Below are positions 1 through 64,000 of a stretch of 64,000 nucleotides of DNA, one piece after another. The stretch comes from a virus (Duplodnaviria > Heunggongvirae > Uroviricota > Caudoviricetes). Numbering within the stretch: position 1 is the stretch's first letter; each line of letters starts with the position of its first letter. The DNA lies in the IMG/VR virus record IMGVR_UViG_2541047596_000003. One strand, 5' to 3'. A program made the position numbers and the translations under genes. The notes beneath the pieces are model-generated. The model did not search any database. It was not told where the DNA came from and saw nothing but the letters and a program-made list of their open reading frames with translations.

Positions 1-237
1 GCAGTCGCTGAATTTGAACGAGACCTTTTACTTGAACGCACTCATTCCGGGATAGTAAGAGCCCGCGGCGCAGGGAAACGTTTTGGTCGACTACCTGTGT
101 TAAATGAAGAACAGAAACAGGTGGTATTCGAACGAATTAAGTCAGGTGTAAGTATAAGTGCCATTGCCCGGGAATTCAAAACCTCGCGGCAAACCATTTT
201 AAGAGCCAAAGCAAAACTTCAGACACCTGACATATAA
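1..237 (+). CDS. serine recombinase (invertase/resolvase family), C-terminal part; 5' end outside window
   Basis: Frame 1 is open from the window edge to TAA at 235-237; product ends ...[15 protein letters not shown]...[22 protein letters not shown], i.e. catalytic-domain end plus C-terminal HTH typical of resolvase/invertase. Confidence 0.6.
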
Positions 238-457
238 AAAATAATCTCAGTGTGAGATGCTTTACGTCTTCCAAGCCCCCTTCCTTGCCGTAAATGGAAA
301 GATACATCTAATTATAGAATTTATATGTTTTACCCTACGGCAGTGCTGGCCATTCAATATCCTGTGCAGTTGACGTATCAACACGGTTCAGCAACACCCG
401 ATACTTCTTCCAGGCTTCCACCACCAGCACGACAAGATGCCGCATACAGTGACCCAG

Positions 458-652
458 TCAGTCCAGTTTCCAGACAACCAGTGCGTCACCTTTTTGAAGG
501 CGCTTTAAAGCACGTTTTAATCCAGGTCGGCCTGTCCTTATTCCGCTTAATTTATCTTCAAATATTTGTTCACATCCTGCACAAACAAGAGCGTTTCGTT
601 GCAGGTCTGTATTCTGGTCATTTGTTGATACCCTTACATAGCCAATCAGCAC
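458..652 (-). pseudogene. pin-like DNA invertase, N-terminal 64-codon fragment (truncated)
   Basis: GTG at 652 then LIGYVRVSTNDQNTDLQRNAL...VVWKLD followed by a stop; matches recalled N-terminus of Pin/Gin/Hin invertases but ends after ~64 aa. Confidence 0.6.
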
Positions 653-706
653 GCTGAATCTCCCGTCCAAAAGCACAAATCATGCCATGCAGGCCAGAAA
701 CCGCCA

Positions 707-732
707 TTATCTAAAACCTCGGTTTACAGGAA
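707..732. other. gix/pix-like invertase crossover site
   Basis: TTATCTAAAACCTCGGTTTACAGGAA, one mismatch to my recollection of the Mu gix site (TTATCCAAAACCTCGGTTTACAGGAA); lies between pin fragment start and tail-fibre exon. Confidence 0.55.
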
Positions 733-1677
733 ACGATAAATCAGGCTTCTGGCGCATTACAGAAAAACCAGAACGGCGCAGATATTCCGGGAAAAGATAC
801 CTTCACCAAAAACATTGGTGCCTGCCGCGCATATAGCGCATGGCTGAATATTGGAGGCGATAGTCAGGTCTGGACAACTGCGCAATTTATTTCGTGGCTG
901 GAGAGTCAGGGGGCATTTAACCATCCTTACTGGATGTGCAAAGGCTCATGGGCTTATGCAAATAATAAGGTTATTACAGATACAGGTTGCGGAAATATTT
1001 GTCTTGCAGGTGCTGTGGTGGAAGTTATTGGCACTCGCGGCGCAATGACCATACGCGTTACTACGCCGAGCACGTCCAGCGGTGGCGGAATTACTAACGC
1101 TCAATTCACTTATATTAATCATGGTGATGCTTACGCTCCTGGCTGGCGACGAGACTACAACACGAAAAACCAGCAGCCTGCATTTGCTTTAGGGCAAACA
1201 GGACGCAGGGTCGCAAATGATAAAGCTGTTGGCTGGAACTGGAATAGCGGTGTTTATGATGCAGATATCAGTGGTGCATCGACATTAATCCTCCACTTCA
1301 ATATGAATGCGGGGAGTTGCCCTGCTGTACAGTTCCGCGTGAATTACAGGAACGGCGGTATTTTTTATCGTTCAGCGCGTGATGGTTATGGCTTTGAAGC
1401 TAACTGGTCAGAGTTTTACACCACAACACGCAAACCCTCTGCGGGGGATGTTGGTGCATATACGCAGGCAGAATGTAACTCAAGGTTTATTACAGGTATT
1501 CGCCTTGGCGGTCTGTCATCTGTTCAGACATGGAAAGGCCCCGGCTGGTCTGACAGGTCAGGTTATGTCGTTACGGGTTCAGTTAACGGAAACCGTGATG
1601 AATTAATTGATACAACTCAGGCAAGGCCAATTCAGTATTGCATTAATGGGACGTGGTATAACGCGGGGAGTATTTAA
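715..1677 (+). CDS. tail fibre C-terminal variable segment (no N-terminal constant part; ORF track start 934)
   Basis: Frame is open from the stop at 712-714, which lies inside the gix-like site, so the exon would be fused by inversion; Gly/Asn-rich fibre-tip-like sequence followed directly by tfa. Confidence 0.6.
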   Translation, partial: NLGLQETINQASGALQKNQNGADIPGKDTFTKNIGACRAYSAWLNIGGDSQVWTTAQFISWLESQGAFNHPYWMCKGSWAYANNKVITDTGCGNICLAGAVVEVIGTRGAMTIRVTTPSTSSGGGITNAQFTYINHGDAYAPGWRRDYNTKNQQPAFALGQTGRRVANDKAVGWNWNSGVYDADISGASTLILHFNMNAGSCPAVQFRVNYRNGGIFYRSARDGYGFEANWSEFYTTTRKPSAGDVGAYTQAECNSRFITGIRLGGLSSVQTWKGPGWSDRSGYVVTGSVNGNRDELIDTTQARPIQYCINGTWYNAGSI

Positions 1678-1679
1678 CG

Positions 1680-2213
1680 ATGATGCACTTAAAAAACATT
1701 ACTGCTGGCAACCCTAAAACAAAAGAGCAATACCAGCTAACAAAGCAATTTAACATCAAATGGCTTTATTCAGATGATGGAAAAAACTGGTATGAGGAAC
1801 AAAAGAATTTCCAGCCAGACACTTTGAAAATGGTCTATGACCATAACGGCGTTATTATTTGTATTGAAAAGGATGTTTCAGCAATTAATCCAGAGGGTGC
1901 AAGCGTCGTTGAATTACCTGATATTACAGCAAATCGCCGGGCTGATATTTCGGGGAAATGGATGTTCAAAGATGGCGTAGTGATAAAGCGAACTTATACC
2001 GAGGAAGAGCAGAGGCAACAAGCGGAAAATGAAAAGCAAAGCCTGTTGCAACTTGTCAGGGATAAAACCCAGCTATGGGACTCACAGCTACGGCTGGGCA
2101 TCATTTCCGACGAGAATAAACAAAAATTAACCGAGTGGATGCTCTATGCGCAGAAAGTCGAATCTACAGACACTTCCGGCCTGCCAGTAACGTTTCCCGA
2201 ACAACCAGAATGA
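1680..2213 (+). CDS. tail fibre assembly protein (Tfa)
   Basis: 177 aa immediately downstream of the fibre segment; Tfa-like size and position. Confidence 0.75.
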   Translation: MMHLKNITAGNPKTKEQYQLTKQFNIKWLYSDDGKNWYEEQKNFQPDTLKMVYDHNGVIICIEKDVSAINPEGASVVELPDITANRRADISGKWMFKDGVVIKRTYTEEEQRQQAENEKQSLLQLVRDKTQLWDSQLRLGIISDENKQKLTEWMLYAQKVESTDTSGLPVTFPEQPE

Positions 2214-2388
2214 GAGAAGGCCCGCTAGACTATCTTTAATTTCTCGCTCATACAGCCTTGCTTTATGAATAAAACGCACCCCAGCAGCCAGTGCTACTGG
2301 GGACGGAGGTGTTGCTGGTAAAGTTAGGTATTGGATCAATGAGTGAGTCAACATAATATTAAACTCACAATTATAAATCAGCCATATA

Positions 2389-3846
2389 TTAGGAGCGCCA
2401 AAAAAAACCTGAAAACAATATAATAACAGGATAAATTTCAAGGCGACCAAGAATCATAGCTATGCACATTAAACATTTTGCAATGTCATTAAGCACTCCG
2501 AATGACGATGCAGTAGCCCCAAAACCTAATCCCATATTATTAATACATGCAGCCACTGTTGCAAATGATGTAAGAAAATCATATCCCATACCATTTAACA
2601 CCAGTATAAAAAACACCGTGAAGAGAGTATAAAGAAAAAAGAAACTCCATACAGACCTCATTACACGATCTGTAACTATCTTCCCTCCTACATTTACACT
2701 CAACAACGCTCTGGGATGAGAAAGCTGATTTATCTCGTGTTTGCTTTGTTTGAAAAGTATAAGAAATCGAAGTGACTTAATTCCACCACAAGTTGAACCT
2801 ATACATCCCCCAAAGAAACTTGACAACAGCAAAAACACTATCGTGTGCGTGGGCCAACTTGCATAATCCTGCGTAGCTAAACCATTATCAGTGAGCATGG
2901 AGCTGGCAAGAAAAAACGAATGAATAAAACTTCCATGCAAGTCATACATACCTATATGCCAGACCTGGAAAGAGGTAACAATGATCACCCCTAAGGCTAT
3001 TAACAGAAAGAAACGAAGTTCAATATCTCTGATTAAAGGTTTTATCGTTTTCCTGCTAATAACAATATACCAAAGAGTGAAGTTGAAAGCCGATAGCAGG
3101 GAAAAAGAACCAGCCACCAGCTCAACCAAATAGTTATTAAAATATCCGATACTCTCGCTATGAGTTGAGAAACCACCAAGCGAAACTGTGGAAATCCCGT
3201 GACAAATAGCATCAAACAAAGGCATTCCTGCAAGTCTATAACAGACAATACAAGCAATACCTAATAAAGAATAAGTTATCCACAGTGTCCGTGACGTATC
3301 GGCCAGGCGGGGAGTGAGTTTGTCATCCTTAAATGGCCCCGGCATTTCTGACTGATAAAGCTTTGCACCACCAATACCCAATAATGGCAATACTGCAACC
3401 GCCAGAACAATAACTCCTAAACCACCTATAAAATTTAACTGTGACCGATAGTACAAATATGCCCGAGGTAATGAACTAACATCATCAATTACAGTTGCTC
3501 CTGTTGTTGTTATTCCAGAAACCCCTTCAAACAGAGCATCAATGAACGTTAAATTAAGTTCTGAGTCAATCCATAAAGGGAATGCACTAATAACAGAAAA
3601 CAAAATCCAAAACATTACAATTATAATAAACCCATCACGGGTACGTAATTGAATGCCAGATTTCTTAGTTGTATACCACGCTCCGCCACCAATGCAAAAA
3701 AATATAACGAAAGTTATAAAGAAAACGAACAGGATTTTTTCTTTATAAAACAATGCTACAACCATTGGTGGCAACATTGAAAGACTATAGAGCCAAACCA
3801 AGAACCCACACATATGAGTAACAACTCTTACATGAGATGTATTCAT
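2389..3846 (-). CDS. trkG: Trk-system potassium uptake protein TrkG
   Basis: Polytopic membrane protein with TrkH/TrkG-type sequence; ATG at 3846 (MNTSHVRVV) gives 485 aa as in Rac TrkG; ORF track start 3864. Confidence 0.85.
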   Translation of the reverse strand: MNTSHVRVVTHMCGFLVWLYSLSMLPPMVVALFYKEKILFVFFITFVIFFCIGGGAWYTTKKSGIQLRTRDGFIIIVMFWILFSVISAFPLWIDSELNLTFIDALFEGVSGITTTGATVIDDVSSLPRAYLYYRSQLNFIGGLGVIVLAVAVLPLLGIGGAKLYQSEMPGPFKDDKLTPRLADTSRTLWITYSLLGIACIVCYRLAGMPLFDAICHGISTVSLGGFSTHSESIGYFNNYLVELVAGSFSLLSAFNFTLWYIVISRKTIKPLIRDIELRFFLLIALGVIIVTSFQVWHIGMYDLHGSFIHSFFLASSMLTDNGLATQDYASWPTHTIVFLLLSSFFGGCIGSTCGGIKSLRFLILFKQSKHEINQLSHPRALLSVNVGGKIVTDRVMRSVWSFFFLYTLFTVFFILVLNGMGYDFLTSFATVAACINNMGLGFGATASSFGVLNDIAKCLMCIAMILGRLEIYPVIILFSGFFWRS

Positions 3847-3983
3847 ATCTAAATATTCTTTCAATTATAACCACCTTGCTGCAATATTATGATTATACTG
3901 TATAAAATTTAACTCCTCTTAGATCTTACTTCACTGTTCCTTATGAAACAATCATCAAAATGAATCATATTGTAGTTAAGATT

Positions 3984-4460
3984 TTACTTTAAACACTGCT
4001 CGGTTATGTATTGCTGAGCACCTTCAAGTTGGGCCTGCATCATTACCAGTCGTTCCCGGAGGGTGAAATAATCCCGTTCAGCGGTGTCTGCCAGTCGGGG
4101 GGAGGCTGCATTATCCACGCCGGAGGCGGTGGTGGCTTCACGCACTGACTGACAGACTGCTTTGATGTGCAACCGACGACGACCAGCGGCAACATCATCA
4201 CGCAGAGCATCATTTTCAGCTTTCGCATCAGCTAACTCCTTCGTGTATTTTGCATCGAGCGCAGCAACATCACGCTGACGCATCTGCATGTCAGTAATTG
4301 CCGCGTTCGCCAGCTTCAGTTCTCTGGCATTTTTGTCGCGCTGGGCTTTGTAGGTAATGGCGTTATCACGGTAATGATTAACAGCCCATGACAGGCAGAC
4401 GATGATGCAGATAACCAGAGCGGAGATAATCGCGGTTACTCTGTTCATTGCTGACCCCAC
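3984..4460 (-). CDS. Rz-like i-spanin
   Basis: 158 aa, N-terminal TM then coiled-coil, directly downstream of the endolysin; contains embedded +1 lipoprotein ORF. Confidence 0.75.
4043..4228 (-). CDS. Rz1-like o-spanin lipoprotein (embedded in Rz)
   Basis: [20 protein letters not shown] lipobox plus proline-rich body, wholly inside the Rz frame. Confidence 0.65.
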
Positions 4461-4942
4461 AAACAGATTTCACGCTCAATCTCACGACGAGTCATGAGAC
4501 CTTTCCATTGCTTACCGCCAGCATATGTCCAGCGACGTAGCTGATCACATGCGCCTTTGATATCGCCCTGGTTTATTTTGCGAAGAAGCGTCGATGTTCT
4601 GAAATTGCCAGCACCCACGTTGTAAACGAATGAGTAAAGAGCGCCGCGCGTTGTTTCCGGTATATCGACTTTGATGTACGGGTTAATTTGTCTGGCGACC
4701 GTGGCAAGGTCTTTATTCAAGAGTGTTTTGCATTCTGCTTTGGTATACGTTTTACCGAGCATGATGTCTTTTCCTGTATGCCCGTGACATACAGTCCATA
4801 CACCAACAATATCTTTGTATGGTATGTAGCTGACACCTTCCAGACCATCGTTACCACTTGGGCCAGTGATTAACACTGATGCTATAGCAATTGCTCCGCC
4901 ATCAATAGCAGCAGCAACGACTTTTCGTAATGATGGAGGCAT
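4445..4942 (-). CDS. phage lysozyme / endolysin (GH24-like)
   Basis: 165 aa with the lysozyme R family signature ...[19 protein letters not shown]...; between holin and Rz. Confidence 0.85.
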
Positions 4943-5157
4943 TATTCACCTCTCGCAGCCTTGCGCTTATCTTCTTTAATCTTGAAATAAAGGTTTGTCA
5001 GGTACGTCAGCAGGCCAAATACCAGACTACCCAGCACACCGATTGCAGCCCACTGTGACGGAGTTACTCTATCGAGCAACTGTAAAAACCAGTAGCCAGC
5101 ACTGCCTGCGGAGGTGCCGTAGGCAATGCCTGTTGAAATTTTGTCCATGGATTTCAT
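4942..5157 (-). CDS. holin (EssD-like, class II)
   Basis: [26 protein letters not shown]... with SD GGAGGTGA upstream of the ATG at 5157; ORF track start 5214. Confidence 0.75.
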
Positions 5158-5257
5158 AGCCTCACCTCCGCACGGAACGGATGGCATAGTTATTATGTGT
5201 AGGCTTTCAGACACATCAATCAGAGCCTTAATTGATATATATGCTGGAGACGATGCA

Positions 5258-5283
5258 ATATAAAAAGCTCGCCGTAGCGAGCT
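5258..5283 (-). terminator. rho-independent terminator after the lipoprotein pair
   Basis: Hairpin AGCTCGC-CGTA-GCGAGCT (5266-5283); minus-strand RNA follows it with a U-run (A-run 5262-5266 on +). Confidence 0.5.
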
Positions 5284-5408
5284 AATAAAATGTATTTCTC
5301 TGATATTATGTTTATTTGTATTAGCTCAGACTTGACATCACAGGTTTCGTATATAGAACATCATCAAATCTGTCAGTTTGCTATGAATGAGATATAGTAA
5401 TTGAAGAG

Positions 5409-5804
5409 CTAACCTCGCATGTCAAAGCCAGATTTCTGAAAATCTCTGTAGACTTCCGGATTGTTGAAGGCCGGAAATTTGGCTTTATGAGCTGCGGACT
5501 TTATCGCTTCGCAATAGGCTTTATCACCGTTACTGGTAGATATTTTTAACGCCGTGCCATCCTGAGAGAATTCCATATGCAACCTGCATTTTTTCCCTTT
5601 CCAGTTATGCGGCTCATCAAGTTTGGCATTAATTGCAGCTCTGATTCCCCGCGCTTGCGCCCCCCATTCATCCTGATCATCCCAGCGTCCTGAACTGCAA
5701 CTACCTGTAGCAGTAGTTTTGTGGCAATCTGAAGGGTGTAAAGGTGTGCATCCCGCAACAAAACCGACCCAAAAAGTCAACATAACGATTTTCTTTAATC
5801 CCAC
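5409..5804 (-). CDS. lipoprotein with divergent TolA domain III-like C-terminus
   Basis: Signal peptide with lipobox VAGC; C-terminus ...KGKKCRLHMEFSQDGTALKISTSNGDKAYCEAIKSAAHKAKFPAFNNPEVYRDF resembles TolA-III; start 5804 is GTG with SD GAGGAG. Confidence 0.6.
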   Translation of the reverse strand: MGLKKIVMLTFWVGFVAGCTPLHPSDCHKTTATGSCSSGRWDDQDEWGAQARGIRAAINAKLDEPHNWKGKKCRLHMEFSQDGTALKISTSNGDKAYCEAIKSAAHKAKFPAFNNPEVYRDFQKSGFDMRG

Positions 5805-5954
5805 TTCTTGCTCCTCAATCCATTAAAATCTCAGCAATAGTAGTTGTTACGTCCGCCACTGGCTCAGAGCTGACTATCCGCTAAATTTAGCTCAGTGCCG
5901 TAGCTGTGTCAGAACAAACCTAAGCCGAAACCGTTTATTACAAAACAATAAATA

Positions 5955-6383
5955 TCAGGGTTTAAAATCCAGCACCCCATTTTGAAATACTTTATATACT
6001 TCCGGCGAAGGGGGGGCAGGTATATCAGCATTCTTTATCGCATTCATCGCTTCACGACATAAATCGAGGTCTCCACTTTCTCTTTTAACCTCCAGTAGAA
6101 GGCCATTCGGGGCCATATGCATTCTCAGTGTACACTCTTTTCCTGAATACTTACTCGCATCCCCGAACTGTTTTTCGATGGCGCTCTTGATTTGATGGGC
6201 ATACAGACGGATATCCTCACTAACATCAGAAGTACGTTCAGATGAACTCACATACTGTGTCTCTATTGCTTTATCGGAGTAATATGATGTACGGTCATGA
6301 TAATTTGTCGATACAGCATCAGTGCACCCGATAATAATCCCACTAATAATCAACGTAAGAATTGATGCGCTACGAAAACCCAT
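5955..6383 (-). CDS. lipoprotein with TolA domain III-like C-terminus
   Basis: Signal peptide with lipobox IIGC; C-terminal ~90 aa YAHQIKSAIEKQFGDASKYSGKECTLRMHMAPNGLLLEV...CREAMNAIKNADIPAPPSPEVYKVFQNGVLDFKP closely parallels recalled E. coli TolA C-terminus ending ...VYEVFKNAPLDFKP. Confidence 0.65.
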   Translation of the reverse strand: MGFRSASILTLIISGIIIGCTDAVSTNYHDRTSYYSDKAIETQYVSSSERTSDVSEDIRLYAHQIKSAIEKQFGDASKYSGKECTLRMHMAPNGLLLEVKRESGDLDLCREAMNAIKNADIPAPPSPEVYKVFQNGVLDFKP

Positions 6384-6413
6384 TTTTCCTCACATATGTC
6401 ATATAGTAAAGGA

Positions 6414-6442
6414 TTATATATACCGTTGTTTTGGACGCTCAA
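6414..6442 (-). promoter_or_regulatory. candidate sigma70 promoter of the lipoprotein cassette
   Basis: On the minus strand TTGAGC-17 bp-ATATAA(T), about 30 nt upstream of the lipoprotein ATG at 6383. Confidence 0.35.
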
Positions 6443-7319
6443 ACAGCGAATCAGATCAAATAAAACGCACATTTGTTAACATTTACACAAAGTCTGCGTG
6501 GGATATTCTGAAAGAATATCCATAATGTGGAGAGAATCTATTGAAGTGCATGGTGCCGGGTGCCTCCCGGTGAACAAAATGTTCGTGATACCTGTCGGCG
6601 ACAGAAAAGGTTAATGGTATCACCCCACCGCACAGGGGGATTCACCATGCAGGAGTTTTCTTAGCAAACTCACTGCGCGCCCGGCAACTCCCAACCACAT
6701 AAAATGCGGAGTTTGTGGTATTTATGCATATAACTCGCAGGAATTATCTTAAAAAACTGATGTCGATCCGGATTAAAAAGAAGCAGGTCATCATCAGATG
6801 ACTGGAAAAAAGGAAAACAAAAAATACTCATCATACAGTTTTGATTGCAGGGATGAGCCTGCTATGCACAATATGCAGAATATAAGCAAGATAAAAATAT
6901 GCAGGCATATTATTTCGGATTTTGTTATTAACACAACCTTTTTAATAATCATTTGGCATACAATAAACCAGCCCAAAAAGAACCGCCTAAACAGGCGGTT
7001 GGTCAATACAAAGGATGCTTCGTCTTTATTATAGTAATCTGAGGCGTCGGGTGTCTTGTATCAGACAACATATTGTCCCGCTAAACAGCGAATTACAAAC
7101 CACCCTGCAATGATCTCTCATCTCATTTTATATGAGTTGACGACATCAGGATAACGCATCATCAGCCCCTGCCAAGAAATATCAAAACTCCCGCCAGCAA
7201 TGTGTTATCACAATATTGTAAAAAAAACACAGCACCGAAACTATAACTGGTCTCTGTTATAATTTGGAGCAGAAAGACCAGTTGCCCAACTAGCAGCATT
7301 CTCCCCTGCTTTCCTGACG

Positions 7320-7348
7320 TAAAAAAACCGCATTAAGCGGTTTTTTTA
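7320..7348 (-). terminator. tR'-like rho-independent terminator downstream of the Q-like gene
   Basis: AAAAAAACCGC-ATTAA-GCGGTTTTTTT, a symmetric hairpin with U-runs on both strands, ~80 nt after the Q-like stop. Confidence 0.5.
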
Positions 7349-7427
7349 CGATGTCCATGTCTGCAATCCGCCTCGCGATACAGCTTTGCGAAGCATAGCA
7401 AAATTGAAGCAGTTTATACGTAAGAAA

Positions 7428-7970
7428 TCAAGCCATTTTCTCAGCAAATGATTCACGCATGGGAATATATAGGGCATACTCAGCAACAGCTAACCAATTA
7501 GCAATCCGTTTTTCGCATGTGCTAAAACACCACTCTGGGTGTGCATCATTTAGCAATTCAGCCATTTTGCGCTTAGTCATCCCCCGCCCTTCATAGCGTT
7601 GCCGGAGAATGCAAATCAATCCTGGATGCTCTGCCAGCACCTCACTTATGACTCGATCAATACATAACGCCTCTGCATCAGTACAATGCGCCAGCCAGCT
7701 CTTTTGCTTGCCGTTGATCATCTCTCGCAAAAACGCTTCCAGCTCAGCTTTCTCTATTCCCGCTTTTTTCATTCTGCGCAGGGCTTCATTAATGGCTGTT
7801 TTCGTCAGTTTTTTGGATGCCAACAACTGATTGAACATATTCCCTGACCTGCCACCGCCAATATACGACCAGCGCCCCCACATACGTAGTTTTCCCTGAA
7901 TCCAGACACTTTCCAGCGTGGTGAGGCGAAGGTGTTCTCCGCTTTTTCCTGTATTCGTTGGGTAAATCAT
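7428..7970 (-). CDS. putative late-gene antiterminator (Q-like)
   Basis: 180 aa ORF at the Q position, between ybcO-like and the terminator/lysis region; assignment positional. Confidence 0.45.
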   Translation of the reverse strand: MIYPTNTGKSGEHLRLTTLESVWIQGKLRMWGRWSYIGGGRSGNMFNQLLASKKLTKTAINEALRRMKKAGIEKAELEAFLREMINGKQKSWLAHCTDAEALCIDRVISEVLAEHPGLICILRQRYEGRGMTKRKMAELLNDAHPEWCFSTCEKRIANWLAVAEYALYIPMRESFAEKMA

Positions 7971-8257
7971 AAATGACCTTTCTTTCTCCAGATTTCTTGT
8001 GTGCGAAAAACCCCTTCAGCATGCATCAGGCGCAATTCTTCTTTGGTGTAATCGCTGGTTTTTACCCGCCCGTCGATTAGATCGTGGCATGAGCTACAGG
8101 CTATCGCCGCCTGCATATCGTGTGGTTTTGTCGCTGTTCCGCACGTCCCCGCCAGCCTGTAATGCGCCAGCACAGAGGTTTCGGGATTGTGATTGCAGTA
8201 GCCAGGGATTCTGATCTGGCACATCTGGCCTTTAGCCGCTTTACGTAAATTCACCAT
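7967..8257 (-). CDS. YbcO-like putative nuclease (DUF1364)
   Basis: 96 aa, Cys/His-rich (CSSCHDLIDGR); resembles DLP12 YbcO; ATGA overlap with the Q-like start. Confidence 0.55.
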   Translation of the reverse strand: MVNLRKAAKGQMCQIRIPGYCNHNPETSVLAHYRLAGTCGTATKPHDMQAAIACSSCHDLIDGRVKTSDYTKEELRLMHAEGVFRTQEIWRKKGHL

Positions 8258-8856
8258 TACGCAAACTCCAGTAGTTGTGCGGCCACATTTTCAACTTCCT
8301 CCTGAGAGGAGAATTTACGAAACAGAATCCAGTTCCACAGCACATTCAGTACAGATTTATAAACCTGCTGAAACTCGACTTCGTCCATATTCGCAAAAGC
8401 GATGGATTTTGCCCGACGCCCACGGCTACCGTCCGGATAAATATGCTCGGTGTAAAATCCGGCCTGAATGGTTACCCACTCGCGGAAAGCCTCAAACGAC
8501 TTTAGCAACGCCGTATCCCGGGTTCTACGAGTCGCAACGGTGTTAAGGTATTGCTCTGCGGCATCACTCAGGGCTGGCGTGTGTTCCCGACCAACTGATT
8601 CGCACAGGTAATCAACGAAACCAGACAGCAGTTCTCGTTCGCGAGGCGTGATCGCCCCACCGACCGGAGTCCAGTAATCGAATCCCAGTTGCAGGAGTTT
8701 GAAAAAACGCTTGTGGAATGCGTAGTTACGCACACGCTTAAAGTCTGCGTGTATCCACTCACCTATTTTGATTTGATGCAGAAAATCGCAACTCTCCGGC
8801 GTCGCCGGGAGAAGTAAACCAGAAGAAGTTTGTTTGACCAGTTGTATATGCGCCAT
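8257..8856 (-). CDS. YdfU-like DUF1367 phage protein
   Basis: 199 aa ORF coupled to ybcO-like; similarity to Qin YdfU recalled, not computed. Confidence 0.45.
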   Translation of the reverse strand: MAHIQLVKQTSSGLLLPATPESCDFLHQIKIGEWIHADFKRVRNYAFHKRFFKLLQLGFDYWTPVGGAITPRERELLSGFVDYLCESVGREHTPALSDAAEQYLNTVATRRTRDTALLKSFEAFREWVTIQAGFYTEHIYPDGSRGRRAKSIAFANMDEVEFQQVYKSVLNVLWNWILFRKFSSQEEVENVAAQLLEFA

Positions 8857-9136
8857 TTCTCAATCTCTCGATGGCGCAGCGCAGCAGATGCCAGTTGTTC
8901 AGGCTGACGAATAAAGTATAAATAAACTGGCTATGGTGTAAAGCCCCACATAGCATGAACAAACACTACATATCAAATAGCTGGTACAAGGATAGAAATA
9001 CGACATTTATTATTAAAAACGATTAGATAAATTACATTTTAATGTTATGCAAAAGTTCTTTTTTATCATAACATTTCAATAAAAGCATTACAGATGCAAT
9101 CATCCCGTCATCATCAATTATTTAAGGTGGTTAAAC

Positions 9137-9223
9137 ATGGAAAATAACAAGTTCGCACATCTCGCTCCTTTTTTATCCGTAATCCTTTTCGCTTGTTGTT
9201 TTATATGGGCATTATTTTTATAA
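9137..9223 (+). CDS. 28-codon hydrophobic peptide ORF (MENNKFAHLAPFLSVILFACCFIWALFL)
   Basis: ATG 9137 preceded by SD AAGGTGG; single predicted TM; lies in an AT-rich stretch with no ORF of 60 aa or more. Confidence 0.3.
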   Translation: MENNKFAHLAPFLSVILFACCFIWALFL

Positions 9224-9627
9224 AGTAGCCACATGATAAGTTGCTGGAATCATATTTCCCACTCAAGTCATTAACATTTGATAAGATATATCTAAAAGGA
9301 CGCCTTTACATTATTTATGTGTATATAATTTATTTATATACACAGTAAAGGTATCCTGGGAAAATATTTATCGTTAAAAAATACATCATAAATAATTAAG
9401 CTGAAATTTCAGAACACAACTAATACACACAATAAGGTTCAGTAACAATAATCTATGTGGACTACATCGAGATTTTTTGATTAAACTTTAATAACTTATT
9501 CCTAACACACAGAATGCATAAACTAAAAGTAAAACAAATAGTTATACGAAAAACAACCATATTTATTATATCTTCTCCTCTAATCAACATATCAATTATG
9601 TGTTTCATAACAGCTTGACATAACCCT

Positions 9628-9658
9628 CAAAAACACGCATTTATAATGCATGTTTTTG
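9628..9658. promoter_or_regulatory. operator-like palindrome over a TATAAT box upstream of the yeaR-like gene
   Basis: CAAAAACACGCAT-TTATAA-TGCATGTTTTTG (13-bp arms, one mismatch); TTGACA at 9615-9620; resembles NsrR-type sites as I recall them. Confidence 0.35.
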
Positions 9659-9669
9659 AGGAGGTGGTT

Positions 9670-10008
9670 ATGACACACAAGAGAATTCCTAAAGATTGGG
9701 TAATCAAACGCTCAACTCCGTTCTTCACAAAAGAGAACGTACCTTCAGCGTTATTAACACATCATAATACAGCAGCAGGTGTTTTTGGGCAGTTGTGCGT
9801 AATGGAAGGCACTGTAACATATTATGGTTTTACTGATGAGAATGCTACTGAACCGGAGATAAAAGTAGTCATTAATGCTGGCGCTTTTGCAACAAGCCCA
9901 CCACAATACTGGCACCGTGTTGAACTAAGCGATGATGCTCAGTTTAATATTAACTTTTGGGTCGCTCCAGACTTCTCGGGCGAAAAAGTCTATAGCACCA
10001 AAAAATAG
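9670..10008 (+). CDS. YeaR-like DUF1971 protein (TehB N-domain-like)
   Basis: 112 aa from ATG 9670 with SD GAGGAGGTGG; motifs STPFF, HHNTAAGV, MEGTVTYYGF, FNINFWVAP resemble chromosomal YeaR; ORF track start 9646. Confidence 0.6.
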   Translation: MTHKRIPKDWVIKRSTPFFTKENVPSALLTHHNTAAGVFGQLCVMEGTVTYYGFTDENATEPEIKVVINAGAFATSPPQYWHRVELSDDAQFNINFWVAPDFSGEKVYSTKK

Positions 10009-10037
10009 ATGATCATATTAAAAATGCTTTAACAGTC

Positions 10038-10075
10038 AGACCCGGCAGGGCTATCCCCGACGGGTCTCATTTTTG
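10038..10075 (+). terminator. rho-independent terminator after the yeaR-like gene
   Basis: Stem AGACCCG / CGGGTCT with a 16-nt loop, then TTTT at 10071-10074. Confidence 0.45.
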
Positions 10076-10459
10076 TAAATATATTGGTTCTACATTGACA
10101 GGAGACTTCAACCATAAGAAGTAATCTGAATACTTGAGCAATAAATTTACTTAAGATTAATGAGCGCACCTTGCCGGACAAAGATAAACCAAGGTAACAC
10201 CTTTTTTCTAGCCAGTATGTAATCAATCAGAAAGCCGCTCCATAAGAACAACAGCAAGACAATAAATTGCCATTACAGCCGCAATAGCCAGCGCACATTT
10301 GAGAACCAGCACGACACCCCCCTGTATTAGACGCACACCAGTCCTGATAAATATAAGGCTGTCTCGTCAGTGATTCAATACAACTATTGGGTATAGTTTC
10401 TGTGATTTTATTCTGTAGAAATGGAACACAACAACCAGTCACCACCAGCACTTCTTTAA

Positions 10460-10471
10460 ATACGCCAAGTC
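10460..10471. repeat. 12-bp direct repeat AATACGCCAAGT, left copy
   Basis: Perfect copy of the 12-mer also at 12239-12250; the two bracket the low-GC HEPN-like gene. Confidence 0.5.
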
Positions 10472-10484
10472 CGACGCAAGCTAA

Positions 10485-10550
10485 CCTTCTAGTCCGCTTT
10501 GAGCGAGAAGCGGAAGTCTCGGTCTTATTATGTTCTGAGACTAGAAGGTA
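10485..10550. repeat. nested inverted-repeat element
   Basis: Outer 11-bp arms ACCTTCTAGTC / GACTAGAAGGT 44 bp apart, enclosing TCCGCTT/AAGCGGA and AGTCTC/GAGACT stems. Confidence 0.4.
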
Positions 10551-10678
10551 TTTCTTAAGGATGATTATTCGTTACGCCTACATATAATAGAAACAGAAAT
10601 TTAAAGTTTAAATCTAGGTATCTGGCTAATGATACCTAGATTGAATTTGAATCATATTTTGTTAGTTAACTTTAACTA

Positions 10679-12046
10679 TTATCTTTCTCCAACATCCTCT
10701 TCTAAAACATGATCTATCTTATCTACAGGAAGATTATCATACTTAGAAAAATCAAAACCATCGGGAAGTTTATTTTTTGCTGCTTTTAATATTCTTATTG
10801 AATCGTTACCGTTTCTAGAGCGATTTCGCCAATAACATTGATTGTTTTTGTTTGCTCCTTCAAGCAGGGTTAACATTTGCTCGCTTGAGTAATTAGCCAA
10901 GTCTTTGTCAATAAATCTATCAAAATATATATCGGCTCGTTCGAAATCAGCACTATTTATAAAACAAGCAATTCCAAAATCGCGATACTCTGATTCCAAA
11001 CCTAATTCGCTGCAAACATTTTTAAAAATTGCCAAATGTTGCTGGTTGAGAAAATTCCCATTATCCCCGTATTTTTTGTAATATTTTTCAGATATTCTTT
11101 TTGTTACGCGATTAATGTGTTCCTCCGGCGATTCAGATATAAAAAAGGCTATTCCAAAATAAGATATGTTATCTTTTATAATAGGCTTTATGAGTTCTTT
11201 TACTGAATCATCCAAGGCGTTATATATTTCTTTCTCCATGGAAATGAACTCAATTAGTGCCTTAATTGCATCATGGTTATTGGAAATATTGGAGTAATAA
11301 GCAGTTTCTGCTTTAACCGAGTCCACCATGGCTTGCCTGTCTTTTTCAAATATCAGTTTCATAGCTCTGATATTTATCTCTCTATTTTCTAATGGCTTAG
11401 CTTCTTCAGATCTAAACGAAAACTTCCACAACCCCTTGAATATCTTAACTAATACTTCCTTGTTTAAAGATTTGAAATATTTAACATCTAAGTATTTTTT
11501 TAGCGCGTTATCGGAAGGGAATAGGTCCTTTACCTTTTCTAGATCTGCAACAAATGTGGAAAGTATTTTTTGAGACATAAATGGCGGCTTGCTTAATATT
11601 ACTTCTATACTATTCCTAATGTCACTTCTAATCATTTCCTGTGTTGGCTCGAATAACGTATCTTCGTCACTTATTACGGGATGGGCAGATAAATGCCTGT
11701 GTTTTTGAATAAGTAAAACTTTATGGTTTGAAGCAGTGTCTAATAATTGAGTTCTTTCAAAAACTCTTTTAATAAGCTCTTTTTCCCATTTAGGAGAGTA
11801 AGGATCATCGTTTTGTAGTGCTTCAATTTCTAATAATATCTTTTCCGCAACAGCATCGTTATGAACATCTCGCAGTTCTTGGAGCTTAAAAATAATATCA
11901 CATACAACTACTGACCATAGCATCACGGTAGCAGAACGGTAACAACCATTAGCATAGCTCTTATAAACCTCTTCAAAATATTTTCTAGTTCTTCTATCAT
12001 AAATTTTACTCTTCTGAGATTCTAATGAGAATATTCTAACGTCCAT
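10679..12046 (-). CDS. HEPN-like protein, candidate abortive-infection/defence effector (function unproven)
   Basis: 455 aa from ATG 12046 with SD GGAGA; markedly AT-rich versus neighbours; KHRHLSAHP contains an R-x4-H motif after a predicted helical N-terminal region; ORF track start 12094. Confidence 0.6.
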
Positions 12047-12238
12047 AATTTCTCCATGAAAAATATTTAACTCAAATAATTGAATATGAATCATGTAGTC
12101 ATAAATACTTCAAAATTATATTTTTAGCCCACTTAATTCATACAAAACTTCTTTAATAAACTGATTCAGGCCTCATGCATTATGCTTTTAACAAACTATC
12201 CTAACCTTCATAGTGTAAATCTTGATGTTCAATTTTAC

Positions 12239-12250
12239 AATACGCCAAGT
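12239..12250. repeat. 12-bp direct repeat AATACGCCAAGT, right copy
   Basis: Second perfect copy, 1779 bp from the first. Confidence 0.5.
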
Positions 12251-12434
12251 TTCCGTAAATCAATGAATGCGTCGGATTTTACAATAATTTAAAAGAGATG
12301 TTGAATAGTATCCATGAAGTGTAAGGTTAATATACCCAAAACGTCCGCCTCTGGCACAAAGCGGACAACCACGCTAGCTCTACCCTGTGCCACAAAATGT
12401 CAATTTGCATCTGAACTAATGCACTTTAATCTCG

Positions 12435-12857
12435 TCACTTCAATAAATACCGAACATCACCCTGATAAAACGACAATATGCGCTGCATAACTTCACTCTT
12501 CCGGCACTCGCGACAGATTATGTTCTGACGCCTGTCGTAGCGACGTATTTCTCCGTCAGGTAATGACCAGATAAGGTCCGGATCAACCGCAGATGGTTTC
12601 TTCAGCTTTGCCCTTGAGAGCTTTTTACGGGCATTTTGCCAGTCCTTACGCGCCTGTTCAGACGGGAATAACCCGTAACCAGAGTTGTATACATCGCCGC
12701 TGGCAACCAGCTCTCTTGCGAGAACGCTCATCAGATATCTTGTCGCATCTGTCTTGACTTCCAGTTGCCGTAACGTCTCGCGTCCACTCCGGCGTACTAG
12801 CTCAACAACCTGCCCTTTAATTTTTTCCCGCTCTTCCTGTGTAAAAACTTTTGCCAT
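12435..12857 (-). CDS. hypothetical phage protein
   Basis: 140 aa from ATG 12857 (MAKVFTQEER) with SD GGAGG; contains a CRECRK motif; ORF track start 12872 is TTG. Confidence 0.45.
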   Translation of the reverse strand: MAKVFTQEEREKIKGQVVELVRRSGRETLRQLEVKTDATRYLMSVLARELVASGDVYNSGYGLFPSEQARKDWQNARKKLSRAKLKKPSAVDPDLIWSLPDGEIRRYDRRQNIICRECRKSEVMQRILSFYQGDVRYLLK

Positions 12858-12872
12858 AAGCGCCTCCGGCAA

Positions 12873-13634
12873 TCACTTTTCCGACACAATACGACTGGAG
12901 GAATCGACAATCTGTCGGACAATATCCCGGTGCTTGTTCAGCTCCCGCAGCGCGGCGCAGACTCGCTCCCACTTCTGGACATGATTTTTCGCCCGACGCA
13001 GTTCGCGGTTTGCCATATGCAGCGATGGTAAAACCAGGTCATCCGCTTGCGTTTCAGTAAACGATGGCAGCGACTGCACAATGTCCGCCACAGTTTCTGT
13101 TTTAATATCTTCCTGTGTTGCCGCTTCCTGTACTGGTAACGCAACACCGGCTGGCTGAGGAAAGGCTTTACCATCAGTTTCCGCTACCGATGCAGCTTTC
13201 GGCTCTGCTGGTAAATTATCGCCCGGCATGCAGTAACGAAATTTACCGTTCTGATTAACGCGAATCAGACGACCTTTATTGATTGCCATTGCCAGCGTTG
13301 AAGCCACTTTGCGTGATGTGATGCCGAAAAACGTAGCCAGTTCATCCGCCGTTTGTGGGCCACGTTGTTCAATCGTCGCAGTTAAATCGCACTCCGAAAT
13401 TTTTGCGACTGTTGCCGTGGTGGTTTCTTCCGGCAGTTCTGCCTGCTCTGGCTGTTCCTGCTGAACGTTGTTATCAGCCACGCGCCAGGTGTATACGCTT
13501 TTATCAACGAAGCCAGCCTTTTTCAGTTCCCACAGCTCGTTCAGCACTTCTTCACGACTGATATCAAGTCGCGCAGCCAGTTCTACCGACGTAGCTTTCC
13601 CCATTGCTTTCAGTGCGTCAAAAACAGTCTCCAT
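12873..13634 (-). CDS. winged-helix DNA-binding phage protein
   Basis: ATG 13634 ([43 protein letters not shown]) with SD GGGAGAA; ORF track start 13685. Confidence 0.5.
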
Positions 13635-13656
13635 TAAATTTTTCTCCCGGTAAAAA

Positions 13657-14403
13657 TTACTTCGCAATTCCTGGCTGGACGACATTCGGACGCCAGCTCT
13701 CCCAGTTAAAATTCACCCATCGCCCGCCGTTCATGGTCATGCGATCCATAATCCGCTCGCCGAGCAATGTTTTCATGGCCTCATAGTTCAGGTTTGTCAG
13801 CATTCCCACGCTACGCATCGACGCTGTCCGTCGATCAATAATCTGGTGCAGTACCACCTGCTCGTTTTTCGTCTCGCGCTGAATGCCAATTTCATCAAGA
13901 ACCAGCAGATCCACTTCGCACAGTTCCCGCAAAAATTTTTCGCCTGACTGCCCGTCGTCATAGCTGGCGTGGAGGGCACTCATAACATCAGCCACGGTAA
14001 CCACAATCACTGTCTGACCGTCTTTCAGCAGGCGATTCCCGATAGCTGCCGCTAAGTGATTCTTCCCGGTACCAGGTTTTCCGCTGAACGCAAAATTTGT
14101 ACACCCGGTCATCAGTTCATCAGCGATGGATTTCGCCTGACTCAACGCGTATCGCTGCCCTTCGTTCTGCACCTGGTAATTCGAAAACGAGCATTTGCGG
14201 TGCAATGGCTGGATGCCAGAGCGATTCAGAATTTTTTCCACCCGCAACTGACGATTCTGACGGTTGATCTCCTCACAACGTTTCTGGCCTTCGGAAAGTT
14301 GCCACTCGCGCCACTCCGCTACCGTCTTGAATGGCGCGGTTACATGTGACGGGGCCAGTCTGCGGATACGTTCAAGAACGTCGCCTGTCGCAATATTTTT
14401 CAT
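13657..14403 (-). CDS. ydaV: DnaC-like replication protein (helicase loader)
   Basis: 248 aa with Walker [16 protein letters not shown] and Walker [10 protein letters not shown]; same length as Rac YdaV. Confidence 0.85.
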
Positions 14404-14511
14404 GGTCAGTTACCCCCTGAAGCCTGGCGGGATCGCACTATCCGGTAACGAGACGGTGTTAACCTGTCGGAGTAACGTCTCAGGTCGAACACCTTTCGGC
14501 GCGAACAAGCC

Positions 14512-15198
14512 CTAGTATTCGTTGGCGATGCTGTGTCGAATCACCTGCTCAGGTGAAAAACCCTGCTGGCGGAATTTTTCCAGCTCCCGTATCGCCCCGT
14601 TAGCGCCCTGCTCCGTTCGAATCGGTTTTCGCAATGCCTGCCTGAACTGAACCCACTCATGCCAGAGTGTTTCCGGCAACCAGTCAGGCAGCTCGATAGC
14701 CTCCGGTTCGAATTTTTTAGACGCTCGTTTTTGGCGAGGGGGATTTAGGGGGAGATAAGTATTTATATCTTCCTCTTTCTCTTCCTCTGGTAACGCTTTT
14801 TGATCCGTTTTTGTAACGCTGGCAGCGTTACCTTTTCGTTTCAGTTCTCGTATTTTTGTTACTCTCTCGTTTGTAACCGCCCGTTTTTTAGAGCTTTTCC
14901 CGTTATGGCGCTCAAAGTTAGGAAGCGACAACACACCATTAGTTTCGACCAGCCATCCAACCTGAATTAACGCATCAGCAAAACCAGCCATAAAAGTGAT
15001 GCGATCTATTGCACTTTTTGTAACGCCGCGAGCGTTACACTCTGCGTTACCGTCTATCATTTGTTGATCCGCCCATGCCCAGAAGCGAATGACTTTCCCT
15101 AATGCGGCATCTGGATCAATATTCAGAATCTCAGCAAGCCTGAATATTTCCGGCTTATCCGGCGTAATAACTTCGAGCTTTATCCAGTTTGAAGCCAT
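14512..15198 (-). CDS. replication initiation/organiser protein (YdaU-like)
   Basis: 228 aa upstream of the DnaC-like gene, basic C-terminal half; positional call. Confidence 0.55.
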   Translation of the reverse strand: MASNWIKLEVITPDKPEIFRLAEILNIDPDAALGKVIRFWAWADQQMIDGNAECNARGVTKSAIDRITFMAGFADALIQVGWLVETNGVLSLPNFERHNGKSSKKRAVTNERVTKIRELKRKGNAASVTKTDQKALPEEEKEEDINTYLPLNPPRQKRASKKFEPEAIELPDWLPETLWHEWVQFRQALRKPIRTEQGANGAIRELEKFRQQGFSPEQVIRHSIANEY

Positions 15199-15275
15199 TT
15201 GTTTTCACCTTGTAACGCTCGCAGCGTTACATTTAACTGATACCGAACAAAACAGTTCGGTACGATTAATTTCAA

Positions 15276-15698
15276 TCAATGCACTACGACAGAATCGCTA
15301 GGAGAACCGCCGCCGCTGAAATGTGCTTTACGGTAAACGGCCTGGACTGCATCATCATGCGCATCAATTGCCGTACTCAGTGCATCCTGTGCCGCCAGTA
15401 ATGCACGGCGTTCCAGGGTATCGAAGATGCAGAGTCGGTGACGCAGCTCGCGAGGAAGAATTGCCAGAACCGCAGGGATCAGTTTCTGAATTTTTTCCCT
15501 TTGCGCATTCGTTTCACCTTTCAACCAACGATGATAGATATTCTGCTGATTGTTCCAGTCCTTGCCTGGTACCAGGGGCAATTCGCCGCCCCCCTGGCGC
15601 AGATATTCTTCAGTAATTGCGTTAGCGACCCACGCCTGCCCTTTTTCGGCTGCCAGGGCTAACAACACTGATTCGATGTGCTCATGCTTGATTTTCAT
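15276..15698 (-). CDS. ydaT: YdaT-like prophage protein
   Basis: 140 aa (MKIKHEHIESVLLALAAEKGQ...), same length and position as Rac YdaT, co-oriented with the Cro-like gene. Confidence 0.65.
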   Translation of the reverse strand: MKIKHEHIESVLLALAAEKGQAWVANAITEEYLRQGGGELPLVPGKDWNNQQNIYHRWLKGETNAQREKIQKLIPAVLAILPRELRHRLCIFDTLERRALLAAQDALSTAIDAHDDAVQAVYRKAHFSGGGSPSDSVVVH

Positions 15699-15949
15699 GA
15701 ATCAACTCCCATCAGCTTTTTCGTAGTAGTTTTATTTCTGCCAATAGTTAAAATTGCATCGGCAGAAAATAATCCGTTTGATGCATGAGCGATTTTTTCA
15801 GCGTAATTTGTTTCGCCGGTATATTCTGTGCGAGGCAATTTTCCGTTATCCATCCATTTGTAGATTGCTCTTTGGCTGACACCACAAACGTCGGCCACAA
15901 CAGAAACGCGAACAGTTTTGATTACATCTTCAAGTGTTTTCTGGTTCAT
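15695..15949 (-). CDS. Cro/YdaS-like HTH regulator
   Basis: ATG 15949 (MNQKTLEDVIKTVRVSVVADVCGVSQRAIYKWMDNGKLP); ORF track start 16021 would leave no room for divergent promoters. Confidence 0.6.
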   Translation of the reverse strand: MNQKTLEDVIKTVRVSVVADVCGVSQRAIYKWMDNGKLPRTEYTGETNYAEKIAHASNGLFSADAILTIGRNKTTTKKLMGVDS

Positions 15950-16028
15950 ATCACCCTCACAATGTGAACTTTGAGTACATGCTATAACAGAACTGACAGT
16001 ACATTCAAGAGCGAATATCATTGAACTT
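15950..16028. promoter_or_regulatory. immunity-region divergent promoter/operator segment
   Basis: 79-bp gap between divergent HTH genes; contains direct repeats AGTACAT 26 bp apart. Confidence 0.4.
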
Positions 16029-16448
16029 ATGGTTCATGAAGATAAAGCGCGTAAAGAGTTCGCCAGTAGGCTTGCGCTAGCCTGTGAAAACGCTGGTTAT
16101 GAACAACATGGAAGGCAGGCAGAAATTGCCCGTCGAATGAAATTAACACCAAAAGCGGTTAGCAAATGGTTTAATGGTGAAACAATTCCTCGCCGAGAGA
16201 AATTAAGGGAATTAGCAACACTCATTGGAACAACACCAACCTATCTTTTGGGAGAGGATACAGAAGAAAGTGGACAGATACGTTTCTATCAGGAGTTAAA
16301 TCCAAGACAAAAAATCATCATTGACCTTCTGGACGAGCTCCCTGACAGTGAGACAGATGAACTTTTAAAAACTCTTGAGGAGAAAAAACAGAAGTACAAT
16401 GCAATTTACGAAGAGTTAGCACGAAAGAAAAAACAAAAAGCCTCTTAA
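16029..16448 (+). CDS. XRE-family prophage repressor (RacR-like)
   Basis: 139 aa with HTH ...KLTPKAVSKWFNGETIPRREKLRELATLIGTTPTYLLGE; divergent from the Cro-like gene. Confidence 0.65.
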   Translation: MVHEDKARKEFASRLALACENAGYEQHGRQAEIARRMKLTPKAVSKWFNGETIPRREKLRELATLIGTTPTYLLGEDTEESGQIRFYQELNPRQKIIIDLLDELPDSETDELLKTLEEKKQKYNAIYEELARKKKQKAS

Positions 16449-16735
16449 ACCAGCATAAATCCGGTAGCGTCCCCCTCCGGGTTTGTGCTTCACTTTATCC
16501 CGTCTCATTTTTTTATACATAAAATGTACTTAAAGTACTTTACAATGATGAACACAAAGTACATTATATACCTACCAACCCACCCCGCCCCACAGAACGC
16601 CGGGCAATACTTCGAGTTACCAGGCAGTGGTCAGGGGTTAAGTAGCCAGCCCGAGGCGTATGAACATGACGGCGGGATTCAAATTTTGCAGTGCAGCAGT
16701 TAGTTCCGCCACCCGGCGTTAAGGGGATAGATAAG

Positions 16736-16870
16736 ATGGTGCATTACGAAGTAGTTCAGTATTTGATGGATTGTTGCGGTATCACTTACAACCAGGCTGT
16801 GCAGGCTTTACGCAGCAACGACTGGGATCTCTGGCAGGCAGAAGTCGCTATACGTAGCAACAAGATGTGA
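16736..16870 (+). CDS. ydaG: small Rac protein YdaG-like (44 aa)
   Basis: Hand translation MVHYEVVQYLMDCCGITYNQAVQALRSNDWDLWQAEVAIRSNKM; below the ORF-track size cutoff. Confidence 0.55.
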   Translation: MVHYEVVQYLMDCCGITYNQAVQALRSNDWDLWQAEVAIRSNKM

Positions 16871-16880
16871 GATTCGCAAA

Positions 16881-17036
16881 ATGCAAAAAATCGACCTCGG
16901 CAACAACGAATCCCTGGTGTGCGGCGTGTTCCCCAACCAGGATGGAACGTTCACTGCCATGACGTATACCAAAAGCAAAACATTTAAAACCGAAACTGGT
17001 GCGCGCCGATGGTTGGAGAAGCACACAGTAAGCTAA
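16881..17036 (+). CDS. ydaF: small Rac protein YdaF-like (51 aa)
   Basis: Hand translation MQKIDLGNNESLVCGVFPNQDGTFTAMTYTKSKTFKTETGARRWLEKHTVS. Confidence 0.55.
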   Translation: MQKIDLGNNESLVCGVFPNQDGTFTAMTYTKSKTFKTETGARRWLEKHTVS

Positions 17037-17521
17037 CGATTAAAACGTCTACTCCTGCTGTTCCAGAATAACTTCATAAAATGGGAGTATTTTTCGGTGA
17101 CGAGATAATAAGAACAGTTTGCGCTATCACTCTGATGTTGAATGATGCCCTTCCGTTCTAATTTTTTCATAACCGGGTTACGGCAAGGAGAAGTGATAAT
17201 AAGATTTCCTGTTTTAAGGAAATCTTTAAATACAGCGATTTCTTTCTCAGATAAACGAAGCAATACTCGTTGCTCTGGTAGTAATGAATAATGCTTTTGA
17301 ATATGTGCTCGCAATCTTGAGAAGGAAATGGCGACCACGAAAGAAAAGGCAAAAACGATAATCTGAAAGAGCCAAGGTATTTCAGTATAAGCATTGAATG
17401 CGGCAGTAAACTCTTTCGGTATCAGCCAGAGAGTGAGACCAAAAATGATAATCGTATACATAAGTCTTTCGAGTGGCTCGTTAGCAAAAAGTTTCAACAA
17501 TGGAGTAAATACATCCAACAT
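17033..17521 (-). CDS. sieB: superinfection exclusion protein B
   Basis: 162 aa from ATG 17521 (MLDVFTPLLKLFANEPLERLMYTIIIFGL), membrane N-terminus; ORF track start 17644. Confidence 0.75.
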   Translation of the reverse strand: MLDVFTPLLKLFANEPLERLMYTIIIFGLTLWLIPKEFTAAFNAYTEIPWLFQIIVFAFSFVVAISFSRLRAHIQKHYSLLPEQRVLLRLSEKEIAVFKDFLKTGNLIITSPCRNPVMKKLERKGIIQHQSDSANCSYYLVTEKYSHFMKLFWNSRSRRFNR

Positions 17522-17962
17522 ATCAATAACTCTCAACTGTAAGGGTATTGAAATGTTAACACAAGCTCTCGCTGTAGGGGTATAGCCGAGACCACCGAAG
17601 TCTGGAGGTGGTGAAATAAAACCGGGCACAACACGAAGGCGCATTTCCGATATCCATAAAGAGTCGGTCTTGTCTGTTAAATTTAAATGGTGGGAGTGCG
17701 CCTCCGGTTGTAAATAACGACATTGCTGTGTGTAGTCCTGGCGGCATCAGTTTTTTTCTTGAAGTTCGGCTGATGTCCGCCCTTTTTAAAGTGAATTTTG
17801 TGATGCGGTGAATGCGGCTAAGCGCACGTGGCACAGTTAAAAGTCATGTTAGTCCTTATTGGTTTGGGTGGGAAAGCCGACTGTAATTGTTAACTGGTTG
17901 CAGTCACCTGGAGGCACCAGGCACCGCATCAACAAAGTTCATTTGTAAAAATGGAGATAATT

Positions 17963-18184
17963 ATGATTGCACATCACTTCGGAACTGATGAAATACCACG
18001 TCAGTGTGTGACTCCTGGCGATTATGTTCTTCATGAAGGCCGGACATATATTGCCTCGGCAAACAATATTAAAAAGCGAAAACTATATATTCGTAACCTG
18101 ACCACAAAAACATGCATTACTGACCGCATGATTAAAGTCTTCCTCGGTCGTGATGGTTTACCTGTAAAGGCGGAGTCATGGTGA
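17963..18184 (+). CDS. kilR: KilR cell-division inhibitor
   Basis: 73 aa [29 protein letters not shown]... from ATG 17963 with SD GGAGA. Confidence 0.8.
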
Positions 18185-18354
18185 TGACTAAGAAAATAAA
18201 ATGTGCTTACCACCTTTGCAAAAAAGACGTTGAAGAAAGCAAAGCTATTGAAAGAATGCTTCACTTCATGCACGGGATTTTATCAAAAGACGAACCGAGA
18301 AAATATTGCAGTGAAGCTTGTGCCGAAAAAGACCAGATGGCACATGAACTTTAA
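18184..18354 (+). CDS. ydaE: YdaE-like small Cys-rich protein (56 aa)
   Basis: Hand translation [56 protein letters not shown]. Confidence 0.65.
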   Translation: MTKKIKCAYHLCKKDVEESKAIERMLHFMHGILSKDEPRKYCSEACAEKDQMAHEL

Positions 18355-18428
18355 TTAATTGACTATTCGAAACTGAATTTATGCCAGAAATGGCAGGTAT
18401 TCGCTCAACCTTAATTAAGGAGAAAAAC

Positions 18429-18704
18429 ATGATTACCAATTATGAAGCCACTGTTGTAACTACCGATGACATTGTTCACGAGGTGAATCTGGAAGGAAAG
18501 CGCATTGGCTACGTAATTAAAACAGAAAATAAAGAAACCCCATTCACTGTGGTTGATATCGATGGTCCATCAGGCAACGTAAAAACACTTGATGAAGGTG
18601 TCAAAAAAATGTGCCTGGTGCATATCGGAAAGAATCTGCCCGCAGAAAAAAAAGCCGAATTTCTGGCAACTCTAATTGCAATGAAATTAAAAGGTGAAAT
18701 CTGA
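18429..18704 (+). CDS. racC: RacC
   Basis: 91 aa from ATG 18429 (MITNYEATVVTTDD...) with SD AAGGAG. Confidence 0.75.
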   Translation: MITNYEATVVTTDDIVHEVNLEGKRIGYVIKTENKETPFTVVDIDGPSGNVKTLDEGVKKMCLVHIGKNLPAEKKAEFLATLIAMKLKGEI

Positions 18705-18805
18705 AAGAAATAGCCTGCGTATGGCGCAGGCTATGAACAGTGTGTATCCGGCAAGATCATTCACTGAACAAAACGAATTTTAATCTGAGTTGAGGTTAAA
18801 AAACA

Positions 18806-21406
18806 ATGAGCACAAAACCACTCTTCCTGTTACGGAAAGCGAAAAAATCATCCGGTGAACCTGACGTCGTCCTGTGGGCAAGCAACGATTTTGAATCGAC
18901 CTGTGCCACTCTGGACTACCTGATCGTTAAGTCAGGTAAAAAACTGAGCAGCTATTTTAAAGCTGTTGCCACGAATTTTCCTGTCGTTAATGACCTGCCC
19001 GCTGAAGGTGAGATCGATTTTACCTGGAGTGAACGCTATCAACTCAGCAAAGACTCCATGACATGGGAACTAAAACCGGGAGCAGCACCAGACAACGCTC
19101 ATTATCAAGGCAATACCAACGTCAACGGCGAAGACATGACTGAGATTGAGGAGAATATGCTAATCCCAATTTCTGGCCAGGAACTGCCCATTCGTTGGCT
19201 TGCTCAACACGGCAGCGAAAAACCGGTAACGCACGTTTCACGCGACGGACTCCAGGCATTACACATTGCTCGGGCTGAAGAACTACCGGCTGTTACTGCC
19301 CTGGCTGTTTCCCACAAAACCAGCCTGCTCGACCCGCTGGAAATTCGCGAACTCCACAAACTGGTTCGTGACACTGACAAAGTTTTCCCTAATCCTGGTA
19401 ATTCAAACCTGGGACTGATAACTGCTTTTTTCGAAGCATACCTGAACGCTGACTACACCGATCGAGGACTGCTGACAAAAGAGTGGATGAAGGGTAATCG
19501 TGTTTCACACATCACTCGCACGGCTTCCGGTGCTAATGCTGGCGGCGGAAACCTCACCGATCGCGGCGAAGGTTTCGTACACGATCTGACGTCACTGGCG
19601 CGCGACGTAGCCACTGGCGTACTGGCCCGTTCAATGGATCTGGACATCTATAACCTTCATCCGGCACACGCTAAACGCATTGAGGAAATTATCGCTGAAA
19701 ATAAACCGCCCTTTTCTGTTTTCCGCGACAAATTCATCACCATGCCTGGCGGGCTGGATTATTCCCGCGCCATCGTGGTTGCGTCCGTAAAAGAAGCACC
19801 AATTGGGATCGAGGTCATCCCCGCGCACGTCACTGAATATCTGAACAAAGTACTGACTGAAACCGATCATGCCAACCCTGATCCGGAAATCGTGGATATT
19901 GCCTGCGGTCGCTCCTCTGCCCCGATGCCGCAGCGAGTAACAGAAGAAGGAAAACAGGATGATGAAGAAAAACCGCAACCATCTGGAACAACGGCAGTTG
20001 AACAGGGAGAGGCTGAAACAATGGAACCGGACGCAACTGAACATCATCAGGACACGCAGCCGCTGGATGCTCAGTCACAGGTAAATTCTGTTGATGCGAA
20101 ATATCAGGAACTGCGGGCAGAACTCCATGAAGCCCGGAAAAACATTCCATCAAAAAATCCTGTCGATGCCGATAAATTGCTTGCTGCATCACGTGGTGAA
20201 TTTGTTGACGGAATTAGCGACCCGAACGATCCGAAATGGGTAAAGGGGATCCAGACTCGCGATTGTGTGTACCAGAACCAGCCAGAAACGGAAAAAACCA
20301 GCCCAGATATGAATCAACCTGAGCCAGTAGTGCAACAGGAACCGGAAATAGCCTGCAATGCCTGCGGCCAGACTGGCGGGGATAACTGCCCTGACTGTGG
20401 TGCGGTGATGGGCGACGCAACATACCAGGAAACATTCGATGAAGAGAGTCAGGTTGAAGCTAAGGAAAATGATCCGGAGGAAATGGAAGGCGCTGAACAT
20501 CCGCACAATGAGAATGCTGGCAGCGATCCGCATCACGATTGCAGTGATGAAACTGGCGAAGTCGCAGATCCCGTAATCGTAGAAGACATAGAGCCAGGTA
20601 TTTATTACGGAATTTCGAATGAGAATTACCACGCGGGTCCCGGTATCAGTAAGTCTCAGCTCGATGACATTGCTGATACTCCGGCACTATATTTGTGGCG
20701 TAAAAATGCCCCCGTGGACACCACAAAGACAAAAACGCTCGATTTAGGAACTGCTTTCCACTGCCGGGTACTTGAACCGGAAGAATTCAGTAACCGCTTT
20801 ATCGTAGCACCTGAATTTAACCGCCGTACAAACGCCGGAAAAGAAGAAGAGAAAGCGTTTCTGATGGAATGCGCAAGCACAGGAAAAACGGTTATCACTG
20901 CGGAAGAAGGCCGGAAAATTGAACTCATGTATCAAAGCGTTATGGCTTTGCCGCTGGGGCAATGGCTTGTTGAAAGCGCCGGACACGCTGAATCATCAAT
21001 TTACTGGGAAGATCCTGAAACAGGAATTTTGTGTCGGTGCCGTCCGGACAAAATTATCCCTGAATTTCACTGGATCATGGACGTGAAAACTACGGCGGAT
21101 ATTCAACGATTCAAAACCGCTTATTACGACTACCGCTATCACGTTCAGGATGCATTCTACAGTGACGGTTATGAAGCACAGTTTGGAGTGCAGCCAACTT
21201 TCGTTTTTCTGGTTGCCAGCACAACTATTGAATGCGGACGTTATCCGGTTGAAATTTTCATGATGGGCGAAGAAGCAAAACTGGCAGGTCAACAGGAATA
21301 TCACCGCAATCTGCGAACCCTGTCTGACTGCCTGAATACCGATGAATGGCCAGCTATTAAGACATTATCACTGCCCCGCTGGGCTAAGGAATATGCAAAT
21401 GACTAA
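18806..21406 (+). CDS. recE: exonuclease VIII (RecE)
   Basis: 866 aa, the length of K-12 RecE; acidic linker and C-terminal nuclease domain; followed by recT with overlapping ATGACTAA. Confidence 0.9.
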
Positions 21407-22208
21407 GCAACCACCAATCGCAAAAGCCGATCTGCAAAAAACTCAGGGAAACCGTGCACCAGCAGCAGTTAAAAATAGCGACGTGATTAGTTTTATTAAC
21501 CAGCCATCAATGAAAGAGCAACTGGCAGCAGCTCTTCCACGCCATATGACGGCTGAACGTATGATCCGTATCGCCACTACAGAAATTCGTAAAGTTCCGG
21601 CGTTAGGAAACTGTGACACTATGAGTTTTGTCAGTGCGATCGTACAGTGTTCACAGCTCGGACTTGAGCCAGGTAGCGCCCTCGGTCATGCATATTTACT
21701 GCCTTTTGGTAATAAAAACGAAAAGAGCGGTAAAAAGAACGTTCAGCTAATCATTGGCTATCGCGGCATGATTGATCTGGCTCGCCGTTCTGGTCAAATC
21801 GCCAGCCTGTCAGCCCGTGTTGTCCGTGAAGGTGACGAGTTTAGCTTCGAATTTGGCCTTGATGAAAAGTTAATACACCGCCCGGGAGAAAACGAAGATG
21901 CCCCGGTTACCCACGTCTATGCTGTCGCAAGACTGAAAGACGGAGGTACTCAGTTTGAAGTTATGACGCGCAAACAGATTGAGCTGGTGCGCAGCCTGAG
22001 TAAAGCTGGTAATAACGGGCCGTGGGTAACTCACTGGGAAGAAATGGCAAAGAAAACGGCTATTCGTCGCCTGTTCAAATATCTGCCCGTATCAATTGAG
22101 ATCCAGCGTGCAGTATCAATGGATGAAAAGGAACCACTGACAATCGATCCTGCAGATTCCTCTGTATTAACCGGGGAATACAGTGTAATCGATAATTCAG
22201 AGGAATAA
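21399..22208 (+). CDS. recT: recombinase RecT
   Basis: 269 aa from ATG 21399 ([14 protein letters not shown]...) overlapping the recE stop; ORF track start 21342. Confidence 0.9.
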
Positions 22209-22264
22209 TTCAGCCTGGCGGTGTAATGCACCGCCAACTTGAAATATTTTTTATGAGAAAAATT

Positions 22265-22459
22265 ATGAGATATGACAATGTTAAACCATGTCCATTTTGT
22301 GGTTGTCCATCAGTAACGGTGAAAGCCATTTCAGGATATTACCGAGCGAAGTGTAACGGATGCGAATCCCGAACCGGTTATGGTGGAAGTGAAAAAGAAG
22401 CACTCGAAAGATGGAATAAACGAACCACTGGAAATAATAATGGAGGTGTTCATGTATAA
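22265..22459 (+). CDS. ralR: restriction alleviation protein RalR (Lar)
   Basis: 64 aa MRYDNVKPCPFCGCPSVTVKAISGYYRAKCNGCESRTGYGG... Confidence 0.8.
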   Translation: MRYDNVKPCPFCGCPSVTVKAISGYYRAKCNGCESRTGYGGSEKEALERWNKRTTGNNNGGVHV

Positions 22460-22661
22460 AATTACCGCCACTATTGAAAAGGAAGGTGGCACTCCTACTA
22501 ACTGGACAAGATATTCAAAATCTAAACTAACGAAATCAGAATGCGAAAAAATGCTCTCAGGTAAAAAAGAAGCAGGCGTTTCCAGAGAGCAGAAAGTAAA
22601 ACTGATAAATTTTAATTGCGAGAAACTTCAGTCCTCGAGAATTGCATTGTATTCAAATTAA
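22452..22661 (+). CDS. ydaC: YdaC
   Basis: 69 aa from ATG 22452 (MYKITATIEKEGGTPTNW...). Confidence 0.6.
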   Translation: MYKITATIEKEGGTPTNWTRYSKSKLTKSECEKMLSGKKEAGVSREQKVKLINFNCEKLQSSRIALYSN

Positions 22662-22739
22662 AACTTCATAGCTGATTATTAATAATCAACATCGGGCGTC
22701 AATTTCAGTCTAACATTGGCGCCTGCCAGAGGTGATGCG

Positions 22740-22955
22740 ATGGCACAAGTAATCTTTAATGAAGAGTGGATGGTTGAATACGGCCTGATGCTTCGCACTG
22801 GTCTGGGGGCCAGACAAATTGAAGCATACCGCCAGAACTGTTGGGTGGAGGGCTTCCACTTCAAACGAGTATCTCCTTTAGGTAAGCCAGACAGCAAACG
22901 AGGGATTATCTGGTACAACTATCCAAAGATAAATCAGTTTATCAAAGACTCATGA
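22740..22955 (+). CDS. xisR: excisionase (XisR)
   Basis: 71 aa from ATG 22740 with SD GAGGTGA, immediately upstream of the integrase. Confidence 0.7.
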
Positions 22956-22956
22956 T

Positions 22957-24192
22957 ATGTCTAAATTACCAACAGGTGTCGAGATTAGAGGTAGATACAT
23001 TCGCATCTGGTTCATGTTTCGAGGAAAACGATGTCGGGAAACATTAAAAGGCTGGGAGATTACAAACAGTAATATTAAAAAGGCCGGAAATTTAAGAGCG
23101 CTGATAGTTCATGAAATAAACTCCGGTGAATTTGAGTATTTAAGACGTTTTCCCCAGTCCAGCACTGGGGCAAAAATGGTGACAACGAGAGTCATAAAAA
23201 CGTTCGGAGAGCTTTGTGATATCTGGACAAAAATTAAAGAGACAGAGTTAACAACAAACACAATGAAGAAAACGAAATCACAATTAAAAACACTCAGAAT
23301 AATAATTTGTGAAAGTACCCCGATATCACATATTCGTTATAGCGATATCTTAAACTACCGGAATGAACTGCTGCATGGAGAAACGCTTTACCTGGATAAT
23401 CCAAGATCCAACAAAAAAGGAAGAACCGTGCGCACAGTTGATAACTATATCGCCCTGCTCTGTTCGCTATTGCGTTTTGCGTATCAGTCGGGATTTATAT
23501 CAACCAAACCATTTGAAGGAGTAAAAAAATTACAGCGAAACAGAATAAAGCCTGATCCGTTATCTAAAACAGAATTCAATGCATTAATGGAAAGTGAAAA
23601 AGGACAGAGCCAGAACTTGTGGAAATTTGCCGTTTACTCAGGACTTCGTCACGGGGAACTGGCAGCTCTGGCGTGGGAGGATGTGGATCTCGAAAAGGGA
23701 ATAGTGAATGTCAGAAGAAACCTGACGATACTTGATATGTTCGGTCCCCCAAAAACAAATGCCGGGATCCGAACAGTAACACTACTGCAGCCTGCTCTTG
23801 AAGCACTGAAGGAGCAATACAAACTGACCGGGCATCATCGCAAAAGCGAAATCACCTTTTATCATCGGGAGTACGGCAGAACCGAAAAGCAAAAACTGCA
23901 TTTTGTTTTCATGCCCAGGGTGTGTAACGGAAAACAAAAACCTTATTACTCGGTAAGCAGTTTGGGGGCAAGGTGGAATGCAGCAGTAAAACGTGCTGGT
24001 ATTCGCCGCCGTAATCCGTACCATACGCGGCATACTTTTGCCTGCTGGCTGTTGACGGCAGGAGCGAACCCGGCATTTATAGCCAGCCAAATGGGGCATG
24101 AAACTGCGCAGATGGTGTATGAAATTTACGGTATGTGGATTGATGACATGAACGACGAACAGATAGCCATGTTGAATGCGCGGTTATCGTAG
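22957..24192 (+). CDS. intR: tyrosine integrase IntR
   Basis: 411 aa; C-terminal catalytic region with ...HTRHTFACWLLTAGANPAFIASQMGHE...; ends 52 bp before ttcA. Confidence 0.9.
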   Translation: MSKLPTGVEIRGRYIRIWFMFRGKRCRETLKGWEITNSNIKKAGNLRALIVHEINSGEFEYLRRFPQSSTGAKMVTTRVIKTFGELCDIWTKIKETELTTNTMKKTKSQLKTLRIIICESTPISHIRYSDILNYRNELLHGETLYLDNPRSNKKGRTVRTVDNYIALLCSLLRFAYQSGFISTKPFEGVKKLQRNRIKPDPLSKTEFNALMESEKGQSQNLWKFAVYSGLRHGELAALAWEDVDLEKGIVNVRRNLTILDMFGPPKTNAGIRTVTLLQPALEALKEQYKLTGHHRKSEITFYHREYGRTEKQKLHFVFMPRVCNGKQKPYYSVSSLGARWNAAVKRAGIRRRNPYHTRHTFACWLLTAGANPAFIASQMGHETAQMVYEIYGMWIDDMNDEQIAMLNARLS

Positions 24193-24243
24193 TTGCAAAG
24201 TTTGCCCCCAATTTGCCCCATTTAGTACCAGAGAACTGAAATA

Positions 24244-25179
24244 ATGCAAGAAAATCAACAAATTACAAAGAAAGAACAATACAACCTGAACAAATTACAA
24301 AAACGTCTGCGTCGTAACGTGGGCGAAGCCATTGCTGACTTCAATATGATTGAAGAAGGCGATCGCATCATGGTTTGCCTCTCCGGGGGTAAAGACAGCT
24401 ATACCATGCTGGAGATTCTGCGCAATTTGCAGCAAAGCGCGCCAATCAATTTTTCGCTGGTGGCTGTTAACCTCGATCAAAAGCAACCGGGCTTCCCGGA
24501 ACACGTTCTGCCCGAGTATCTTGAAAAGCTGGGCGTTGAGTACAAGATTGTTGAAGAGAATACTTACGGTATCGTGAAAGAGAAGATTCCAGAGGGCAAA
24601 ACCACTTGCTCACTGTGTTCTCGCCTTCGTCGCGGTATCCTTTATCGTACCGCAACGGAACTGGGGGCGACGAAGATCGCGTTGGGTCACCATCGTGACG
24701 ATATCCTGCAAACGTTGTTCTTAAATATGTTCTACGGCGGTAAGATGAAAGGTATGCCTCCGAAACTGATGAGCGATGATGGCAAACATATCGTTATTCG
24801 TCCGCTGGCCTACTGCCGCGAGAAAGATATTCAGCGATTTGCCGATGCAAAAGCGTTCCCGATTATTCCGTGCAACCTGTGCGGTTCACAGCCTAACCTG
24901 CAACGTCAGGTGATTGCTGACATGTTGCGTGACTGGGATAAACGTTATCCAGGGCGTATCGAGACGATGTTCAGCGCGATGCAGAATGTGGTGCCGTCGC
25001 ATCTGTGCGATACCAACCTGTTCGATTTCAAAGGCATCACCCACGGTTCTGAAGTGGTTAACGGGGGTGATCTGGCGTTTGATCGCGAAGAGATCCCACT
25101 ACAACCGGCGGGCTGGCAGCCAGAAGAAGATGAAAATCAGTTGGATGAGTTACGGCTGAATGTGGTTGAAGTGAAATAA
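24244..25179 (+). CDS. ttcA: tRNA 2-thiocytidine biosynthesis protein TtcA
   Basis: 311 aa with PP-loop SGGKDS and CxxC motifs; the known Rac integration-site gene. Confidence 0.9.
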
Positions 25180-25187
25180 TCAGGATA

Positions 25188-25259
25188 GCGCCCGATGCGC
25201 AAGCGTATCGGGCTACTCTTATGGAGGCCGGATAAGACGCGGCCAGCGTCGCATCCGGC
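25188..25259. repeat. REP/BIME element (two REP units)
   Basis: GCGCCCGATGCGCAAGCGTATCGGGC and GCCGGATAAGACGCGGCCAGCGTCGCATCCGGC, canonical E. coli REP palindromes. Confidence 0.6.
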
Positions 25260-25307
25260 AATCCCGAATAAGATGTTTACTCTTGCACCCGGCAATTCAA
25301 CATTTCA

Positions 25308-26681
25308 TTATTTTAATAACCGCACCCGGCACGTTTTTCCTTTAATCTTCCCGCCCTGTAACTGTTTCCATGCTTTATGAGCAACAGCCTGACGGACCGC
25401 GACATAGACATGCGCCGGATGCACGGCGATTTTGCCAATATCTGCGCCATCAAGCCCGATATCTCCTGTCAGTGCACCTAATACATCACCCGGGCGCATT
25501 TTGGCTTTTTTCCCGCCATCGATACACAACGTTGCCATTTCTGCTTCCAGCGTCGCAATGGAACTATTAGCTGGCGGCGTTTGCCAGTTAAGTTTTATCT
25601 GCAACATGTCAGAAATGATATTGGCCCGCTGTGCTTCTTCCGGAGCACAGAAACTAATCGCCAGACCGCTATTTCCTGCACGAGCTGTACGACCGATGCG
25701 ATGTACATGAACTTCAGGGTCCCACGCCAGCTCAAAGTTCACCACCAGCTCAAGCGATTTAATATCCAGACCACGCGCAGCAACATCAGTCGCGACCAGT
25801 ACACGGGCGCTACCGTTAGCAAAACGTACCAGGGTCTGATCGCGATCGCGTTGCTCCAAATCGCCGTGTAATGACAATGCACTTTGCCCTACTTCATTCA
25901 GCGCGTCGCAGACAGCCTGGCAATCTTTTTTGGTATTGCAAAACACCACGCAAGAGGATGGCTGATGCAAGCTTAATAACCGTTGCAACAGAGGAATTTT
26001 GCCTTTGCTGGATGTCTCATAAAATTGTTGTTCAATGGGTGGCAAAGCATCTGTTGAGTCAATTTCAATCGCCAAAGGATCGCGTTGCACTCGTCCGCTG
26101 ATTGCAGCGATGGCTTCCGGCCAGGTTGCCGAAAACAGAAGCGTCTGTCGAGATGCAGGCGCAAAACGGATGACATCATCAATGGCATCGCTAAATCCCA
26201 TATCCAGCATGCGGTCGGCCTCATCCATCACCAGCGTATTCAACGCATCCAGTGATACCGTGCCTTTTTGCAGGTGATCCAGCAAACGCCCCGGCGTTGC
26301 CACGATAATATGCGGCGCATGTTGCAACGAATCACGCTGCATACCGAACGGTTGACCACCGCACAACGTCAAAATTTTGGTATTTGGCAGAAAACGCGCC
26401 AGCCGACGCAATTCACCTGCCACCTGATCCGCCAGTTCACGCGTAGGACACAGCACTAAAGCCTGGGTTTGAAATAGCGACGCATCAATTTGCTGTAACA
26501 AGCCGAGGCCAAAAGCCGCCGTTTTGCCGCTGCCGGTTTTCGCCTGCACGCGAACATCTTTTCCGGCAAGGATCGCCGGAAGCGCGGCGGCCTGCACCGG
26601 CGTCATGGTTAAATAACCCAACTCATTAAGGTTCGTGAGTTGGGCGGGAGGCAAAACATTCAGGGTAGAAAAAGCGGTCAC
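25308..26681 (-). CDS. dbpA: ATP-dependent RNA helicase DbpA
   Basis: 457 aa DEAD-box helicase: GSGKT Walker A, DEAD box, SAT, HRIGRTAR. Confidence 0.9.
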   Translation of the reverse strand: MTAFSTLNVLPPAQLTNLNELGYLTMTPVQAAALPAILAGKDVRVQAKTGSGKTAAFGLGLLQQIDASLFQTQALVLCPTRELADQVAGELRRLARFLPNTKILTLCGGQPFGMQRDSLQHAPHIIVATPGRLLDHLQKGTVSLDALNTLVMDEADRMLDMGFSDAIDDVIRFAPASRQTLLFSATWPEAIAAISGRVQRDPLAIEIDSTDALPPIEQQFYETSSKGKIPLLQRLLSLHQPSSCVVFCNTKKDCQAVCDALNEVGQSALSLHGDLEQRDRDQTLVRFANGSARVLVATDVAARGLDIKSLELVVNFELAWDPEVHVHRIGRTARAGNSGLAISFCAPEEAQRANIISDMLQIKLNWQTPPANSSIATLEAEMATLCIDGGKKAKMRPGDVLGALTGDIGLDGADIGKIAVHPAHVYVAVRQAVAHKAWKQLQGGKIKGKTCRVRLLK

Positions 26682-26710
26682 AATCTATTCTCGTGGTCAT
26701 CGACGCAAAG

Positions 26711-26884
26711 TTAGCAGGCGCGTATCCTCGCAGATCTACGCTCACGATGCGACAATTTAATCGGTTCTTCATCGGGTGGTGGGTCAGGCATGGGTTGCGG
26801 GCGAGGGATCGGATCGGGCACTGGAACAGGATCGCCAGGAATCGGTTCAGGGACAGGAATTTGCAAATAAATAAGTGTCGTCAT
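26711..26884 (-). CDS. proline-rich small ORF (57 aa), uncertain
   Basis: MTTLIYLQIPVPEPIPGDPVPVPDPIPRPQPMPDPPPDEEPIKLSHRERRSARIRAC with SD GAGGG; below ORF-track cutoff. Confidence 0.3.
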   Translation of the reverse strand: MTTLIYLQIPVPEPIPGDPVPVPDPIPRPQPMPDPPPDEEPIKLSHRERRSARIRAC

Positions 26885-26941
26885 ATTTCCCTCTGGTCAT
26901 TGGGTGGACTCTTAAAGGGTAGACGCTGATAAATAACAGGC

Positions 26942-26969
26942 AAAAAAAAGCCGACTCATCAAAGTCGGC
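26942..26969 (-). terminator. rho-independent terminator downstream of zntB
   Basis: Hairpin AGCCGACT-CATCAA-AGTCGGC preceded on + by A8, giving a U-run on the minus transcript. Confidence 0.45.
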
Positions 26970-27158
26970 GTCGTACGAATCAATTGTGCTATGCAGTAAT
27001 TCAAAAAAGGAAGTAAGACAATATGGAGCGCAACGCCCATCGCTTGACGTTGCATTCACCTGCAAGAGAGATATTGCCCTGAATGGGTAGAGAGTTTATT
27101 GACTTCGCTCAAACTTTGCGGCGTTTTTGTATACAGACAGCCGGAAAAATTGCTTTTG

Positions 27159-28163
<1,005 letters not shown>

Positions 28164-28537
28164 TTATTTTGTAGTCTAGCCTTCTGGCCCTGTTACGCAA
28201 CATCTCATCACCCCATTACCCTGAAATGATTAATAAAATTCTGTCTAAATTGAATACAAAAAGCAAAATGCTTTTCCGTATACAAACCGTGTGAAGTGTT
28301 AAATAGCGTCTATCATTATCAGAATTATCTGATCATATGACGTGGCTTTTTTGCGATCGGATAGCAACAAAAATTGATAAAAATAACGGGATCTCAATGA
28401 TTACGCACAACTTCAATACCCTGGACTTACTCACCAGTCCTGTCTGGAATGATTAGTGTAACGAATAATCATTTATAAAACATAATGTTATGTTGTTTTT
28501 GATTTTAGTTTTTGATATTTGGTCACTATTTGGTACA

Positions 28538-28567
28538 CAAAAAGAAACGAGGCGTTAGCCTCGTTTC
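28538..28567 (-). terminator. rho-independent terminator at the prophage tail-fibre end
   Basis: Hairpin GAAACGAGGC-GTTA-GCCTCGTTTC; the minus transcript follows with a U-run. Confidence 0.45.
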
Positions 28568-28610
28568 TCGGCGATGCTTTCAACATCACCATGCTATCAC
28601 TGCCGCATCA

Positions 28611-28895
28611 TTAAGCCCATGCGCGGACGCCTGGATCTGGAACGATGAAAGGCTCAAGCTGAGAAATATCAACATCGTCACCAGTTATACGCACGTTGAC
28701 GTAATAACCTTTTTTCCCAATAAGTACAGGTGTCTCGCTTTCTGGATCGTCGAATACAAGGACAAAACCGATATCATCAATAAACACGGTTGACCAATTG
28801 GCATCCAGCCAGCCGCTATTAATCACAATGTCGTTGTATTGCTGTTTGTCAGTAAATTGCAAGCTAACGTCTTTCATGTTAACCACCTTAAACAA
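28611..28895 (-). CDS. hypothetical protein downstream of tail fibre (possible fibre chaperone)
   Basis: 94 aa, start overlaps the tail-fibre stop. Confidence 0.4.
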   Translation of the reverse strand: MFKVVNMKDVSLQFTDKQQYNDIVINSGWLDANWSTVFIDDIGFVLVFDDPESETPVLIGKKGYYVNVRITGDDVDISQLEPFIVPDPGVRAWA

Positions 28896-30684
28896 TTTCG
28901 CTTAATTGCGCATCAGTTAATGCCTTATGCCATACTCGAAAATTTCTAACATGACCAAATAAATGACGTTGTCCTGTCGTTGTCTGACCACCGATACGAA
29001 TAGTTGCGGAGCTTTGAATATAAGTCCAGGTTGTTTTTGTTTCGCTGCTTAACTTACCGTTACTGACTACACATGTGGACCGTTCGGACTTTACCCGCAT
29101 ACCAATAAGCATTTTTTCCAGCCCGGCATTTTCATTTATTCGTCGGTTTGAACCACCTATATCACAATACGGAAAACCGTCGTACCCACCTGATGAACCA
29201 AACCCCATTACGATCGCCGCTCCGGTTTGATGACCGCCGGTATCAAAAACACGCGGCGCTGCATTTGGCGTTTTATACCAGTTCTTATGTACCTCACAAA
29301 GAACCGTAAAAGGAAGATTATAAAGGTTATTCTTGATTGGGACTGTCACCATATCGCTTGCCCGCGTTGCTGGTGCCGACCCCGTAACAATAAAAGATGA
29401 TGCGCCTGCACCAGCCTCAATCTGTGGAGTGGTTACATCGAGACAATCCCCTGATGCCACCATCTGACCTGTATCCGGAGAATACTGGACGAAACCACCA
29501 ACCGTATTTTCTGTTGTATCTGCTTTTAATGTAGCCTCAAAAAATATCCAGCCAGTTGCATCATCCTTAACAGACCTTGCTGTAACACGGCTTGTCTGAC
29601 CTGTCTTGCTAATTATGCGGGTGGTAAGGTTCAGGTTTGCTGCTCCTATTGATGTCCTTACCTCCCCATCATAATGTTCAAATAAAATACGAACGGCGAT
29701 ATTATCAACTTCACTTTTTACCCGACAGGATATAGTTACATGCTTTTCGTCCCCTGAAGTATCAACCCCTCCGGCACTCGAATACAGTCCGATAATGGTA
29801 TGCGCTTTACTTGTACCAACAATCGAATCCTGTACGACAAACCGGCCATAATTAAACCCAAAACTATCTGTGCCTGTTTCTGTAACGTCCAGTGAAGTTG
29901 ACTTATTCCACTTCGAAGGGTCTGTACTGTTTATTAACAGGTTTGTGCGCGTCCCCTCAATCAGTAATCCTTCGCGTTCAAAACGTGGCTCATTAATACC
30001 AGCCACAGTTAAAACACCTGATTTGTTAATGTAAGTAGCAGTGCTTGCGCGTGAGAAAGAAACAACTTTATCTGATGATATTGTTTTTTCTTCCCCATTA
30101 ATGGTTACTTTTTTAGTACCAGGGCCGTAGCCCGTGATCATATCGAGAGAATCGTTAAACGGTATCCATACGTCCGGCAGCGGTTGCAAAACATACGCGT
30201 AAGGCTGTGCGGTCTGATTGGCGTATTCGTGGGCTTCGTCTCTGTATGTCTTAGCTGAATCGGCTGCGCTTGTCGCTGTTGTTGCAGCGTTGGTTGCAGT
30301 GGTAGCTGATTGTGATGCTAATTTTGAGGCTGAAATCACATCTTTGTTGTCGCTAAAAAATTCAACTGCGTCCGCTATTTCTGATTCTTTGCCCTGATAG
30401 TAACGCAGTGTTTCGGCGACATCCTGAGCAAGACCATCCACAGAGATCGAATCTGAAAGCAGGATGCTAAATTTAGTTCCAGCCGGAATAGCCGGACTTG
30501 CCGCAGGAGTTACCGACAAACTTGTTGCGCTTTTTACCTTTGTGATTGAAAAAATCTGCACCGGATCGCTAATGGCAATAAGAGTGCAACCCACTCTGAT
30601 CAGAGATAATGCGGCGTTGAATTCAGTCCCTGCCCCGGTAACTGTGTTTCCGCTAACAGCTATAGTGCCTGTTGTGTAAATCAT
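28888..30684 (-). CDS. side tail fibre protein
   Basis: 598 aa, Thr/Ser/Gly-rich, downstream of J. Confidence 0.7.
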   Translation of the reverse strand: MIYTTGTIAVSGNTVTGAGTEFNAALSLIRVGCTLIAISDPVQIFSITKVKSATSLSVTPAASPAIPAGTKFSILLSDSISVDGLAQDVAETLRYYQGKESEIADAVEFFSDNKDVISASKLASQSATTATNAATTATSAADSAKTYRDEAHEYANQTAQPYAYVLQPLPDVWIPFNDSLDMITGYGPGTKKVTINGEEKTISSDKVVSFSRASTATYINKSGVLTVAGINEPRFEREGLLIEGTRTNLLINSTDPSKWNKSTSLDVTETGTDSFGFNYGRFVVQDSIVGTSKAHTIIGLYSSAGGVDTSGDEKHVTISCRVKSEVDNIAVRILFEHYDGEVRTSIGAANLNLTTRIISKTGQTSRVTARSVKDDATGWIFFEATLKADTTENTVGGFVQYSPDTGQMVASGDCLDVTTPQIEAGAGASSFIVTGSAPATRASDMVTVPIKNNLYNLPFTVLCEVHKNWYKTPNAAPRVFDTGGHQTGAAIVMGFGSSGGYDGFPYCDIGGSNRRINENAGLEKMLIGMRVKSERSTCVVSNGKLSSETKTTWTYIQSSATIRIGGQTTTGQRHLFGHVRNFRVWHKALTDAQLSEIV

Positions 30685-30729
30685 CGCAATAACTCCGTTT
30701 TGTTAATTAACTAAACAATTCTACCATTT

Positions 30730-30745
30730 TGTGATCTGTGTTACA
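30730..30745. promoter_or_regulatory. CRP-like site TGTGATCTGTGTTACA
   Basis: TGTGA-N6-TTACA; overlaps a CCATTTTG motif at 30724-30731. Confidence 0.3.
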
Positions 30746-30881
30746 CTTTGGGCTTATACATAATGTATTTTTTGATCTATATCAACATACGAAATGATAG
30801 CTTCTGCGGTGATTTGCTCATCGGATGGGTGGATCATCACGAACAACAAATGACAGTAAAACAAACAGTAAGGTGAATACA

Positions 30882-31127
30882 ATGAAAAAACTAATTGTTG
30901 CTTGCATCTTATCAGCTCTGTCTTTTGGTGCTTTTGCTTCTGTAAATTCGACAGATAAGAGTGATGCTGGCACTGCTCAATATGGTGATACTGGCCTTGA
31001 TAACCAACGTTCGAGTTATTTCAATACTGACTCATGGAAAGAAAAACAACTACAAGGTAAAATTATTGACAGTGAATGTAATTTACCTATCCATTTTTCT
31101 GGTGTAAATGATGGGTGTAAAAAATAA
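30882..31127 (+). CDS. small secreted protein (antisense moron between J and the tail fibre)
   Basis: ATG 30882 with SD AAGGTGA; signal peptide MKKLIVACILSALSFGAFA; ORF track start 30825. Confidence 0.5.
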   Translation: MKKLIVACILSALSFGAFASVNSTDKSDAGTAQYGDTGLDNQRSSYFNTDSWKEKQLQGKIIDSECNLPIHFSGVNDGCKK

Positions 31128-31140
31128 AAACAATGCATAA

Positions 31141-31170
31141 AAAAAACGGGGCTTATGCCCCGTTTTTTAT
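31141..31170. terminator. bidirectional rho-independent terminator
   Basis: AAAAAA-CGGGGC-TTAT-GCCCCG-TTTTTT between convergent J and the moron. Confidence 0.6.
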
Positions 31171-34100
31171 GCTGTCGTTGATGTTCTAAATGATCCGGTG
31201 CCTCTTGCTACTATCATTGTTGGAGAATACAACGCGGTACAATATGCGTATCCTTCAGATGATGATGTTTGAGGACAATATATTTTCCCGATAATATCTG
31301 ATGCTTTTAAACCAGAAAAAGCGCATTGCACTGTTAATGTGCATCCACCATAAGGCACGTAATATGAAATTGTTTTGTTTTTATCTCCGCAACTAAACGT
31401 TACGTTATAAGTGGATCTATATTCACCAGACATTAATGAAATAGTCGCCATAAGCATAACTGATTTCGTCAATGCATTATCCGTGCTGTCTTTATATGTG
31501 ATGGTTGCGCTATAACTTCCGTTATGCCCAAGCACTCGATCTGGACCAACCCCCATGTTAGCAACGTCACCGACAAATGATTTTGCCTCTACTGTACCTT
31601 TAAACTTCCCGCTTGTGGCCTGAATCTCACCAGTGAATTTACCAGATGTTGCGTACACCGTACCGCGTACAGTGACGTTGTTGAACTCCGCATTGCCGTT
31701 TTTATTTAGCATCCAGCCAGCCGAACCAGCTTTATAGTTGGTTGACTGAATTTGCTGCGCAATCTTCGCGGTAGTGATTGATGCGTCTCTGATCCACGCA
31801 TCACGGATGTAGCAAGCACCGTTAGTAACATAGAACGGGGTCTGATAGGAGCCACCTGCCGCAGTCATAAGCACGAAACGGTCAACGAGGAAAATACACT
31901 GCGATTGAACGTTAGTCCCGCTACCAGTAAGGCCGAGCGACATTCCTGTAGCGTATTTCATACCGTTTTTATCAGTGGCAATCTTAATTGAATATGACGC
32001 ATCAACGTTACCTTTGAAGTCAGTCAGTGCTTTTGATGTCGTTTCTATCGCCGTTGTGTTTCCGTTAATAGTTACTTTCAACTGGTCGATTCTGGTTGAC
32101 AATGCCTCGTCTGCCGTTGCCATAGCCTGTGACCATTCCGTGATGCTTGAGTTTACATCGTCGAAAGATGCCGAGATCTGGCCAAATTTTTCCGCGCTTG
32201 ATGTTTCATGCGTAGAAAGTGCAGTTGACACTTCGGATACTTTCGAATTAATCGTACTGGTAAGCGATGAGTTAAGGCTGCTGATTGCGTCAGTGCGTGC
32301 ATTCTTCTCATCTGCGATCGCTTTATCCATCCTGGTTACGTTGCTTGTCACCTTGCTATCGAGCGTGGAAATTGACGCATTAACCCCGCTAATAGCTTCT
32401 GCGCGTGCGCTCGCCTCATCTGCGATTGCTTTATCAAGACGGGAAACGCTCGCGTCGGTTTTGCTTTCAAGACTACTGACGCTGGCGTTAACGTTGCTAA
32501 TAGCTTCTGCGCGTGCGCTCGCCTCATCTGCGATTGCTGTGTCTACCCTTGCTATTTCCGCTTTTGTTTTTGTTTGTCCTTTCCTGTATTTCGCCTCAAT
32601 AACAGTGCTCATCTTGCTTTGCGCCATTGAGTTATTAATAAGCGCCAGAGATGCGTTTTGCAGACTTGCTTTCGCCTGATCTATCTCGTCGCTGTTTTTA
32701 TCAACCTCACTTTTAACGCCGCCAAGCGTCGCGCTGATACCTGATATCGCCTGAGCACGTGCGCTTGATTCATCAGCGATAGCTTGATCAAGACGGCTAA
32801 CACTGGCATTTGTGTTATTTTCAAGCGTTGTTAAATCAGCTTTAACCACTGTTATTGCGTCGCTTCTTGCCTGCGTTTCATCTGATATTGCATTATCGAG
32901 GCGCTTAACGCTGGCGTCAGTTTTCTTGTCAAGTGTTGAGATACTTGCGTTCACGTCGCTGATAGCCTGAGTACGCGCACTTGTTTCGTCTGCAATTGCC
33001 TGATCAAGACGGTTTACGCTGGCGTCAGTTTTCTTGTCAAGATTGCTTATTGAGGCATTTACACCGTTAATAGCTTCAGCGCGGGCGCTGGCCTCGTCAG
33101 CTACTGCGCGTTGCACATTAGAGATCTGACCTTTAAGGTTTGTGTCCATCACATTCATTTCTGCCGTGATGGTTTCCAGTGATTCCGCTGTCGCTTTTTT
33201 CTCTTCAGCGATAACGTTGTCAATGCGGTCAATTTCCGCTTTCGTCTCTGTCCTGCCTTTCTTGTACTGAGCGGTAAGAGTTACGCGAGTGTTAGTCTGT
33301 GCAAGCGAGTTATTAATAAGAGCAAGTGAGGCGTTTTGCAGACTTGCTTTTGCTTGCGCCAGTTCGCTGCCAACTTTTTCGCTAGACACCTCCAGCGAGT
33401 CGATTCTCGACTCATGCTGTCCAATATCATCGGCGTTTTCCTTAACTTTTTTATAAAGATCTTCCGTTTCTTTTTTGAGCGTATCAGTATCAGCTTTTAT
33501 TGATCCTGTTTCTATGGTTAGGTTGTCAGTTTCAGTCCTTAAATCGTCAGTTATGTTGGTCAGATTATCAGTTGCAGTTTTGAGGTTGTCAGTAGCAGTT
33601 TTAAGGTCATTCGTAGCGCTTTCGATAAGATCAGTGCGGTCGCCTAGATCTTTAATGTCACCAACCATTTCTTTAAATTGTTTGGAATTCATTACGTCTT
33701 TGGTGACGTAATCGGTAATTTCATCAAAGTTTTCTGTTGGCTTACCTGACGCTTCCACAAAGTCAGACACACCAAAAGCGTTACGCGCGCGCACATAAAC
33801 GTAATATGTGTGACCTGTATTCATGCCGCCAAACGTCCACTGATGACCACGCCCGGTATATTGTGCTTTAGTGGTTATTGATGCCGGATCAGTGATCTGC
33901 GTTTCACCTGAGTAATAAAACTCGTAACTGGTATCAGTGGTGAGCGTTGTTCTGCTGATCGGGTAAACTGTAGCCTGGAATACACCGGGAACCCAATTAA
34001 CGCCAACTGGGGCCGCTGGTGCGCCAATAACCAGATCGACAATGCTTTCCGCACCCTTCATGCCCGTGTCATTTCTGCCACGAATGCCTAATGAGTAGTT

Positions 34101-36137
34101 GCCAGCATCAATGCCATAAAAATCATAACTGTAATTCGTGGTTTCGTAGCTTTTAACTACAGCGCCTTCGGCGTTATACACGCGAATCTCAAAGGTCAGG
34201 CGACGCGTTGTCGTCTGTGTTTCCCATGTTGCGCGACATTGAACCGTTTCAGATCCAACGTTTAACACCTTCAGATTTTCAATGTTCGGCACGCGGAAGT
34301 GATTAAGCGTGTCGTTATTGATCTCGAAGATTGCGCCATTATCGACTACGGCCTGCTTATGTGGATCATGCTGTGCGGCCTCGATGGTGTATACGCTGTT
34401 ATTTTCTGTTTCTGCTACACTGGTGATTCGACATAAAACGGGTTTTGCTGCGTTGGTTGATACAGCAAAAACAGTGCCGTTACGAATCCACGCCGGGGCG
34501 GCTGCAAGGGTGATAATGTTCCCGTTAACTCCGATGATCTGGTGTTTTTTAAATTTACCATCGCTATCAAGTAAGCTGATGGTGTCGCCAGCCGCGATAT
34601 ATTCAGAATCAACCTTGTCGACCGTGATCGCTCTGCCATTGTTCGCCACGATGCGACCGCCTAAACGAGCGCCTGCGCGATTATTATCGAGGATCTCGAT
34701 TATATCCCCCGGCGTAAAGTGAATGGCGTCACGGGCCATTTTAAATGTGAATTTTGACGGCTCGCGTTTCGCTGTTTCGATCAGCCATTTACCAGCGCGG
34801 TGCGCTTGCCCGCGTGAAGTGCAACCGAACGCCTCCAACGTGGTTTCGTTATAACCATCACGGGCGATTAGTTTATCATCTGCGACATATTCTTTTGATT
34901 GCTCCCAGCCGTTTTCAGGGTCAGTCCAGGATACGATCACGGCGTTGTAGCATTCTGCGCGTGCGATACTTGAACGAGTAAACGCGCCATCAACGACGTT
35001 TGCATTTGTGATGGTGGCGATTGGATCTTGTGGCGCATCAATCATCACGGTAAGACGTTGTCCGTCCCATAACGCGATACCACGGAACATACCTGCGATG
35101 TTATCCAGTAGGTCGCGGGCGCTCATTTGCTCCGTAATGTAAGCGTTAAGCGTCATGCGAGGTTCAAGGCCACCATAGCCATCATCAACCAACTGATCGC
35201 AGTATTGAGAAAGCACGTACAAAGCGCCATCATCAACATCAATGTAACCAGCATGTCGAGCAAGTCCAAAGCGCTCGTTTTTAACCAGATACCGGAAAAG
35301 CCATGCAGGGTTATTGGTATACGCCTTTTTAAATCCACCAAGCCATAAACCTGAATATGTGCGCGTTTCAGGGTTGTAATTGTCAGGCACATCAACAATC
35401 AGGCCGCGAAGGTGATAGGTGCGGGTAGGCGTATCAGTATACTGATCATGGTCAATTACGGCGCCAGCTACAGCGGTATGAGGATAAGACAGATTATCAT
35501 CTATTATTTCGCTGTAACTACTCCACCGCGTATCATTCCGCAATAGATCGCCGTTGCTGTCTGGTGTTATGCGACGAACGCGAATATCAAACGGTTTTTC
35601 ATCCGGCGCTTTAATGATGTGAGCTTCCAGGTATTCACCGCTTTGTTTACCAGGGCCAATGTGTATGTCTTTAATCAGCGACCACGTAGAAGATGATGAC
35701 GGTTTAACATCAACCATCAACATGACGGATGTATTATATTGATTGCCCTTTTCATCTGACTGAACGAGAGCATCAACACCAAGATTCAACCTGACGCGGG
35801 TAACGTTTGGATCTGAAACAGTCCTGATTATTGGTGTGTCGTGAGTTACCTTTGCGTTGACAATAACGGTTGACTCAATGGCGTTAAAACCATTAATCGG
35901 CGATTGGTCAGCCGTGCCGTTGCGCCAGGCTATACTAATCCCCGGAATTGATGTATTCCCGTTTGCGTCAGTAACAGGAGTGTCATTAAGCATCACGTCA
36001 TTCAATGGCGCTTTCTGGTTTACCGGACCGTATATCGGCCCTTCGCTGAGAATATCTAAAACACGATAAAACTGTTTGTGATACAGGTTATCGTTCAATA
36101 ATGTTGGTGTTTTGGCTTTGCCGCCGCCGCTACTCAT
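31167..36137 (-). CDS. host specificity protein J (central tail fibre), extended 1656-aa form
   Basis: N-terminal ~1100 aa collinear with recalled lambda J (e.g. ...YHLRGLIVDVPDNYNPETRTYSG...GCTSRGQAHRAGKWL...); C-terminal extension with tandem coiled-coil repeats. Confidence 0.9.
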   Translation of the reverse strand: MSSGGGKAKTPTLLNDNLYHKQFYRVLDILSEGPIYGPVNQKAPLNDVMLNDTPVTDANGNTSIPGISIAWRNGTADQSPINGFNAIESTVIVNAKVTHDTPIIRTVSDPNVTRVRLNLGVDALVQSDEKGNQYNTSVMLMVDVKPSSSSTWSLIKDIHIGPGKQSGEYLEAHIIKAPDEKPFDIRVRRITPDSNGDLLRNDTRWSSYSEIIDDNLSYPHTAVAGAVIDHDQYTDTPTRTYHLRGLIVDVPDNYNPETRTYSGLWLGGFKKAYTNNPAWLFRYLVKNERFGLARHAGYIDVDDGALYVLSQYCDQLVDDGYGGLEPRMTLNAYITEQMSARDLLDNIAGMFRGIALWDGQRLTVMIDAPQDPIATITNANVVDGAFTRSSIARAECYNAVIVSWTDPENGWEQSKEYVADDKLIARDGYNETTLEAFGCTSRGQAHRAGKWLIETAKREPSKFTFKMARDAIHFTPGDIIEILDNNRAGARLGGRIVANNGRAITVDKVDSEYIAAGDTISLLDSDGKFKKHQIIGVNGNIITLAAAPAWIRNGTVFAVSTNAAKPVLCRITSVAETENNSVYTIEAAQHDPHKQAVVDNGAIFEINNDTLNHFRVPNIENLKVLNVGSETVQCRATWETQTTTRRLTFEIRVYNAEGAVVKSYETTNYSYDFYGIDAGNYSLGIRGRNDTGMKGAESIVDLVIGAPAAPVGVNWVPGVFQATVYPISRTTLTTDTSYEFYYSGETQITDPASITTKAQYTGRGHQWTFGGMNTGHTYYVYVRARNAFGVSDFVEASGKPTENFDEITDYVTKDVMNSKQFKEMVGDIKDLGDRTDLIESATNDLKTATDNLKTATDNLTNITDDLRTETDNLTIETGSIKADTDTLKKETEDLYKKVKENADDIGQHESRIDSLEVSSEKVGSELAQAKASLQNASLALINNSLAQTNTRVTLTAQYKKGRTETKAEIDRIDNVIAEEKKATAESLETITAEMNVMDTNLKGQISNVQRAVADEASARAEAINGVNASISNLDKKTDASVNRLDQAIADETSARTQAISDVNASISTLDKKTDASVKRLDNAISDETQARSDAITVVKADLTTLENNTNASVSRLDQAIADESSARAQAISGISATLGGVKSEVDKNSDEIDQAKASLQNASLALINNSMAQSKMSTVIEAKYRKGQTKTKAEIARVDTAIADEASARAEAISNVNASVSSLESKTDASVSRLDKAIADEASARAEAISGVNASISTLDSKVTSNVTRMDKAIADEKNARTDAISSLNSSLTSTINSKVSEVSTALSTHETSSAEKFGQISASFDDVNSSITEWSQAMATADEALSTRIDQLKVTINGNTTAIETTSKALTDFKGNVDASYSIKIATDKNGMKYATGMSLGLTGSGTNVQSQCIFLVDRFVLMTAAGGSYQTPFYVTNGACYIRDAWIRDASITTAKIAQQIQSTNYKAGSAGWMLNKNGNAEFNNVTVRGTVYATSGKFTGEIQATSGKFKGTVEAKSFVGDVANMGVGPDRVLGHNGSYSATITYKDSTDNALTKSVMLMATISLMSGEYRSTYNVTFSCGDKNKTISYYVPYGGCTLTVQCAFSGLKASDIIGKIYCPQTSSSEGYAYCTALYSPTMIVARGTGSFRTSTTA

Positions 36138-36150
36138 GGTTTTTCTCCTG

Positions 36151-36681
36151 TTAACTTACAACGTCTAAGGCGTCTCTATTGTTGCTTGTGTCTATGCCTA
36201 ACGATCCGACGTTTGAACCTATTTTCATTTCACCTAATAGTATTGGCACTGGTCTACCCTGGCCCACCTTGTTTTCAATGCTGGTGTAGGTGTTGTTCGT
36301 TATGGTGTTATCTTGTGCGCTTTCTGCCGATGTTTTTATCTTCATGTTGCGGGACATAAAGATTGAGAACGCAACGCTAACCACCGAAACACCAATCAGG
36401 ATCCAGCCTACAACACCAATCCCAGCAATACCGCCTTCAACTACTGGCGCAATAATGACGGTAGTTCCGTCAGGGTATTTACTATTAACCGCTGCCGGGG
36501 CCGTCTTTTCGTTATAATCTTTCCCGGCAATCCGTAACCGCAAAGGTGTATTTAAAAAAGCCTTCTTGAACTCCTGATTCTGCGCGGTCAATAGGCTAAG
36601 TCCTTGTGCTGGCGTATCAACGTTTAAACACACTTTGCCGTAATATCTTCGAAGATTGCCCGTAAATCTAAATTTGAGCAT
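36151..36681 (-). CDS. tail assembly protein I
   Basis: 176 aa between K and J, lambda gene order. Confidence 0.75.
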   Translation of the reverse strand: MLKFRFTGNLRRYYGKVCLNVDTPAQGLSLLTAQNQEFKKAFLNTPLRLRIAGKDYNEKTAPAAVNSKYPDGTTVIIAPVVEGGIAGIGVVGWILIGVSVVSVAFSIFMSRNMKIKTSAESAQDNTITNNTYTSIENKVGQGRPVPILLGEMKIGSNVGSLGIDTSNNRDALDVVS

Positions 36682-37355
36682 TTGTCAGATCTCCATATTG
36701 AATGCGTTTGTCGAACATACGCGGGCCGCATTTGCTCGCGGCGGCTTAGCAGTCCGGCATTGTCATGATGCAAAACAGTGTTATCGCCCAGGTAAATCAT
36801 CGCGTGACATGGGTCAGCACCCTTGAACGGCTGGCGAATAATCACGTCACCAGGCTGAATGCTTTGCGCATCAACCATGAAAAACCCGTTCAATGGCAGG
36901 TTTTTTATGTACAGGTTTTCCCCACGCAGCCACCACCCATCGTGGCGTTCAAAGTCAGGCAGATCCACGCCGCAAAGGTGATAGGCGTCACGAAAAAGCG
37001 AGTAGCAATCTGTTTTCCCGTGTTCAAATTTACGGCCTAACAGGTGCGCCACCGGGCGGAATTTCCTCACCATGCCACCGGAACATAAAAACCACGGCAG
37101 GCCGGAAATAACCTGCTGTTGTCGATCCCGTGCCGACAATACCGGAATATCTTCAACGTGAGAGTGGAAAACGGCTGTTATAACGCCCAATTCGTCAGCT
37201 TTGATATAATCGTCAGGCGAGATTTTAAAGCTGTTGTGCGGCGTTTCAGACACGTTAGCGCACGGGTAAAAATAATCGTTATCTATCACCAGCCCGCACA
37301 CTTCCTCGCGCGGGTGGGCTGCTGCATAGCGAATCATTTTATCTTCAAGTGCCAT
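36624..37355 (-). CDS. tail assembly protein K
   Basis: ATG 37355 (MALEDKMIRYAAAHPREEVCG...); ORF track start 37451. Confidence 0.8.
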   Translation of the reverse strand: MALEDKMIRYAAAHPREEVCGLVIDNDYFYPCANVSETPHNSFKISPDDYIKADELGVITAVFHSHVEDIPVLSARDRQQQVISGLPWFLCSGGMVRKFRPVAHLLGRKFEHGKTDCYSLFRDAYHLCGVDLPDFERHDGWWLRGENLYIKNLPLNGFFMVDAQSIQPGDVIIRQPFKGADPCHAMIYLGDNTVLHHDNAGLLSRREQMRPAYVRQTHSIWRSDKCSNLDLRAIFEDITAKCV

Positions 37356-37357
37356 AA

Positions 37358-38062
37358 TCAACCCACCTTGCTCGATCCTGGGAAACATGAAATTGGTAAC
37401 GGATTCGGGCGCGGGAAACGTAAACGGCAACCGCTCAGGCGGTGGCTGCATTTATCCAGCTTTGGATCGCTGGTCGATTCGTCTTTATCAGTAGCTACAG
37501 GGCCGCCACTGTATCCGCAACCGTCGCCGCGATATTGCCATTGGCAAACGTCAGCAAGGATTGTGCGCCCTGGGATAACCGCCTTGTCAGCATCAATTGG
37601 CGTTGACAGCTCATATTGCACCTGGTCGGCTGTTTCTTCGCTCATCGCCTCAACGACGTAAAAAGACACCGCCTCGATAGACGGATCTGCATCCGGGTTG
37701 CCGTTGGGGAAGTTGATGGCGTCCAGGTATTTTACTTCCACCTGGCGGCGTGTAACTTTCATTCCTCGCAGGTCGTTGAAATCGTTATTCATCCCGGTGA
37801 TTAGGCCGCCAATGTTGGCTACAACCATTTGCGGGCGTGAATAGACACCCTCGTTTTTCATTTCGAAGCCAGTGGCCTCGATAGGGTAGCTGTTGTAAGC
37901 CACCCCCTTCCAGATAACCGGGCCGTAATAGCCATTCACGCCGGAATGGAAGCGGATAACCTCGCCACCCAGGGGCGTGAGGTCTAATTCAAACAAGTCA
38001 ATTACCGCGCCGACTCCGGCATCGACGGAATCAATAATCATTTCTCTCGGAATATTGCGCAT
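37358..38062 (-). CDS. minor tail protein L
   Basis: 234 aa collinear with recalled lambda L (...GVGAVIDLFELDLTPLGGE..., CQWQYRGDGCGYSG). Confidence 0.85.
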   Translation of the reverse strand: MRNIPREMIIDSVDAGVGAVIDLFELDLTPLGGEVIRFHSGVNGYYGPVIWKGVAYNSYPIEATGFEMKNEGVYSRPQMVVANIGGLITGMNNDFNDLRGMKVTRRQVEVKYLDAINFPNGNPDADPSIEAVSFYVVEAMSEETADQVQYELSTPIDADKAVIPGRTILADVCQWQYRGDGCGYSGGPVATDKDESTSDPKLDKCSHRLSGCRLRFPRPNPLPISCFPGSSKVG

Positions 38063-38080
38063 TTTCTCACCTTGTCATTC

Positions 38081-38096
38081 TGTGATCTGCGTCACG
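38081..38096. promoter_or_regulatory. CRP-like site TGTGATCTGCGTCACG
   Basis: TGTGA-N6-TCACg centred ~63 bp upstream of the predicted start of the adjacent moron promoter. Confidence 0.35.
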
Positions 38097-38116
38097 CTAA
38101 ATCATACCAAAATGGA

Positions 38117-38145
38117 TTGATCGCGGTTTTTACAATATGTATATT
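38117..38145 (+). promoter_or_regulatory. candidate sigma70 promoter of moron cassette 1
   Basis: TTGATC-17 bp-TATATT, preceded by CAAAATGG at 38108-38115. Confidence 0.4.
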
Positions 38146-38191
38146 TTACTCAAACGGAAGCATAGTTAACAAAATGGCGCGGAGGTGCGTT

Positions 38192-38380
38192 ATGACTGAA
38201 AAGCTATGGAAGTTGACGGTATTCATGACAGACGGTAGGGAAAAGGTTATCGCCCTGTATGACGACGAGGGTGAAGCATTGGTTGACGCGCTTTTACTTG
38301 CTGAGGATGACCGCCTTTTGGGATACCAGATCGAACCTGTCAAATATGAGGCTAACAAAAATGAAAAAATACAGTCTTGA
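38192..38380 (+). CDS. hypothetical small protein (moron cassette 1, paralogue a)
   Basis: 62 aa MTEKLWKLTVFMTDGREKVIALYDDEGEALVDALLLAEDDRLLGYQIEPVKYEAN... with SD GGAGG. Confidence 0.4.
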   Translation: MTEKLWKLTVFMTDGREKVIALYDDEGEALVDALLLAEDDRLLGYQIEPVKYEANKNEKIQS

Positions 38381-38708
38381 TGTGTGGTTAAGTGGTAGCA
38401 AGGAGTGTTTCGGATTATTTGATAGCGAAGAAGTAGCCCTGGAAGAAGGCAGGATTCTTGAATGTAGTTTAGGCCATCCAGTGAAATATGCTGCTAATCC
38501 GGTACAGATAGTTGATGAGGTGGAAGATATGAACCCGAAAGATATTAATGGTAGCTTCACTGCTTATTATGCAGATTCTATGGACCAGTCTTGCCCTGGT
38601 GAAATACACGCAAAAGGTTTCCCGGCTGACGATCCAGAAGCAAAACGCGAATACGAAAAAGCGGCGAAAGATTTCTGTATCGATAACCTTTCAGCATTCG
38701 ATAAATAA
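38361..38708 (+). CDS. hypothetical protein (moron cassette 1, paralogue b)
   Basis: 115 aa; N-terminal 45 aa share the L.V....G...L.D.E..AL.....LG....KY.AN pattern with the upstream ORF. Confidence 0.4.
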   Translation: MKKYSLDVWLSGSKECFGLFDSEEVALEEGRILECSLGHPVKYAANPVQIVDEVEDMNPKDINGSFTAYYADSMDQSCPGEIHAKGFPADDPEAKREYEKAAKDFCIDNLSAFDK

Positions 38709-38717
38709 GGCGGCAAC

Positions 38718-38966
38718 ATGGGGCGGCGCAATCACGGTGATTATGTGTACACGTTGAAACAGGCCGCCCGCCTCATCGGTTATCATGAACACGAATTTAT
38801 TGATTTGCTGATTGAGCGCGGGATACTGTACCAGGTCTGTTTAACGCTGTACCCGAAAGCGAAATACCTACATGAAAAGTTATTCATCATCATGACGGAT
38901 GAAAACCAGGTTAACCATTCATTCGTCACTGATAAGGGCGTTAATTATCTGCGTGATAACTTATAG
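38718..38966 (+). CDS. hypothetical small protein with possible HTH (moron cassette 1)
   Basis: 82 aa; YTLKQAARLIGYHEHEFIDLLIERGIL is helix-turn-helix-like. Confidence 0.4.
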   Translation: MGRRNHGDYVYTLKQAARLIGYHEHEFIDLLIERGILYQVCLTLYPKAKYLHEKLFIIMTDENQVNHSFVTDKGVNYLRDNL

Positions 38967-39091
38967 GTGACTGATTATAAAAATAGAAGTTTTGGCGCTA
39001 ATAATAATGGGGTTGATAGTATTTGGCGTTCATGCTGTAGATCTGGACTGGAAAACGATAGCAGAAAATATAGCATTAATGGAAATAGAAT

Positions 39092-39125
39092 AAAAATAAC
39101 CCCGCTTCGCGCGGGGTCGTGTTTA
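39092..39125. terminator. bidirectional rho-independent terminator
   Basis: CCCCGC-TTCGC-GCGGGG between the + moron cassette and the minus 65-aa ORF; U-rich flank on the minus transcript. Confidence 0.55.
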
Positions 39126-39320
39126 TACGCCATCAACCAAAAATAAAACCTCCTTCCCTTCCCGGGATCTACACCCAACGTACCCATCACCAACGTCGTG
39201 AAGATACCATATATCGCCGTTGTCAGCTTTTACAGTAAGGTCGTTGATCTCATAGTCGTCAAACAATGTAAAAGCGTAAGTTTTGTCAACTACACAAGTC
39301 CCGTACATAACAACCCCCAT
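39123..39320 (-). CDS. hypothetical small protein downstream of M
   Basis: 65 aa, start coupled to the M stop. Confidence 0.4.
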   Translation of the reverse strand: MGVVMYGTCVVDKTYAFTLFDDYEINDLTVKADNGDIWYLHDVGDGYVGCRSREGKEVLFLVDGV

Positions 39321-39673
39321 TAGCCAACAACTTGCTCAAACGTTGCGTTTAGCGTGTACAAAGGCCCGTCTTTAGTCATGCTCCATTGCCGACAGACAAA
39401 AAGCCTTTGCACGTTATCCATTGACGGCGACCAGTAAAAAGCCTCGACCGCGCCGCGCGCCCTCAAGAATGCTTCCGCCTGGATTGCTACGTTTCCACCA
39501 TCACCACATCCGGCGCTACTGCCTTTAAACACCAGGGTGTAGCTATCAAGCAATGGATTGATACCTTTTACCTGTCTTTGCTCATAACCATCGCCCAGCT
39601 TAACAACAGATACGTCTGGCTTCCTGGTCACGCTGTAGCTTCTTTGCGGCGTCCATCTGAACACTTCCGGCAT
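39320..39673 (-). CDS. minor tail protein M
   Basis: 117 aa; ...KLGDGYEQR... and C-terminal FEQVV as in recalled lambda M. Confidence 0.8.
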   Translation of the reverse strand: MPEVFRWTPQRSYSVTRKPDVSVVKLGDGYEQRQVKGINPLLDSYTLVFKGSSAGCGDGGNVAIQAEAFLRARGAVEAFYWSPSMDNVQRLFVCRQWSMTKDGPLYTLNATFEQVVG

Positions 39674-39732
39674 AAAACCCCCACAAGTTACATTTTGTAT
39701 ATATCTTTACGCGCTTCTACGCGAAAAATAAG

Positions 39733-39749
39733 ATCATTGTCACAATGAT
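39733..39749. promoter_or_regulatory. 17-bp perfect palindrome (operator-like)
   Basis: ATCATTGT-C-ACAATGAT upstream of the moron cassette 2 promoter. Confidence 0.3.
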
Positions 39750-39771
39750 TATAGCTAGTTTACAAAATGGC

Positions 39772-39800
39772 TTCACATAGCACGCAACAAGATGTATATA
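39772..39800 (+). promoter_or_regulatory. candidate sigma70 promoter of moron cassette 2
   Basis: TTCACA-17 bp-TATATA preceded by CAAAATGG at 39763-39770. Confidence 0.4.
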
Positions 39801-39840
39801 GAAAGCAAGAAGAAAGTAGTACCAACGAAGGAGGCCCAAA

Positions 39841-39996
39841 ATGAAACGCTATGTAGTAGTAATGCTAAATAACGCATTCGAACAAGTGGAAATAGCAATC
39901 GTTAAGGGTTTCGACGACGCATTCAAATACGGTCAATTCATGATGAATGCGAAAGAAGATGAATACCGGGACTTCTTCCTGAAGGCACTTAACTAA
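39841..39996 (+). CDS. hypothetical small protein (51 aa, moron cassette 2)
   Basis: MKRYVVVMLNNAFEQVEIAIVKGFDDAFKYGQFMMNAKEDEYRDFFLKALN with strong SD GAAGGAGG. Confidence 0.4.
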   Translation: MKRYVVVMLNNAFEQVEIAIVKGFDDAFKYGQFMMNAKEDEYRDFFLKALN

Positions 39997-40013
39997 GGAT
40001 GATGGGGTGAGTT

Positions 40014-40268
40014 ATGAAACTGGTAGCGATTGACAGAAATCTGAAAGCACAGAAAAACGCACAGGACCGGATCATCAAGAAAGGTAAGGAATTACTTAAA
40101 GCCTTTCTGAGAAAAGAAGTTTACCCCAAAAAGTTACGCGACGGTTACGGATACAAAATGGATATCAATCTTGATTGGAGGCTGTTTAGCGAAGATTTGA
40201 AGGTTTGGTTAATTGTTGAGCACCATGCCTATAACAAGTTATGTGGCGTGAAAGGCACTCATAAGTGA
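40014..40268 (+). CDS. hypothetical basic protein (84 aa, moron cassette 2)
   Basis: ORF-track ORF with SD GGGGTGAG. Confidence 0.45.
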   Translation: MKLVAIDRNLKAQKNAQDRIIKKGKELLKAFLRKEVYPKKLRDGYGYKMDINLDWRLFSEDLKVWLIVEHHAYNKLCGVKGTHK

Positions 40269-40321
40269 GTCGAGATATTCGAAAGGGGATATATCGCGCG
40301 GAATGGTCGTTTATAAATACG

Positions 40322-40360
40322 AAAAATAACCCCGGCATTGCACCGGGGTTTAGTTTATTT
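40322..40360. terminator. bidirectional rho-independent terminator
   Basis: CCCCGG-CATTGCA-CCGGGG with T-rich tail; overlaps the tape-measure stop. Confidence 0.5.
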
Positions 40361-42697
40361 GCGGCGAGGTTGCAACATTCCGCCTGGTCTTTGAGATTCC
40401 CTTGTTATCATTTTCATGGCTACACGTTCCATTGTTAATTCAAGTCTGCGGCTGTCTTCGTCGCTGAATCCGTTCGTGGTCTGAATGCTGATACTGACAG
40501 GCATACTAATACCGCCACCGCCGCCAATATCACGGCCCGGAATAACTCTGCCGTTCTCGCCAGGGATCATATATTGATTGCCGTTAGATGTCTGGAATAG
40601 CTCCGGCCTGTTGTGTTCCCCTACGCGGTACATATTACCACCAATGACGCTACCACCATTAAAGCGACCGCCGCCGAAAATTGACGTAGCCAGCGACATG
40701 ATCGCAGTGAGCGCCGCCGAACCAGCCGCCGCCCAGCTACCGCCAGTTGACGCCGCAGTTGCCGCCGCTGCTGGGGCCGCCGCCGCAGCAATGCTTCCCT
40801 GAGCTGCTACCGCGCTTGCTGTTGTACTTGTTTGCGTGGCCTTGCTTTGTGTCTCCATCATGATCTGATCTGCTATCCAGTTTGCAGCTATGTCTGAGAG
40901 TCTGTTACCGATATTGCCGAGTATATTGCTTCCTAAGTTAGCAAAAACATCACTCAATGATTGAGTGCCGTTTAACAGGCCAACAAGTGCATTGCTCATA
41001 CCACCTTTAAGGCCATTAACGCAATCACCGATAAGGCTGTTTGTGTCGCTTTGCGCCTGCCATTGCTCCCACTTCAGATCGCGGATCTGTTGCTCATAGG
41101 CTAACAGTTCCTGTTTCTGTTGCGCTTCCGTCACGCCCAGGTCGATAAGCATTTGCTTACGGACGGCCCATTCATTTTGAACCTGCTGAATAGGGTCTAC
41201 TTCGCCCTTTAGCTGATCCATCGGGCTTACTATTTGCTCCCATTTGTCGCGCAATTCCTCTACCGGAATTTGTGCTAATTCTTCCTTTAGTTCCTTACCT
41301 ATCCCTTTTTGCGCGGCGCGGTACTCAAGGAGAGTGATTTTACCCTGGGCGAATGCAGCATCAATGGCCTTGCCGCTCTCTAACGCTTTGCGCATAGCGG
41401 CGGCGTCTTTGTTGTACTGGTCAGAAACGCTTATACCTTTATCGCCAAGACGATCAGCTTCAGATTTCTTCTCTTTTTTCTGTTTTTTCGGTTTGTCTAC
41501 TGGCTTGTCGAATCCGGTAATCGCTCCGTCATTGGCGGCATTCTGTTCATTTTTCCTTGCTTCTTCTGTAGCCTGGATTGCTGCGGTCAGATCATCCTGT
41601 AGTTGCATGACCTTGCCAACGGTCTTACCGTATTTCTTCTCGTAGTTGCTGTTATATTCGTCGGTTTGCTCTCCTACGACCTCCTTCATCCATTTGTAGG
41701 CATCCATTAGTGCCTTGATTGGCGTCACCATTGCGATGATCTTCTCGGCTACCTCGCCAGCCTTGATTCTGACATCTTCAAACATGTCGATGAATTCGCC
41801 ACCAGCCGTCTTCAGGGTGTTAAAGCAGGTTTTAGCGAAATCAGCGCCTTCACCTAAAGCCTTAACACCTTTCGTTACAAGATCGATACCAGCAACAACC
41901 GTATCGGATACACCGAAAAGATCATCCAATTGCTCAATAAGTCCCATAACCTCGACTTTAAGCTCATTCAGGGCCATGCCGGATGTGCGCGGCAACTGCG
42001 CAAACTTCTCGTTTGTTTCCTGCGTAGCCGCCTGGATTGCGTTAACCATCCTTTCTGCCGTGATCTTACCGTCCAGCATTTCGGCGCGGAATTGGCCCAT
42101 TGATAACCCCATCTGGCGTGCCATTGTCTGTACGATGGTCGGGGTGTTTTCTAACAGGCTGTTGAATTCTTCAGCACGCAACACGCCACCGTCGATAGAC
42201 TGACGGAATTGACGCATTGAGTTTGACATCTGCTCCGCTGACGCGCCGCCCAACGCCCCCATTTTCTGAATCGTACCTACCAGGTTAAGCAATTGCCCTT
42301 CAGTGGCGGACGTGTTCTTCAGTGAGATAGCTAAGCCTTGCCACAGATCCCCGGTATCCTTCATGCTTTGGCCTGTTTCTTTTGATATTGCTTTCAGGCC
42401 ATCAAAAACCCGTCCGGCGGACTCCGCATCGCCCGTAAGCATTTTGATTTTTACGCGAAGCATTTTTGCTTGCTCCGCCATATCCATAAATTGACGCACG
42501 GCCTCCGCAGCAATTAGCAAATGGATAACCCTGGTCAGTGCCTTGATGGATGTTTTCAGGGTGTTTACCTGGCGGTCAGCCTGTTTTGCGCCGCGCTCTA
42601 TACGCCCAAAGGCCTGGTCTGCCTGTCGTTGTGCAACGAGAAGTTGACCAGTTTTCGCATCAACTTCGTAATAAATTGTACCTACACTGGTAGCCAT
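40355..42697 (-). CDS. tail length tape measure protein
   Basis: 780 aa, long helical protein with Ala/Gly-rich C-terminus, upstream of M. Confidence 0.85.
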   Translation of the reverse strand: MATSVGTIYYEVDAKTGQLLVAQRQADQAFGRIERGAKQADRQVNTLKTSIKALTRVIHLLIAAEAVRQFMDMAEQAKMLRVKIKMLTGDAESAGRVFDGLKAISKETGQSMKDTGDLWQGLAISLKNTSATEGQLLNLVGTIQKMGALGGASAEQMSNSMRQFRQSIDGGVLRAEEFNSLLENTPTIVQTMARQMGLSMGQFRAEMLDGKITAERMVNAIQAATQETNEKFAQLPRTSGMALNELKVEVMGLIEQLDDLFGVSDTVVAGIDLVTKGVKALGEGADFAKTCFNTLKTAGGEFIDMFEDVRIKAGEVAEKIIAMVTPIKALMDAYKWMKEVVGEQTDEYNSNYEKKYGKTVGKVMQLQDDLTAAIQATEEARKNEQNAANDGAITGFDKPVDKPKKQKKEKKSEADRLGDKGISVSDQYNKDAAAMRKALESGKAIDAAFAQGKITLLEYRAAQKGIGKELKEELAQIPVEELRDKWEQIVSPMDQLKGEVDPIQQVQNEWAVRKQMLIDLGVTEAQQKQELLAYEQQIRDLKWEQWQAQSDTNSLIGDCVNGLKGGMSNALVGLLNGTQSLSDVFANLGSNILGNIGNRLSDIAANWIADQIMMETQSKATQTSTTASAVAAQGSIAAAAAPAAAATAASTGGSWAAAGSAALTAIMSLATSIFGGGRFNGGSVIGGNMYRVGEHNRPELFQTSNGNQYMIPGENGRVIPGRDIGGGGGISMPVSISIQTTNGFSDEDSRRLELTMERVAMKMITRESQRPGGMLQPRRK

Positions 42698-42717
42698 GAT
42701 TTAACCTCATGCAAAAA

Positions 42718-42733
42718 TGTGATCTGTGTATCT
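42718..42733. promoter_or_regulatory. CRP-like half-site element TGTGATCTGTG
   Basis: Same 11-mer as at 30730; centred ~60 bp upstream of the predicted start of the cassette 3 promoter. Confidence 0.3.
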
Positions 42734-42750
42734 ATTTTATACAAAATGGC

Positions 42751-42779
42751 TTTACTTCAACGACTCCATTTTGTATAAA
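42751..42779 (+). promoter_or_regulatory. candidate sigma70 promoter of moron cassette 3
   Basis: TTTACT-17 bp-TATAAA; CAAAATGG at 42742-42749 and inverted copy at 42766-42773. Confidence 0.4.
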
Positions 42780-42824
42780 GAAGCCAAAGGGAATGGTCAG
42801 TAAATCAAGTTAGCGTGGTGGGTT

Positions 42825-43484
42825 ATGAAACGGTTAGCAAAAGTGGCAATGATTGCGGCGGTATTGGGTCTGGTTGGTTGCAATGAGGATAATGAAAAAG
42901 CGCCTATAGTGACCACTCAAGAACAACAAGCATTAGCAGAGAAAAATGCTAAATGGCTTGCAGAACAACAAGCAAAACAAGCCGCATATGAGGCACAGTT
43001 AGCAAAAGAAAAAGCTGGTAAACAGTGGCTTGTGGTCGAAAGAAAAGATGATATGCAGGACACAAAAAACGTGTTCCTTTTCGTGAAAGCAGAACATTTC
43101 AGCGGAAGTCTTGATGCTTTCCCTACACTGAAAGCACGGGATGAAAACAAACCTGTATTAACAATCGCTTGCCAGGGTAATAAAACAAAAATGTTCGTAG
43201 CATGGTCAAACCATGTAACTGACGCTGGGGACACTACTTATATTAACTACCGGATCGGCGATCACAAAGCTGTAGCTACTGAATGGAGTCGGTCAACTAA
43301 CTATAAAGCTCTTGGATTATGGAACGGCAAAAAAGCCATTCCAATGATTAAAAAACTGGTTAACGAAAAACAATTTATCATTGAAGTAGTGCCGGAAGCT
43401 GGCGACATTGAGAAAGCAGTGTTTAACATTGATGGTCTTTATAACCACATCGACAAAGTGAAAAACGCTTGCAACTGGAATTAA
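42825..43484 (+). CDS. lipoprotein (moron cassette 3)
   Basis: 219 aa; signal peptide MKRLAKVAMIAAVLGLVGC with lipobox; coiled-coil-like N-terminal region. Confidence 0.6.
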   Translation: MKRLAKVAMIAAVLGLVGCNEDNEKAPIVTTQEQQALAEKNAKWLAEQQAKQAAYEAQLAKEKAGKQWLVVERKDDMQDTKNVFLFVKAEHFSGSLDAFPTLKARDENKPVLTIACQGNKTKMFVAWSNHVTDAGDTTYINYRIGDHKAVATEWSRSTNYKALGLWNGKKAIPMIKKLVNEKQFIIEVVPEAGDIEKAVFNIDGLYNHIDKVKNACNWN

Positions 43485-43493
43485 GGGTGAAAC

Positions 43494-43814
43494 ATGAAAC
43501 GCGATGAATGGATGAGAAAATGGGAACATAAACAAGTAGCATATAATCGCAAGATGAACCGCGAATTTGACTTCGGTGTCGCAGAGCGTGATTGTGGGTA
43601 TAAAGGAAATCTAAATGGTGCATATGTTCAACATGTTGGCGATAAACAGTATTATTACATTGTCAACTTCAACCATGTATTGCACGCAGATCTGGTTGTT
43701 ATTGATGGGAAAACAAAAATAGTAGCGAATAAACGCATTAATAAGAACGCAGCAATCAATATATTAACAGTGATTCGCACCCAGATGAATGTGCTTTACG
43801 AAAAAATAGCATAA
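43494..43814 (+). CDS. hypothetical protein (moron cassette 3)
   Basis: 106 aa with SD AAGGGTGA, 10 bp after the lipoprotein gene. Confidence 0.5.
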   Translation: MKRDEWMRKWEHKQVAYNRKMNREFDFGVAERDCGYKGNLNGAYVQHVGDKQYYYIVNFNHVLHADLVVIDGKTKIVANKRINKNAAINILTVIRTQMNVLYEKIA

Positions 43815-43831
43815 GCGAACTTAACAAAAAC

Positions 43832-43855
43832 GCCCGGATCTACCGGGCTTTTTCT
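43832..43855. terminator. rho-independent terminator of moron cassette 3
   Basis: GCCCGG-ATCTAC-CCGGGC followed by TTTTT. Confidence 0.6.
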
Positions 43856-44526
43856 TGCTCGCGATTTTTCATTCTTTTTAGTATCTCCATAGCACCATTC
43901 ATTCCATCGTCATAAGCCTTTTTATCCAGCAATACATTTGGGCGTTTTTGTTTGTTTCTTGCTTCTGGCGGCGTTTTAGCGCGTACAACGGCCCTATATC
44001 CGGTCATTGTCATATTCCATGCTTCTGATTCTGATAACCCCAGGTGAGCTACGGCAGAATAAACGAATTCCAGCACGTTAAAAGTCGGCTTATATTCCCC
44101 TTCCCGGATCTCTCCGGCGTCTTCTTCTGGCCCGTCACCGATTAAACCGTGGTACATGCAATGTTGTGCCAGCGTGATAACGTCACTGGTCGGCATCAGT
44201 CCGGGTTTTAGTCGTAACTTGCCGGAAGAAGTTAACCTACATTCACCCAATAACGGGGCTATTTCGTCGTCTGAGCAACATTTCAGGATGCGCATTGACG
44301 TTTGTACTATCTCACCATAACACCGCGCCATAATGCGATTGCGGAGGCCTGGATCTGTAGGCAATCGTGATGGGTATTTGCTGCCGTGGATAAGTGCGAA
44401 ATATTCGACAAGCTCACTATCGTTGCCGATTTTAGCCATCGCAGCAAAGCAAGGATTAAACTCATAGCGCTTACCGTTCACCACAGCCGCAAATTGTCCT
44501 GTACGAACATGGATCATAGTATTCAC
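43840..44526 (-). CDS. putative tail assembly chaperone (G/GT-position protein)
   Basis: 228 aa between the major tail and tape measure genes; positional call. Confidence 0.4.
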   Translation of the reverse strand: MNTMIHVRTGQFAAVVNGKRYEFNPCFAAMAKIGNDSELVEYFALIHGSKYPSRLPTDPGLRNRIMARCYGEIVQTSMRILKCCSDDEIAPLLGECRLTSSGKLRLKPGLMPTSDVITLAQHCMYHGLIGDGPEEDAGEIREGEYKPTFNVLEFVYSAVAHLGLSESEAWNMTMTGYRAVVRAKTPPEARNKQKRPNVLLDKKAYDDGMNGAMEILKRMKNREQEKAR

Positions 44527-44572
44527 CTTAAAAGAAAAGGGGCCAAATGGCCCCGATTGTTAATATTGGCTG

Positions 44573-45049
44573 TTATGCTGGCGGAACGTCGCCTACCGTT
44601 ACCTTGCCAGCGCTTTCGCACTCAATGGACCAGGTGGAAACATCATCGTGTGGATCTTCTTCTTTAAAGGAAGTGCAAAGGAATGGGCCTTCAGTTACGT
44701 CTACAGGAGAAACGATCTTCAGCCATACATAAGGTTGTGATCCGGTGGTTTCACCTGGCGTAATTACGTGGCGTTTCAGCGCTTTCTGATTATGGATTTC
44801 TTCAGTGCGGGACACACCGTCGCCGGAGAAAGAAACGGATTTGTAAGTAACCATTGATTCTTTCGTGTAATCGGCTGATTTATCGGCGGTGGCGTCAGCG
44901 GTTTCCCATTCAACGGAAAGTGTTTTACCACGCATCATGCCTAACGCTTTGTACGCTCCAGTTTCCGGCTTCGCATTTGGACAAGCGATAGCGAAGAATA
45001 CAGCAACGTCACGGCCTGTAAACGTGCCTTTTTCGCAAGTCTGAGACAT
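44573..45049 (-). CDS. major tail (tube) protein
   Basis: 158 aa immediately upstream of the chaperone position; positional call. Confidence 0.5.
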   Translation of the reverse strand: MSQTCEKGTFTGRDVAVFFAIACPNAKPETGAYKALGMMRGKTLSVEWETADATADKSADYTKESMVTYKSVSFSGDGVSRTEEIHNQKALKRHVITPGETTGSQPYVWLKIVSPVDVTEGPFLCTSFKEEDPHDDVSTWSIECESAGKVTVGDVPPA

Positions 45050-45062
45050 GTTAATTTACCTC

Positions 45063-45449
45063 TTATCTTGATATGATGGTTTGAAAAGCTACGGTAAAAA
45101 TAAAGCGCCCTTCTCTTGTCTGCATTGCAGGGATAGCGCCAACTGGCTTCATGTGTGTAATTTTATCAGTTTTATATTCTGTTAACATACTTTGACGGAT
45201 GGCATCGGCAAGGTCTTCCACTTCACTGATATTTGTATCATTACGCGCTGAAATAACCAGAATGCGGAAATAATCACGGGTTATTGCTTCTTCACCAGCC
45301 GCGCCGCCGTTTTGCTGGATTACGATGTATCTGTCATTATTCGAATTGCTCCGCTCATTCCAGAAACGGGCCTGCAAAATATAGCCCTCATCGTATCCGT
45401 GGGATTGAATCCAATCCCTTATTTCGTCGTATACTTCGCTGCGCTTCAT
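45063..45449 (-). CDS. tail terminator / minor tail protein (U-position)
   Basis: 128 aa; positional call. Confidence 0.4.
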   Translation of the reverse strand: MKRSEVYDEIRDWIQSHGYDEGYILQARFWNERSNSNNDRYIVIQQNGGAAGEEAITRDYFRILVISARNDTNISEVEDLADAIRQSMLTEYKTDKITHMKPVGAIPAMQTREGRFIFTVAFQTIISR

Positions 45450-45910
45450 GTTTTGTAACCTTCTACAATCTCTTTATAAATATCGTCGGCGTTGTTTGGA
45501 TCTTCGAATGCCTTGCGCAAGAATTCCGGCTCCGCGTTTGGGTCCCAATATTTACCTTTGCCAGTACCGCCGCCGAACTCAATTACCTGTTTCGGCCCGA
45601 AATCTGAAAGGTTATTTGTTTTCCCGAAATGTTCACGCGGCTGGCCTTTTAATGTGCCTGGCATATTGTGCACCCATTCAGCGTAACGGGCTGTATATCC
45701 CAGCCGTAACTGCATACCCTCCGCCGTGTTACCTATATATTGAAATTGGCTGTTAATTAAAAAACCCGTATCAACTGGTGTCATGTTTGCCGCAAAGCCA
45801 CCAGCCAGCATACCGACGCGCCATAAAACTTCGTGCGTCTTTTTATCGGTGATTTCCTTTAGCTCCTGCTTTAATCTCTCACGGACGCGTTTAACTCCCC
45901 TGATAGGCAT
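45446..45910 (-). CDS. tail completion protein (HK97 gp10-like position)
   Basis: 154 aa; positional call. Confidence 0.45.
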   Translation of the reverse strand: MPIRGVKRVRERLKQELKEITDKKTHEVLWRVGMLAGGFAANMTPVDTGFLINSQFQYIGNTAEGMQLRLGYTARYAEWVHNMPGTLKGQPREHFGKTNNLSDFGPKQVIEFGGGTGKGKYWDPNAEPEFLRKAFEDPNNADDIYKEIVEGYKT

Positions 45911-45912
45911 GA

Positions 45913-46302
45913 TTAACCCCCTGTCACGATCTTATAATCCGGCGTGTCGTTAAACATGCTCATATCCCATTCAACGATCCCGGTTATAACGTTGGCCCCA
46001 GCCGCAAGCGGGTCGGCAATAGCAGTAGTGTCACCAGTGGCAAGCATCCATCCTTTTTCCGGGCGCTGTACTGGCTGCATCTTGTGAAGCAGTTCGGTAT
46101 ATACGGTTATTGTGTTGCTCACCTCGTTGCCGTTTGCGTCTGTTGCAGTTCCGTCAGTACGCTCCCATGCACAATCTACCAGGTATGGCGTACCGTATAC
46201 ATCGGAGTTTGTCCAGTCGTCACGCGTTACGGGGTAAATGGTGGCTAACGCCTTGTAAGTAAATCTCGATAGCTTACTCATAGCCGTAACTCCATTTAAC
46301 AA
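45913..46302 (-). CDS. head-tail adaptor / head closure protein
   Basis: 129 aa; positional call. Confidence 0.4.
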   Translation of the reverse strand: MLNGVTAMSKLSRFTYKALATIYPVTRDDWTNSDVYGTPYLVDCAWERTDGTATDANGNEVSNTITVYTELLHKMQPVQRPEKGWMLATGDTTAIADPLAAGANVITGIVEWDMSMFNDTPDYKIVTGG

Positions 46303-46465
46303 TTTTCGGATGAGTTTTCGCCACGCGCGGGCAAAGAATTACCCATAAGCCAGCATCATTGAGGTAGGCCGCCACCTGGCGTCCGCTATCCGTTTTAACC
46401 CACACGCGGGTAAATGGTTTCGGCAATACTGGATTTGGTAATGTCAGGTCGTTCCACATTGTCAC
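46274..46465 (-). CDS. hypothetical small structural-module protein
   Basis: 63 aa ORF coupled between connector genes. Confidence 0.3.
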   Translation of the reverse strand: MTMWNDLTLPNPVLPKPFTRVWVKTDSGRQVAAYLNDAGLWVILCPRVAKTHPKIVKWSYGYE

Positions 46466-46884
46466 ATCCTCCTGCTCTTACCAATCCACAGCCCGGCGTG
46501 CGCGGTGTTTTCTGGATCTGCTGGAATCAGTTCGGCTGTACAGTGATGTTTATCAATGGAGTAAAGCAACGAATAGGCCGCCTTCCATCGTTTGTTGAAA
46601 TCGACATAGCGGTATGACTGACTCGCACCGTTCGGCCCAGTCTGCGAGGAAACGTATTTATCAGCCTGGCTTAGTCCTAACAGGCCAATCAGATAAAGCT
46701 GAATCAATGTTGCAGTGGAGGCCGGATAGTTGGCATCAAGGCATTCATTAACGCTATTTGCCTGCTCCACCAGCAAAGATAAGATAATGTCTGGCAGGTC
46801 AATACCCTGGCTTTCAAGATATTCCCGCGCCTGTTCTGTAGTGACCATTTTGTTTGCTCCACATACAAAAAAAATCCCCGGCAT
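46462..46884 (-). CDS. head-tail connector protein (gp6-like position)
   Basis: 140 aa directly downstream of the capsid gene. Confidence 0.45.
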   Translation of the reverse strand: MPGIFFVCGANKMVTTEQAREYLESQGIDLPDIILSLLVEQANSVNECLDANYPASTATLIQLYLIGLLGLSQADKYVSSQTGPNGASQSYRYVDFNKRWKAAYSLLYSIDKHHCTAELIPADPENTAHAGLWIGKSRRM

Positions 46885-46913
46885 CGCGCCGGGGAGTTAC
46901 AGGAAATACGAAA

Positions 46914-47966
46914 TTATTTGTGACCGTAAACAACACCGGAACGGCCCAGCATGTCGCAGGTGATTTGTAAGCCTTCGGCAGACATGATTTTGAAGTTGTA
47001 GTTATCGGTAGGCATGGTGCGCGGCAGAGGCACTACGCCAGTAGTCATACCAACCAGCGGGGTAATGACGTTGCGGCGGCGTTGATAGGCAATGAACTCG
47101 TTGCCTTTCAGTGCATAGGTCTGACGGATTTCTTTAACCGGAATGAACGGTTTAACGATATTCAGAACACTGCCTACGACAGTCCCGTTTGCAATGTGCG
47201 GCGCTGCCAGGTTAGCCATAATTTCAGGTGACACCCACATGAGATCATACTGGTCAACGCGGTTGTTGCGGGCCATAACACCGAATGCACCAGTGGTGAA
47301 GAATTTGATGAGAGCATCGAATCCGTCAGTGGTGAGATCTTCGGAGGTCATGACTAGTTTCTGGGTATTGCGGTGATTTTTAATACCCTGGCCAGGTTTA
47401 CCGTTGACGTTGATTTTTGCGTTACCGTTAAGGTAATAATCAACGCGGGCCTTGTTGAATTTTTGCAGTTTCAGGCGCTGGCTATCCAGTGCAAGGTCAA
47501 TACCAACAGTTTTCAGACCTTCGGAATGACGCCAGCTGACACCGTAACCCGCTGCGAACATCGGGATCGGGTCGCCATCGCTGCCATATTCAGTGTGATC
47601 GAAGCCATGCGGGGCTTGACCATCGATACTAACGACAACTTCATCGTTAATATCACCGGATACGCTGTACATTTTCTCGGTTTTACCGATTGGCAATACG
47701 GTTTGCACAGCCATCAAATCGTTTACGATTTCAATACCAGTCTCTTCGGTGCTCATTTCGATAATCTGGTTATCGACAGCTTTCCAGAACTCCTGATCGA
47801 AGCCGCCAACGGCATTACATGCCAGGATGTCAGCGGTCATGTTTGCCATATTTGCGGCAATAAGAGCGCCGTCCTGATCATTGAACATGTTGCGCTGCGC
47901 CCAAAGGTGATCCCACTGGGCACGAATGCGGCTGTTGGTAGCAAGGTTGTGTTTATTAAACAACAT
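46914..47966 (-). CDS. major capsid protein
   Basis: 350 aa at the capsid position; not lambda E-like in sequence. Confidence 0.7.
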   Translation of the reverse strand: MLFNKHNLATNSRIRAQWDHLWAQRNMFNDQDGALIAANMANMTADILACNAVGGFDQEFWKAVDNQIIEMSTEETGIEIVNDLMAVQTVLPIGKTEKMYSVSGDINDEVVVSIDGQAPHGFDHTEYGSDGDPIPMFAAGYGVSWRHSEGLKTVGIDLALDSQRLKLQKFNKARVDYYLNGNAKINVNGKPGQGIKNHRNTQKLVMTSEDLTTDGFDALIKFFTTGAFGVMARNNRVDQYDLMWVSPEIMANLAAPHIANGTVVGSVLNIVKPFIPVKEIRQTYALKGNEFIAYQRRRNVITPLVGMTTGVVPLPRTMPTDNYNFKIMSAEGLQITCDMLGRSGVVYGHK

Positions 47967-47985
47967 AGTTTTTCACCTCTTATTA

Positions 47986-48387
47986 TTATGCAACGCGGAC
48001 ACGTACAAAATCAGCCGCTTCAAGGGTTACAGTTTCCTGGCAGAAAGCGAAAACAGGTTCATCAGATGTAACCAATTTAAAGCCACCTTCACCAATGGTG
48101 ATGGCAGCGTCTTTGGTGTAAGCACCTTCAGGAAGCAGAATCGCAAATTCACGTCCTTCTTCTGCGTAGTCAGCAACCACGGAATGACCAACCGGGATCG
48201 CATCTTCAATGCCTAAACCTTCATGGTATGCCGGGTTAACAACATAAATACGTCCTGTGGTATCAGTTGCGGCAGCGAATTTACCAGACGCCATTTTTAC
48301 CGGAGTACCCGGCTTAAGTGCTGCGGCAGATACTGCTGTTTCAGTAACGGATTTGCCGTCAATATTTACACGACGAAAACGGGCCAT
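47986..48387 (-). CDS. putative head decoration / structural protein
   Basis: 133 aa between scaffold-like and capsid genes. Confidence 0.4.
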   Translation of the reverse strand: MARFRRVNIDGKSVTETAVSAAALKPGTPVKMASGKFAAATDTTGRIYVVNPAYHEGLGIEDAIPVGHSVVADYAEEGREFAILLPEGAYTKDAAITIGEGGFKLVTSDEPVFAFCQETVTLEAADFVRVRVA

Positions 48388-48397
48388 AATTCACCTC

Positions 48398-49684
48398 TTA
48401 TGCGAAATAGTTGTTAATGTCAGGGGTGGCAGGTTTATTTCCACCAGCGGCTGAGTTTGCTGCCATTGGTGCTGCTTTACCCAGGGATTTAAACATTGCG
48501 TCTAACGCTTCACCACTTAATGCGTTAGCAACAATTTCGCCGTGTACTTTTGCTACTGCGGCGCGTTTTTCTGCTTCTTCTTTATTTGCGTTTGCTGCGA
48601 TCTCTTCTTTAATCGCTTTCTGATTGGTCTGTAATTCTTCAACGCTTGCCTGTACTGGTTTTAATGCCTCTGCTACTGCATTAGCGATATTGGCGGATAA
48701 GCCTTCGTTAATTTCTTTTACCAGTTCGGCGCGTTCTTCTTTGGTCAAAGGCATGGGATCGTCCTCCGATTTATTGGCCTTAATTTTTTCATTCAGGGAG
48801 AAAAGATTAGAAAGGTGTTCAGCGAACTGCGTAAACCAGGATTTACTTTCCTCGTTGGTTGCAAGCTCGCCATTATTGAGAATAATTTTATCAGCCTGTT
48901 TTTCATATGCGCAAACTTGAGCACTTTCTGTATTAGTGGCGATCGTCACTTCTTTATCAGTGAAGTCCACCACATACACGTAATCGGCATCAGGAAATAA
49001 TTCACGCGCCGCGTCGGTTAATTGTTTCTCAAGCGTACGGTAACTGTTTTCTTTCATTGCCACCGCCATTAACGGTTTCGCCTGGTCAGTATTAACCATC
49101 AACCCTACACCCTGTTCAGGTGATGCGGCTGGCGGCTCATGCAGCAAAATAGCGTCATGGTCGATCGACATAATTTTTACTACATGGTCAGCGCCCTGGG
49201 CTTTCATCTCTTCAGTAGCTGGCATACGCTGACGATATACAGCGACGGACGACCAGATAGGATCTTTGCTTTCTCCTTTCTCCAGTGCTTCCAGTCGGGT
49301 TAATAATTCACGCCCCTGTTCTGAATGGCTGGCTGTTTCAATATCCACCCATTTTTCCACATAAACACGATTGCCGCGTAATTCAACGTTTCTGTTCCAC
49401 GCTCCACAAAACCCGGTGTTCAATCCTTCCGGGCTAAATGCGGAAACAAATTTACCGTCAACGGTAGGATGACCCAGCGGGGCGAGTGTCCCCTCCAGTG
49501 ACTGGTAATTAGCGATAATTTCAGCTTCCGGGTAATATTCACGATTCATAACGATATTGAATGGCAGCGTATATGATGGCACAACAATGTGCTCGCGTCC
49601 GTTATAAGTTTCCCGGCGTATGGTATTAGCGGTTAATTTGGTATTAACCTGAATCAGTTCTTTACTCACGGTTTTTACTCCCAA
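48398..49684 (-). CDS. putative prohead protease / scaffolding protein
   Basis: 428 aa; C-terminal half Ala/Glu/Lys-rich coiled-coil-like. Confidence 0.5.
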   Translation of the reverse strand: MGVKTVSKELIQVNTKLTANTIRRETYNGREHIVVPSYTLPFNIVMNREYYPEAEIIANYQSLEGTLAPLGHPTVDGKFVSAFSPEGLNTGFCGAWNRNVELRGNRVYVEKWVDIETASHSEQGRELLTRLEALEKGESKDPIWSSVAVYRQRMPATEEMKAQGADHVVKIMSIDHDAILLHEPPAASPEQGVGLMVNTDQAKPLMAVAMKENSYRTLEKQLTDAARELFPDADYVYVVDFTDKEVTIATNTESAQVCAYEKQADKIILNNGELATNEESKSWFTQFAEHLSNLFSLNEKIKANKSEDDPMPLTKEERAELVKEINEGLSANIANAVAEALKPVQASVEELQTNQKAIKEEIAANANKEEAEKRAAVAKVHGEIVANALSGEALDAMFKSLGKAAPMAANSAAGGNKPATPDINNYFA

Positions 49685-50616
49685 TCTTCGCCATATTTAG
49701 CGTGCGCAACTTTATAGTTTTCTTGCGCCCGATCTAATATTCGTTCGTTTAATATGTTACCGTCTTCGTCAACTAATACGGTAATCGTGCTACATTTGCA
49801 GTTAATTGAATTAGGGGATCTACTCCACCATTCGCGCTGCTCATCTATGGTGTATGTTTTACCGTGCCGCTGCGCGTGCGATAGCCTGGTAGTCGGTGAT
49901 AATGCCGAAATGTGCATTTGCATAGTGCGCAGATTAAATTCTTCTGTCGCCGCTTCTGCCTCATCCATACGCGCTGTGCGTAACGCTGTGCATATTTCAG
50001 TTCGAGCAATACGTTTACACCTGTATAGCGGTAATTGCGTCTCCTGATTCAATGTGCGCGCTATTTCCAGTGGGTTTAAACCACGGGCCATGCCTTCAGT
50101 TAATCGCCGGGCCATATCCTTTTTGATCTGTGCGGTCAGCCCGCGCATTTCCTCAAATACACGGGTACGGACCAGAGCAAGGCGTGTTCGGTAAGTTGTA
50201 CTGGATAACACGGCAGATACATCAGGGTAGGCGCTTGAGTACGTGACAGACTGGTTAGCAAGGTTGGCATGTTCCTGTGCCGTGCCGCGCTGATAGGCCA
50301 CCTTCACGTAATTCTGCCAGAACCAGAAGTTTTCCGGGTCTGTTAGCTCGAATATCTCATCAATCATGTCGCTGGCATCCTCCAGCATGTCGTGAAATTC
50401 ATCCATGTAAATCTGAAAGGTGTATTTCTTATTAACAGCCAGGCTATATTGTATCCTGTCCAATATGGCGATATATGGATCGGCTACTTTTTTCAGGCAG
50501 GATTTGAAACGCTTAATAGCGCCAGACCTCAACCTCCCTGTCATGGTCGGGTCTTCGGTGTTAGATGGCATTATCGCGGCTGGAGGTATTCGCCTGATTA
50601 TTTTCTTCACCTTCAT
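49675..50616 (-). CDS. head morphogenesis protein (minor head protein, Mu F / SPP1 gp7-like)
   Basis: 313 aa downstream of the portal gene. Confidence 0.55.
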   Translation of the reverse strand: MKVKKIIRRIPPAAIMPSNTEDPTMTGRLRSGAIKRFKSCLKKVADPYIAILDRIQYSLAVNKKYTFQIYMDEFHDMLEDASDMIDEIFELTDPENFWFWQNYVKVAYQRGTAQEHANLANQSVTYSSAYPDVSAVLSSTTYRTRLALVRTRVFEEMRGLTAQIKKDMARRLTEGMARGLNPLEIARTLNQETQLPLYRCKRIARTEICTALRTARMDEAEAATEEFNLRTMQMHISALSPTTRLSHAQRHGKTYTIDEQREWWSRSPNSINCKCSTITVLVDEDGNILNERILDRAQENYKVAHAKYGEDWE

Positions 50617-51955
50617 TGTCGTTTTCCTCGTCGTCCAGTTCTACTTCCTGCGTTGGCCCTTCATACCCGGCAGCCTCGCGGATCTCGTCACCGTCGAATA
50701 CTTGTTCACCTGTGGCGAGACATGCCTGATTGATTTGCGCCATTTTGTATGCCGCGTCGAGTAGCTCGGCTTTCGTCATGGCGTTAAGGTCGTCCCACAG
50801 TACCGACACGTCGACTGGCATACTGATAAGGCGGAGATCTGCCATCTTGCGGAATAGTTCCTCAAGCTCGCCTCCTATTTCCTCCCGGCGGGTCATACAG
50901 CGGTTATTGAAGTAGCGGAGGTCTTCGGTTGATGCACGCTCACCCTGCTGATTCCCAACCAGGATACGCGTTGGAATGTCGATACCAGCGGCGGCGGTTT
51001 GCAGGTTGACGTCATAGGTAGCTGATGGATCCGCCACGGCAGTAACCAGCGGGCTAACGGTTGCTCCCTGTAATGCCATCATCACATCATTACCTTTATT
51101 TATATCCTCTGCCGCTTCATTGAATTTTTCGCGTAGCTCTGCAACGTCGCAACCGTATGTTGCAGCCAGGGAACGAAAATCAATCTCTTTGTCGAATGAG
51201 ATAGCCAGTTGACGCGCTGCGTTTTTCAGAAAGGATTCACCGCTACCGCCTTCCACTTTCTCCAGCGATACAAAAGCGTTATAGGACGGCTCAAGGAAAG
51301 CGATGGCATCATCAGAATAATCACCGAAGATAAATATGCGATCTGGATGTATCTTTCTTGCTATGGTCTTACTGTTAATGCGCTCCTTGTATTCCCACCA
51401 TGTCGGCAGGCCATAGCTTTCACTTTCCGGATCTTCTTCGAAGTCCTTCGGTGTAAGAGCACCAGCCCATACAGGGGTAAATTTGGCAATGCCTACACCT
51501 TTCGTCACTGGCTGATCCCACGGCTGGTTATCCCTGACGTGAATTAACAGGCCAGCATAACGACCAATGAGGCGGCGGCGATCGCATTCAGCTATGACGC
51601 GCCAGAAACGATTATCAAATCGTTTTTTGATTTCTCTTTCCCACGGCGTTTCCTTTTTTGCTTTCTCGTCTTCCGTACCTTCGATCAGCGTTGGCCTGGT
51701 GCGCCAGCACGTAGTGATGATCTTCTCAATAGCACCGTGAGCGATACCACCGCGACGATACAGTTTGTATAAATCGGCATAGGTGATTTCTTCTTTGAAT
51801 CCGTATTCACTCCACGCAGCATCACGTTTTGCATCAATACCCATTGAGAATGGGTTAGCGGCTGCATAGCGGGCAAAGGCCGCCTGTCGTTGTGACAAGG
51901 CAGCATTAACCGCCAGTTCTACATTAGATGGCATAATGTTTACTCCTGAATACAT
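50561..51955 (-). CDS. portal protein
   Basis: 464 aa downstream of the large terminase, acidic C-terminal tail. Confidence 0.75.
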   Translation of the reverse strand: MYSGVNIMPSNVELAVNAALSQRQAAFARYAAANPFSMGIDAKRDAAWSEYGFKEEITYADLYKLYRRGGIAHGAIEKIITTCWRTRPTLIEGTEDEKAKKETPWEREIKKRFDNRFWRVIAECDRRRLIGRYAGLLIHVRDNQPWDQPVTKGVGIAKFTPVWAGALTPKDFEEDPESESYGLPTWWEYKERINSKTIARKIHPDRIFIFGDYSDDAIAFLEPSYNAFVSLEKVEGGSGESFLKNAARQLAISFDKEIDFRSLAATYGCDVAELREKFNEAAEDINKGNDVMMALQGATVSPLVTAVADPSATYDVNLQTAAAGIDIPTRILVGNQQGERASTEDLRYFNNRCMTRREEIGGELEELFRKMADLRLISMPVDVSVLWDDLNAMTKAELLDAAYKMAQINQACLATGEQVFDGDEIREAAGYEGPTQEVELDDEENDNEGEENNQANTSSRDNAI

Positions 51956-52082
51956 GTTTACGCGTTGCTACGCGAAAAATAGAAAAACTTGCGGGGGATT
52001 GTGGGACAGATTTTATGTAGCCAATTGAGAATTATTCTTGTTCATCTTCGAAAATTTTTCGAAGTTGATAATAATCAATAAC

Positions 52083-53597
52083 TTAAAATCCGCGCAGGCG
52101 TTTAGGTAACATAAGACCCATCGCCTGTGGTTGGCTTAATTCAGTGATCCCCCATACCATCGCATCCATACGGTCAGGGGATTTTTTAGCGGTAGCTGGC
52201 ACATATTCCATCATTTGATTTTCCAGCGTGTACAGGCTGCCAGTGTGGGCTACCCTACCCTGTGCATACAATGCAGATATTGGTTCGGCGCGGGCAAATT
52301 TACCCTTGCTTGCGTGCACCTTAACAATGCGGCCCTTAAATCCTGCATTGCGTAGTGTGGCCTCTGCCATATCACCACCCTGGTTGGTTTCGATAACCAT
52401 CGCGTCAGCTTCATGGATGTTGTAGGCGTTCATTGCTGCTTGCGCCCAGTCATTAGGTGACATGCGGCCTGAGTAGTCACCGTCTACTGAATACTGAGCA
52501 TTCTTGCCACCACCATAAGCGGAACAGGCTACAATCCCTGTTTCGTCTGACTCATCAGATGATGTTGTCGCCGGGTCGATGGCTATCACCGTGCGAATTT
52601 TCTCCTGCGTTATCTGCATCCTGTGCGCGGCGGTTATCATCGCTTCAGTCCACAATGCGCCCTCTTGATCGAACTTGCGCGGACACTGCATATATTGAGC
52701 TTCGAATGTTCGGCGATGTGATTTAAGAGTTGATTCATCTTTATCACTATGCTTATGCAACCATAGCCAGCCATCCGGCAGGTTGTGAGGAACAGGAATA
52801 GCGAATTTGTTTTCCGGGTACAGATCCCAATAGTCAAGACTGTTGTCGATCTTCACTGGCAGGCAAAGGTGATGCCATTTCTCACCACTACCGCCACGTA
52901 ACAGGTAGCCGGATAAATCATCGTAGTGGATACGCTGCATGATGACGATCACTGGCGTTGTTTGCACAGCCAGGCGCGAAGAAAGCGTGTCGTTGTAATT
53001 GGTATTAACCTGCTTTCGCACCACATCAGAATAAGCGTCAGCTGGTTTCAGGGGATCATCAATAATCATTGCGCCGTTAAACCCAGGTTCCATGTACCCG
53101 GCGCGGAACCCTGTCACCTGTCCAAGCGATGACGTCGCATACACGCCGCCACCCTGAGTGGTCCACCACAGGTTTTTCGCGTTCGAATCGTTGCGCATTT
53201 GCATAGGCCACAATTCCTGATATTGCGGCATCGTGATTATGTTTCTTGTCTCTGAGGAATTAAGCAAGGCGAGTCCGTGTGAATACGATACATGCAGGAA
53301 TCTGGTGCGGGGTTCTATTGCGAGGCAGCGGGCCATCATGTGAATTGTGGCAATCATTGTTTTGCCATAGCCCGGTGGGATGTTGATTATCAACCTGGTG
53401 ATTTCACCATTAATAACTCGTTGTAGCGTATCGGCAATTATTCTGTGATGACGCCCAACCAAAAAGTCCTTGCCAACCTGTTGCTTATAAAAGTAGGAAC
53501 TAAAAAACAAAGGTGCTGATATGTCTTTGGGAGCACAACCTTTAACACACAACCCCCTTAGAACCTCTCTGTCAATCTTTGTCGTCGCAGTCTCCAT
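52083..53597 (-). CDS. terminase large subunit
   Basis: 504 aa; ATPase motifs PPGYGKT and MIIDDPLKP; C-terminal nuclease-like region; overlaps the small subunit end. Confidence 0.85.
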   Translation of the reverse strand: METATTKIDREVLRGLCVKGCAPKDISAPLFFSSYFYKQQVGKDFLVGRHHRIIADTLQRVINGEITRLIINIPPGYGKTMIATIHMMARCLAIEPRTRFLHVSYSHGLALLNSSETRNIITMPQYQELWPMQMRNDSNAKNLWWTTQGGGVYATSSLGQVTGFRAGYMEPGFNGAMIIDDPLKPADAYSDVVRKQVNTNYNDTLSSRLAVQTTPVIVIMQRIHYDDLSGYLLRGGSGEKWHHLCLPVKIDNSLDYWDLYPENKFAIPVPHNLPDGWLWLHKHSDKDESTLKSHRRTFEAQYMQCPRKFDQEGALWTEAMITAAHRMQITQEKIRTVIAIDPATTSSDESDETGIVACSAYGGGKNAQYSVDGDYSGRMSPNDWAQAAMNAYNIHEADAMVIETNQGGDMAEATLRNAGFKGRIVKVHASKGKFARAEPISALYAQGRVAHTGSLYTLENQMMEYVPATAKKSPDRMDAMVWGITELSQPQAMGLMLPKRLRGF

Positions 53598-54087
53598 GAG
53601 TATTGTACTCCTTATTCAGGTTATCGATTATCTCAAGGACAGTAGTCTGATTTACTTCTACCTGGACGGGTGCTTCTTCCTTGTTACCGACGATCTCCTG
53701 TGTGACGCGTTCGCCGTATTTGCGCGGCTGGAGTTTTGCCAGTAGCCACTTGCGTGTCTCAATCATCAGTTGATGGCGGCGCAATTGGTCCTTATCTGCG
53801 TTCTCTGCGGCATCAGCCAGATCGATGATTTCATCAGCCAACACCTCGAAGCCGATCTCCTTCGCGCGTACATACATGTCCGAAAATTCAGGCACATCAC
53901 GAAACCATTTCAGGATTGTTGAACGGGTAGGCATACCAGGCATTTTTGATATTTTGTTAATACTCTGACCGTCCGCTACCAGTTCGCAGATCTCTAACGC
54001 TTTCTCTTCGGTATAACCATGCGGACGGCCCACCTTTTTAGCGGCTGGCTTTTTGTCGTCAGCTTTTGCATTTTTAGTGCGGGCCAT
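53572..54087 (-). CDS. terminase small subunit
   Basis: 171 aa with N-terminal HTH-like region, immediately upstream of the large subunit. Confidence 0.65.
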   Translation of the reverse strand: MARTKNAKADDKKPAAKKVGRPHGYTEEKALEICELVADGQSINKISKMPGMPTRSTILKWFRDVPEFSDMYVRAKEIGFEVLADEIIDLADAAENADKDQLRRHQLMIETRKWLLAKLQPRKYGERVTQEIVGNKEEAPVQVEVNQTTVLEIIDNLNKEYNTHGDCDDKD

Positions 54088-54252
54088 AATTCACCTCTCA
54101 ATATTTATTGATGATATATACGCAAGCAACAAAACTTGCACAGTATGTTAATACTTCCAACCAATCGAATAGCTCCTTCATTGTTTGCCCTTTATGTGAA
54201 GAAAACGATAACGACTAATAACGTGCATATAGCCATGATTAAGAAATCGCCG

Positions 54253-54327
54253 TCAGACATTAATAATAAGCCCCACAATAACAACCGCAGCGATACATAC
54301 GAATAATACGGCTTCGATAGCTTCCAT
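54253..54327 (-). CDS. micro-ORF 7, 24-aa hydrophobic peptide MEAIEAVLFVCIAAVVIVGLIINV
   Basis: ATG 54327, SD AGGTGA, TGA at 54253-54255; single predicted TM. Confidence 0.3.
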   Translation of the reverse strand: MEAIEAVLFVCIAAVVIVGLIINV

Positions 54328-54335
54328 ATATTCAC

Positions 54336-54404
54336 CTATTGAGTCAGCGCGGTCATGGTAAGAACAATCGCAACGATCAGGAAAAAGAAATCAAGCCATT
54401 TCAT
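54336..54404 (-). CDS. micro-ORF 6, 22-aa hydrophobic peptide MKWLDFFFLIVAIVLTMTALTQ
   Basis: ATG 54404 overlaps the upstream stop as ATGA. Confidence 0.3.
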   Translation of the reverse strand: MKWLDFFFLIVAIVLTMTALTQ

Positions 54405-54481
54405 TTTTTAAACTCCCGATAAACATCTACGGCAATGACTACAACTACAGCCACCAGCAATAGCATTTCGTATGCGTTCAT
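54401..54481 (-). CDS. micro-ORF 5, 26-aa hydrophobic peptide MNAYEMLLLVAVVVVIAVDVYREFKK
   Basis: ATG 54481 with SD GAAGGT. Confidence 0.3.
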   Translation of the reverse strand: MNAYEMLLLVAVVVVIAVDVYREFKK

Positions 54482-54492
54482 TGTGGATACCT

Positions 54493-54567
54493 TCAGCTTT
54501 CAATGAATATCATGATCGCCAGCCATACAGCGACGCAGGCAGAAAGGATAATTAGCGGGTCAATCAT
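54493..54567 (-). CDS. micro-ORF 4, 24-aa hydrophobic peptide MIDPLIILSACVAVWLAIMIFIES
   Basis: ATG 54567 with SD GGGGTGA. Confidence 0.3.
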   Translation of the reverse strand: MIDPLIILSACVAVWLAIMIFIES

Positions 54568-54572
54568 ATTTT

Positions 54573-54683
54573 TCACCCCACCAAATACTTGATATATACG
54601 TTTATCAGCGCAACTATAATAGAACCAGCAAGAAACACAGAAACGCCGATTAATCCGGCAATGATGTAAGCGTCCATAATCAT
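54573..54683 (-). CDS. micro-ORF 3, 36-aa hydrophobic peptide MIMDAYIIAGLIGVSVFLAGSIIVALINVYIKYLVG
   Basis: ATG 54683 with SD GGAAG; shares MDAY(I/L) start with micro-ORF 2; translation checked codon by codon. Confidence 0.35.
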   Translation of the reverse strand: MIMDAYIIAGLIGVSVFLAGSIIVALINVYIKYLVG

Positions 54684-54745
54684 TACTTCCACAACAAAAA
54701 CAATATTACAGCCGCCGCCATTCCGATAAATAAATAAGCGTCCAT
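54683..54745 (-). CDS. micro-ORF 2, 20-aa hydrophobic peptide MDAYLFIGMAAAVILFLLWK
   Basis: ATG 54745; stop overlaps the next start. Confidence 0.3.
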   Translation of the reverse strand: MDAYLFIGMAAAVILFLLWK

Positions 54746-54747
54746 AA

Positions 54748-54837
54748 TCAGTCTCGCATAGACATAACTACCAGAAACAGGCAAAGGATGAATCCAGCCG
54801 CCATCCCGCCGACGAAAGTTAGTATTGACGCAATCAT
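54748..54837 (-). CDS. micro-ORF 1, 29-aa hydrophobic peptide MIASILTFVGGMAAGFILCLFLVVMSMRD
   Basis: ATG 54837 with SD GAGG, 5 nt after the HExxH gene stop; translation checked codon by codon. Confidence 0.35.
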   Translation of the reverse strand: MIASILTFVGGMAAGFILCLFLVVMSMRD

Positions 54838-54839
54838 AA

Positions 54840-55382
54840 TCAGCCTCGTTTAAAACTCATAACACGCGGTACAAGCGCTTCTTTTGCTTTCGGCTTACGT
54901 TTACCTTTCTTCGCTGGCTTTTCTTCTTCCTTCGGCTGTTCTGCCTGTTCCAGCGCCTGATCGACGACTTCTGCCGCCTGCATTGCTGCAACCTGTGCTT
55001 CGTTTGATTCTGCTAGGATAGGGAAAAACGCATCGAAGATACGGCCTACCATGTAAGCGTAAGTCTCATTCGCCGGATGGGTAGGATCCGTGGTAGCCAC
55101 GACGCCTACATCACTTAAAACGTGGAATGTAGTGTGGGCGCATTCATGGACCAGCGTTCCCAACTCATTGTTGAATACTGCGATCACGTAGAAGTTACCA
55201 CCATTCTCGCCAGTGCAAGTAAGCGTTAATCCTCCAGCCAACTCGAAATCAGGTTCAATCGGAATTCCTGCCTTTTCGCAAAATTCATAGAACATCTCGC
55301 GGGTCGGGCAAAAGAAAACGGTTGTATGCTCAAAGAGTGGGATCTTAAATTGAGGCAATTTAATGCCTTTAGCCTTAGCCAT
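54840..55382 (-). CDS. HExxH-motif protein, putative zinc metallopeptidase
   Basis: 180 aa with SD AGGAGA; LVHECAHTTFH motif; Lys-rich C-terminal tail. Confidence 0.5.
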   Translation of the reverse strand: MAKAKGIKLPQFKIPLFEHTTVFFCPTREMFYEFCEKAGIPIEPDFELAGGLTLTCTGENGGNFYVIAVFNNELGTLVHECAHTTFHVLSDVGVVATTDPTHPANETYAYMVGRIFDAFFPILAESNEAQVAAMQAAEVVDQALEQAEQPKEEEKPAKKGKRKPKAKEALVPRVMSFKRG

Positions 55383-55661
55383 CAGAATAATCTCCTATTC
55401 TGAAAAATATAACCCCCGCAAAACTCGACACCGCAGGGAGTGAAAACAGTTATAAAACACTGAAAACGGCGCTTCATCAGTACCGTTTCCAGAATTTTAT
55501 AAAATTGGTGAATGGCGCTTTCTTCTACCCAGGTAGCGCCTGACCTGTTAATGGGACTGTTGATCCGGTATTACGTGTTTTTGACTATTCCGCCGTCGCT
55601 CGCGGGAAGGATTGGCCCGGTTATGGCTGGCTGACAGAAACGGCGACACGTCCACGCGCTG

Positions 55662-56150
55662 CTATTCTTTGCGTAAACACTGAGTTTTGATGTAGTCCTG
55701 TAGGCCAGTGATCTGTGCGTCTTTCTCTTTTAGTTGTTCTCTGAGGGATAGATAAGATTGTCTAGCAGTGGCATCAAGCTCGCAGGTGGCTCCATCAATG
55801 CGGCTGGCGGTCGCGGCGGGGTCGGACACTCGCACGGGTATTGCGTTGACGCGCAACCGGATAGTACCGTTATCAATGCCAGTGCGCAGATCGGCAATGT
55901 CAGATCTGATAGCTTTAATCTCATCGTGATACCTCTTATCAAGTTTTGACAGTTCGGCGTTTCGCTCCTTCATCTGCTGAATAGTGTTACTTGCCGTTTT
56001 CAGTGCGCCTTTCGTTACCGTGACTTCTTCCTGTAACCTTGCCGCCTCACCCTGGTAATAACATGTTACGGCGGTCAGTCCGGCAATAATGCAAACAACA
56101 GCGGCGAAAATTAACGCCTTCACCTTGTCCACGTTTCCCCCCATTCGCAA
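55662..56150 (-). CDS. Rz-like i-spanin
   Basis: 162 aa, N-terminal TM plus coiled coil, contains embedded lipoprotein ORF. Confidence 0.75.
55730..55924 (-). CDS. Rz1-like o-spanin lipoprotein (embedded)
   Basis: ATG 55924; [24 protein letters not shown] lipobox then proline-rich body; ORF track start 55942. Confidence 0.6.
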   Translation of the reverse strand: MRLKLSDLTLPICALALITVLSGCASTQYPCECPTPPRPPAALMEPPASLMPLLDNLIYPSENN

Positions 56151-56611
56151 ACGGCATATTCAACCTCGCGGCGGTTTACCAGGCCTTGCCACTTCTTACC
56201 GCCAGCGTATACCCAGCGTTTAAGCTGTGCGCACGCTTCTGATTTCTTGCCGTCATTGAGTAGTTTTAGTAAGGTTGATGTTTTGAAGTTGGTAGCGCCT
56301 ACGTTATAGGCGAATGAATAAAGTGCTGCGCGGGTAAAATCTGATATTTCGACTTTGATATATGGGTCAATCGCTTTTGCGGTCTTGTGTAGATCTTTAT
56401 TTAACAAAGCATCGCATTCTGATTGCGTGTAAGTCTTACCAAGCATGATGTCTTTTCCGACGTGTCCATAACATATCGTGTAAACACCGATGACATCTCT
56501 GTATGGCTTATACTCAACGCCTTCAAGATCTTTTATCATCACCGCCGCAATAGCGATCGCCCCACCAGCCGCCGCCGCAACAATCTTGTTTTTCAGCGAT
56601 TGGCTAATCAT
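56120..56611 (-). CDS. phage lysozyme / endolysin
   Basis: 163 aa paralogous to the Rac-type endolysin at 4445-4942. Confidence 0.85.
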
Positions 56612-56812
56612 TTACTTATTCCCCATTCGCGCGTCGTGTTCCTCTTGCGCCCGCTTGTTCTCCTGTGATTTGAAGTAATAATTAACGGCAAATGTGCCTA
56701 CGGTTGATAAGATACCAACGAAAACAGCGATGTCATTGATGGTTATCGCGCCGAAAAAAGCAGTTACGGCCCCAGTCACATACGCACACGCCTCCCGTAT
56801 TCTGTCGAACAT
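56612..56812 (-). CDS. holin
   Basis: 66 aa with two hydrophobic helices and charged C-terminus, directly upstream of the endolysin, SD GGAGG. Confidence 0.7.
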   Translation of the reverse strand: MFDRIREACAYVTGAVTAFFGAITINDIAVFVGILSTVGTFAVNYYFKSQENKRAQEEHDARMGNK

Positions 56813-56830
56813 AGATTTTCCTCCAACAAA

Positions 56831-56855
56831 GCAAAAACCCGGCGCGGGGCCGGGT
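56831..56855 (-). terminator. rho-independent terminator just upstream of the holin
   Basis: CCCGGC-GCGGG-GCCGGG followed on the minus transcript by UUUUUGCUUU. Confidence 0.5.
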
Positions 56856-56919
56856 AATTACAATTTCGCATTGTTAGGAAATATTTTAATCTGTTTGTTT
56901 GCGCTCTACAAATACGGCG

Positions 56920-57147
56920 TTAACGATAAGGTCCAAGCAAACGAACAAGCCATTCTTTGTATTTGACGGCAACGTGTTTTGGTGCAAAATATCCTTGCAC
57001 TTCCTTACCGCCTCGCCACTCCCTTCTAAATTCGCACTCGTTTTGATACTCCTTTCCGCTTTTACTATCCAGCCAGCAAGCAGGTGAGTAACCTTTTTCA
57101 CTTCCGAACCGATGCCATATTGATGACAGCAAAACCCTTTCTTCCAT
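56920..57147 (-). CDS. hypothetical small protein upstream of the lysis cassette
   Basis: 75 aa ORF at the position where an antiterminator would be expected; no recognisable Q features. Confidence 0.3.
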   Translation of the reverse strand: MEERVLLSSIWHRFGSEKGYSPACWLDSKSGKEYQNECEFRREWRGGKEVQGYFAPKHVAVKYKEWLVRLLGPYR

Positions 57148-57342
57148 ATTACCCCCAACAAATACGGCTTTACTGCTTTCTGTATATCAGGCCATTATCA
57201 AGCAATGTTTGCATGTGTTCGCGATCCATGCCGCTTGATTCCCAATGTGGATCGTCATCAGGTCTTATCATCACCTTATTACCTTTAAGTAAATAGACGA
57301 TGTTAAATACCTTATGCAAATAGATGCCGTCTTCGATCTCGT

Positions 57343-57525
57343 TCACAGGTCGCTAACCTTCACCACGTCGCCGTTATAAAGCATGATTTCAATTATTTCC
57401 CGCGTCATATCCATGAATGGCTCTTTCCACTCGCCACCATCGATACTGATACGAATATCATTACCCTCCACGCGGTAAAACATTTCATCAATGAGGTTCA
57501 CGGCGTATATACCATCTTCAATCAT
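57343..57525 (-). CDS. hypothetical early-region protein
   Basis: 60 aa, coupled array. Confidence 0.4.
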   Translation of the reverse strand: MIEDGIYAVNLIDEMFYRVEGNDIRISIDGGEWKEPFMDMTREIIEIMLYNGDVVKVSDL

Positions 57526-57750
57526 TTAATCGCCCTCTTTAAACATCCTGAACTTAATATCGCCAATCTTGCTCCAATGTCCGTGATTAAACATCGTGAT
57601 AACTTCTTTCGCTGTCACAGGTAAAACCGTTTCATGCCACGGTTCAAACTGGCGTGATCGCATCATTACGTGTTCACCTTCAAGGCGATAATAAGCGCGT
57701 GACACCAATGACTGATAAACGCCGTCATATTGATGGTCGCTATTTCCCAT
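57526..57750 (-). CDS. hypothetical early-region protein
   Basis: 74 aa, coupled array. Confidence 0.4.
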   Translation of the reverse strand: MGNSDHQYDGVYQSLVSRAYYRLEGEHVMMRSRQFEPWHETVLPVTAKEVITMFNHGHWSKIGDIKFRMFKEGD

Positions 57751-57940
57751 TTTTACGCTCCTTAATGGCTCGCTTAATCTGCACTAGCGTTGCATCGAAG
57801 AAAGCGATAAACACCGCTACAGGCCAGAAAGGAATCTCAAGGCCACCACGATCGAGATCGTTATATTTGATGAAACAAGACATCAGGATAGCGCCAGCGA
57901 TATAAAGGAGAAATACAGCAAAGATAAGACATTCAATCAT
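57740..57940 (-). CDS. small membrane protein (two TM helices)
   Basis: 66 aa, MIECLIFAVFLLYIAGAILMSCF... and PFWPVAVFIAFF... Confidence 0.4.
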   Translation of the reverse strand: MIECLIFAVFLLYIAGAILMSCFIKYNDLDRGGLEIPFWPVAVFIAFFDATLVQIKRAIKERKNGK

Positions 57941-58075
57941 CCTCTTTCTCCCCGCCTAAATGTTGATATATTTTTTCAGCATTTTCCCCGCGCTCAAAAC
58001 AATAATGCTCAAACATGCGCCAGTGTTCACTAAGAAACATAACAATAAACTTGTTTACGTATTCGTCATCCATCG

Positions 58076-58387
58076 TTAATCATCCTCTTCATCGTCTTCT
58101 TGTTCAGCTAGGAAATCATCGACAGAACAGTAAGTAACTGGCGGGATATATTCGAAGTCATCCGTATCAAGATCGAGCGTCCTGCTGTCGCCGTCGTCGT
58201 CAATCGTATTCATTCCTAACTCACCGAAAGGGCCGTACCCAATGTGGCCCAGGTATTCGCAACCAATCGTAAACCCAGGGTATTCGCCTTTACACCGGAT
58301 TTTGTAAGGTTTATTTGATGCGCTCAATTTCCGACCCTCCACTTTCTGCTTCAGTGATTTTGTATTCTGCCGCCAGTTCAGCGCCAA
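58076..58387 (-). CDS. acidic small protein (start uncertain)
   Basis: C-terminal ~45 aa are ~45% Asp/Glu; track start overlaps upstream gene by 77 nt, internal ATG at 58213 possible. Confidence 0.4.
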   Translation of the reverse strand: MALNWRQNTKSLKQKVEGRKLSASNKPYKIRCKGEYPGFTIGCEYLGHIGYGPFGELGMNTIDDDGDSRTLDLDTDDFEYIPPVTYCSVDDFLAEQEDDEEDD

Positions 58388-58634
58388 GCAATTCCACTTC
58401 CATATTAGCGATACCCTGGAACATCAGATAGGCAAAAACTAGGCTTTTAATTCTATCCGGGTCTTCAAGATGGTCTGCATTAAAAGGCGGTTCCGATACG
58501 TGGAAGCATTTAACATGCGCATCGTCTTCAGTGGCTACACGGAAACATGCGCCAGGTTGCCCGGCGAATTCCCCCAATCTTTCTTCGTTCGGTAAAGTAC
58601 CACGGAAAACTTTAACGCTGATAAATTTAGTCAT
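58311..58634 (-). CDS. hypothetical early-region protein
   Basis: 107 aa ORF. Confidence 0.45.
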   Translation of the reverse strand: MTKFISVKVFRGTLPNEERLGEFAGQPGACFRVATEDDAHVKCFHVSEPPFNADHLEDPDRIKSLVFAYLMFQGIANMEVELLGAELAAEYKITEAESGGSEIERIK

Positions 58635-58637
58635 TGT

Positions 58638-58892
58638 TTATTCTCCTTCGTAAAGAGTTGCCACCAGTTCGGCATCTGTTAGCGTGTTATAATCTGTATA
58701 AAACCCGCAACGCATAAGTGAAGAAAGGCCAGCCACTTTGCACCACATAGGGGTCGATTCGCTCAAATATTCATTCTCCCTTTTTTCGCTGTATTCCAGT
58801 TCATAAAACCGACTATTGTTAACACTCTCAATTACACGGCTGTATGTGCCATCAAGCCTACTAACTCCGCGCCATAGTCTGATCACAACCAT
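58638..58892 (-). CDS. hypothetical early-region protein
   Basis: 84 aa ORF. Confidence 0.4.
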   Translation of the reverse strand: MVVIRLWRGVSRLDGTYSRVIESVNNSRFYELEYSEKRENEYLSESTPMWCKVAGLSSLMRCGFYTDYNTLTDAELVATLYEGE

Positions 58893-58931
58893 AATTTCTA
58901 CTCCGTTTGATGGGGCTATTCGGCCCCGTGT

Positions 58932-59072
58932 TTATTCTTCTTCTCCTCCTCTAAATCCTAAGCACTCCGCGTATTCGTCAATGCTTAATGCTTCTTCACC
59001 TGGTGCCAATACTTCAAAGTAGCGGGCGTATAGTTCGAAAACCCAGGCCGGATATTTAGCGTTAGCGTTCAT
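58932..59072 (-). CDS. hypothetical small protein (46 aa)
   Basis: Hand-translated MNANAKYPAWVFELYARYFEVLAPGEEALSIDEYAECLGFRGGEEE with SD AAGGGGG; below track cutoff. Confidence 0.3.
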   Translation of the reverse strand: MNANAKYPAWVFELYARYFEVLAPGEEALSIDEYAECLGFRGGEEE

Positions 59073-59081
59073 GGTTCCCCC

Positions 59082-59360
59082 TTATGCCATGCGTGCAAAT
59101 TCAAGTGATTTGCATTCGTAGTCTTCCTCTGCCTGTTCGATGACTGCCATCATCATTTCGTTTGCGTTGTTGAATGCGTTGCTTTGTGCGAACTTGTCGG
59201 CTCCACCTTCTTCTTCGAACTCCGCGTTGTTTGCTGCAATGTAGTGATATTCGATGTTGTTCAGGTAAGGGCTTGCAGCGTGTGCTGGGTCTTCTTTCTC
59301 CACCATCTCCCAAAATGCGTTTAAGCGAGATTCGACTTCTTTGTTAATCCAGCGTTTCAT
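59082..59360 (-). CDS. hypothetical early-region protein
   Basis: 92 aa ORF. Confidence 0.45.
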   Translation of the reverse strand: MKRWINKEVESRLNAFWEMVEKEDPAHAASPYLNNIEYHYIAANNAEFEEEGGADKFAQSNAFNNANEMMMAVIEQAEEDYECKSLEFARMA

Positions 59361-59441
59361 TTTTCTACCCTCCGCATCGTTCTCTCTTCAGCTTCTTTAT
59401 AACAAAATGGCACTTCCGAAACAATGCCATTTCGTAAACCT

Positions 59442-59457
59442 TGTGATACAGATCACA
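59442..59457. promoter_or_regulatory. perfect CRP-type palindrome TGTGATACAGATCACA
   Basis: TGTGA-N6-TCACA in the 98-bp gap between early genes; adjacent AAATGGCA/TGCCATTT inverted repeat at 59404-59433. Confidence 0.4.
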
Positions 59458-59458
59458 T

Positions 59459-59683
59459 TTACGTTTCTTCCGTAAAAGTAACCTTCATCGCCCCATCCGA
59501 ACTACGGACAACATAACGACCAATACCGCCTAGCGGCCCTGCATACCATAAGTGACCGTAAGTGTCAGTCACGACGATAAACGGAAATTTAGGAGACAAT
59601 CCCATCGGTTTTTCAGCCGTATACTGTGCGCCTTCTTCAAAACAGCCTAATTTCGATTCGTTACACGTTAAAATCATTTTCAT
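59459..59683 (-). CDS. small early protein, paralogue family member D
   Basis: 74 aa; shares F-E-E-G..Y...TD...W motif with the three upstream ORFs. Confidence 0.45.
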   Translation of the reverse strand: MKMILTCNESKLGCFEEGAQYTAEKPMGLSPKFPFIVVTDTYGHLWYAGPLGGIGRYVVRSSDGAMKVTFTEET

Positions 59684-59919
59684 ACCCCTACATACGAAAA
59701 CGCAGCAAAAGCACCACCACCAGCACGCGCATAAACAAGTGCCGTGCCATACCCCATCTTATAAAATCGCCATAACTGACCCTGGTCGTCAGTAATGGCA
59801 TGAATATATTCCTGATCCTTTGCGTCAACCAATGCCGCGCCAACCTCGTAGATCTTGCCATTCTTAAAAAACGCGCTGCATCGTGAGTATGTGCACTGGT
59901 ATCTATGTTTCCGATTCAT
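59680..59919 (-). CDS. small early protein, paralogue family member C
   Basis: 79 aa ...FFKNGKIYEVG...ITDDQGQLWRFY... Confidence 0.45.
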   Translation of the reverse strand: MNRKHRYQCTYSRCSAFFKNGKIYEVGAALVDAKDQEYIHAITDDQGQLWRFYKMGYGTALVYARAGGGAFAAFSYVGV

Positions 59920-59929
59920 AGCACCTCAC

Positions 59930-60187
59930 TTATTCCGGTTTACTGCCTTCGCGGGCGCAAAACTCCGCGATCTCACGGAAATCATGCACTATGCGATAAA
60001 TATACAAACCAGCGGCGTTATTGATATAGCTAACATAAGCGAAATAAACTTTATCATCATCGCCAGTTATCGCCATTGCACCATCACCGCCCGGTGCGCC
60101 GTGAAGTTGAACGCCGCAATAGATCTTCCCTTCTTCAAATATATTGCGGTCGCGCGTCTGTATTAGCTCAAAATATAAATGTTTCAT
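59930..60187 (-). CDS. small early protein, paralogue family member B
   Basis: 85 aa ...FEEGKIYCGV...ITGDDDKVYFAY... Confidence 0.45.
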   Translation of the reverse strand: MKHLYFELIQTRDRNIFEEGKIYCGVQLHGAPGGDGAMAITGDDDKVYFAYVSYINNAAGLYIYRIVHDFREIAEFCAREGSKPE

Positions 60188-60196
60188 GCTTAACCC

Positions 60197-60412
60197 TCAC
60201 CACTTAACAAAACGCGCCATTACGCGATTATCAAAACTACCCTTAACAACCCCTTTCGCATGATCGCCGTAAAATTGCCACGCATCGCCGTCATTATCTT
60301 TTACATAATGAATACCGCCCGCGCCGCGCTTGCACCCGTTAAGAAGGTCAACGCTATATAATTCCCCAACAGTAAAGCACACAGTGTCAGAATAAACGCA
60401 CCTTGCAAACAT
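60197..60412 (-). CDS. small early protein, paralogue family member A
   Basis: 71 aa ...FTVGELYSVD...VKDNDGDAWQFY... Confidence 0.45.
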   Translation of the reverse strand: MFARCVYSDTVCFTVGELYSVDLLNGCKRGAGGIHYVKDNDGDAWQFYGDHAKGVVKGSFDNRVMARFVKW

Positions 60413-60414
60413 AA

Positions 60415-60666
60415 TCAGAAAACCCCTTTATAATCGACCGTGTATTTTACCACCAATTTCCACTCGCTATAGTTTTCCATGTCGCGCGGCTGCCAGCCTT
60501 TCATGCCTACAGCACTACGCGCAGCGTGGCGGCGATAATCGTCATTAAGATCGGCAATGCACCACGGTTGAAGGAAGAACATATAATTCGCTTCGTTAAC
60601 CAGAATAGCCATCATCCGTCCAGTGGCCTTATCTTTCGCCCTGAAATAACTTACCTTGATTTTCAT
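60415..60666 (-). CDS. hypothetical early-region protein
   Basis: 83 aa ORF. Confidence 0.4.
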   Translation of the reverse strand: MKIKVSYFRAKDKATGRMMAILVNEANYMFFLQPWCIADLNDDYRRHAARSAVGMKGWQPRDMENYSEWKLVVKYTVDYKGVF

Positions 60667-60878
60667 TTTAATACCTCGTCGATCAGCATTTCTTCTTCCA
60701 GGTTAGCCGGACGTTTACGGAATATCCCGGCAAAAACCAGGTCATCAAGTAGGTCTTTGCGTTTAAATAGCCACTCTTTCATTATTACCCCGTCATCGCT
60801 GCGATATACGACGCCGTTTTTCAAAAAATAAAAAGTGCGGGTATTTGTTTGAAGGTATAAATCTTCGTAGACGTCCAT
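60663..60878 (-). CDS. hypothetical early-region protein
   Basis: 71 aa ORF, ATGA coupling. Confidence 0.4.
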   Translation of the reverse strand: MDVYEDLYLQTNTRTFYFLKNGVVYRSDDGVIMKEWLFKRKDLLDDLVFAGIFRKRPANLEEEMLIDEVLK

Positions 60879-60882
60879 GATA

Positions 60883-61110
60883 TTAACCCTCGACTACTTG
60901 CAAGCCGCGCCCCTTATCGCCTACGAAGTCGCCCAGGCTAAACGTATATGACCACGCCGGGTTAATGTAGTAATCATCAGCACCGTGAGCGATAAGGTCT
61001 TTACCCAAAATGACGCAGGTCACATCATCAGAATGAACAACGTCTACCGTTTCCCCTACCACGCGTTTTAATGATGGGTAGCCGTGATCGTGCAAGAATT
61101 TAACTTTCAT
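60883..61110 (-). CDS. hypothetical early-region protein
   Basis: 75 aa ORF. Confidence 0.4.
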   Translation of the reverse strand: MKVKFLHDHGYPSLKRVVGETVDVVHSDDVTCVILGKDLIAHGADDYYINPAWSYTFSLGDFVGDKGRGLQVVEG

Positions 61111-61394
61111 ATTTCTTTCCCTTTATAAGTAACAGCATCAGCGATCAACAATACCGCCAGCAATTCACCGTCATGTAACGGGTCTGGAATAGCAAAAAAT
61201 ATGTCGCTGTTTTTGTCCGGCACTACTACGCGCATATTTCCCTGTTTGTCTTCATGCACGAACCACGGCTTTTCGTGTGGCTCAAACATGCCGAAAAGTA
61301 ATTTAAGATCTATTTCTTCACCCTTCGTGAATAACGACACATCAGTTGTAGTGATAACTAACGCTTTCTGATCTGCTGTTTTCTTCGCTCTCAT
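61107..61394 (-). CDS. hypothetical early-region protein
   Basis: 95 aa ORF, ATGA coupling. Confidence 0.4.
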   Translation of the reverse strand: MRAKKTADQKALVITTTDVSLFTKGEEIDLKLLFGMFEPHEKPWFVHEDKQGNMRVVVPDKNSDIFFAIPDPLHDGELLAVLLIADAVTYKGKEI

Positions 61395-61624
61395 TCCTCT
61401 GTCTCCCAGCGGTCTATGCTGATTAAAAAGTCCCGGATAGCGTGTCGCTCGTCGCGCGTCGGTTTACGCTTCCGGTAAATTTTGAAATCGAACCATTCTT
61501 TTTCTTGTTCGAAGTCCAGATCGTAAGCAAGCGCCTCGATATATCCGCAGTCGTGATACTGGTAAGCCACGCCAGCACGAACAAAAAAGCGGGTTTTATC
61601 CCGCTTGTGTTCATAGATACGCAT
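61391..61624 (-). CDS. hypothetical early-region protein
   Basis: 77 aa ORF. Confidence 0.4.
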   Translation of the reverse strand: MRIYEHKRDKTRFFVRAGVAYQYHDCGYIEALAYDLDFEQEKEWFDFKIYRKRKPTRDERHAIRDFLISIDRWETEE

Positions 61625-61634
61625 ATTTGCCCCA

Positions 61635-61865
61635 CTATGCAGTCGTGTAACTATCTACCAGCTTTTCATCCTTCATTCTGGCAAGCTGGGAGATATTCAT
61701 CGTGTAGCCTTCATCAGAGAAAAGCCACTCCGCAGCCTTGCGACGAAAAGCTATATCATCATGGTTGCGCGTCCATGTAGCGATCACCACGCGCTTTCCA
61801 TCAGTGGCAAACATGGTTAATTCGTTATCAACAACGTCGATAGCCTGCCAGATTTTTAGTTCCAT
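61635..61865 (-). CDS. hypothetical early-region protein
   Basis: 76 aa ORF. Confidence 0.4.
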   Translation of the reverse strand: MELKIWQAIDVVDNELTMFATDGKRVVIATWTRNHDDIAFRRKAAEWLFSDEGYTMNISQLARMKDEKLVDSYTTA

Positions 61866-62221
61866 GATTTATCACCGTAGATCTTGAATAGTTCACACGC
61901 TTTCTGATCTTCAAATATATTCATATGCAGGTCACGCAGACGGCGCATTGTTCGGAATCGCGGTCTAAACTCCTGGCTCCGTTTAATGTATTTGCCGCCA
62001 ATTGAATAAATATGCCCGTATGAATACCATCTATTCCCTACCCATATTTCATATTCTTTGCCTTCGTAATTGAATTTTATCGTTAGCTCGTCCACTTCAA
62101 CTATTAACCCTTTATCAATGATGCCATTAAGCATTTCGTCCCATTCTTTCAGGAATGGATGCTGATAAAAACCGAAAAGCGTATTTGCAGCGTGGCAAAG
62201 GTAATCAATGATTATTTGCAT
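61856..62221 (-). CDS. hypothetical early-region protein
   Basis: 121 aa ORF. Confidence 0.45.
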   Translation of the reverse strand: MQIIIDYLCHAANTLFGFYQHPFLKEWDEMLNGIIDKGLIVEVDELTIKFNYEGKEYEIWVGNRWYSYGHIYSIGGKYIKRSQEFRPRFRTMRRLRDLHMNIFEDQKACELFKIYGDKSWN

Positions 62222-62441
62222 ATTCCCACCTTCTCAATATGTAGTAAATGTTATCGTAAGCTATATTATCCGCATCTTCCTGTGTTATATGTCTGGCATC
62301 AAAAAAGAAATCAGCGTCGTGCCATACATGAAAAAGAAGTCGCGCGAATTGTCTGCGGCGGCGCTTACTGCGTGATAGTTCGTTAAATTCTATTAACGCT
62401 TTATCATATGCTCTTATCATGCGCTTACGGTTACTTTTCAT
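62205..62441 (-). CDS. small basic early protein, tandem paralogue 2
   Basis: 78 aa MKSNRKRMIRAYDKALIEFNEL..., paralogous to 62446-62646. Confidence 0.45.
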   Translation of the reverse strand: MKSNRKRMIRAYDKALIEFNELSRSKRRRRQFARLLFHVWHDADFFFDARHITQEDADNIAYDNIYYILRRWEYANNH

Positions 62442-62445
62442 ATTG

Positions 62446-62646
62446 TCACCACATCATATAGTAAACGTTATCATCTGCTAATTCGTCTGCGTCTCTTTGG
62501 CAGTCGATTGTCGCATCATCTTCGTGCCATTCTTTAGCAAATAAACGCGCCCATTTACGACGCTCACGTTTATTGTGCCGCAGGTCACTAAAAACCATTA
62601 AAGCCTTGTCGTAAGCTCTTACCAGGCGTTTCATTCTACTTTTCAT
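62446..62646 (-). CDS. small basic early protein, tandem paralogue 1
   Basis: 66 aa MKSRMKRLVRAYDKALMVFSDL... Confidence 0.45.
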   Translation of the reverse strand: MKSRMKRLVRAYDKALMVFSDLRHNKRERRKWARLFAKEWHEDDATIDCQRDADELADDNVYYMMW

Positions 62647-62852
62647 TTTTCACCCTTCCTTAATTCCTTAATTTCAATATTGCGTAACCGGACGTCGCAC
62701 GGCGTTTCAGATTTACCAGTAAGCGCCAGCGTCAGGTTTTCAGGTGTCGTGTAAAGAATTATCTCTTTACCAGTGCTAAATTTAATTTCTATGCGGATCT
62801 CGTTTTCATCACCGCACAATACGCGGCTAATTGACAGGCCAGCTTTTTTCAT
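62643..62852 (-). CDS. hypothetical early-region protein
   Basis: 69 aa ORF. Confidence 0.4.
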   Translation of the reverse strand: MKKAGLSISRVLCGDENEIRIEIKFSTGKEIILYTTPENLTLALTGKSETPCDVRLRNIEIKELRKGEK

Positions 62853-62865
62853 TGCTCAACAAACC

Positions 62866-63165
62866 TTAAAATCTGTATTGCCAGTAAATATCACACTTTA
62901 TTGCAAATACCTTCACCGGATCAGGGCCGAATAGTGGATGTTGAATCAACTTGATTTCGTACCCCATGTAAGGCAATACGATAATCCGGTCTTTCTCATC
63001 ATCCGATGGATAACCCCATTTAATGATTAATCTTGTGTACTCCCGCCCCTCCAGGCGTTTACGCCAGTATTCATTGTAAAGCCGGTATTCTTCCACCTTC
63101 TTTCCCGCCCGGATGGCGTGGAAGTATTCACCTTTTAAATTCAAATGTAAGTGTTTATTTGCCAT
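62866..63165 (-). CDS. possible ASCH/DUF3850-like protein
   Basis: 99 aa; ...LKGEYFHAIRAGKKVEEYRL... resembles the ASCH-like N-terminal motif; weak. Confidence 0.35.
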   Translation of the reverse strand: MANKHLHLNLKGEYFHAIRAGKKVEEYRLYNEYWRKRLEGREYTRLIIKWGYPSDDEKDRIIVLPYMGYEIKLIQHPLFGPDPVKVFAIKCDIYWQYRF

Positions 63166-63424
63166 CGCTATGATCCTGTAAACAGTCGTTATAGCCTTCG
63201 ATGTATCCGGTTAATCCTGTGTTACTTACTGACCAATCAGCCGAACGGCGCTTGATGGCCTTGTCCATAGTCATCTCGTCACCTGGCCCGCCTGGCTCGA
63301 TGTATTTTCTTAAATCCCTTACTATCCACGCCCTTAATTGTTGCGTATCACTGCACACACGCGCCGTTAATGTCAGATTATTAACCAGCTTTGCGAATAG
63401 ATGTTCTTTTAATTTAGGCTTCAT
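63155..63424 (-). CDS. hypothetical early-region protein
   Basis: 89 aa ORF. Confidence 0.4.
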   Translation of the reverse strand: MKPKLKEHLFAKLVNNLTLTARVCSDTQQLRAWIVRDLRKYIEPGGPGDEMTMDKAIKRRSADWSVSNTGLTGYIEGYNDCLQDHSDGK

Positions 63425-63614
63425 CCTTCACCTCGCGACGATAGATTTCTACTGGCTTAACCGGAATAGCGTTAAAATCCCCTTCATCCAGTGCGGCAAT
63501 AAACGTTAGCGCCAACCGTGCTTCAACACCGCTTAAATACTTGCACCATGCCTCACCGTTATAATCTTCAAAAAGAATAATCACTTTTTTCATGTTTATC
63601 TCTTGTTGTTTCAT
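63414..63614 (-). CDS. hypothetical early-region protein
   Basis: 66 aa ORF. Confidence 0.4.
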   Translation of the reverse strand: MKQQEINMKKVIILFEDYNGEAWCKYLSGVEARLALTFIAALDEGDFNAIPVKPVEIYRREVKDEA

Positions 63615-64000
63615 TATTCACCCCGTGTCACTCGTTTAATTTCGTTATCAGCCCGCGCCTCTTCTTTGAACAATTCAGTAATGGCGTCTTCATAGAAAGC
63701 ACGGTATTTCTTCCACCACGTTGATCGGCTTACCGGAAATACAAGCTGATTAACCGCACGCCGGACAAGATCTACAGGGAAACGCGAGTACCCGCGCCCG
63801 CCGCAGTGCTGGCACGTTTTGAATACTGGCATTTCCGCCGCTTCGCTGGCTGCTTTATCCGGTACTTCGCCACGCCCCTTGCACCTCTGGCAATGGTTTT
63901 TAACGTAGCCTTTGCCGTTGCACCGCGAGCAAACTGTCGATGTGTATTCACAATATGGATTCGGTAAAAGCCCGTTACCTCCGCACTTAGGGCAAACCTT
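63614..64000 (-). CDS. DnaJ-type zinc-finger (CxxCxGxG x4) protein, 5' end outside window
   Basis: Frame is open from the window edge down through the track ORF 63614-63832; four motifs CPKCGGNG, CSRCNGKG, CQRCKGRG, CQHCGGRG. Confidence 0.55.
   Translation of the reverse strand, partial: KVCPKCGGNGLLPNPYCEYTSTVCSRCNGKGYVKNHCQRCKGRGEVPDKAASEAAEMPVFKTCQHCGGRGYSRFPVDLVRRAVNQLVFPVSRSTWWKKYRAFYEDAITELFKEEARADNEIKRVTRGE

Follow-up and report, generated by a model that had tools for sequence, protein, structure and literature searches.

The left end of the DNA analysed here, a stretch of 64,000 nucleotides that we refer to as the window, holds a tail-fibre reading frame, a crossover-like site and parts of recombinase genes within little more than 2 kb, which raises the question of whether these elements belong to a working invertible switch or to what is left of one. 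The original prediction was that the locus is a remnant frozen by a deletion or rearrangement, or else a segment with its partner elements beyond the edge of the window. A deletion of about 27 kb, mapped against complete relatives, bears out the first of these readings. We estimate a probability of roughly 0.9 that positions 462-2227 represent the gin-proximal half of a Mu-type G segment, situated at the end of a Rac-type lambdoid prophage that is cryptic in E. coli, and that this half is now a dead relic. The relic reading, which we hold with the same high confidence, is founded on comparative genomics, and none of our observations contradicts it. Seen in this light, the locus is a well-resolved case of ordinary stepwise prophage decay, by which half a switch would have been locked by the deletion.

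The half segment and its crossover site

The alignment to Mu identifies, between 462 and 2227, the 5' end of gin, its leader, a gixR-type site, the S' variable exon and the U' chaperone gene (Table 1). The DNA of this block is 94-96% identical to Mu, D108 and P88, and the identities to the Mu proteins are 95% for the gin remnant (gin'; Gin residues 1-64), 96.2% for the variable fibre part (Sv') and 97.2% for the chaperone (tfa').

Table 1. Coordinates of the features at the left end of the window, with the basis for each assignment.
Feature	Position	Strand	Basis and remarks
pinR 3' end, last 78 codons and stop	1..237	+	collinear with K-12 pinR, ~99% identical; Pfam Resolvase and HTH_7
tfaR 3' remnant, last ~29 codons and stop	335..424	-	Caudo_TAP profile positions 104-130 of 131, E=2e-12
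cin-like stretch past the gin' stop, ~14 codons	419..457 (approximate boundaries)	-	in-frame fusion to tfaR remnant
gin', first 64 codons, then TGA	458..652	-	95% amino acid identity to Gin; Pfam Resolvase positions 2-73 of 145
Mu-like block	462-2227		1,766 bp, 94.4% nucleotide identity to Mu 35282-33517; same order and orientation
Putative equivalent of the Fis-dependent enhancer (sis), gin nt 19-86	567..634	-	Mu-identical sequence
gixR-type 26-bp site	707..732	+	sequence TTATCTAAAACCTCGGTTTACAGGAA; TC core at 719-720
Orphan fibre exon homologous to the variable part of Mu S', 320 codons and stop	715..1677	+	gp37_C; 308/320 amino acids identical to Mu
Tail-fibre assembly chaperone, Mu U' homologue, 177 aa, intact	1680..2213	+	Caudo_TAP E=2e-36; 172/177 amino acids identical
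Hairpin left arm and part of loop	2214..2227	.	hairpin AAGGCCCG-CTAT-CGGGCCTT; between convergent tfa' and tfa, midpoint of G-like segment
ynaK, first 8 codons, then straight into stop	2226..2251	-	right end of deletion
trkG	2389-3846	-	after trkG terminator; beyond ynaK remnant

Crossover sites of this family consist of two 12-bp half-sites flanking a 2-bp core. The 26-mer of the window had been predicted to resemble gix or pix, and it is the gix likeness that holds: 25 of the 26 positions match both gixL and gixR of Mu (TTATCCAAAACCTCGGTTTACAGGAA), as compared to 24/26 for the partner gixL of the relative 1217KP, 20/26 for cixR of P7 and only 17-18/26 for pix of e14. The sole difference from Mu gix, a C-to-T change, turns positions 712-714 within the site into a TAA codon. 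Just as predicted, the fibre frame begins directly behind this stop, and it stays open up to the stop codon at 1675-1677. The site is present once in the window, where none is expected (100 shuffles). The prediction that the window holds no second crossover site was likewise upheld, since searches of the 64-kb window and of the 12 kb upstream of it, both with the 26-mer itself, allowing 3 mismatches, and with a degenerate consensus for the Gin/Cin/Pin/Hin family, returned no further site. With one gix left in the window, the segment cannot invert locally.

The fibre exon has neither a start codon of its own nor a constant part. In the flipped isomer of the relatives, represented by TUM9868, the homologue of the exon forms the C-terminus of a side tail fibre of 945 amino acids. 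The constant part of this fibre (627 aa) had been predicted to be missing, and it yielded no tblastn match in the window; it sits in the deleted 27 kb. Neither did lom or the Rac J gene yield a tblastn match in the window. A J-like match, at 33.6-36.1 kb, is part of a second, unrelated prophage in which there is neither an invertase nor a crossover site. A promoter scan upstream of the exon performed no better than chance. Lacking a start codon, a promoter and a constant part, the exon would leave the locus inert as a switch.

The two reading frames of the exon and the chaperone are still uninterrupted, which fits a recent deletion and would equally fit retention for some function. A stretch of 250 bp within the variable exon is 97.6% identical to Sv of P7. 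The 247-aa open reading frame at 934-1677 that RefSeq annotates as a protein ("hypothetical protein") can be re-annotated as the C-terminal exon of a Mu S'-type fibre.

An old gin truncation and a rare deletion

The C-terminus of a different serine recombinase, noticed at the very left of the window, is that of pinR, but it is not a fragment in the genome: the gene is whole (196 aa), and it is the edge of the window alone that cuts it. PinR is 36% identical to Gin and lacks, in the alignment, the QxxRL motif described as unique to Fis-dependent invertases (PMC3798978). In genomes that are identical over positions 1-2400, the region upstream of the window contains only pinR, ydfK, ynaM, uspF and ompN. 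Upstream inspection thus revealed an intact recombinase gene of low similarity to Gin, and neither an intact pin gene nor a second site in 12 kb. To the right of pinR, positions 238-334 and the tfaR remnant correspond to a tfaR-pinR junction of the K-12 type, with collinearity to K-12 extending to about 420-425; RefSeq labels the remnant "tail fiber assembly protein, missing N-terminus."

The short minus-strand gene next to the crossover site had been described as pin-like. Its length of 64 codons and its start at 652, which is 55 bp from the site, were correctly read, but the gene is of the Gin type rather than pin. The stub (WP_001378636.1), annotated as a 64-aa "recombinase family protein," should be listed as a dead gin: it retains the catalytic Ser9 region only and is predicted to be unable to recombine because the E-helix and the DNA-binding (HTH) domain are missing. 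Past its stop codon, codons 66-79 (ATGCGG...GTGG) are about 79% identical to cin of P7 and P1 and about 50% identical to gin, as counted by hand on the alignment, which makes the stub a mosaic. We also considered a plain nonsense mutation in an otherwise continuous gin gene and rejected it, because the high identity to Mu ends exactly at the stop, followed by about 14 cin-like codons and then by tfaR.

The part of gin that is left may still carry the Fis-dependent enhancer. The window is identical to Mu over gin nt 1-100, and two 15-mers resembling Fis sites were found at 617-631 and 568-582, where none is expected. The Cin enhancer is annotated at cin nt 19-86 in the P7 record. Three Fis sites are located inside gin (PMC3378877), and the enhancer has been described as a 65-bp element about 100 bp from the crossover site (PMC3798978); the putative enhancer of the window would lie at about 96 bp from the gix centre.

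An older step in the decay of the locus destroyed the invertase of the segment itself: gin ends at codon 65, where some 14 cin-like codons link it to what is left of tfaR (its last ~30 codons). Undamaged by this event are the gix site, the leader of gin and the first 192 bp of the gene, which contain the putative enhancer. Hundreds of E. coli genomes share the truncation, which is found in them at two prophage sites, and we conclude from these comparisons that it is an old and widespread change, and is not what froze the segment. The freezing step was a later, separate and rare event in the lineage of the window, namely one illegitimate deletion of about 27 kb.

The endpoints of this deletion could be mapped to the base. 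Its left end falls in the loop of the hairpin that lies midway along the segment and its right end in codon 9 of ynaK, with the junction at 2226-2227 and a microhomology of 2 bp (TA). Lost with it were the second crossover site (gixL), the other exon and its chaperone, the constant part of the fibre, lom, J and all tail and head genes. The full ancestral architecture is seen in 1217KP and TUM9868, in which the whole segment is located in a near-complete Rac-type prophage; the window differs from 1217KP at 2 nucleotides over 2,227 bp. The junction, carried by strains such as SCZE5 and XH993, was found in 7 of 5,426 complete genomes, which were independently assembled and come from different hosts and countries, yet are base-identical at the junction and all display the same arrangement in one orientation. 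We rejected the idea that an invertase made the deletion, given that 1.5 kb separates the junction from gix, and that the junction falls in the loop of a hairpin and shows no more than 2 bp of microhomology.

Intact relatives and the weight of other explanations

The complete relatives contain exactly two gix sites, 3,053 bp apart, and one segment. The intact cassette, with the same dead gin, was found in both orientations in nearly equal numbers (132 versus 139 genomes, ~1:1). TUM9868 and 1217KP have 5 mismatches in 14.8 kb if the segment is inverted and 2,200 if it is not; the corresponding numbers for ET76 and PSS-13, which carry the copy at the bio site, are 9 and 2,202 in 16.8 kb. The isomers are clean inversions with the exchange at the gix centres. 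RecA-mediated inversion is an unlikely cause, since no more than about 25 bp around the gix core form a perfect inverted repeat, and the point of exchange is always at the site. With their own gin dead, we infer that the intact segments are flipped by an invertase supplied in trans.

One tentative hypothesis, to which we give somewhat less than an even chance, is that the cassette may be a widespread "orphan" host-range switch of the lambdoid prophages of E. coli, with a dead gin everywhere and a 3.05-kb segment that is still flipping. The 64-codon stub could then have been kept for the Fis enhancer it carries in cis and for its adjacency to gix, while the enzyme might come from elsewhere, be it the neighbouring PinR of Rac or a Gin-family invertase that another prophage encodes. 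If so, the gix site and the putative enhancer next to pinR in the window could pair with sites in other prophages and give rise to large chromosomal inversions. Lambdoid prophages of E. coli commonly carry a Mu-type G cassette whose invertase is dead, and flipping in trans means that host-range switching depends on recombinases encoded elsewhere in the genome, which bears on recent claims that PinR and PinQ act across prophages. For the calling of invertible loci, the lesson is that the absence of an adjacent invertase does not equal a locked segment. The locus of the window itself has little wider importance.

Could the window nevertheless hold a live system, with the second site, the constant gene and the invertase beyond its edge, in which the segment or a much larger stretch of the chromosome still inverts? 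The intact pinR gene straddles the window edge, PinQ and PinR provide a precedent through their action on the P segment of e14 (PMC12529663), the orphan gix site and the enhancer sequence are undamaged, and intact copies of the cassette elsewhere flip in trans. Yet no site of the gix, cix, pix or hix type was detected in the 64-kb window or the 12 kb upstream, the window has no constant part of the fibre, and the partner gixL and the constant part both lay in the very stretch that the mapped deletion removed, while a partner in a distant prophage would produce a large chromosomal inversion rather than a fibre switch. We consider a live system very improbable, and the alternative in the original prediction of partners beyond the edge was not sustained. 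An error of assembly, in the form of a mis-join at repeated tail-fibre sequences, is hardly credible. Tail-fibre and tfa sequences are indeed repeated in many prophages, with thousands of partial matches and a median of 2 places per genome, but the junction connects the hairpin loop to ynaK in unique sequence, not inside a repeat, and recurs base for base in the seven independently assembled genomes.

Domestication would give the surviving pieces a role of their own: a C-terminal receptor-binding fragment, for example the product of the 247-aa frame, and Tfa' could act at the cell surface, perhaps by blocking phage receptors. Such an activity has been reported for StfE2, a prophage fibre fragment of e14 that blocks the adsorption of T2 (PMC12529663), and this precedent, together with the two uninterrupted reading frames and the RefSeq annotation of one of them as a protein, speaks in its favor. 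However, no promoter signal above chance was seen upstream, without the 627-aa constant part the exon does not normally become part of a fibre, and the intactness of the frames is accounted for by the recent age of the deletion, as indicated by the few differences from 1217KP and the small number of genomes that share the junction. We regard domestication as a marginally poorer candidate than a live system, and favor the interpretation that the half segment is a dead relic.

Relation to known invertible systems

A shufflon is built from the Rci tyrosine recombinase, multiple sfx sites and several segments. The earlier label "shufflon-type" does not suit this locus and a shufflon can be rejected, as the relatives have two sites and a single segment, and the recombinase genes are of the serine type (Pfam Resolvase). 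The closest likeness is to the G segment of Mu, a system with the Gin invertase, gixL and gixR, the gene pairs S/U and S'/U', and a Fis-dependent enhancer within gin. Translation runs through the crossover site in the same manner in both (NLGLQET...), the putative enhancer region is identical, and the segment of 3 kb compares well with the 3,053 bp in the relatives. The differences are that the cassette described here is located in a lambdoid Rac-type prophage, in the relatives of which it is joined to the constant part of a lambda-type side tail fibre, that gin is dead after 64 codons, and that the window has lost half of the segment, gixL and the constant part. The C segment of P1 and P7 belongs to the same family, has the same architecture and is echoed by the cin-like codons 66-79 of the stub, but it is 4 kb long, and the crossover site of the window is less similar to cixR and its exon is otherwise Mu-like.

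The P segment of e14 is likewise an invertible fibre cassette carried by a defective lambdoid prophage of E. coli, and there too the crossover site lies between the invertase gene and the fibre exon, which diverge from it. In the literature on this segment and its trans inversion (Kirigo et al., 2025, PMC12529663; Plasterk and van de Putte, 1985, cited in PMC4272514), PinQ and PinR are reported, when produced, to flip it although they are encoded by other prophages. This offers a precedent for the flipping of a segment in one cryptic prophage by an invertase of another, and pinR is the gene next to the cassette here. In contrast to the window, e14 retains a working invertase (PinE) and both sites. 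An e14 Pin/pix identity was rejected for the cassette of the window, the site of which is far closer to gix than to pix and the stub of which is Gin-like (95%), not PinE-like. Finally, the stfR-tfaR-pinR end of the Rac prophage in K-12 is collinear with the window from position 1 to about 425, and the sequence to the right of the deletion is again of the K-12 type (ynaK-trkG). In K-12, however, stfR-tfaR is fixed with no G-like segment and the tail region has been deleted at other points, whereas most of tfaR in the window has been replaced by the Mu-type cassette.

Identity of the invertible-segment remnant

Window positions 462-2227 form a single unbroken 1,766-bp alignment to phage Mu at 94.4% identity (95-96% to D108 and P88), reaching from the first 192 bp of gin through the gin leader, gixR and the S' variable part to U' and stopping at the G-segment midpoint. 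The block, the gin stub (gin'), the fibre exon and the chaperone all point to the Mu G segment, with which the Pfam assignments agree, and on sequence grounds we therefore classify the element as of the gin/gix type, rejecting both the e14 pin/pix type and the "shufflon-type" segment of the original prediction.

The crossover site was scored against the actual reference sites of Mu, P7, e14 and a relative. It matches both Mu gix sites at 25/26 positions and the partner site of a relative at 24/26, versus 20/26 for P7 cixR and 17-18/26 for the e14 pix sites, so that the near-perfect match claimed for gix/pix stands for gix but not for pix. The 26-mer occurs once in the 64 kb, with none expected by chance. 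At position 6 of the outer half-site a C to T change, its sole mismatch to Mu, gives rise to the TAA at 712-714, after which, as predicted, the fibre frame opens with NLGLQET..., as in Mu. No promoter-like signal above chance was found 5' of the exon.

All coordinates given in the original prediction proved correct. The stub had been placed correctly in position, strand and length, but is gin rather than pin, being 95% identical to Gin residues 1-64 and matching only the N-terminal half of the Pfam Resolvase domain. Mapping of its breakpoint showed that the high identity to Mu gin ceases exactly at the TGA. The following ~14 codons remain invertase-like and are nearer to P7 cin than to gin (about 79% versus about 50% identity over the best stretch, by manual alignment count). 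Between position 1 and about 425, the window runs collinear with K-12, from pinR across the intergenic region into the final ~30 codons of tfaR. Taken together, these features indicate that gin' is a mosaic invertase fragment with a stop codon, joined to the 3' end of tfaR through illegitimate recombination. In PSS-13 and many other strains, too, the block from window 344 onward sits at the end of a prophage, there a lambda-like one at the bio locus, so the junction is not unique to this window.

Features of the window and of a relative with the whole segment
Feature	Position	Strand	Basis or remark
pinR 3' end (last 78 codons)	1-237		Intact 196-aa pinR in SCZE5 record; relative locus L001, 11647-12237
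tfaR 3' remnant	335-430		RefSeq "tfa gene missing its N-terminus"; Pfam agrees
gin' recombinase ORF	458-652	minus	64 codons; start 55 bp from gix site
26-bp gix-type site, TTATCTAAAACCTCGGTTTACAGGAA	707-732		Comparison with reference sites
Orphan fibre exon	715-1677	plus	308/320 aa identical to Mu S' variable part; Pfam gp37_C
Tail-fibre chaperone (Mu U' homologue)	1680-2213	plus	172/177 aa identical to Mu U'; Pfam Caudo_TAP
ynaK remnant	2226-2251	minus	ATG and 7 codons, then stop
Second gix site in 1217KP, TTATCGAATACC...		inverted	3,053 bp away from first
Differences from SCZE5/XH993	4445-4942; 9335-10260; 14646-20405		
Two TolA C-terminal-domain ORFs	5409-5804; 5955-6383	minus	Beside Rac lysis cassette; relatives' annotation
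"Head spike fibre" protein, second prophage	28888-30684	minus	598 aa
Tail-tip fibre, second prophage	31167-36137	minus	1,656 aa

Genomic setting and loss of the other half

Window 1-2400 is found at 99.7-100% identity in the chromosomes of seven complete E. coli genomes, SCZE5 and XH993 among them, and the window starts at the end of the cryptic Rac prophage proximal to uspF/ompN. Upstream, where the recombinase start was sought, the flanks of the SCZE5 record hold ompN, uspF, ynaM, ydfK and an intact pinR; the predicted recombinase C-terminus is thus real, but a fragment only through the window edge.

The ancestral architecture is preserved in two Rac-type relatives. 1217KP differs from window 1-2227 by only 2 nucleotides and beyond it carries, in turn, a convergent tfa, another variable exon, a second gix, the constant part of the fibre (627 aa), lom and J. 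The full prophage in TUM9868 has the order trkG, ynaK, terminase, portal, capsid, tail, J, lom, Stf, G-like segment, gin', tfaR stub, pinR.

Aligning the window with both parents mapped the deletion to the base: left-parent identity runs through 2227 and right-parent identity starts at 2226, which gives a TA microhomology. On the left the deletion ends within the 4-nt loop of a perfect hairpin, AAGGCCCG-CTAT-CGGGCCTT, which separates the two convergent chaperone genes, and on the right within codon 9 of ynaK. Compared with TUM9868 the window lacks about 27.2 kb, of which a 1.3-kb IS3 was perhaps absent from the ancestor. The loss took away half of the invertible segment together with gixL, the constant part of the fibre and every virion gene. 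Since the junction occurs in exactly 7 of 5,426 complete genomes, the deletion is real, rare and probably a single recent event; hairpin-associated illegitimate recombination is a plausible mechanism.

The original view of a remnant frozen by deletion is supported, with the corrections given above, as is the lack of a second crossover site and a fibre constant part in the window; a second gix-like site was also sought in the 12 kb upstream and not found there. With one site, no constant part and no promoter-like signal, the locus cannot act as a switch.

Inversion of the intact cassette

Two different prophage sites, Rac and the bio/lambda attachment side, harbour the complete cassette, both times with the same dead gin (relative loci L004, 14344-17785; L006; L002; L010). 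A post-inversion junction built from 1217KP, with gin'-gix joined to the other exon, was matched at 100% identity, with the dead gin and tfa stub attached every time. At least 80% of this query was covered in 139 genomes, versus 132 for the window-type junction, the latter including the 7 deletion genomes. Moreover, TUM9868 and 1217KP differ by an exact inversion between the gix centres (5 mismatches across 14.8 kb, all outside the segment and its edges, versus 2,200 uninverted), and at the bio site the same holds for ET76 and PSS-13 (9 mismatches across 16.8 kb versus 2,202). The presence of both orientations and of base-perfect inversions between close relatives therefore argues that truncation of gin did not lock the segment.

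No recombinase gene adjoins the bio-site copy, and an invertase acting in trans would be the natural explanation for the flipping of the intact cassette. The stub keeps the enhancer-bearing part of gin, the window being identical to Mu over gin nt 1-100, and the Cin enhancer is annotated at cin nt 19-86 in the P7 record. Three Fis sites have been reported within gin, about 550 bp upstream of mom (PMC3378877), and the Hin enhancer spans 65 bp, about 100 bp from hixL (PMC3798978). Gin, Hin and their sites are described as interchangeable in a passage citing Plasterk 1983 (PMC1904230). The e14 P segment is reportedly inverted by PinQ/PinR from another prophage, and a pinE mutant was locked at native expression (PMC12529663). 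Among the genomes, 52% have genes of the pinR/pinQ type and 58% have gin-family 3' halves. PinR shares only 36% identity with Gin and, in alignment with it, has fewer basic residues in helix-B and no QxxRL, a Fis-contact motif reported to be confined to Fis-dependent invertases (PMC3798978). If PinR does flip gix/pix segments, canonical enhancer contacts may be dispensable.

Other regions and comparison with known systems

Beside zntB/ydaN, approximately 28450-58000 is taken up by another siphovirus-type prophage, which is apparently complete and has 99.9% identity to E. coli M1/5. A relative's annotation gives it a ParE-like toxin, a TagO-like protein and an Acb1-family anti-CBASS protein; neither an invertase nor a gix-type site was found in it. 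The TolA C-terminal-domain proteins are unusual prophage cargo and may perhaps hamper colicins or phages that depend on Tol. The collection contains no complete genome identical to the window. In SCZE5 and XH993, the nearest complete genomes with the same deletion, an IS3 sits at the place of an intact 165-aa lysozyme ORF in the window; their IS1 copies are absent from the window, which keeps about 5.8 kb lost by XH993.

The window locus is ordinary prophage decay, seen at base-level resolution. The modest interest lies not in this copy but in the family-level observation of the intact cassette as an orphan switch, probably serviced in trans. Systems of this kind are textbook examples (Mu G, P1/P7 C, e14 P and Salmonella H). 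Opposed fibre genes together with an invertase have already been described in lambdoid phages (PMC12315714), and there are catalogues of programmed inversions in fibre genes (PMC9881135, PMC4272514). In the open-access literature we found no description of this particular dead-gin cassette in Rac-type and lambda-type prophages, nor of the nearly 1:1 split between its orientations. In the K-12 Rac prophage (L005, 9050-13675), pinR is directly convergent with a fixed stfR-tfaR pair without an invertible segment, whereas full Rac-type prophages carry the G-like cassette at exactly this spot. The K-12 arrangement may itself represent a derived form from which the cassette was lost, or one that had never acquired it.

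Follow-up and report, generated by a model that had tools for sequence, protein, structure and literature searches.

Tandem prophage lipoproteins with a TolA domain III fold as candidate decoys for Tol-dependent colicins and filamentous phages

A stretch of 64,000 nucleotides of viral DNA from a Rac-type lambdoid Escherichia coli prophage (IMG/VR record IMGVR_UViG_2541047596_000003; hereafter the window) carries, between a Q-like gene and the holin gene, two reading frames (ORF A and ORF B) whose products are supported by sequence comparison and structure prediction as lipoproteins bearing a genuine TolA domain III (TolAIII) fold. The domain at the C-terminus of TolA is what colicins and filamentous phages must engage for cell entry, and we give about even odds (a probability of roughly 0.5) to the reading that both proteins are outer-membrane-tethered TolAIII decoys, uncoupled from TolQR, for colicin translocation domains, g3p N1 and possibly the TolB N-terminus. 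A sequence-only reading of the window had proposed two tandem lipoprotein genes at this locus, and both are indeed present, on the minus strand. The features of the locus are as follows:

7428..7970, minus strand: Q-like late regulator of the DUF1133 family, upstream neighbour (ORF list, RefSeq syntenic locus)
6981..7057, minus strand: putative pR'/tR'-type arrangement 3' of the Q-like gene, a late-promoter-like site (7057..7028) and, beyond it, a terminator-like hairpin (7000..6981)
6494..6680, minus strand: match to the STnc100 sRNA just 5' of the ORF A promoter-like site (Rfam, 86.6 bits; gathering score 47)
6413..6442, minus strand: sigma-70 promoter-like site upstream of ORF A (TTGAGC-18-TATAAT, 10/12 in a consensus scan)
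5955..6383, minus strand: ORF A, encoding a lipoprotein of 142 aa that ends in a TolA domain III (ORF list, Pfam, PDB match, AF2/Foldseek)
6324..6383, minus strand: ORF A signal peptide and lipobox, residues 1-20, IIGC, with Cys20 the predicted lipidated residue and Thr at +2 (sequence, homologue conservation)
5958..6221, minus strand: TolAIII domain of ORF A, residues 55-142 (aligned to TolA 334-421 without gaps, pLDDT ~90)
5409..5804, minus strand: ORF B, 131-aa lipoprotein with a GTG start and a diverged TolA domain III (ORF list, Pfam, PDB match, AF2/Foldseek)
5748..5804, minus strand: ORF B signal peptide and lipobox, residues 1-19, VAGC (sequence, homologue conservation)
5661..5747, minus strand: ORF B conserved 'linker', residues 20-48, TPLHPSDCHKTTATGSCSSGRWDDQDEWG (column entropy, dN/dS, low pLDDT)
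5412..5660, minus strand: ORF B TolAIII domain, residues 49-131, with Cys73/Cys98 and beta3 FDMRG (PDB alignment, AF2, Foldseek)
5258..5283, minus strand: intrinsic-terminator-like hairpin (5283..5266) and T-run in the gap between ORF B and the holin gene, with a 7-bp stem, 5 GC pairs and the tail TTTTATATTG
4942..5157, minus strand: holin gene essD, downstream neighbour (ORF list, RefSeq, mosaic-block mapping)

The N-termini of the two products, MGFRSASILTLIISGIIIGC followed by T in ORF A and (GTG)MGLKKIVMLTFWVGFVAGC followed by T in ORF B, present a charged n-region, a hydrophobic core and a lipobox, confirming the lipoprotein signals (IIGC and VAGC) that had been read from the sequence. Using the pattern [LVI][ASTVI][GAS]C together with inspection of the n-region and hydrophobic core, 151 out of a set of 166 close homologues were called as having a lipobox, and 15 were truncated, mis-started or outside the pattern (P0026, with TNGC). 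The +2 residue, Thr in both ORFs, is Ala, Thr or Ser in nearly all homologues and Asp in none of them. Both products are predicted to be lipidated and, because +2 is not Asp, to be delivered to the outer membrane, on its inner leaflet. The ORF A start is preceded by the Shine-Dalgarno sequence GAGG. For ORF B, the GTG start is favoured over the Met8 start given in RefSeq because a GAGGAG Shine-Dalgarno sequence (5815..5810) lies 6 nt 5' of this GTG.

Both C-terminal regions matched Pfam PF06519 (gathering score 25), with 82.6 bits (E 2.4e-23) for ORF A and 54.6 bits (E 1.3e-14) for ORF B, and the only Pfam matches of the two products were to TolA and TonB_2. Comparison with PDB sequences aligned residues 55-142 of ORF A to TolA 334-421 without gaps (E 5e-28) and residues 51-129 of ORF B to TolA 341-419 (E 5e-9, identity 31-32%). 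The AF2 models, with a pLDDT of ~90 over the domain in both proteins and below 50 in the ORF B linker, superpose on TolAIII crystal structures, and the best Foldseek match in the PDB was in each case a TolAIII chain (TM 0.95 and rmsd 0.7 Å for ORF A; TM 0.92 and rmsd 1.1 Å for ORF B). The pairwise alignment and structure prediction suggested in the sequence-only reading hence both bear out the resemblance to TolA domain III, although its description of ORF A as matching TolA almost residue for residue was overstated, identity being 57-60% over the Foldseek structural alignments.

The residues through which TolA is bound are retained to different degrees. In ORF A, the beta3 edge strand LDFKP is identical to TolA L417-P421, 11 positions of TolA helix 1 (336-349) are the same, and two of the three lysines involved in cation-pi contacts with colicin A (K379 and K396) are kept. 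The TolA substitutions D418P and K420P, at positions that match D139 and K141 of ORF A, abolish the binding of g3p, colicin N and TolB. In ORF B, beta3 reads FDMRG, similar in character to LDFKP, and all three colicin A-contacting lysines are gone. The equivalents of the TolA Cys363/Cys388 disulfide are present in both proteins, as Cys84/Cys109 in ORF A and Cys73/Cys98 in ORF B. A dN/dS of 0.09-0.24 over the ORF A domain indicates purifying selection, and ORF B, compared with 27 loci in other genera and on plasmids, gave values of 0.04-0.2.

In ORF B, the linker shows stronger conservation than the domain it precedes (column entropy 0.18 vs 0.36 bits), with a median dN of 0.06 and dS saturated at ~1.7. 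It contains two additional Cys and two Trp, all of them invariant. Conservation of a linker beyond that of its domain is not predicted by a simple tethered-decoy model. Nucleotide-level constraint was rejected as its source because synonymous sites are saturated. A colicin TolB box was likewise rejected: the core DG(S/T)GWSSE is absent from the linker, which reads SSGRWDDQDEWG, and its likeness to the published boxes of ColE9 (GASDGSGWSSENNPW) and ColA (KGDGTGWSSERG) is limited to Trp residues and acidic character (PMC2821528). Mimicry of a TolB box by this segment is therefore weak speculation. That the disulfide-loop, Trp-rich linker confers a second activity on ORF B, possibly the capture of TolB or another periplasmic partner, is a tentative suggestion that we hold to be somewhat doubtful.

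E. coli TolAIII (PDB 1TOL, 1S62, 3QDP/3QDR, 2X9A) is the nearest known structure, with the same fold and Pfam family, the LDFKP strand shared with ORF A and the disulfide cysteines shared with both ORFs. Unlike TolA, the two proteins combine a lipoprotein signal with a short linker and have no domains I and II and no TolQR link, and in ORF B the colicin A site and beta3 have diverged. The transmembrane anchor of TolA domain I, which provides the coupling to TolQ-TolR, was not found in the N-termini of ORF A and ORF B, which are signal peptides of 19-20 residues. In comparisons with NF007065 and TIGR02794 only model positions 293-386 of 387 were matched, with no long helical domain II, and the cutoff for a full-length TolA equivalog (213 bits in NF007065) was not reached by ORF A (107.8) or ORF B (53.7). 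Furthermore, the genes lie in a prophage, between the Q-like gene and the holin, and not in the ybgC-tolQRA-tolB-pal-cpoB cluster.

RefSeq enters ORF A as a tolA pseudogene, 'incomplete, missing N-terminus', a label that probably originates in TIGR02794, whose cutoff of 59.45 ORF A exceeds (75.6) through domain III alone. The label would suit an account in which both genes are relics without a function, pieces of tolA captured from its 3' end. Both frames are nevertheless intact and provided with Shine-Dalgarno sequences, a complete lipoprotein signal conserved in homologues takes the place of TolA domains I and II, the dN/dS values are far below 1, and the identical sequence is present on at least 1000 contigs. 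On the conserved lipoprotein signal, the dN/dS and the number of contigs we reject ORF A as a tolA pseudogene, and the selection and conservation data effectively refute the relic account, which we consider highly improbable. Databases otherwise give the two genes automatic names only, PHROG 5772, the PHROGs match, is labelled 'unknown function', and a search of full-text literature found no functional study or experiment on these proteins.

The two genes had also been described as a self-contained unit with its own promoter and terminator, located between the Q-like gene and the holin. The location is correct (the DUF1133 gene spans 7970..7428), and a promoter-like site (6442..6413) and a terminator-like hairpin (5283..5266) were found, but both are consensus matches only, among 11 promoter-like and 4 terminator-like sites where 6.9 and 2.1 were expected, and the block that moves between phages includes the holin. 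At a variant locus with 91% identity the -35 hexamer of the ORF A promoter is the same and the -10 is altered to TGTAAT, a difference that is uninformative on conservation. By analogy with lambdoid architecture, 7057..6981 may correspond to pR'/tR'; since they lie downstream of this pair, late transcription of ORF A and ORF B is expected, and it would take place with or without a promoter of their own. Directly downstream of the two genes are the holin, the endolysin and Rz/Rz1, and a complete spanin pair is present. No tRNAs, as found in the Q-to-holin interval of Stx phages, were detected in the whole window, and Rfam returned no structured RNA besides STnc100. GC content (~42% in ORF A, ~47% in ORF B and 45-53% in neighbouring genes) does not decisively indicate a foreign origin.

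Mosaic boundaries were mapped from the best 80 matches of an IMG/VR scan, all of them identical E. coli prophage copies. The commonest block (4941/4955..6574) comprises the holin together with ORF A and ORF B, and recurs at 99% in mEp460 and in many IMG/VR prophages whose flanks differ. The isolated phage mEp460 carries the pair, and mEp460_ev081 was the sole phage-isolate record returned by DNA and protein database searches. Among complete E. coli genomes, 774 of 5426 (~14%) contain the pair at 99% identity or more. The presence or absence of the genes, with sharp boundaries, among related phages is the pattern seen for phage morons.

ORF A and ORF B share 29% identity, ORF A is nearer to TolA than to ORF B, and each gene is found alone at other loci. 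These observations led us to reject both a tandem duplication and an obligate two-gene system, and the earlier view of ORF B as a more diverged copy of ORF A is not upheld, ORF B belonging to a different, widespread family. Relatives of ORF A occupy the Q-to-holin slot of other lambdoid prophages on their own. In the loci carrying ORF A variants homology ends exactly at the ORF A stop codon, and ORF B is therefore a separate insertion; the slot in these loci also holds AraC-type, PmrD-like and esterase genes. Independently acquired cargo genes of the Q-to-holin slot are the best explanation for the pair, as a component of the decoy account and at the same even odds.

The ORF B family is separate and extends across the Enterobacterales, mostly as single chromosomal genes in ordinary neighbourhoods. 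It also includes a gene located 67 bp 3' of the nikB relaxase gene on IncI1/B/O and IncK2/Z plasmids (IncI complex) and a gene on pO157-type IncF plasmids. A third lipoprotein lineage is carried by ~310 Klebsiella and Enterobacter plasmids, Klebsiella IncF/IncR plasmids being among the carriers of stand-alone TolAIII lipoproteins, and a fourth, independent lineage (P0193) lies in the Q/holin interval of an unrelated lambdoid contig. An exhaustive search newly retrieved 148 sequences among its best 150 cluster representatives. Of these 148, 78 were short (100-175 aa); 58 of the 78 have a lipobox, and most present a TolA-like C-terminal strand, (F/L)KNxxLDF(K/R). The more distant short TolAIII lipoproteins are mostly chromosomal singletons in ordinary neighbourhoods. 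Many chromosomal relatives are syntenic within a genus, with neighbourhoods that differ between genera, and two copies among the relatives are pseudogenised. Repeated association with prophages and plasmids is the typical pattern of conflict genes.

According to the decoy reading, both proteins would be exported, lipidated at the lipobox Cys and placed in the inner leaflet of the outer membrane, displaying a free TolAIII on a flexible tether of 30-35 residues. Because TolA domains I and II are absent, this TolAIII would not be coupled to the TolQR proton-motive motor. Held just beneath the outer membrane, at the place where g3p N1 and the translocation domains of colicins emerge, the domain could catch both by TolA-type beta-strand augmentation, to some extent along with the TolB N-terminus, and divert them from productive, energised TolA. 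The outcome would be tolerance to Tol-dependent (group A) bacteriocins, exclusion of filamentous phages, or both, possibly at the cost of weakened Tol-Pal function. Both genes would also be expressed from the repressed prophage.

A precedent for this scheme is the engineered TolAIII of Levengood-Freyermuth, Click and Webster (1993), in which free periplasmic TolAIII reportedly made wild-type E. coli tolerant to colicins E1, E2, E3 and A, and is also said to have caused leakiness while leaving TonB-dependent colicin D unaffected. As in that construct, an uncoupled TolAIII would stand beside intact TolA, but the construct was soluble, overexpressed and artificial, whereas ORF A and ORF B occur naturally, with a predicted outer-membrane lipid anchor and under selection on mobile elements. 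By analogy with free periplasmic TolAIII, a role in decoying or in Tol-Pal interference, as raised in the sequence-only reading, is plausible. The ligands g3p N1, colicin N and TolB all bind TolA at beta3 (L417-P421; PMC4339652, PMC3365938), with TolAIII Kd values of 1 uM for colicin N, ~12 uM for g3p N1 and 40 uM for TolB (PMC4339652), and TolAIII also serves as coreceptor for the filamentous phage If1 (PDB 2X9A). Because binding is tighter for colicin N and g3p N1 than for TolB, a moderately expressed decoy could trap invaders while mostly sparing TolB. Periplasmic g3p N1 that titrates TolA lowers phage uptake by 4 logs, and periplasmic N1 or full-length pIII confers colicin A tolerance (PMC10424213). 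The same g3p N1/TolAIII interaction would underlie an entry block by ORF A and ORF B, with the difference that in g3p sequestration the ligand of the invader saturates the host coreceptor, whereas here a coreceptor copy would saturate the ligand of the invader. As a broader proposal, which we advance with reserve and regard as short of probable, stand-alone lipid-anchored TolAIII may represent a widespread, hitherto undescribed mobile-element decoy defence, carried by lambdoid prophages and by IncI-complex, pO157-type IncF and Klebsiella IncF/IncR plasmids, against Tol-dependent bacteriocins and pilus-specific filamentous phages (Ff, If1), to which carriage of the same plasmids exposes the cell.

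Several observations count against a decoy function. Most relatives of ORF B are chromosomal singletons, a distribution that fits a housekeeping envelope role too, and ORF B itself lacks the lysines contacting colicin A and has an altered beta3 (FDMRG). Given the leakiness reported for free TolAIII, constitutive expression should be costly. PADLOC has no model that matches either ORF, and as promoter and terminator there are only consensus matches.

The position of the genes lends itself to a different account, in which they are late-phase saboteurs of Tol-Pal: a Q-antiterminated surge of TolAIII before lysis would titrate the TolB N-terminus, producing a tol phenotype of outer-membrane destabilisation and vesiculation that aids spanin lysis or progeny release, with protection of the lysogen not the main role. 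ORF A and ORF B lie 3' of the pR'/tR'-like pair and directly 5' of the lysis genes, the commonest mosaic block physically joins them to the holin, and the ORF A variants and the independent P0193 lineage are always in the Q-to-holin slot; the strand that binds TolB in TolA is identical in ORF A, and periplasmic TolAIII is said to cause leakiness. The ORF B family, however, is mostly non-phage, consisting of chromosomal singletons and genes in plasmid backbones where no lysis takes place. The Q-to-holin interval is moreover a general cargo slot, with AraC-type, PmrD-like and esterase genes in the ORF A-variant loci and stx and nmpC in other phages; the prophage already has a complete spanin pair, and the promoter-like and terminator-like sites flanking the genes are as expected for expression in the lysogen. 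We consider a primary role in lysis unlikely.

The proteins could also be endogenous envelope modulators, if TolAIII outer-membrane lipoproteins were a normal Enterobacterales accessory and their mobile copies a form of lysogenic conversion rather than defence; they might, for example, act as docking partners for TolB or another TolA ligand and tune Pal mobilisation, vesicle production or stress resistance. This would accommodate the 78 short sequences among the 148 retrieved (58 with a lipobox, and most with the TolA-like strand), the many singletons amid housekeeping genes with within-genus synteny, the strong purifying selection and the extreme conservation of the ORF B linker, which suggests a specific cellular partner. 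Neighbourhoods are not kept between genera, however, two copies are pseudogenised, plasmid and prophage carriage is recurrent, and E. coli K-12, going by its Rac gene order, is not known to have ORF A and ORF B, which would make them dispensable. The overall pattern is that of accessory or conflict genes and not of core envelope machinery, and we give a modulator role low credence.

Cor (phi80/N15/mEp167), Llp (T5) and TraT (F) are small phage or plasmid lipoproteins that protect their carrier from phages, colicins or conjugation. ORF A and ORF B resemble them as small lipoproteins encoded by mobile elements, but no sequence relation was detected with Pfam, PHROGs or PADLOC, and Cor and Llp inactivate the outer-membrane receptor FhuA, whereas ORF A and ORF B would mimic a periplasmic coreceptor domain. 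With the Q-to-holin morons stx and nmpC they share the slot, the promoter-like and terminator-like flanks within a late operon and the presence or absence between related phages, in keeping with the moron concept for lambdoid cargo genes (PMC3594210), and differ in the cargo itself.

If the decoy reading is true, Tol-Pal, which colicins and filamentous phages parasitise, is also mimicked by prophages and plasmids to shield their hosts, and a receptor-domain decoy joins receptor masking, receptor modification and Cor/Llp/TraT-type lipoproteins as a means of blocking entry. The filamentous phage If1 binds IncI pili, which are made by IncI plasmids, and conjugative IncI and IncF plasmids would in that case have a means of compensating for the exposure to phages that their own pili bring. 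The RefSeq 'tolA pseudogene' label of ORF A and the Met8 start of ORF B look wrong and mask these genes from defence-gene surveys. With the pair present in 774 of 5426 complete genomes, such decoys could be part of the reason why natural colicin tolerance is widespread among E. coli isolates.

Two small minus-strand ORFs, encoding predicted lipoproteins that end in a TolA C-terminal domain (TolAIII), occupy the interval between the Q-like gene and the holin gene of the Rac-type prophage:

6383..5955, minus strand: ORF A, ATG start, 142 aa
5804..5409, minus strand: ORF B, GTG start, 131 aa
5661-5747, minus strand: ORF B linker (residues 20-48), predicted disordered

The resemblance of both products to TolA is real and highly significant. 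Pfam searches matched PF06519 (gathering score 25) at 82.6 bits in ORF A (E 2.4e-23) and 54.6 bits in ORF B (E 1.3e-14), and comparison with solved E. coli TolA aligned ORF A residues 55-142 without gaps to TolA 334-421 (E 5e-28) and ORF B residues 51-129 to TolA 341-419 (E 5e-9). The AF2 models showed disorder over the initial 42-50 residues and a confident domain in both proteins (pLDDT about 90 for ORF A, above 90 for ORF B), the top PDB fold matches being the TolAIII crystal structures 2x9a_B for ORF A (TM 0.95, rmsd 0.7 A) and 3qdp for ORF B (TM 0.92, rmsd 1.1 A); TonB C-terminal domains were only distant fold matches for either model. Alignment and structure prediction thus bear out the sequence-only reading, which had recognized TolA domain III in both C-termini. 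Its description of ORF A as following TolA almost residue for residue is generous for an identity of 57-60% in the Foldseek alignments (31-32% for ORF B).

Unlike TolA, neither ORF carries the transmembrane domain I that couples to TolQR or the long helical domain II, and both cover only the final ~95 positions of full-length NCBIfam TolA models. They score 107.8 and 53.7 bits against NF007065 (cutoff 213), and ORF A exceeds the TIGR02794 cutoff through domain III alone, the probable origin of its RefSeq label, 'tolA, incomplete, missing N-terminus'. As previously claimed, both ORFs open with a lipoprotein signal peptide, comprising a positively charged n-region, a hydrophobic core and a lipobox (IIGC in ORF A, VAGC in ORF B); the N-termini read MGFRSASILTLIISGIIIGC-T and MGLKKIVMLTFWVGFVAGC-T, with Thr at residue +2 in both. 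The Shine-Dalgarno sequence GAGG precedes the ORF A start, and GAGGAG lies 6 nt 5' of the ORF B GTG. RefSeq starts ORF B at Met8 (NZ_CP033250.1, locus L004), losing the charged n-region; the GTG provides the better signal-peptide fit and is preferred on this basis and on its agreement with homologue N-termini. The RefSeq/PGAP annotations of ORF A as a tolA pseudogene and of ORF B from Met8 hence look wrong. A lipobox was detected in 151 of 166 close homologues, the other 15 being truncated, mis-started or outside the pattern used (P0026, a homologue with TNGC), and residue +2 was nearly always Ala, Thr or Ser and never Asp. Lipoproteins without Asp at +2 are sorted by the Lol system to the outer membrane; with Thr at this position, ORF A and ORF B should therefore reach its inner leaflet. 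Equivalents of TolA C363 and C388, which form a disulfide in TolAIII, are retained in both ORFs, a feature that would fit a periplasmic protein.

Published TolA contact residues were carried over the ungapped alignments to map the interaction surfaces. The TolA beta3 strand (around L417-P421) serves g3p N1, colicin N and the N-terminus of TolB as a common beta-augmentation site, and none of the three still binds after a D418P or K420P substitution (PMC4339652). ORF A has the same strand (LDFKP), and in ORF B it reads FDMRG, keeping the hydrophobic/acidic/hydrophobic/basic pattern. In helix 1 (TolA 336-349), 11 positions are the same in ORF A. The colicin A site, formed by L375-P380 plus K368, K379 and K396 (PMC3365938), is partly retained in ORF A, with K379 and K396 kept and K368 replaced by His; all three lysines are lost in ORF B.

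Across 27 comparison loci, drawn from plasmids and from other genera, the dN/dS ratio of ORF B ranged from 0.04 to 0.20; that of the ORF A domain against two variants was 0.09 and 0.24. These selection data effectively exclude the reading of the two genes as non-functional relics. For the ORF A linker, dN/dS against the same variants was about 0.5, as a tether would predict. The ORF B linker (residues 19-48; C-TPLHPSxCHKTTATGSCSSGRWDDQDEWG), left unfolded by AF2, contains two additional Cys and two Trp, all four invariant, and is more conserved than the domain: its median dN is 0.06 at a saturated dS of about 1.7, compared to 0.07 and 0.69 for the domain, and column entropy averages 0.18 bits versus 0.36 bits for the TolAIII domain. 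Since synonymous sites are saturated, the constraint acts at the protein level, marking the linker as a putative functional peptide element and suggesting that the role of ORF B goes beyond displaying a tethered domain. The segment was also compared with the colicin TolB box, whose core DG(S/T)GWSSE (PMC2821528) it lacks.

The prophage belongs to the Rac family, with ttcA as integration site and relatives of recET, kilR and sieB to the right. Its relevant features are the following:

~24.2 kb of the window: integrase end of the prophage
7970..7428, minus strand: DUF1133 Q-like gene, first in local order
7057..7028, minus strand: promoter-like site AAGACA-18-TATAAT, downstream of the Q-like gene
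7000..6981, minus strand: terminator-like GC-rich hairpin and T-run, within about 30 nt after that site
6680..6494, minus strand: Rfam STnc100 sRNA-family match, 86.6 bits (gathering score 47)
6442..6413, minus strand: promoter-like site TTGAGC-18-TATAAT, 5' of ORF A, then ORF B
5283..5266, minus strand: terminator-like hairpin and T-run, between ORF B and holin
minus strand, last in local order: holin essD, lysozyme rrrD, Rz/Rz1
2389-3864: trkG

The segment 7057..6981 resembles a pR'/tR' region of late control whose leader transcript would be very short. The STnc100 match, possibly a prophage sRNA or a piece of the late-transcript leader, lies directly 5' of the promoter-like site of ORF A and spans the commonest mosaic breakpoint, 6574. 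Candidate sites were found for the promoter and terminator that the sequence-only reading had assigned to the pair, but they are consensus matches only (11 promoter-like sites against 6.9 expected, 4 terminator-like against 2.1), and a variant locus of 91% identity has TGTAAT as its -10 hexamer. In other lambdoid phages the slot is occupied by stx or nmpC, and this Q-to-holin position would entail high-level transcription after induction, whether or not the pair's own promoter works. We take the whole region to have been lost from K-12 Rac, which may account for these genes having gone unstudied. The prophage is mosaic across 9239-15675, where reference strain ECCHD184 offers almost no match (only about 500 bp, 12342-12867, at 92%); the corresponding part of its prophage has cargo genes of the BCCT-transporter, LysR and MFS types.

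ORF B had been taken for a diverged copy of ORF A, but the two share 29% identity and relatives of each are found alone; they are two stacked, independent cargo genes. The 1.3-kb segment is present at >=99% identity in 774 of 5426 complete E. coli genomes and in one isolated phage, mEp460_ev081. This phage and about 38 of the best 80 IMG/VR prophage loci have only 4941/4955..6574 in common with the window (holin, terminator, ORF B, ORF A and promoter region), their Q and endolysin modules being different. ORF A variants (P0007, 91% identical; P0028, 66%) sit by themselves between the Q and holin genes of other lambdoid prophages, and homology with the window ends exactly at the ORF A stop codon. 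In L145 (5001-7732), the 66%-identical variant adjoins a DUF1737/SASA (nanS-p-like) esterase, which we take as a marker of the stx position in Stx phages and which places this variant in the stx slot of a Stx-phage-like prophage.

Relatives of ORF B (65-89% protein identity) occur in about 35 Enterobacterales species, including Citrobacter, Enterobacter, Klebsiella, Leclercia, Lelliottia, Serratia, Pantoea and others. Almost all are single genes whose neighbourhoods are syntenic inside a genus only, and two copies have become pseudogenes. On a Serratia marcescens chromosome (L009 8957-10736) the homologue belongs to a small cluster of defence genes adjoining nrdDG, its neighbours being one GmrSD-like (PF03235) and one HEPN gene. 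About 600 plasmids carry an ORF B-like gene at 87-88% nucleotide identity. In IncI1/B/O and IncK2/Z conjugative plasmids it lies 67 bp 3' of the nikB relaxase gene on the same strand, a spacing that would allow co-transcription with the oriT/nikAB operon:

L003 5004-5435 and L139 7004-7435: ORF B-like genes beside nikB, IncK2/Z and IncI1/B/O plasmids

In pO157-type IncFIA/FIB plasmids the gene is flanked by IS elements on one side and by the hok-psiAB leading region on the other. A third lineage, on about 310 Klebsiella/Enterobacter IncF/IncR plasmids, encodes a 144-aa lipoprotein (lipobox LITAC, C-terminal ...KNAALDFRL) that has a VDDLLGNL motif resembling TolA; a thioredoxin-fold gene precedes it in both loci inspected (L141 and L142, each 5217-6246). 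The fourth, P0193, is a short TolAIII lipoprotein with its own representative, apart from ORF A and ORF B, in 50%-identity clustering; it is encoded between a Phage_antitermQ gene and holin/lysozyme genes on an unrelated lambdoid contig (L130 7001-7393, JGI metagenome 3300003973).

The best-supported explanation for ORF A and ORF B, to which we assign a probability of roughly 0.5, is that they act as tethered decoys or competitors: a free TolAIII, uncoupled and held just under the outer membrane, would bind the partners of TolA without the power to energise import. As a precedent, Levengood-Freyermuth et al. (1993) reportedly exported free TolAIII to the wild-type periplasm and obtained leaky cells that tolerated colicins E1, E2, E3 and A but remained sensitive to the TonB-dependent colicin D. 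Filamentous phage If1 attaches to IncI pili, and given this biology the IncI plasmid copy is a suggestive pointer to the decoy reading. TolAIII is the If1 coreceptor (PDB 2x9a). A near functional analogue with reversed logic is the sequestration of TolA by g3p, in which periplasmic N1 titrates TolA, lowering phage uptake by four logs and conferring colicin A tolerance (PMC10424213). TolA binds colicin N at 1 uM, g3p N1 at about 12 uM and TolB at 40 uM (PMC4339652), and this order suggests that a moderately abundant decoy could trap invaders and mostly spare TolB, at limited cost.

Against the decoy reading stand the many family members that are chromosomal singletons, the divergence of ORF B at known interfaces and its conserved linker, which a simple decoy model does not predict. 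An endogenous envelope-modulating role is conceivable but unlikely. Late-phase sabotage of Tol-Pal, aiding lysis or vesiculation, would agree with the genomic position and the linkage to the holin, but is weakened by the many copies outside phages and is rated equally unlikely.

The TolAIII domain family is already known and was named by automatic annotation; PHROG 5772 is annotated as 'unknown function', and PADLOC returned no match for either ORF. The nearest functional analogues, Cor, Llp and TraT, act on outer-membrane receptors and are unrelated in sequence. Neither the class of lipid-anchored stand-alone TolAIII proteins on prophages and plasmids nor a function for it was found in the full-text collection searched, which covers subscription journals incompletely, and the sources queried had no name for it. 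An exhaustive profile search yielded 585 cluster representatives at E <=1e-3; among the best 150, 78 of 148 newly retrieved sequences were short (100-175 aa), 58 of these with a lipobox, pointing to a sizeable class.

Follow-up and report, generated by a model that had tools for sequence, protein, structure and literature searches.

The 28-codon frame and its prophage setting

The window analyzed here, a 64,000-nt stretch of viral DNA, is part of a Rac-like, lambdoid prophage. The original prediction had singled out the segment from 8860 to 9645 as AT rich, devoid of long reading frames, and home to a 28-codon ORF preceded by AAGGTGG at ideal spacing, and this description was accurate in its sequence facts. 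G+C content over 8950–9700 is 0.26 to 0.30, whereas the phage genes on either side have about 0.50. Credible long ORFs are absent; the one frame of 60 aa or more is a 67-aa TTG-initiated frame (8759–8962, minus strand) that mostly overlaps the neighboring gene in a different frame. The 28-codon ORF occupies 87 nt including its stop codon, and its product consists of a polar MENNKFAH followed by a predicted 20-residue membrane-spanning stretch that runs up to the C terminus. The ORF and the genes around it are as follows.

8257..8856, minus strand: DUF1367/NinB-Orf-like gene, by profile match to PHROG 319 ("NinB/Orf")
9124..9130, plus strand: Shine-Dalgarno sequence AAGGTGG, 6 bases 5' of the ATG
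9137..9223, plus strand: 28-codon ORF encoding the hydrophobic peptide MENNKFAHLAPFLSVILFACCFIWALFL
9224..9669, plus strand: AT-rich leader of the DUF1971 cargo module, conserved solely among DUF1971-type loci
9670..10008, plus strand: DUF1971 (YeaR-like) cargo gene (Pfam PF09313, E = 2e-26)
10679..12094, minus strand: anti-phage gene PD-T7-3 (DARNA), also carried in the slot (PADLOC PDLC04108, E = 3.5e-168)
12435..12872, minus strand: DUF977 gene, conserved at the right edge of the slot (Pfam PF06163)

The ORF runs opposite to the phage early-right operon and forms the fixed left edge of a variable cargo slot of 1.4 to 8 kb, situated between the replication genes (DnaC-like, DUF1627, and DUF977) and the NinB-like, YbcO, and Q genes. 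The gene on its left, earlier labeled ydfU-like, has no similarity to K-12 YdfU and is instead a DUF1367 gene, the first of a DUF1367-YbcO-Q(DUF1133) group. A block spanning 8880–9245 and containing the ORF recurs in lambdoid prophages of Escherichia and Shigella; its left neighbor is the DUF1367 gene in about 110 of 130 loci and a different 92-aa gene in 8 loci, while more than 30 different neighbors occur on its right, so that the block is separable from both. Past the cargo, DUF977 is the nearest conserved gene in 73 of the 76 loci with that side captured.

In the window, the slot carries DUF1971 together with PD-T7-3, a gene validated as a defense system (PMC9519451) and since renamed DARNA, a HEPN RNase (bioRxiv 10.64898/2026.02.22.705581). 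Elsewhere its cargo includes IetAS, PD-Lambda-2, NsnC, OLD-like ATPases, hok/sok, and many unassigned genes. Genuine hok/sok is the immediate convergent neighbor of the ORF in 83 of 98 loci of one class ("class C") and hokD-relBE adjoins it in a further instance (L003), whereas in DUF1971-type and IetAS-type loci the ORF is present without hok. A limited literature search found no description of the slot. Its architecture recalls that of P2-like phages and P4-like satellites, in which conserved genes flank defense hotspots (PMC9122126; PMC9519451): in each case, a fixed backbone element borders a short, swappable slot rich in anti-phage genes. It differs in having a Rac-like lambdoid prophage as its host, a slot that runs from DUF977 to the NinB-like gene, and a 28-codon ORF at its border rather than an essential phage gene. 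The ORF has moron-like traits in its opposite orientation and low G+C content, with no promoter or terminator of its own convincingly identified; a typical prophage moron, however, is a variable insert, whereas this ORF is the constant element beside variable cargo.

By conservation, the 420 bp at 9224–9645 are part of the DUF1971 cargo module and not of the peptide gene. The leader from 9224 to 9669 is 94 to 100% conserved among DUF1971-type loci only, with a 57-bp indel, and it contains a long imperfect hairpin (9297–9357), a TTGACA (9615–9620), and an NsrR-operator-like palindrome (9632–9654) within an inverted repeat (9625–9661). The product of the downstream gene, earlier named yeaR-like, is 41% identical to K-12 YeaR; the start of this gene, which had been placed at 9646, is most likely at 9670 behind GAGGAGGTGG, as in the PGAP annotation. 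We rejected further coding in 9224–9645, where ORFs of 35, 34, and 48 aa lack a Shine-Dalgarno sequence and two of the three vary in length between close haplotypes. An Rfam scan over 7000–12500 returned subthreshold noise only and no RNA family; a "MIR7993" match proved to be the palindrome in front of DUF1971.

Conservation of the frame among related prophages

When the 789 bp of 8857–9645 were shuffled 2,000 times, 11% of the shuffles contained an ATG-initiated ORF, 28 or more codons long, that had a 5-mer Shine-Dalgarno match, so the ORF and its ribosome-binding site are not significant by themselves, and the weight of the observation rests on comparative data. Of 5,426 complete E. coli genomes, at least 850 carry the block. 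E. coli strain 165 (NZ_CP020509.1, around 2,697,500) matches the window exactly, and E. coli W/KO11FL carries allele 2 (NC_017660.1, around 3,369,700). We gathered 159 loci by means of the upstream island alone (described below), without reference to the ORF. The frame, on whose conservation in related prophages the original prediction had been made to depend, is intact in every one of them and across three diverged alleles: start, stop, and the length of exactly 28 codons are kept in 159/159 loci, which comprise 18 nucleotide haplotypes and 14 peptides, with zero indels, premature stops, or charged substitutions. Indels do occur in the flanks and never inside the ORF.

The distribution of identity between alleles is informative as to what has been preserved. 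It is 0.85 to 0.92 in the island, 0.49 to 0.54 in the leader, 0.72 to 0.78 in the Shine-Dalgarno region, 0.79 to 0.82 in the ORF, and 0.2 to 0.4 after the stop codon, homology between alleles ending about 20 nt past it. The ORF is thus more conserved than the leader (Fisher P = 1.4e-4), and the profile of the block looks like that of a gene. The Shine-Dalgarno core AAGGTG is retained in 124 of the 159 loci; the weaker forms are AAAGTG or AAAGCG, in the 35 loci of allele 3, and AAGGTA, in one locus. At least 32 substitution events have taken place in the ORF, none of them disruptive (P = 0.026). Furthermore, the 13 amino acid alternatives seen at residues 10 to 28 include no charged or strongly polar residue, proline, or stop (P = 0.034), and the mean Kyte-Doolittle hydropathy of these residues is 2.3 to 2.7 in all 14 variants. 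The pN/pS ratio of the ORF is about 0.38, and substitutions by codon position (6/11/15) show only a mild skew.

These data bear directly on the possibility that there is no gene here at all and that the block is conserved as noncoding phage DNA, the ORF and its Shine-Dalgarno sequence being by-products of AT-rich sequence. Such a block could serve as an insulator, with a minus-strand terminator ahead of the ninB-Q genes and accompanying promoters, or as a module-boundary recombination sequence for cargo exchange. We consider this unlikely, since conservation embraces the ORF and Shine-Dalgarno sequence and skips the leader, since the frame has escaped disruption throughout, and since replacements never introduce charge or strong polarity. 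Consistent with a noncoding block, on the other hand, are the frequency of such ORFs in shuffled sequence, the weak codon-position skew, the breaks in homology exactly at the block ends, as mosaic junctions would give, and the minus-strand signals described below (hairpin H1 and the promoter-like site of ninB).

The family is also young and narrow, a further point in favor of a noncoding block. All homologues are close, with at least 77% nucleotide identity, and are confined to one genus plus Shigella, so that shared ancestry and recombination could inflate the apparent conservation. A tblastn search of 50,697 phages gave matches in four E. coli phages only, a plasmid search matched two records that are really chromosomes, and two degenerate back-translated patterns excluding known haplotypes had zero matches in IMG/VR. 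A scan of species-representative genomes found the ORF in Shigella flexneri and Escherichia ruysiae only, plus one chance match.

The peptide is new to sequence collections. The ORF was never called by any annotation pipeline in roughly 850 to 1,240 genomes, an exact look-up of six peptide variants among 15 billion proteins found none, and a literature search did not find the sequence. This silence has been counted in favor of a noncoding block; however, an 87-nt ORF may fall under the length that gene callers and pipelines accept, and its absence from annotation therefore says little. Searches of Pfam, NCBIfam, PHROG, and PADLOC at permissive thresholds yielded no family match, none reaching E = 0.01; hits to Sec20, Lp6.6, and Rz-like proteins (E ≥ 0.05) were dismissed as noise. 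A lipoprotein signal peptide was likewise rejected, the L-F-A-C motif being absent from the other alleles. We also rejected the ORF as the truncated 5' end of a longer gene, as its stop codon and length are identical across cargo classes and the tblastn search of phages found no longer homologue.

Translation, rather than the product, could be what matters, if the ORF were a regulatory leader peptide (uORF) and its translation governed whether plus-strand transcripts extend into the cargo, as it might by blocking Rho or forming an attenuator. The ORF does point into the cargo slot, and in the window, DUF1971 is the next gene on the plus strand, with no convincing terminator between them. We nevertheless regard such a role as very improbable. 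The downstream sequence is unrelated among loci and often carries genes on the opposite strand, IetAS-type loci have a strong bidirectional terminator within 15 nt 3' of the ORF, most other loci have a converging hok terminator there, and it is the hydrophobic character of the peptide itself that is conserved.

Upstream signals and a possible antisense RNA

The region upstream of the ORF contains a short island of high conservation, located about 85 to 130 nt before the start codon, along with several hairpins and promoter-like motifs.

8915..8942, minus strand: promoter-like TTTACA, 16 nt, TATACT (10/12), immediately 5' of the DUF1367/NinB-like gene
9004–9008/9017–9021, minus strand: hairpin H1 with a T-rich tail, flagged as terminator-like in allele 2
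9005..9052, both strands: conserved island, 85 to 92% identical between alleles, against about 50% on either side
9010–9015/9033–9038, plus strand: weak promoter candidate TTATTA, 17 nt, TACATT (7/12 in all three alleles)
9042..9074, plus strand: hairpin H2, with conserved arms ATGTTATG and CATAACAT and a diverged 17-nt loop
9117..9143, minus strand: antisense promoter-like motif (9/12), conserved in all alleles

On the plus strand, the promoter scan reported none upstream of the ORF, the available candidates being poor (7/12). With a transcription start near 9045, H2 would form a stem-loop at the very 5' end of the mRNA; in 89 loci, the arm variant CATAATAT gives a G·U pair on the plus strand but is mismatched on the minus strand. 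The antisense motif is the top conserved promoter-like match within 8950–9245 and outscores every plus-strand candidate. Its −35 element, TTTCCA (9143..9138), overlaps codons 1 and 2 of the ORF, and its −10 element, AATAAT (9122..9117), lies immediately 5' of the Shine-Dalgarno sequence, with a spacer of 15 nt in the window and of 16 nt in the other alleles (TATGAT and CATAAT). The site at 8915..8942 falls in a 92 to 93% conserved stretch beside ninB.

The original prediction interpreted the peptide as a type I toxin with an RNA antitoxin. Its conserved frame and persistent hydrophobicity agree with that proposal; toxin-family models, Rfam, and mRNA structure lend it no support. In the form that we considered, a membrane-damaging peptide would be paired with a cis-encoded antisense RNA of about 100 to 110 nt, an arrangement that would reproduce the layout of ldr/rdl and hok/sok and that we judge to be possible yet doubtful. 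The course of the RNA itself is equally tentative: initiated at the motif that covers the start codon and Shine-Dalgarno sequence, it would be complementary to the mRNA leader and would terminate at H1 (9021..9004) and the T-rich tail there. A small (under 60 aa), conserved, and almost purely hydrophobic peptide is what such a system would contain, the best conserved promoter-like motif of the block is antisense in all three alleles, and the element is prophage borne and adjoins defense and addiction genes. H1, about 100 nt downstream of the motif, was also flagged as terminator-like on the minus strand, and in allele 1, its G·U pairs form solely on that strand, with one compensatory double change (C:G to T:A).

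Against this stand several observations on the same signals. Promoter-like and terminator-like matches of such quality are about as frequent in shuffled sequence (2.0 and 0.4 to 0.7 per region, respectively), the −35 element of the antisense motif is fixed in any case by the Met-Glu codons, and H1 has a stem of only 5 bp, is very weak in the window allele, and in three loci occurs as the opposite variant, which favors the plus strand. Folds of the mRNA leader from four alleles gave z scores of −0.9, −2.9, −0.2, and −0.7 with no common structure, and the RNAalifold consensus reached only −10.8 kcal/mol and was weak on both strands. The putative antisense RNA folds with z scores of −1.8, −0.2, and −1.4, none of them significant. 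A shared antisense RNA structure, suggested by the minus-strand fold of the window (z = −2.8), was rejected because the other alleles lack it. No direct repeats that would allow pairing in trans were found in the region.

A long structured leader hiding the ribosome-binding site is typical of hok, tisB, and zorO mRNAs, although not universal. Folds, alignment, and pairing controls showed no such leader in the peptide mRNA, whose plus-strand fold has a z score of −0.7 and leaves the strong Shine-Dalgarno sequence unoccluded. A hok-like fold-back, in which the Shine-Dalgarno sequence would pair with sequence right after the stop codon, seemed by eye to have compensatory changes, yet it performed no better than shuffled controls. 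The other frames of the block offer no second consistently open frame and hence no mok-like overlapping frame.

Comparison with known toxins leads to a similarly divided outcome. The locus shares with hok/sok (Hok/Gef; Rfam RF01794) the placement of a small membrane-peptide gene on a mobile element, but the peptide is unrelated to Hok, with no Pfam or NCBIfam match to Hok/Gef at E values up to 10, and neither a mok-like frame nor a fold-back mRNA accompanies it; tblastn with Hok found no hok gene in the window, and sok gave no match there either. Ibs/Sib is a type I toxin-antitoxin pair of E. coli, and with it and Ldr/Rdl (K-12 ldrA-rdlA) the peptide has in common a size in the range of 19 to 35 aa, a composition of essentially one hydrophobic helix, and an ordinary Shine-Dalgarno sequence. 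The possible short RNA on the opposite strand across the 5' region would further resemble rdlA opposite ldrA, and by eye, both the peptide and LdrA have an Ala-Pro followed 13 residues on by a Trp. We nonetheless rejected kinship with Ldr, as the similar motif spacing was accompanied by no BLASTP alignment to LdrA and no Pfam match. Unlike Ldr, moreover, the peptide ends in ...WALFL, lacking the basic tail that Ldr and Fst have at their C termini, has no tandem copies, and is prophage borne, and its antisense RNA is predicted from motifs only. As for Ibs, ShoB, TisB, DinQ, and ZorO, further type I toxins of E. coli, the peptide had no match among such curated family models as Pfam-A, NCBIfam, PHROGs, and PADLOC contain, and it resembles none of the other family models there.

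A candidate membrane-peptide gene and its implications

On comparative grounds, we conclude that 9137–9223 is probably a real, translated gene under selection (probability of about 0.7). Its most plausible role, put forward tentatively and at clearly less than even odds, is that of a never-annotated gene for a 28-residue membrane peptide that acts as a modulator or exclusion factor. In a lysogen, a short plus-strand mRNA would begin in the conserved island, near 9045 or 9080, and would bear a 5' hairpin and a leader of 55 to 90 nt. Translation would proceed efficiently from AAGGTGG-N6-ATG, and the peptide would enter the inner membrane, where it may serve as a modulator or exclusion factor, like other tiny enterobacterial membrane peptides, rather than as a self-poison; this membrane role is a guess made by analogy. 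Convergent minus-strand transcription would oppose expression of the peptide and would end at hairpin H1, ahead of ninB; its source would be the promoter-like motif that overlaps the start codon or else read-through of the early operon and cargo.

The predicted gene would fit the class of small membrane proteins, which is defined by a length of at most 50 aa, one helix, translation signals, and conservation beyond chance. Tiny inner membrane proteins of enterobacteria include YohP, YpdK, YoaJ/YoaK, KdpF, and MgtS, and like them, the peptide is within 20 to 35 aa, consists of one helix, has strong translation signals, was missed by gene callers, and was recognized by conservation. It differs from them in being nonhomologous, prophage encoded, antisense to an early operon, and as yet only predicted. 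Of these, yoaJ and yoaK are annotated genes. K-12 lacks the ORF only because its Rac prophage is missing the stretch from ydaW to rzpR, a loss that would explain how small-protein surveys done in K-12 would have missed the peptide.

Alternatively, and with considerable doubt, the peptide and an antisense RNA of roughly 100 nt starting over its start codon may represent a new, sequence-orphan family of type I toxin-antitoxin systems fixed on the Rac-like backbone, where it would border a so far undescribed hotspot of defense genes. Such a family might stabilize the cargo slot, or the peptide might act at the membrane as an abortive-infection effector, set free by a change in antisense transcription during infection or induction.

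In sum, if the membrane peptide is made, at least one in six complete E. coli genomes would encode an unannotated protein, carried by prophages that are among the oldest lineages in the species. The peptide gene and DUF977 are landmarks that bracket a slot of 1.4 to 8 kb, which could be mined for new defense systems. Were the type I reading true, the locus would define a new and unusually compact toxin family in which the antitoxin promoter sits atop the toxin start codon, and even without translation of the ORF, the block would remain conserved in lambdoid prophages as an insulator or boundary element.

A conserved 28-codon ORF in an AT-rich stretch

Between 8857 and 9645, a stretch bounded on the left by a gene on the minus strand (end at 8856) and on the right by one on the plus strand, the G+C content is 0.26 to 0.30, versus about 0.50 in the flanks. 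The sole ORF of at least 60 aa touching this stretch is a TTG-started frame that overlaps the neighboring gene. The original prediction of an AT-rich region lacking a credible long ORF, with a 28-codon ORF behind a well-spaced AAGGTGG, was confirmed. The right neighbor, described as yeaR-like, indeed belongs to DUF1971, with 41% identity between its product and YeaR and a most probable start at 9670, but the left neighbor, taken to be ydfU-like, proved unrelated to K-12 YdfU.

Features of the small ORF and its left neighbor
ending at 8856, minus strand: left neighbor, DUF1367, PHROG 319 "NinB/Orf"
9124-9130, plus strand: Shine-Dalgarno (SD) sequence AAGGTGG, six-base spacing to the ATG of the small ORF
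9137-9223, plus strand: small ORF, 28 codons, product MENNKFAHLAPFLSVILFACCFIWALFL

On its own the small ORF is unremarkable, since a frame of 28 or more codons that starts with ATG and has a 5-mer SD match arises in 11% of shuffles of the region. Of 5,426 complete E. coli genomes, 852 gave a Megablast match to the stretch. The whole 786 bp was present in 462 of these; in the remainder, the match was limited to query positions 1 to 365 at about 76 to 78% identity and ended one base beyond the small ORF stop codon. PGAP annotated nothing at the small ORF in any listed genome. The recurrent block around the ORF (8880-9245) exists as three diverged alleles, the window carrying allele 1; an allele 2 probe found matches in 752 genomes, and allele 3 (35 loci) has a weakened SD (AAAGTG or AAAGCG). 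The SD and start codon pattern occurred in at least 120 IMG/VR prophage contigs and, among species-representative genomes, only in Shigella flexneri and Escherichia ruysiae. In five aligned loci with differing right neighbors (DUF1971, iteS/iteA, and hokD-relBE, by PGAP names), start, frame, stop, and SD were all preserved, with several synonymous changes. The left gene was not DUF1367 in 8 of the first 130 loci (L017, L021, L039, and others), where it was a 92-aa ORF (MAHDTKFYNSDN...), nor in the allele 3 representative L133; in loci without DUF1367 on the left, homology to the window restarted at about 8880.

Loci were re-collected by a conserved upstream island (9005-9052), which avoids selection for intact ORFs. 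The frame, whose conservation in related prophages was to be checked, was intact in 159/159 usable island-anchored loci, which comprise 18 haplotypes at the nucleotide level and 14 peptide variants. The ORF shows at least 32 substitution events, none disruptive; given that 10.7% of the single changes open to it would be destructive, the probability of this outcome is 0.026. Residues 10 to 28 showed 13 amino acid alternatives, none of them charged, strongly polar, proline, or stop, classes that make up 23% of possible nonsynonymous changes (P = 0.034). Mean hydropathy of these residues remained at 2.3 to 2.7 across the peptide variants, and pN/pS was about 0.38.

Identity of allele 1 to alleles 2 and 3, left to right
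ninB-proximal segment: 0.92 (0.77 versus allele 3, whose left gene differs)
spacer: 0.50
island, 9005-9052: 0.85-0.92
leader, between island and SD: 0.49-0.54
SD: 0.72-0.78
small ORF: 0.79-0.82
after the small ORF stop: 0.2-0.4

Identity was higher in the small ORF than in the leader (p = 1.4e-4), indels in the block were confined to positions outside the ORF, and no alternative frame was consistently open. Weak points for coding are the mild skew of substitutions by codon position (6/11/15) and a family that is narrow and recombining. Taken together, these sequence patterns suggest, with a probability of about 0.7, that the small ORF is translated and that selection maintains a hydrophobic helix in its product.

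Promoter-like motifs, hairpins, and toxin-antitoxin systems

The scanner found no canonical plus-strand promoter for the small ORF. Two weaker motifs were the best plus-strand candidates common to all alleles, and a stronger motif lies on the opposite strand.

Promoter-like motifs and hairpin around the small ORF
8942..8915, minus strand: promoter-like site ahead of the NinB-like gene, 10/12
9010-9038, plus strand: candidate promoter TTATTA-17-TAcATT, 7/12, conserved in all alleles
9042-9049/9067-9074, plus strand: hairpin H2, arms conserved, loop diverged
9046-9074, plus strand: candidate promoter TATGCA-17-TAACAT, 7/12, conserved in all alleles
-35 TTTCCA over codons 1-2, minus strand: antisense promoter-like motif, 9/12, best of the conserved motifs within 8950-9245

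An mRNA starting near 9045 would carry H2 at its 5' end, and in 89 loci H2 contains a G.U pair that functions on the plus strand only. The -10 of the antisense motif (TATGAT, CATAAT, or AATAAT) is immediately 5' to the SD. About 100 nt past this motif on the minus strand is a second hairpin, H1 (9004-9008/9017-9021), with a T-rich tail; it was flagged as terminator-like in allele 2 and is kept in allele 1 through minus-strand-only G.U pairs and one compensatory change, with the opposite strand bias in three loci. The number of promoter- and terminator-like signals around the small ORF did not exceed that in shuffles, and no fold there was both significant and common to the alleles.

This layout of antisense motif and downstream hairpin resembles that of ldr/rdl and bears on the proposal that the peptide is a type I toxin paired with an antisense RNA. 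The peptide is small, hydrophobic, conserved, and borne on a mobile element, and the convergent antisense promoter-like motif is the stronger one; in these respects the proposal has partial support. However, the peptide has no homology to any toxin family, no Rfam RNA was found at the region, the SD is exposed, and the leader lacks conserved structure, leaving the toxin-antitoxin reading a live, if rather doubtful, possibility.

The neighborhood's bona fide type I system is hok/sok. In 83/98 "class C" loci (L018 3830-4160 and 82 others), the small ORF faces a complete, convergent hok/sok locus; 110 nt separate the hok and ORF stop codons, and sok gives a full Rfam match of 115.8 bits. Both hok and sok are absent from the window. 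Because the small ORF is also present without hok, it is not part of the hok/sok module. A Hok/Gef gene follows DUF1971 in locus L005. In L019, an insertion sequence (4350-4900) with a 372-aa transposase-like ORF (MPMNYSHDNW...) lies in the 3' flank of the hok locus adjoining the small ORF; from its end sequence (CATAAGCGCTAACTTAAGGGTTG), we take it to be IS186-like. IS insertions in or beside the block were also seen in L080 and H40.

The segment ahead of DUF1971

Homology to the other alleles ends about 20 nt past the small ORF stop, and the 420 bp of 9224-9645 occur only with DUF1971, where the segment is 94 to 100% conserved with one 57-bp indel. Its small ORFs have no SD, and two of the three differ in length between haplotypes. 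Its 3' end has TTGACA and a near-perfect palindrome (9625-9661; core 9632-9654), the latter overlapping the region of the DUF1971 gene's promoter and SD. The core, which reads AAGATGCATTTTTAATGCATCTT in some relatives, resembles the NsrR operator and the sequence upstream of K-12 yeaR. The DUF1971-restricted conservation, SD-less ORFs, and operator-like palindrome mark 9224-9645 as the regulatory leader of a cargo gene, and we therefore rejected it as an antitoxin locus. This resemblance suggests that DUF1971 is a nitric oxide-responsive prophage cargo gene. A weak Rfam "MIR7993" match is merely the palindrome hairpin. The segment also holds a long imperfect hairpin at 9297-9357 (AGGACGCCTTTAC...GTAAAGGTATCCT; inner perfect 11-bp stem at 9318-9344), one outer pair of which is G-C, G-T, or A-T among relatives, with TTTTAG next on the minus strand.

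Prophage setting and the cargo slot

The window carries a Rac-like prophage, ordered TrkG, Rz, lysozyme, holin, two TolA C-terminal-domain genes, Q (DUF1133), YbcO, and NinB-like; beyond the AT-rich stretch come DUF977, DUF1627 (YdaW), DnaC-like, and YdaT, and then an HTH repressor on the opposite strand, SieB, and RecE. This order identifies a phage early-right operon on the minus strand, to which the small ORF is antisense. In K-12 Rac (L171, NC_000913.3 1,422,752-1,423,782), a shortened ydaW is joined directly to the rzpR pseudogene, and that prophage therefore lacks DUF977, the cargo slot, the small ORF, ninB-like, ybcO, Q, holin, and lysozyme, all retained in the window. The two TolA-like genes (PGAP: TolA-like; 5409-5804 and 5955-6383, minus strand, between Q and holin) may be lysogenic-conversion or exclusion genes. 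Just downstream of Q, Rfam gave subthreshold hits for isrK, an sRNA of Salmonella prophages (7266-7394, both strands; 21.6 and 20.1 bits, gathering score 50); at their center is a hairpin, AAAAAAACCGC...GCGGTTTTTTT, that is terminator-like in both directions.

More than 30 different first large genes lie to the right of the small ORF among about 130 loci, and a DUF977 gene closes the slot in 73/76 loci. Slot length is 1.35 to 8.1 kb (median, 3.2 kb); the window's cargo spans 9224-12434.

Defense gene in the window's slot
10679-12094, minus strand: PD-T7-3/DARNA, 471 aa, PADLOC E = 3.5e-168

PD-T7-3 now bears the name DARNA and is a HEPN RNase whose activator is ssDNA bound by phage SSB (bioRxiv 10.64898/2026.02.22.705581). 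The window's protein contains an R-x4-H motif (RHLSAH). Cargo elsewhere includes PD-Lambda-2_C, NsnC, an OLD/HEC-04-like ATPase, PDC-M36A, hokD-relBE, and, in some loci, "iteA"/"iteS" (PGAP: anti-phage ATPase and S8 peptidase), presumably the published IetAS system; many slot genes have no PADLOC match. A limited literature search found no prior description of this slot. Given the variable first genes and the DUF977 end, the small ORF forms the constant left border of a defense hotspot. The interval bounded by the small ORF and DUF977 is a defense or cargo hotspot of Rac-like/lambdoid prophages, and the small ORF itself most likely represents a genuine but unannotated backbone gene of the prophage, encoding a small membrane peptide.
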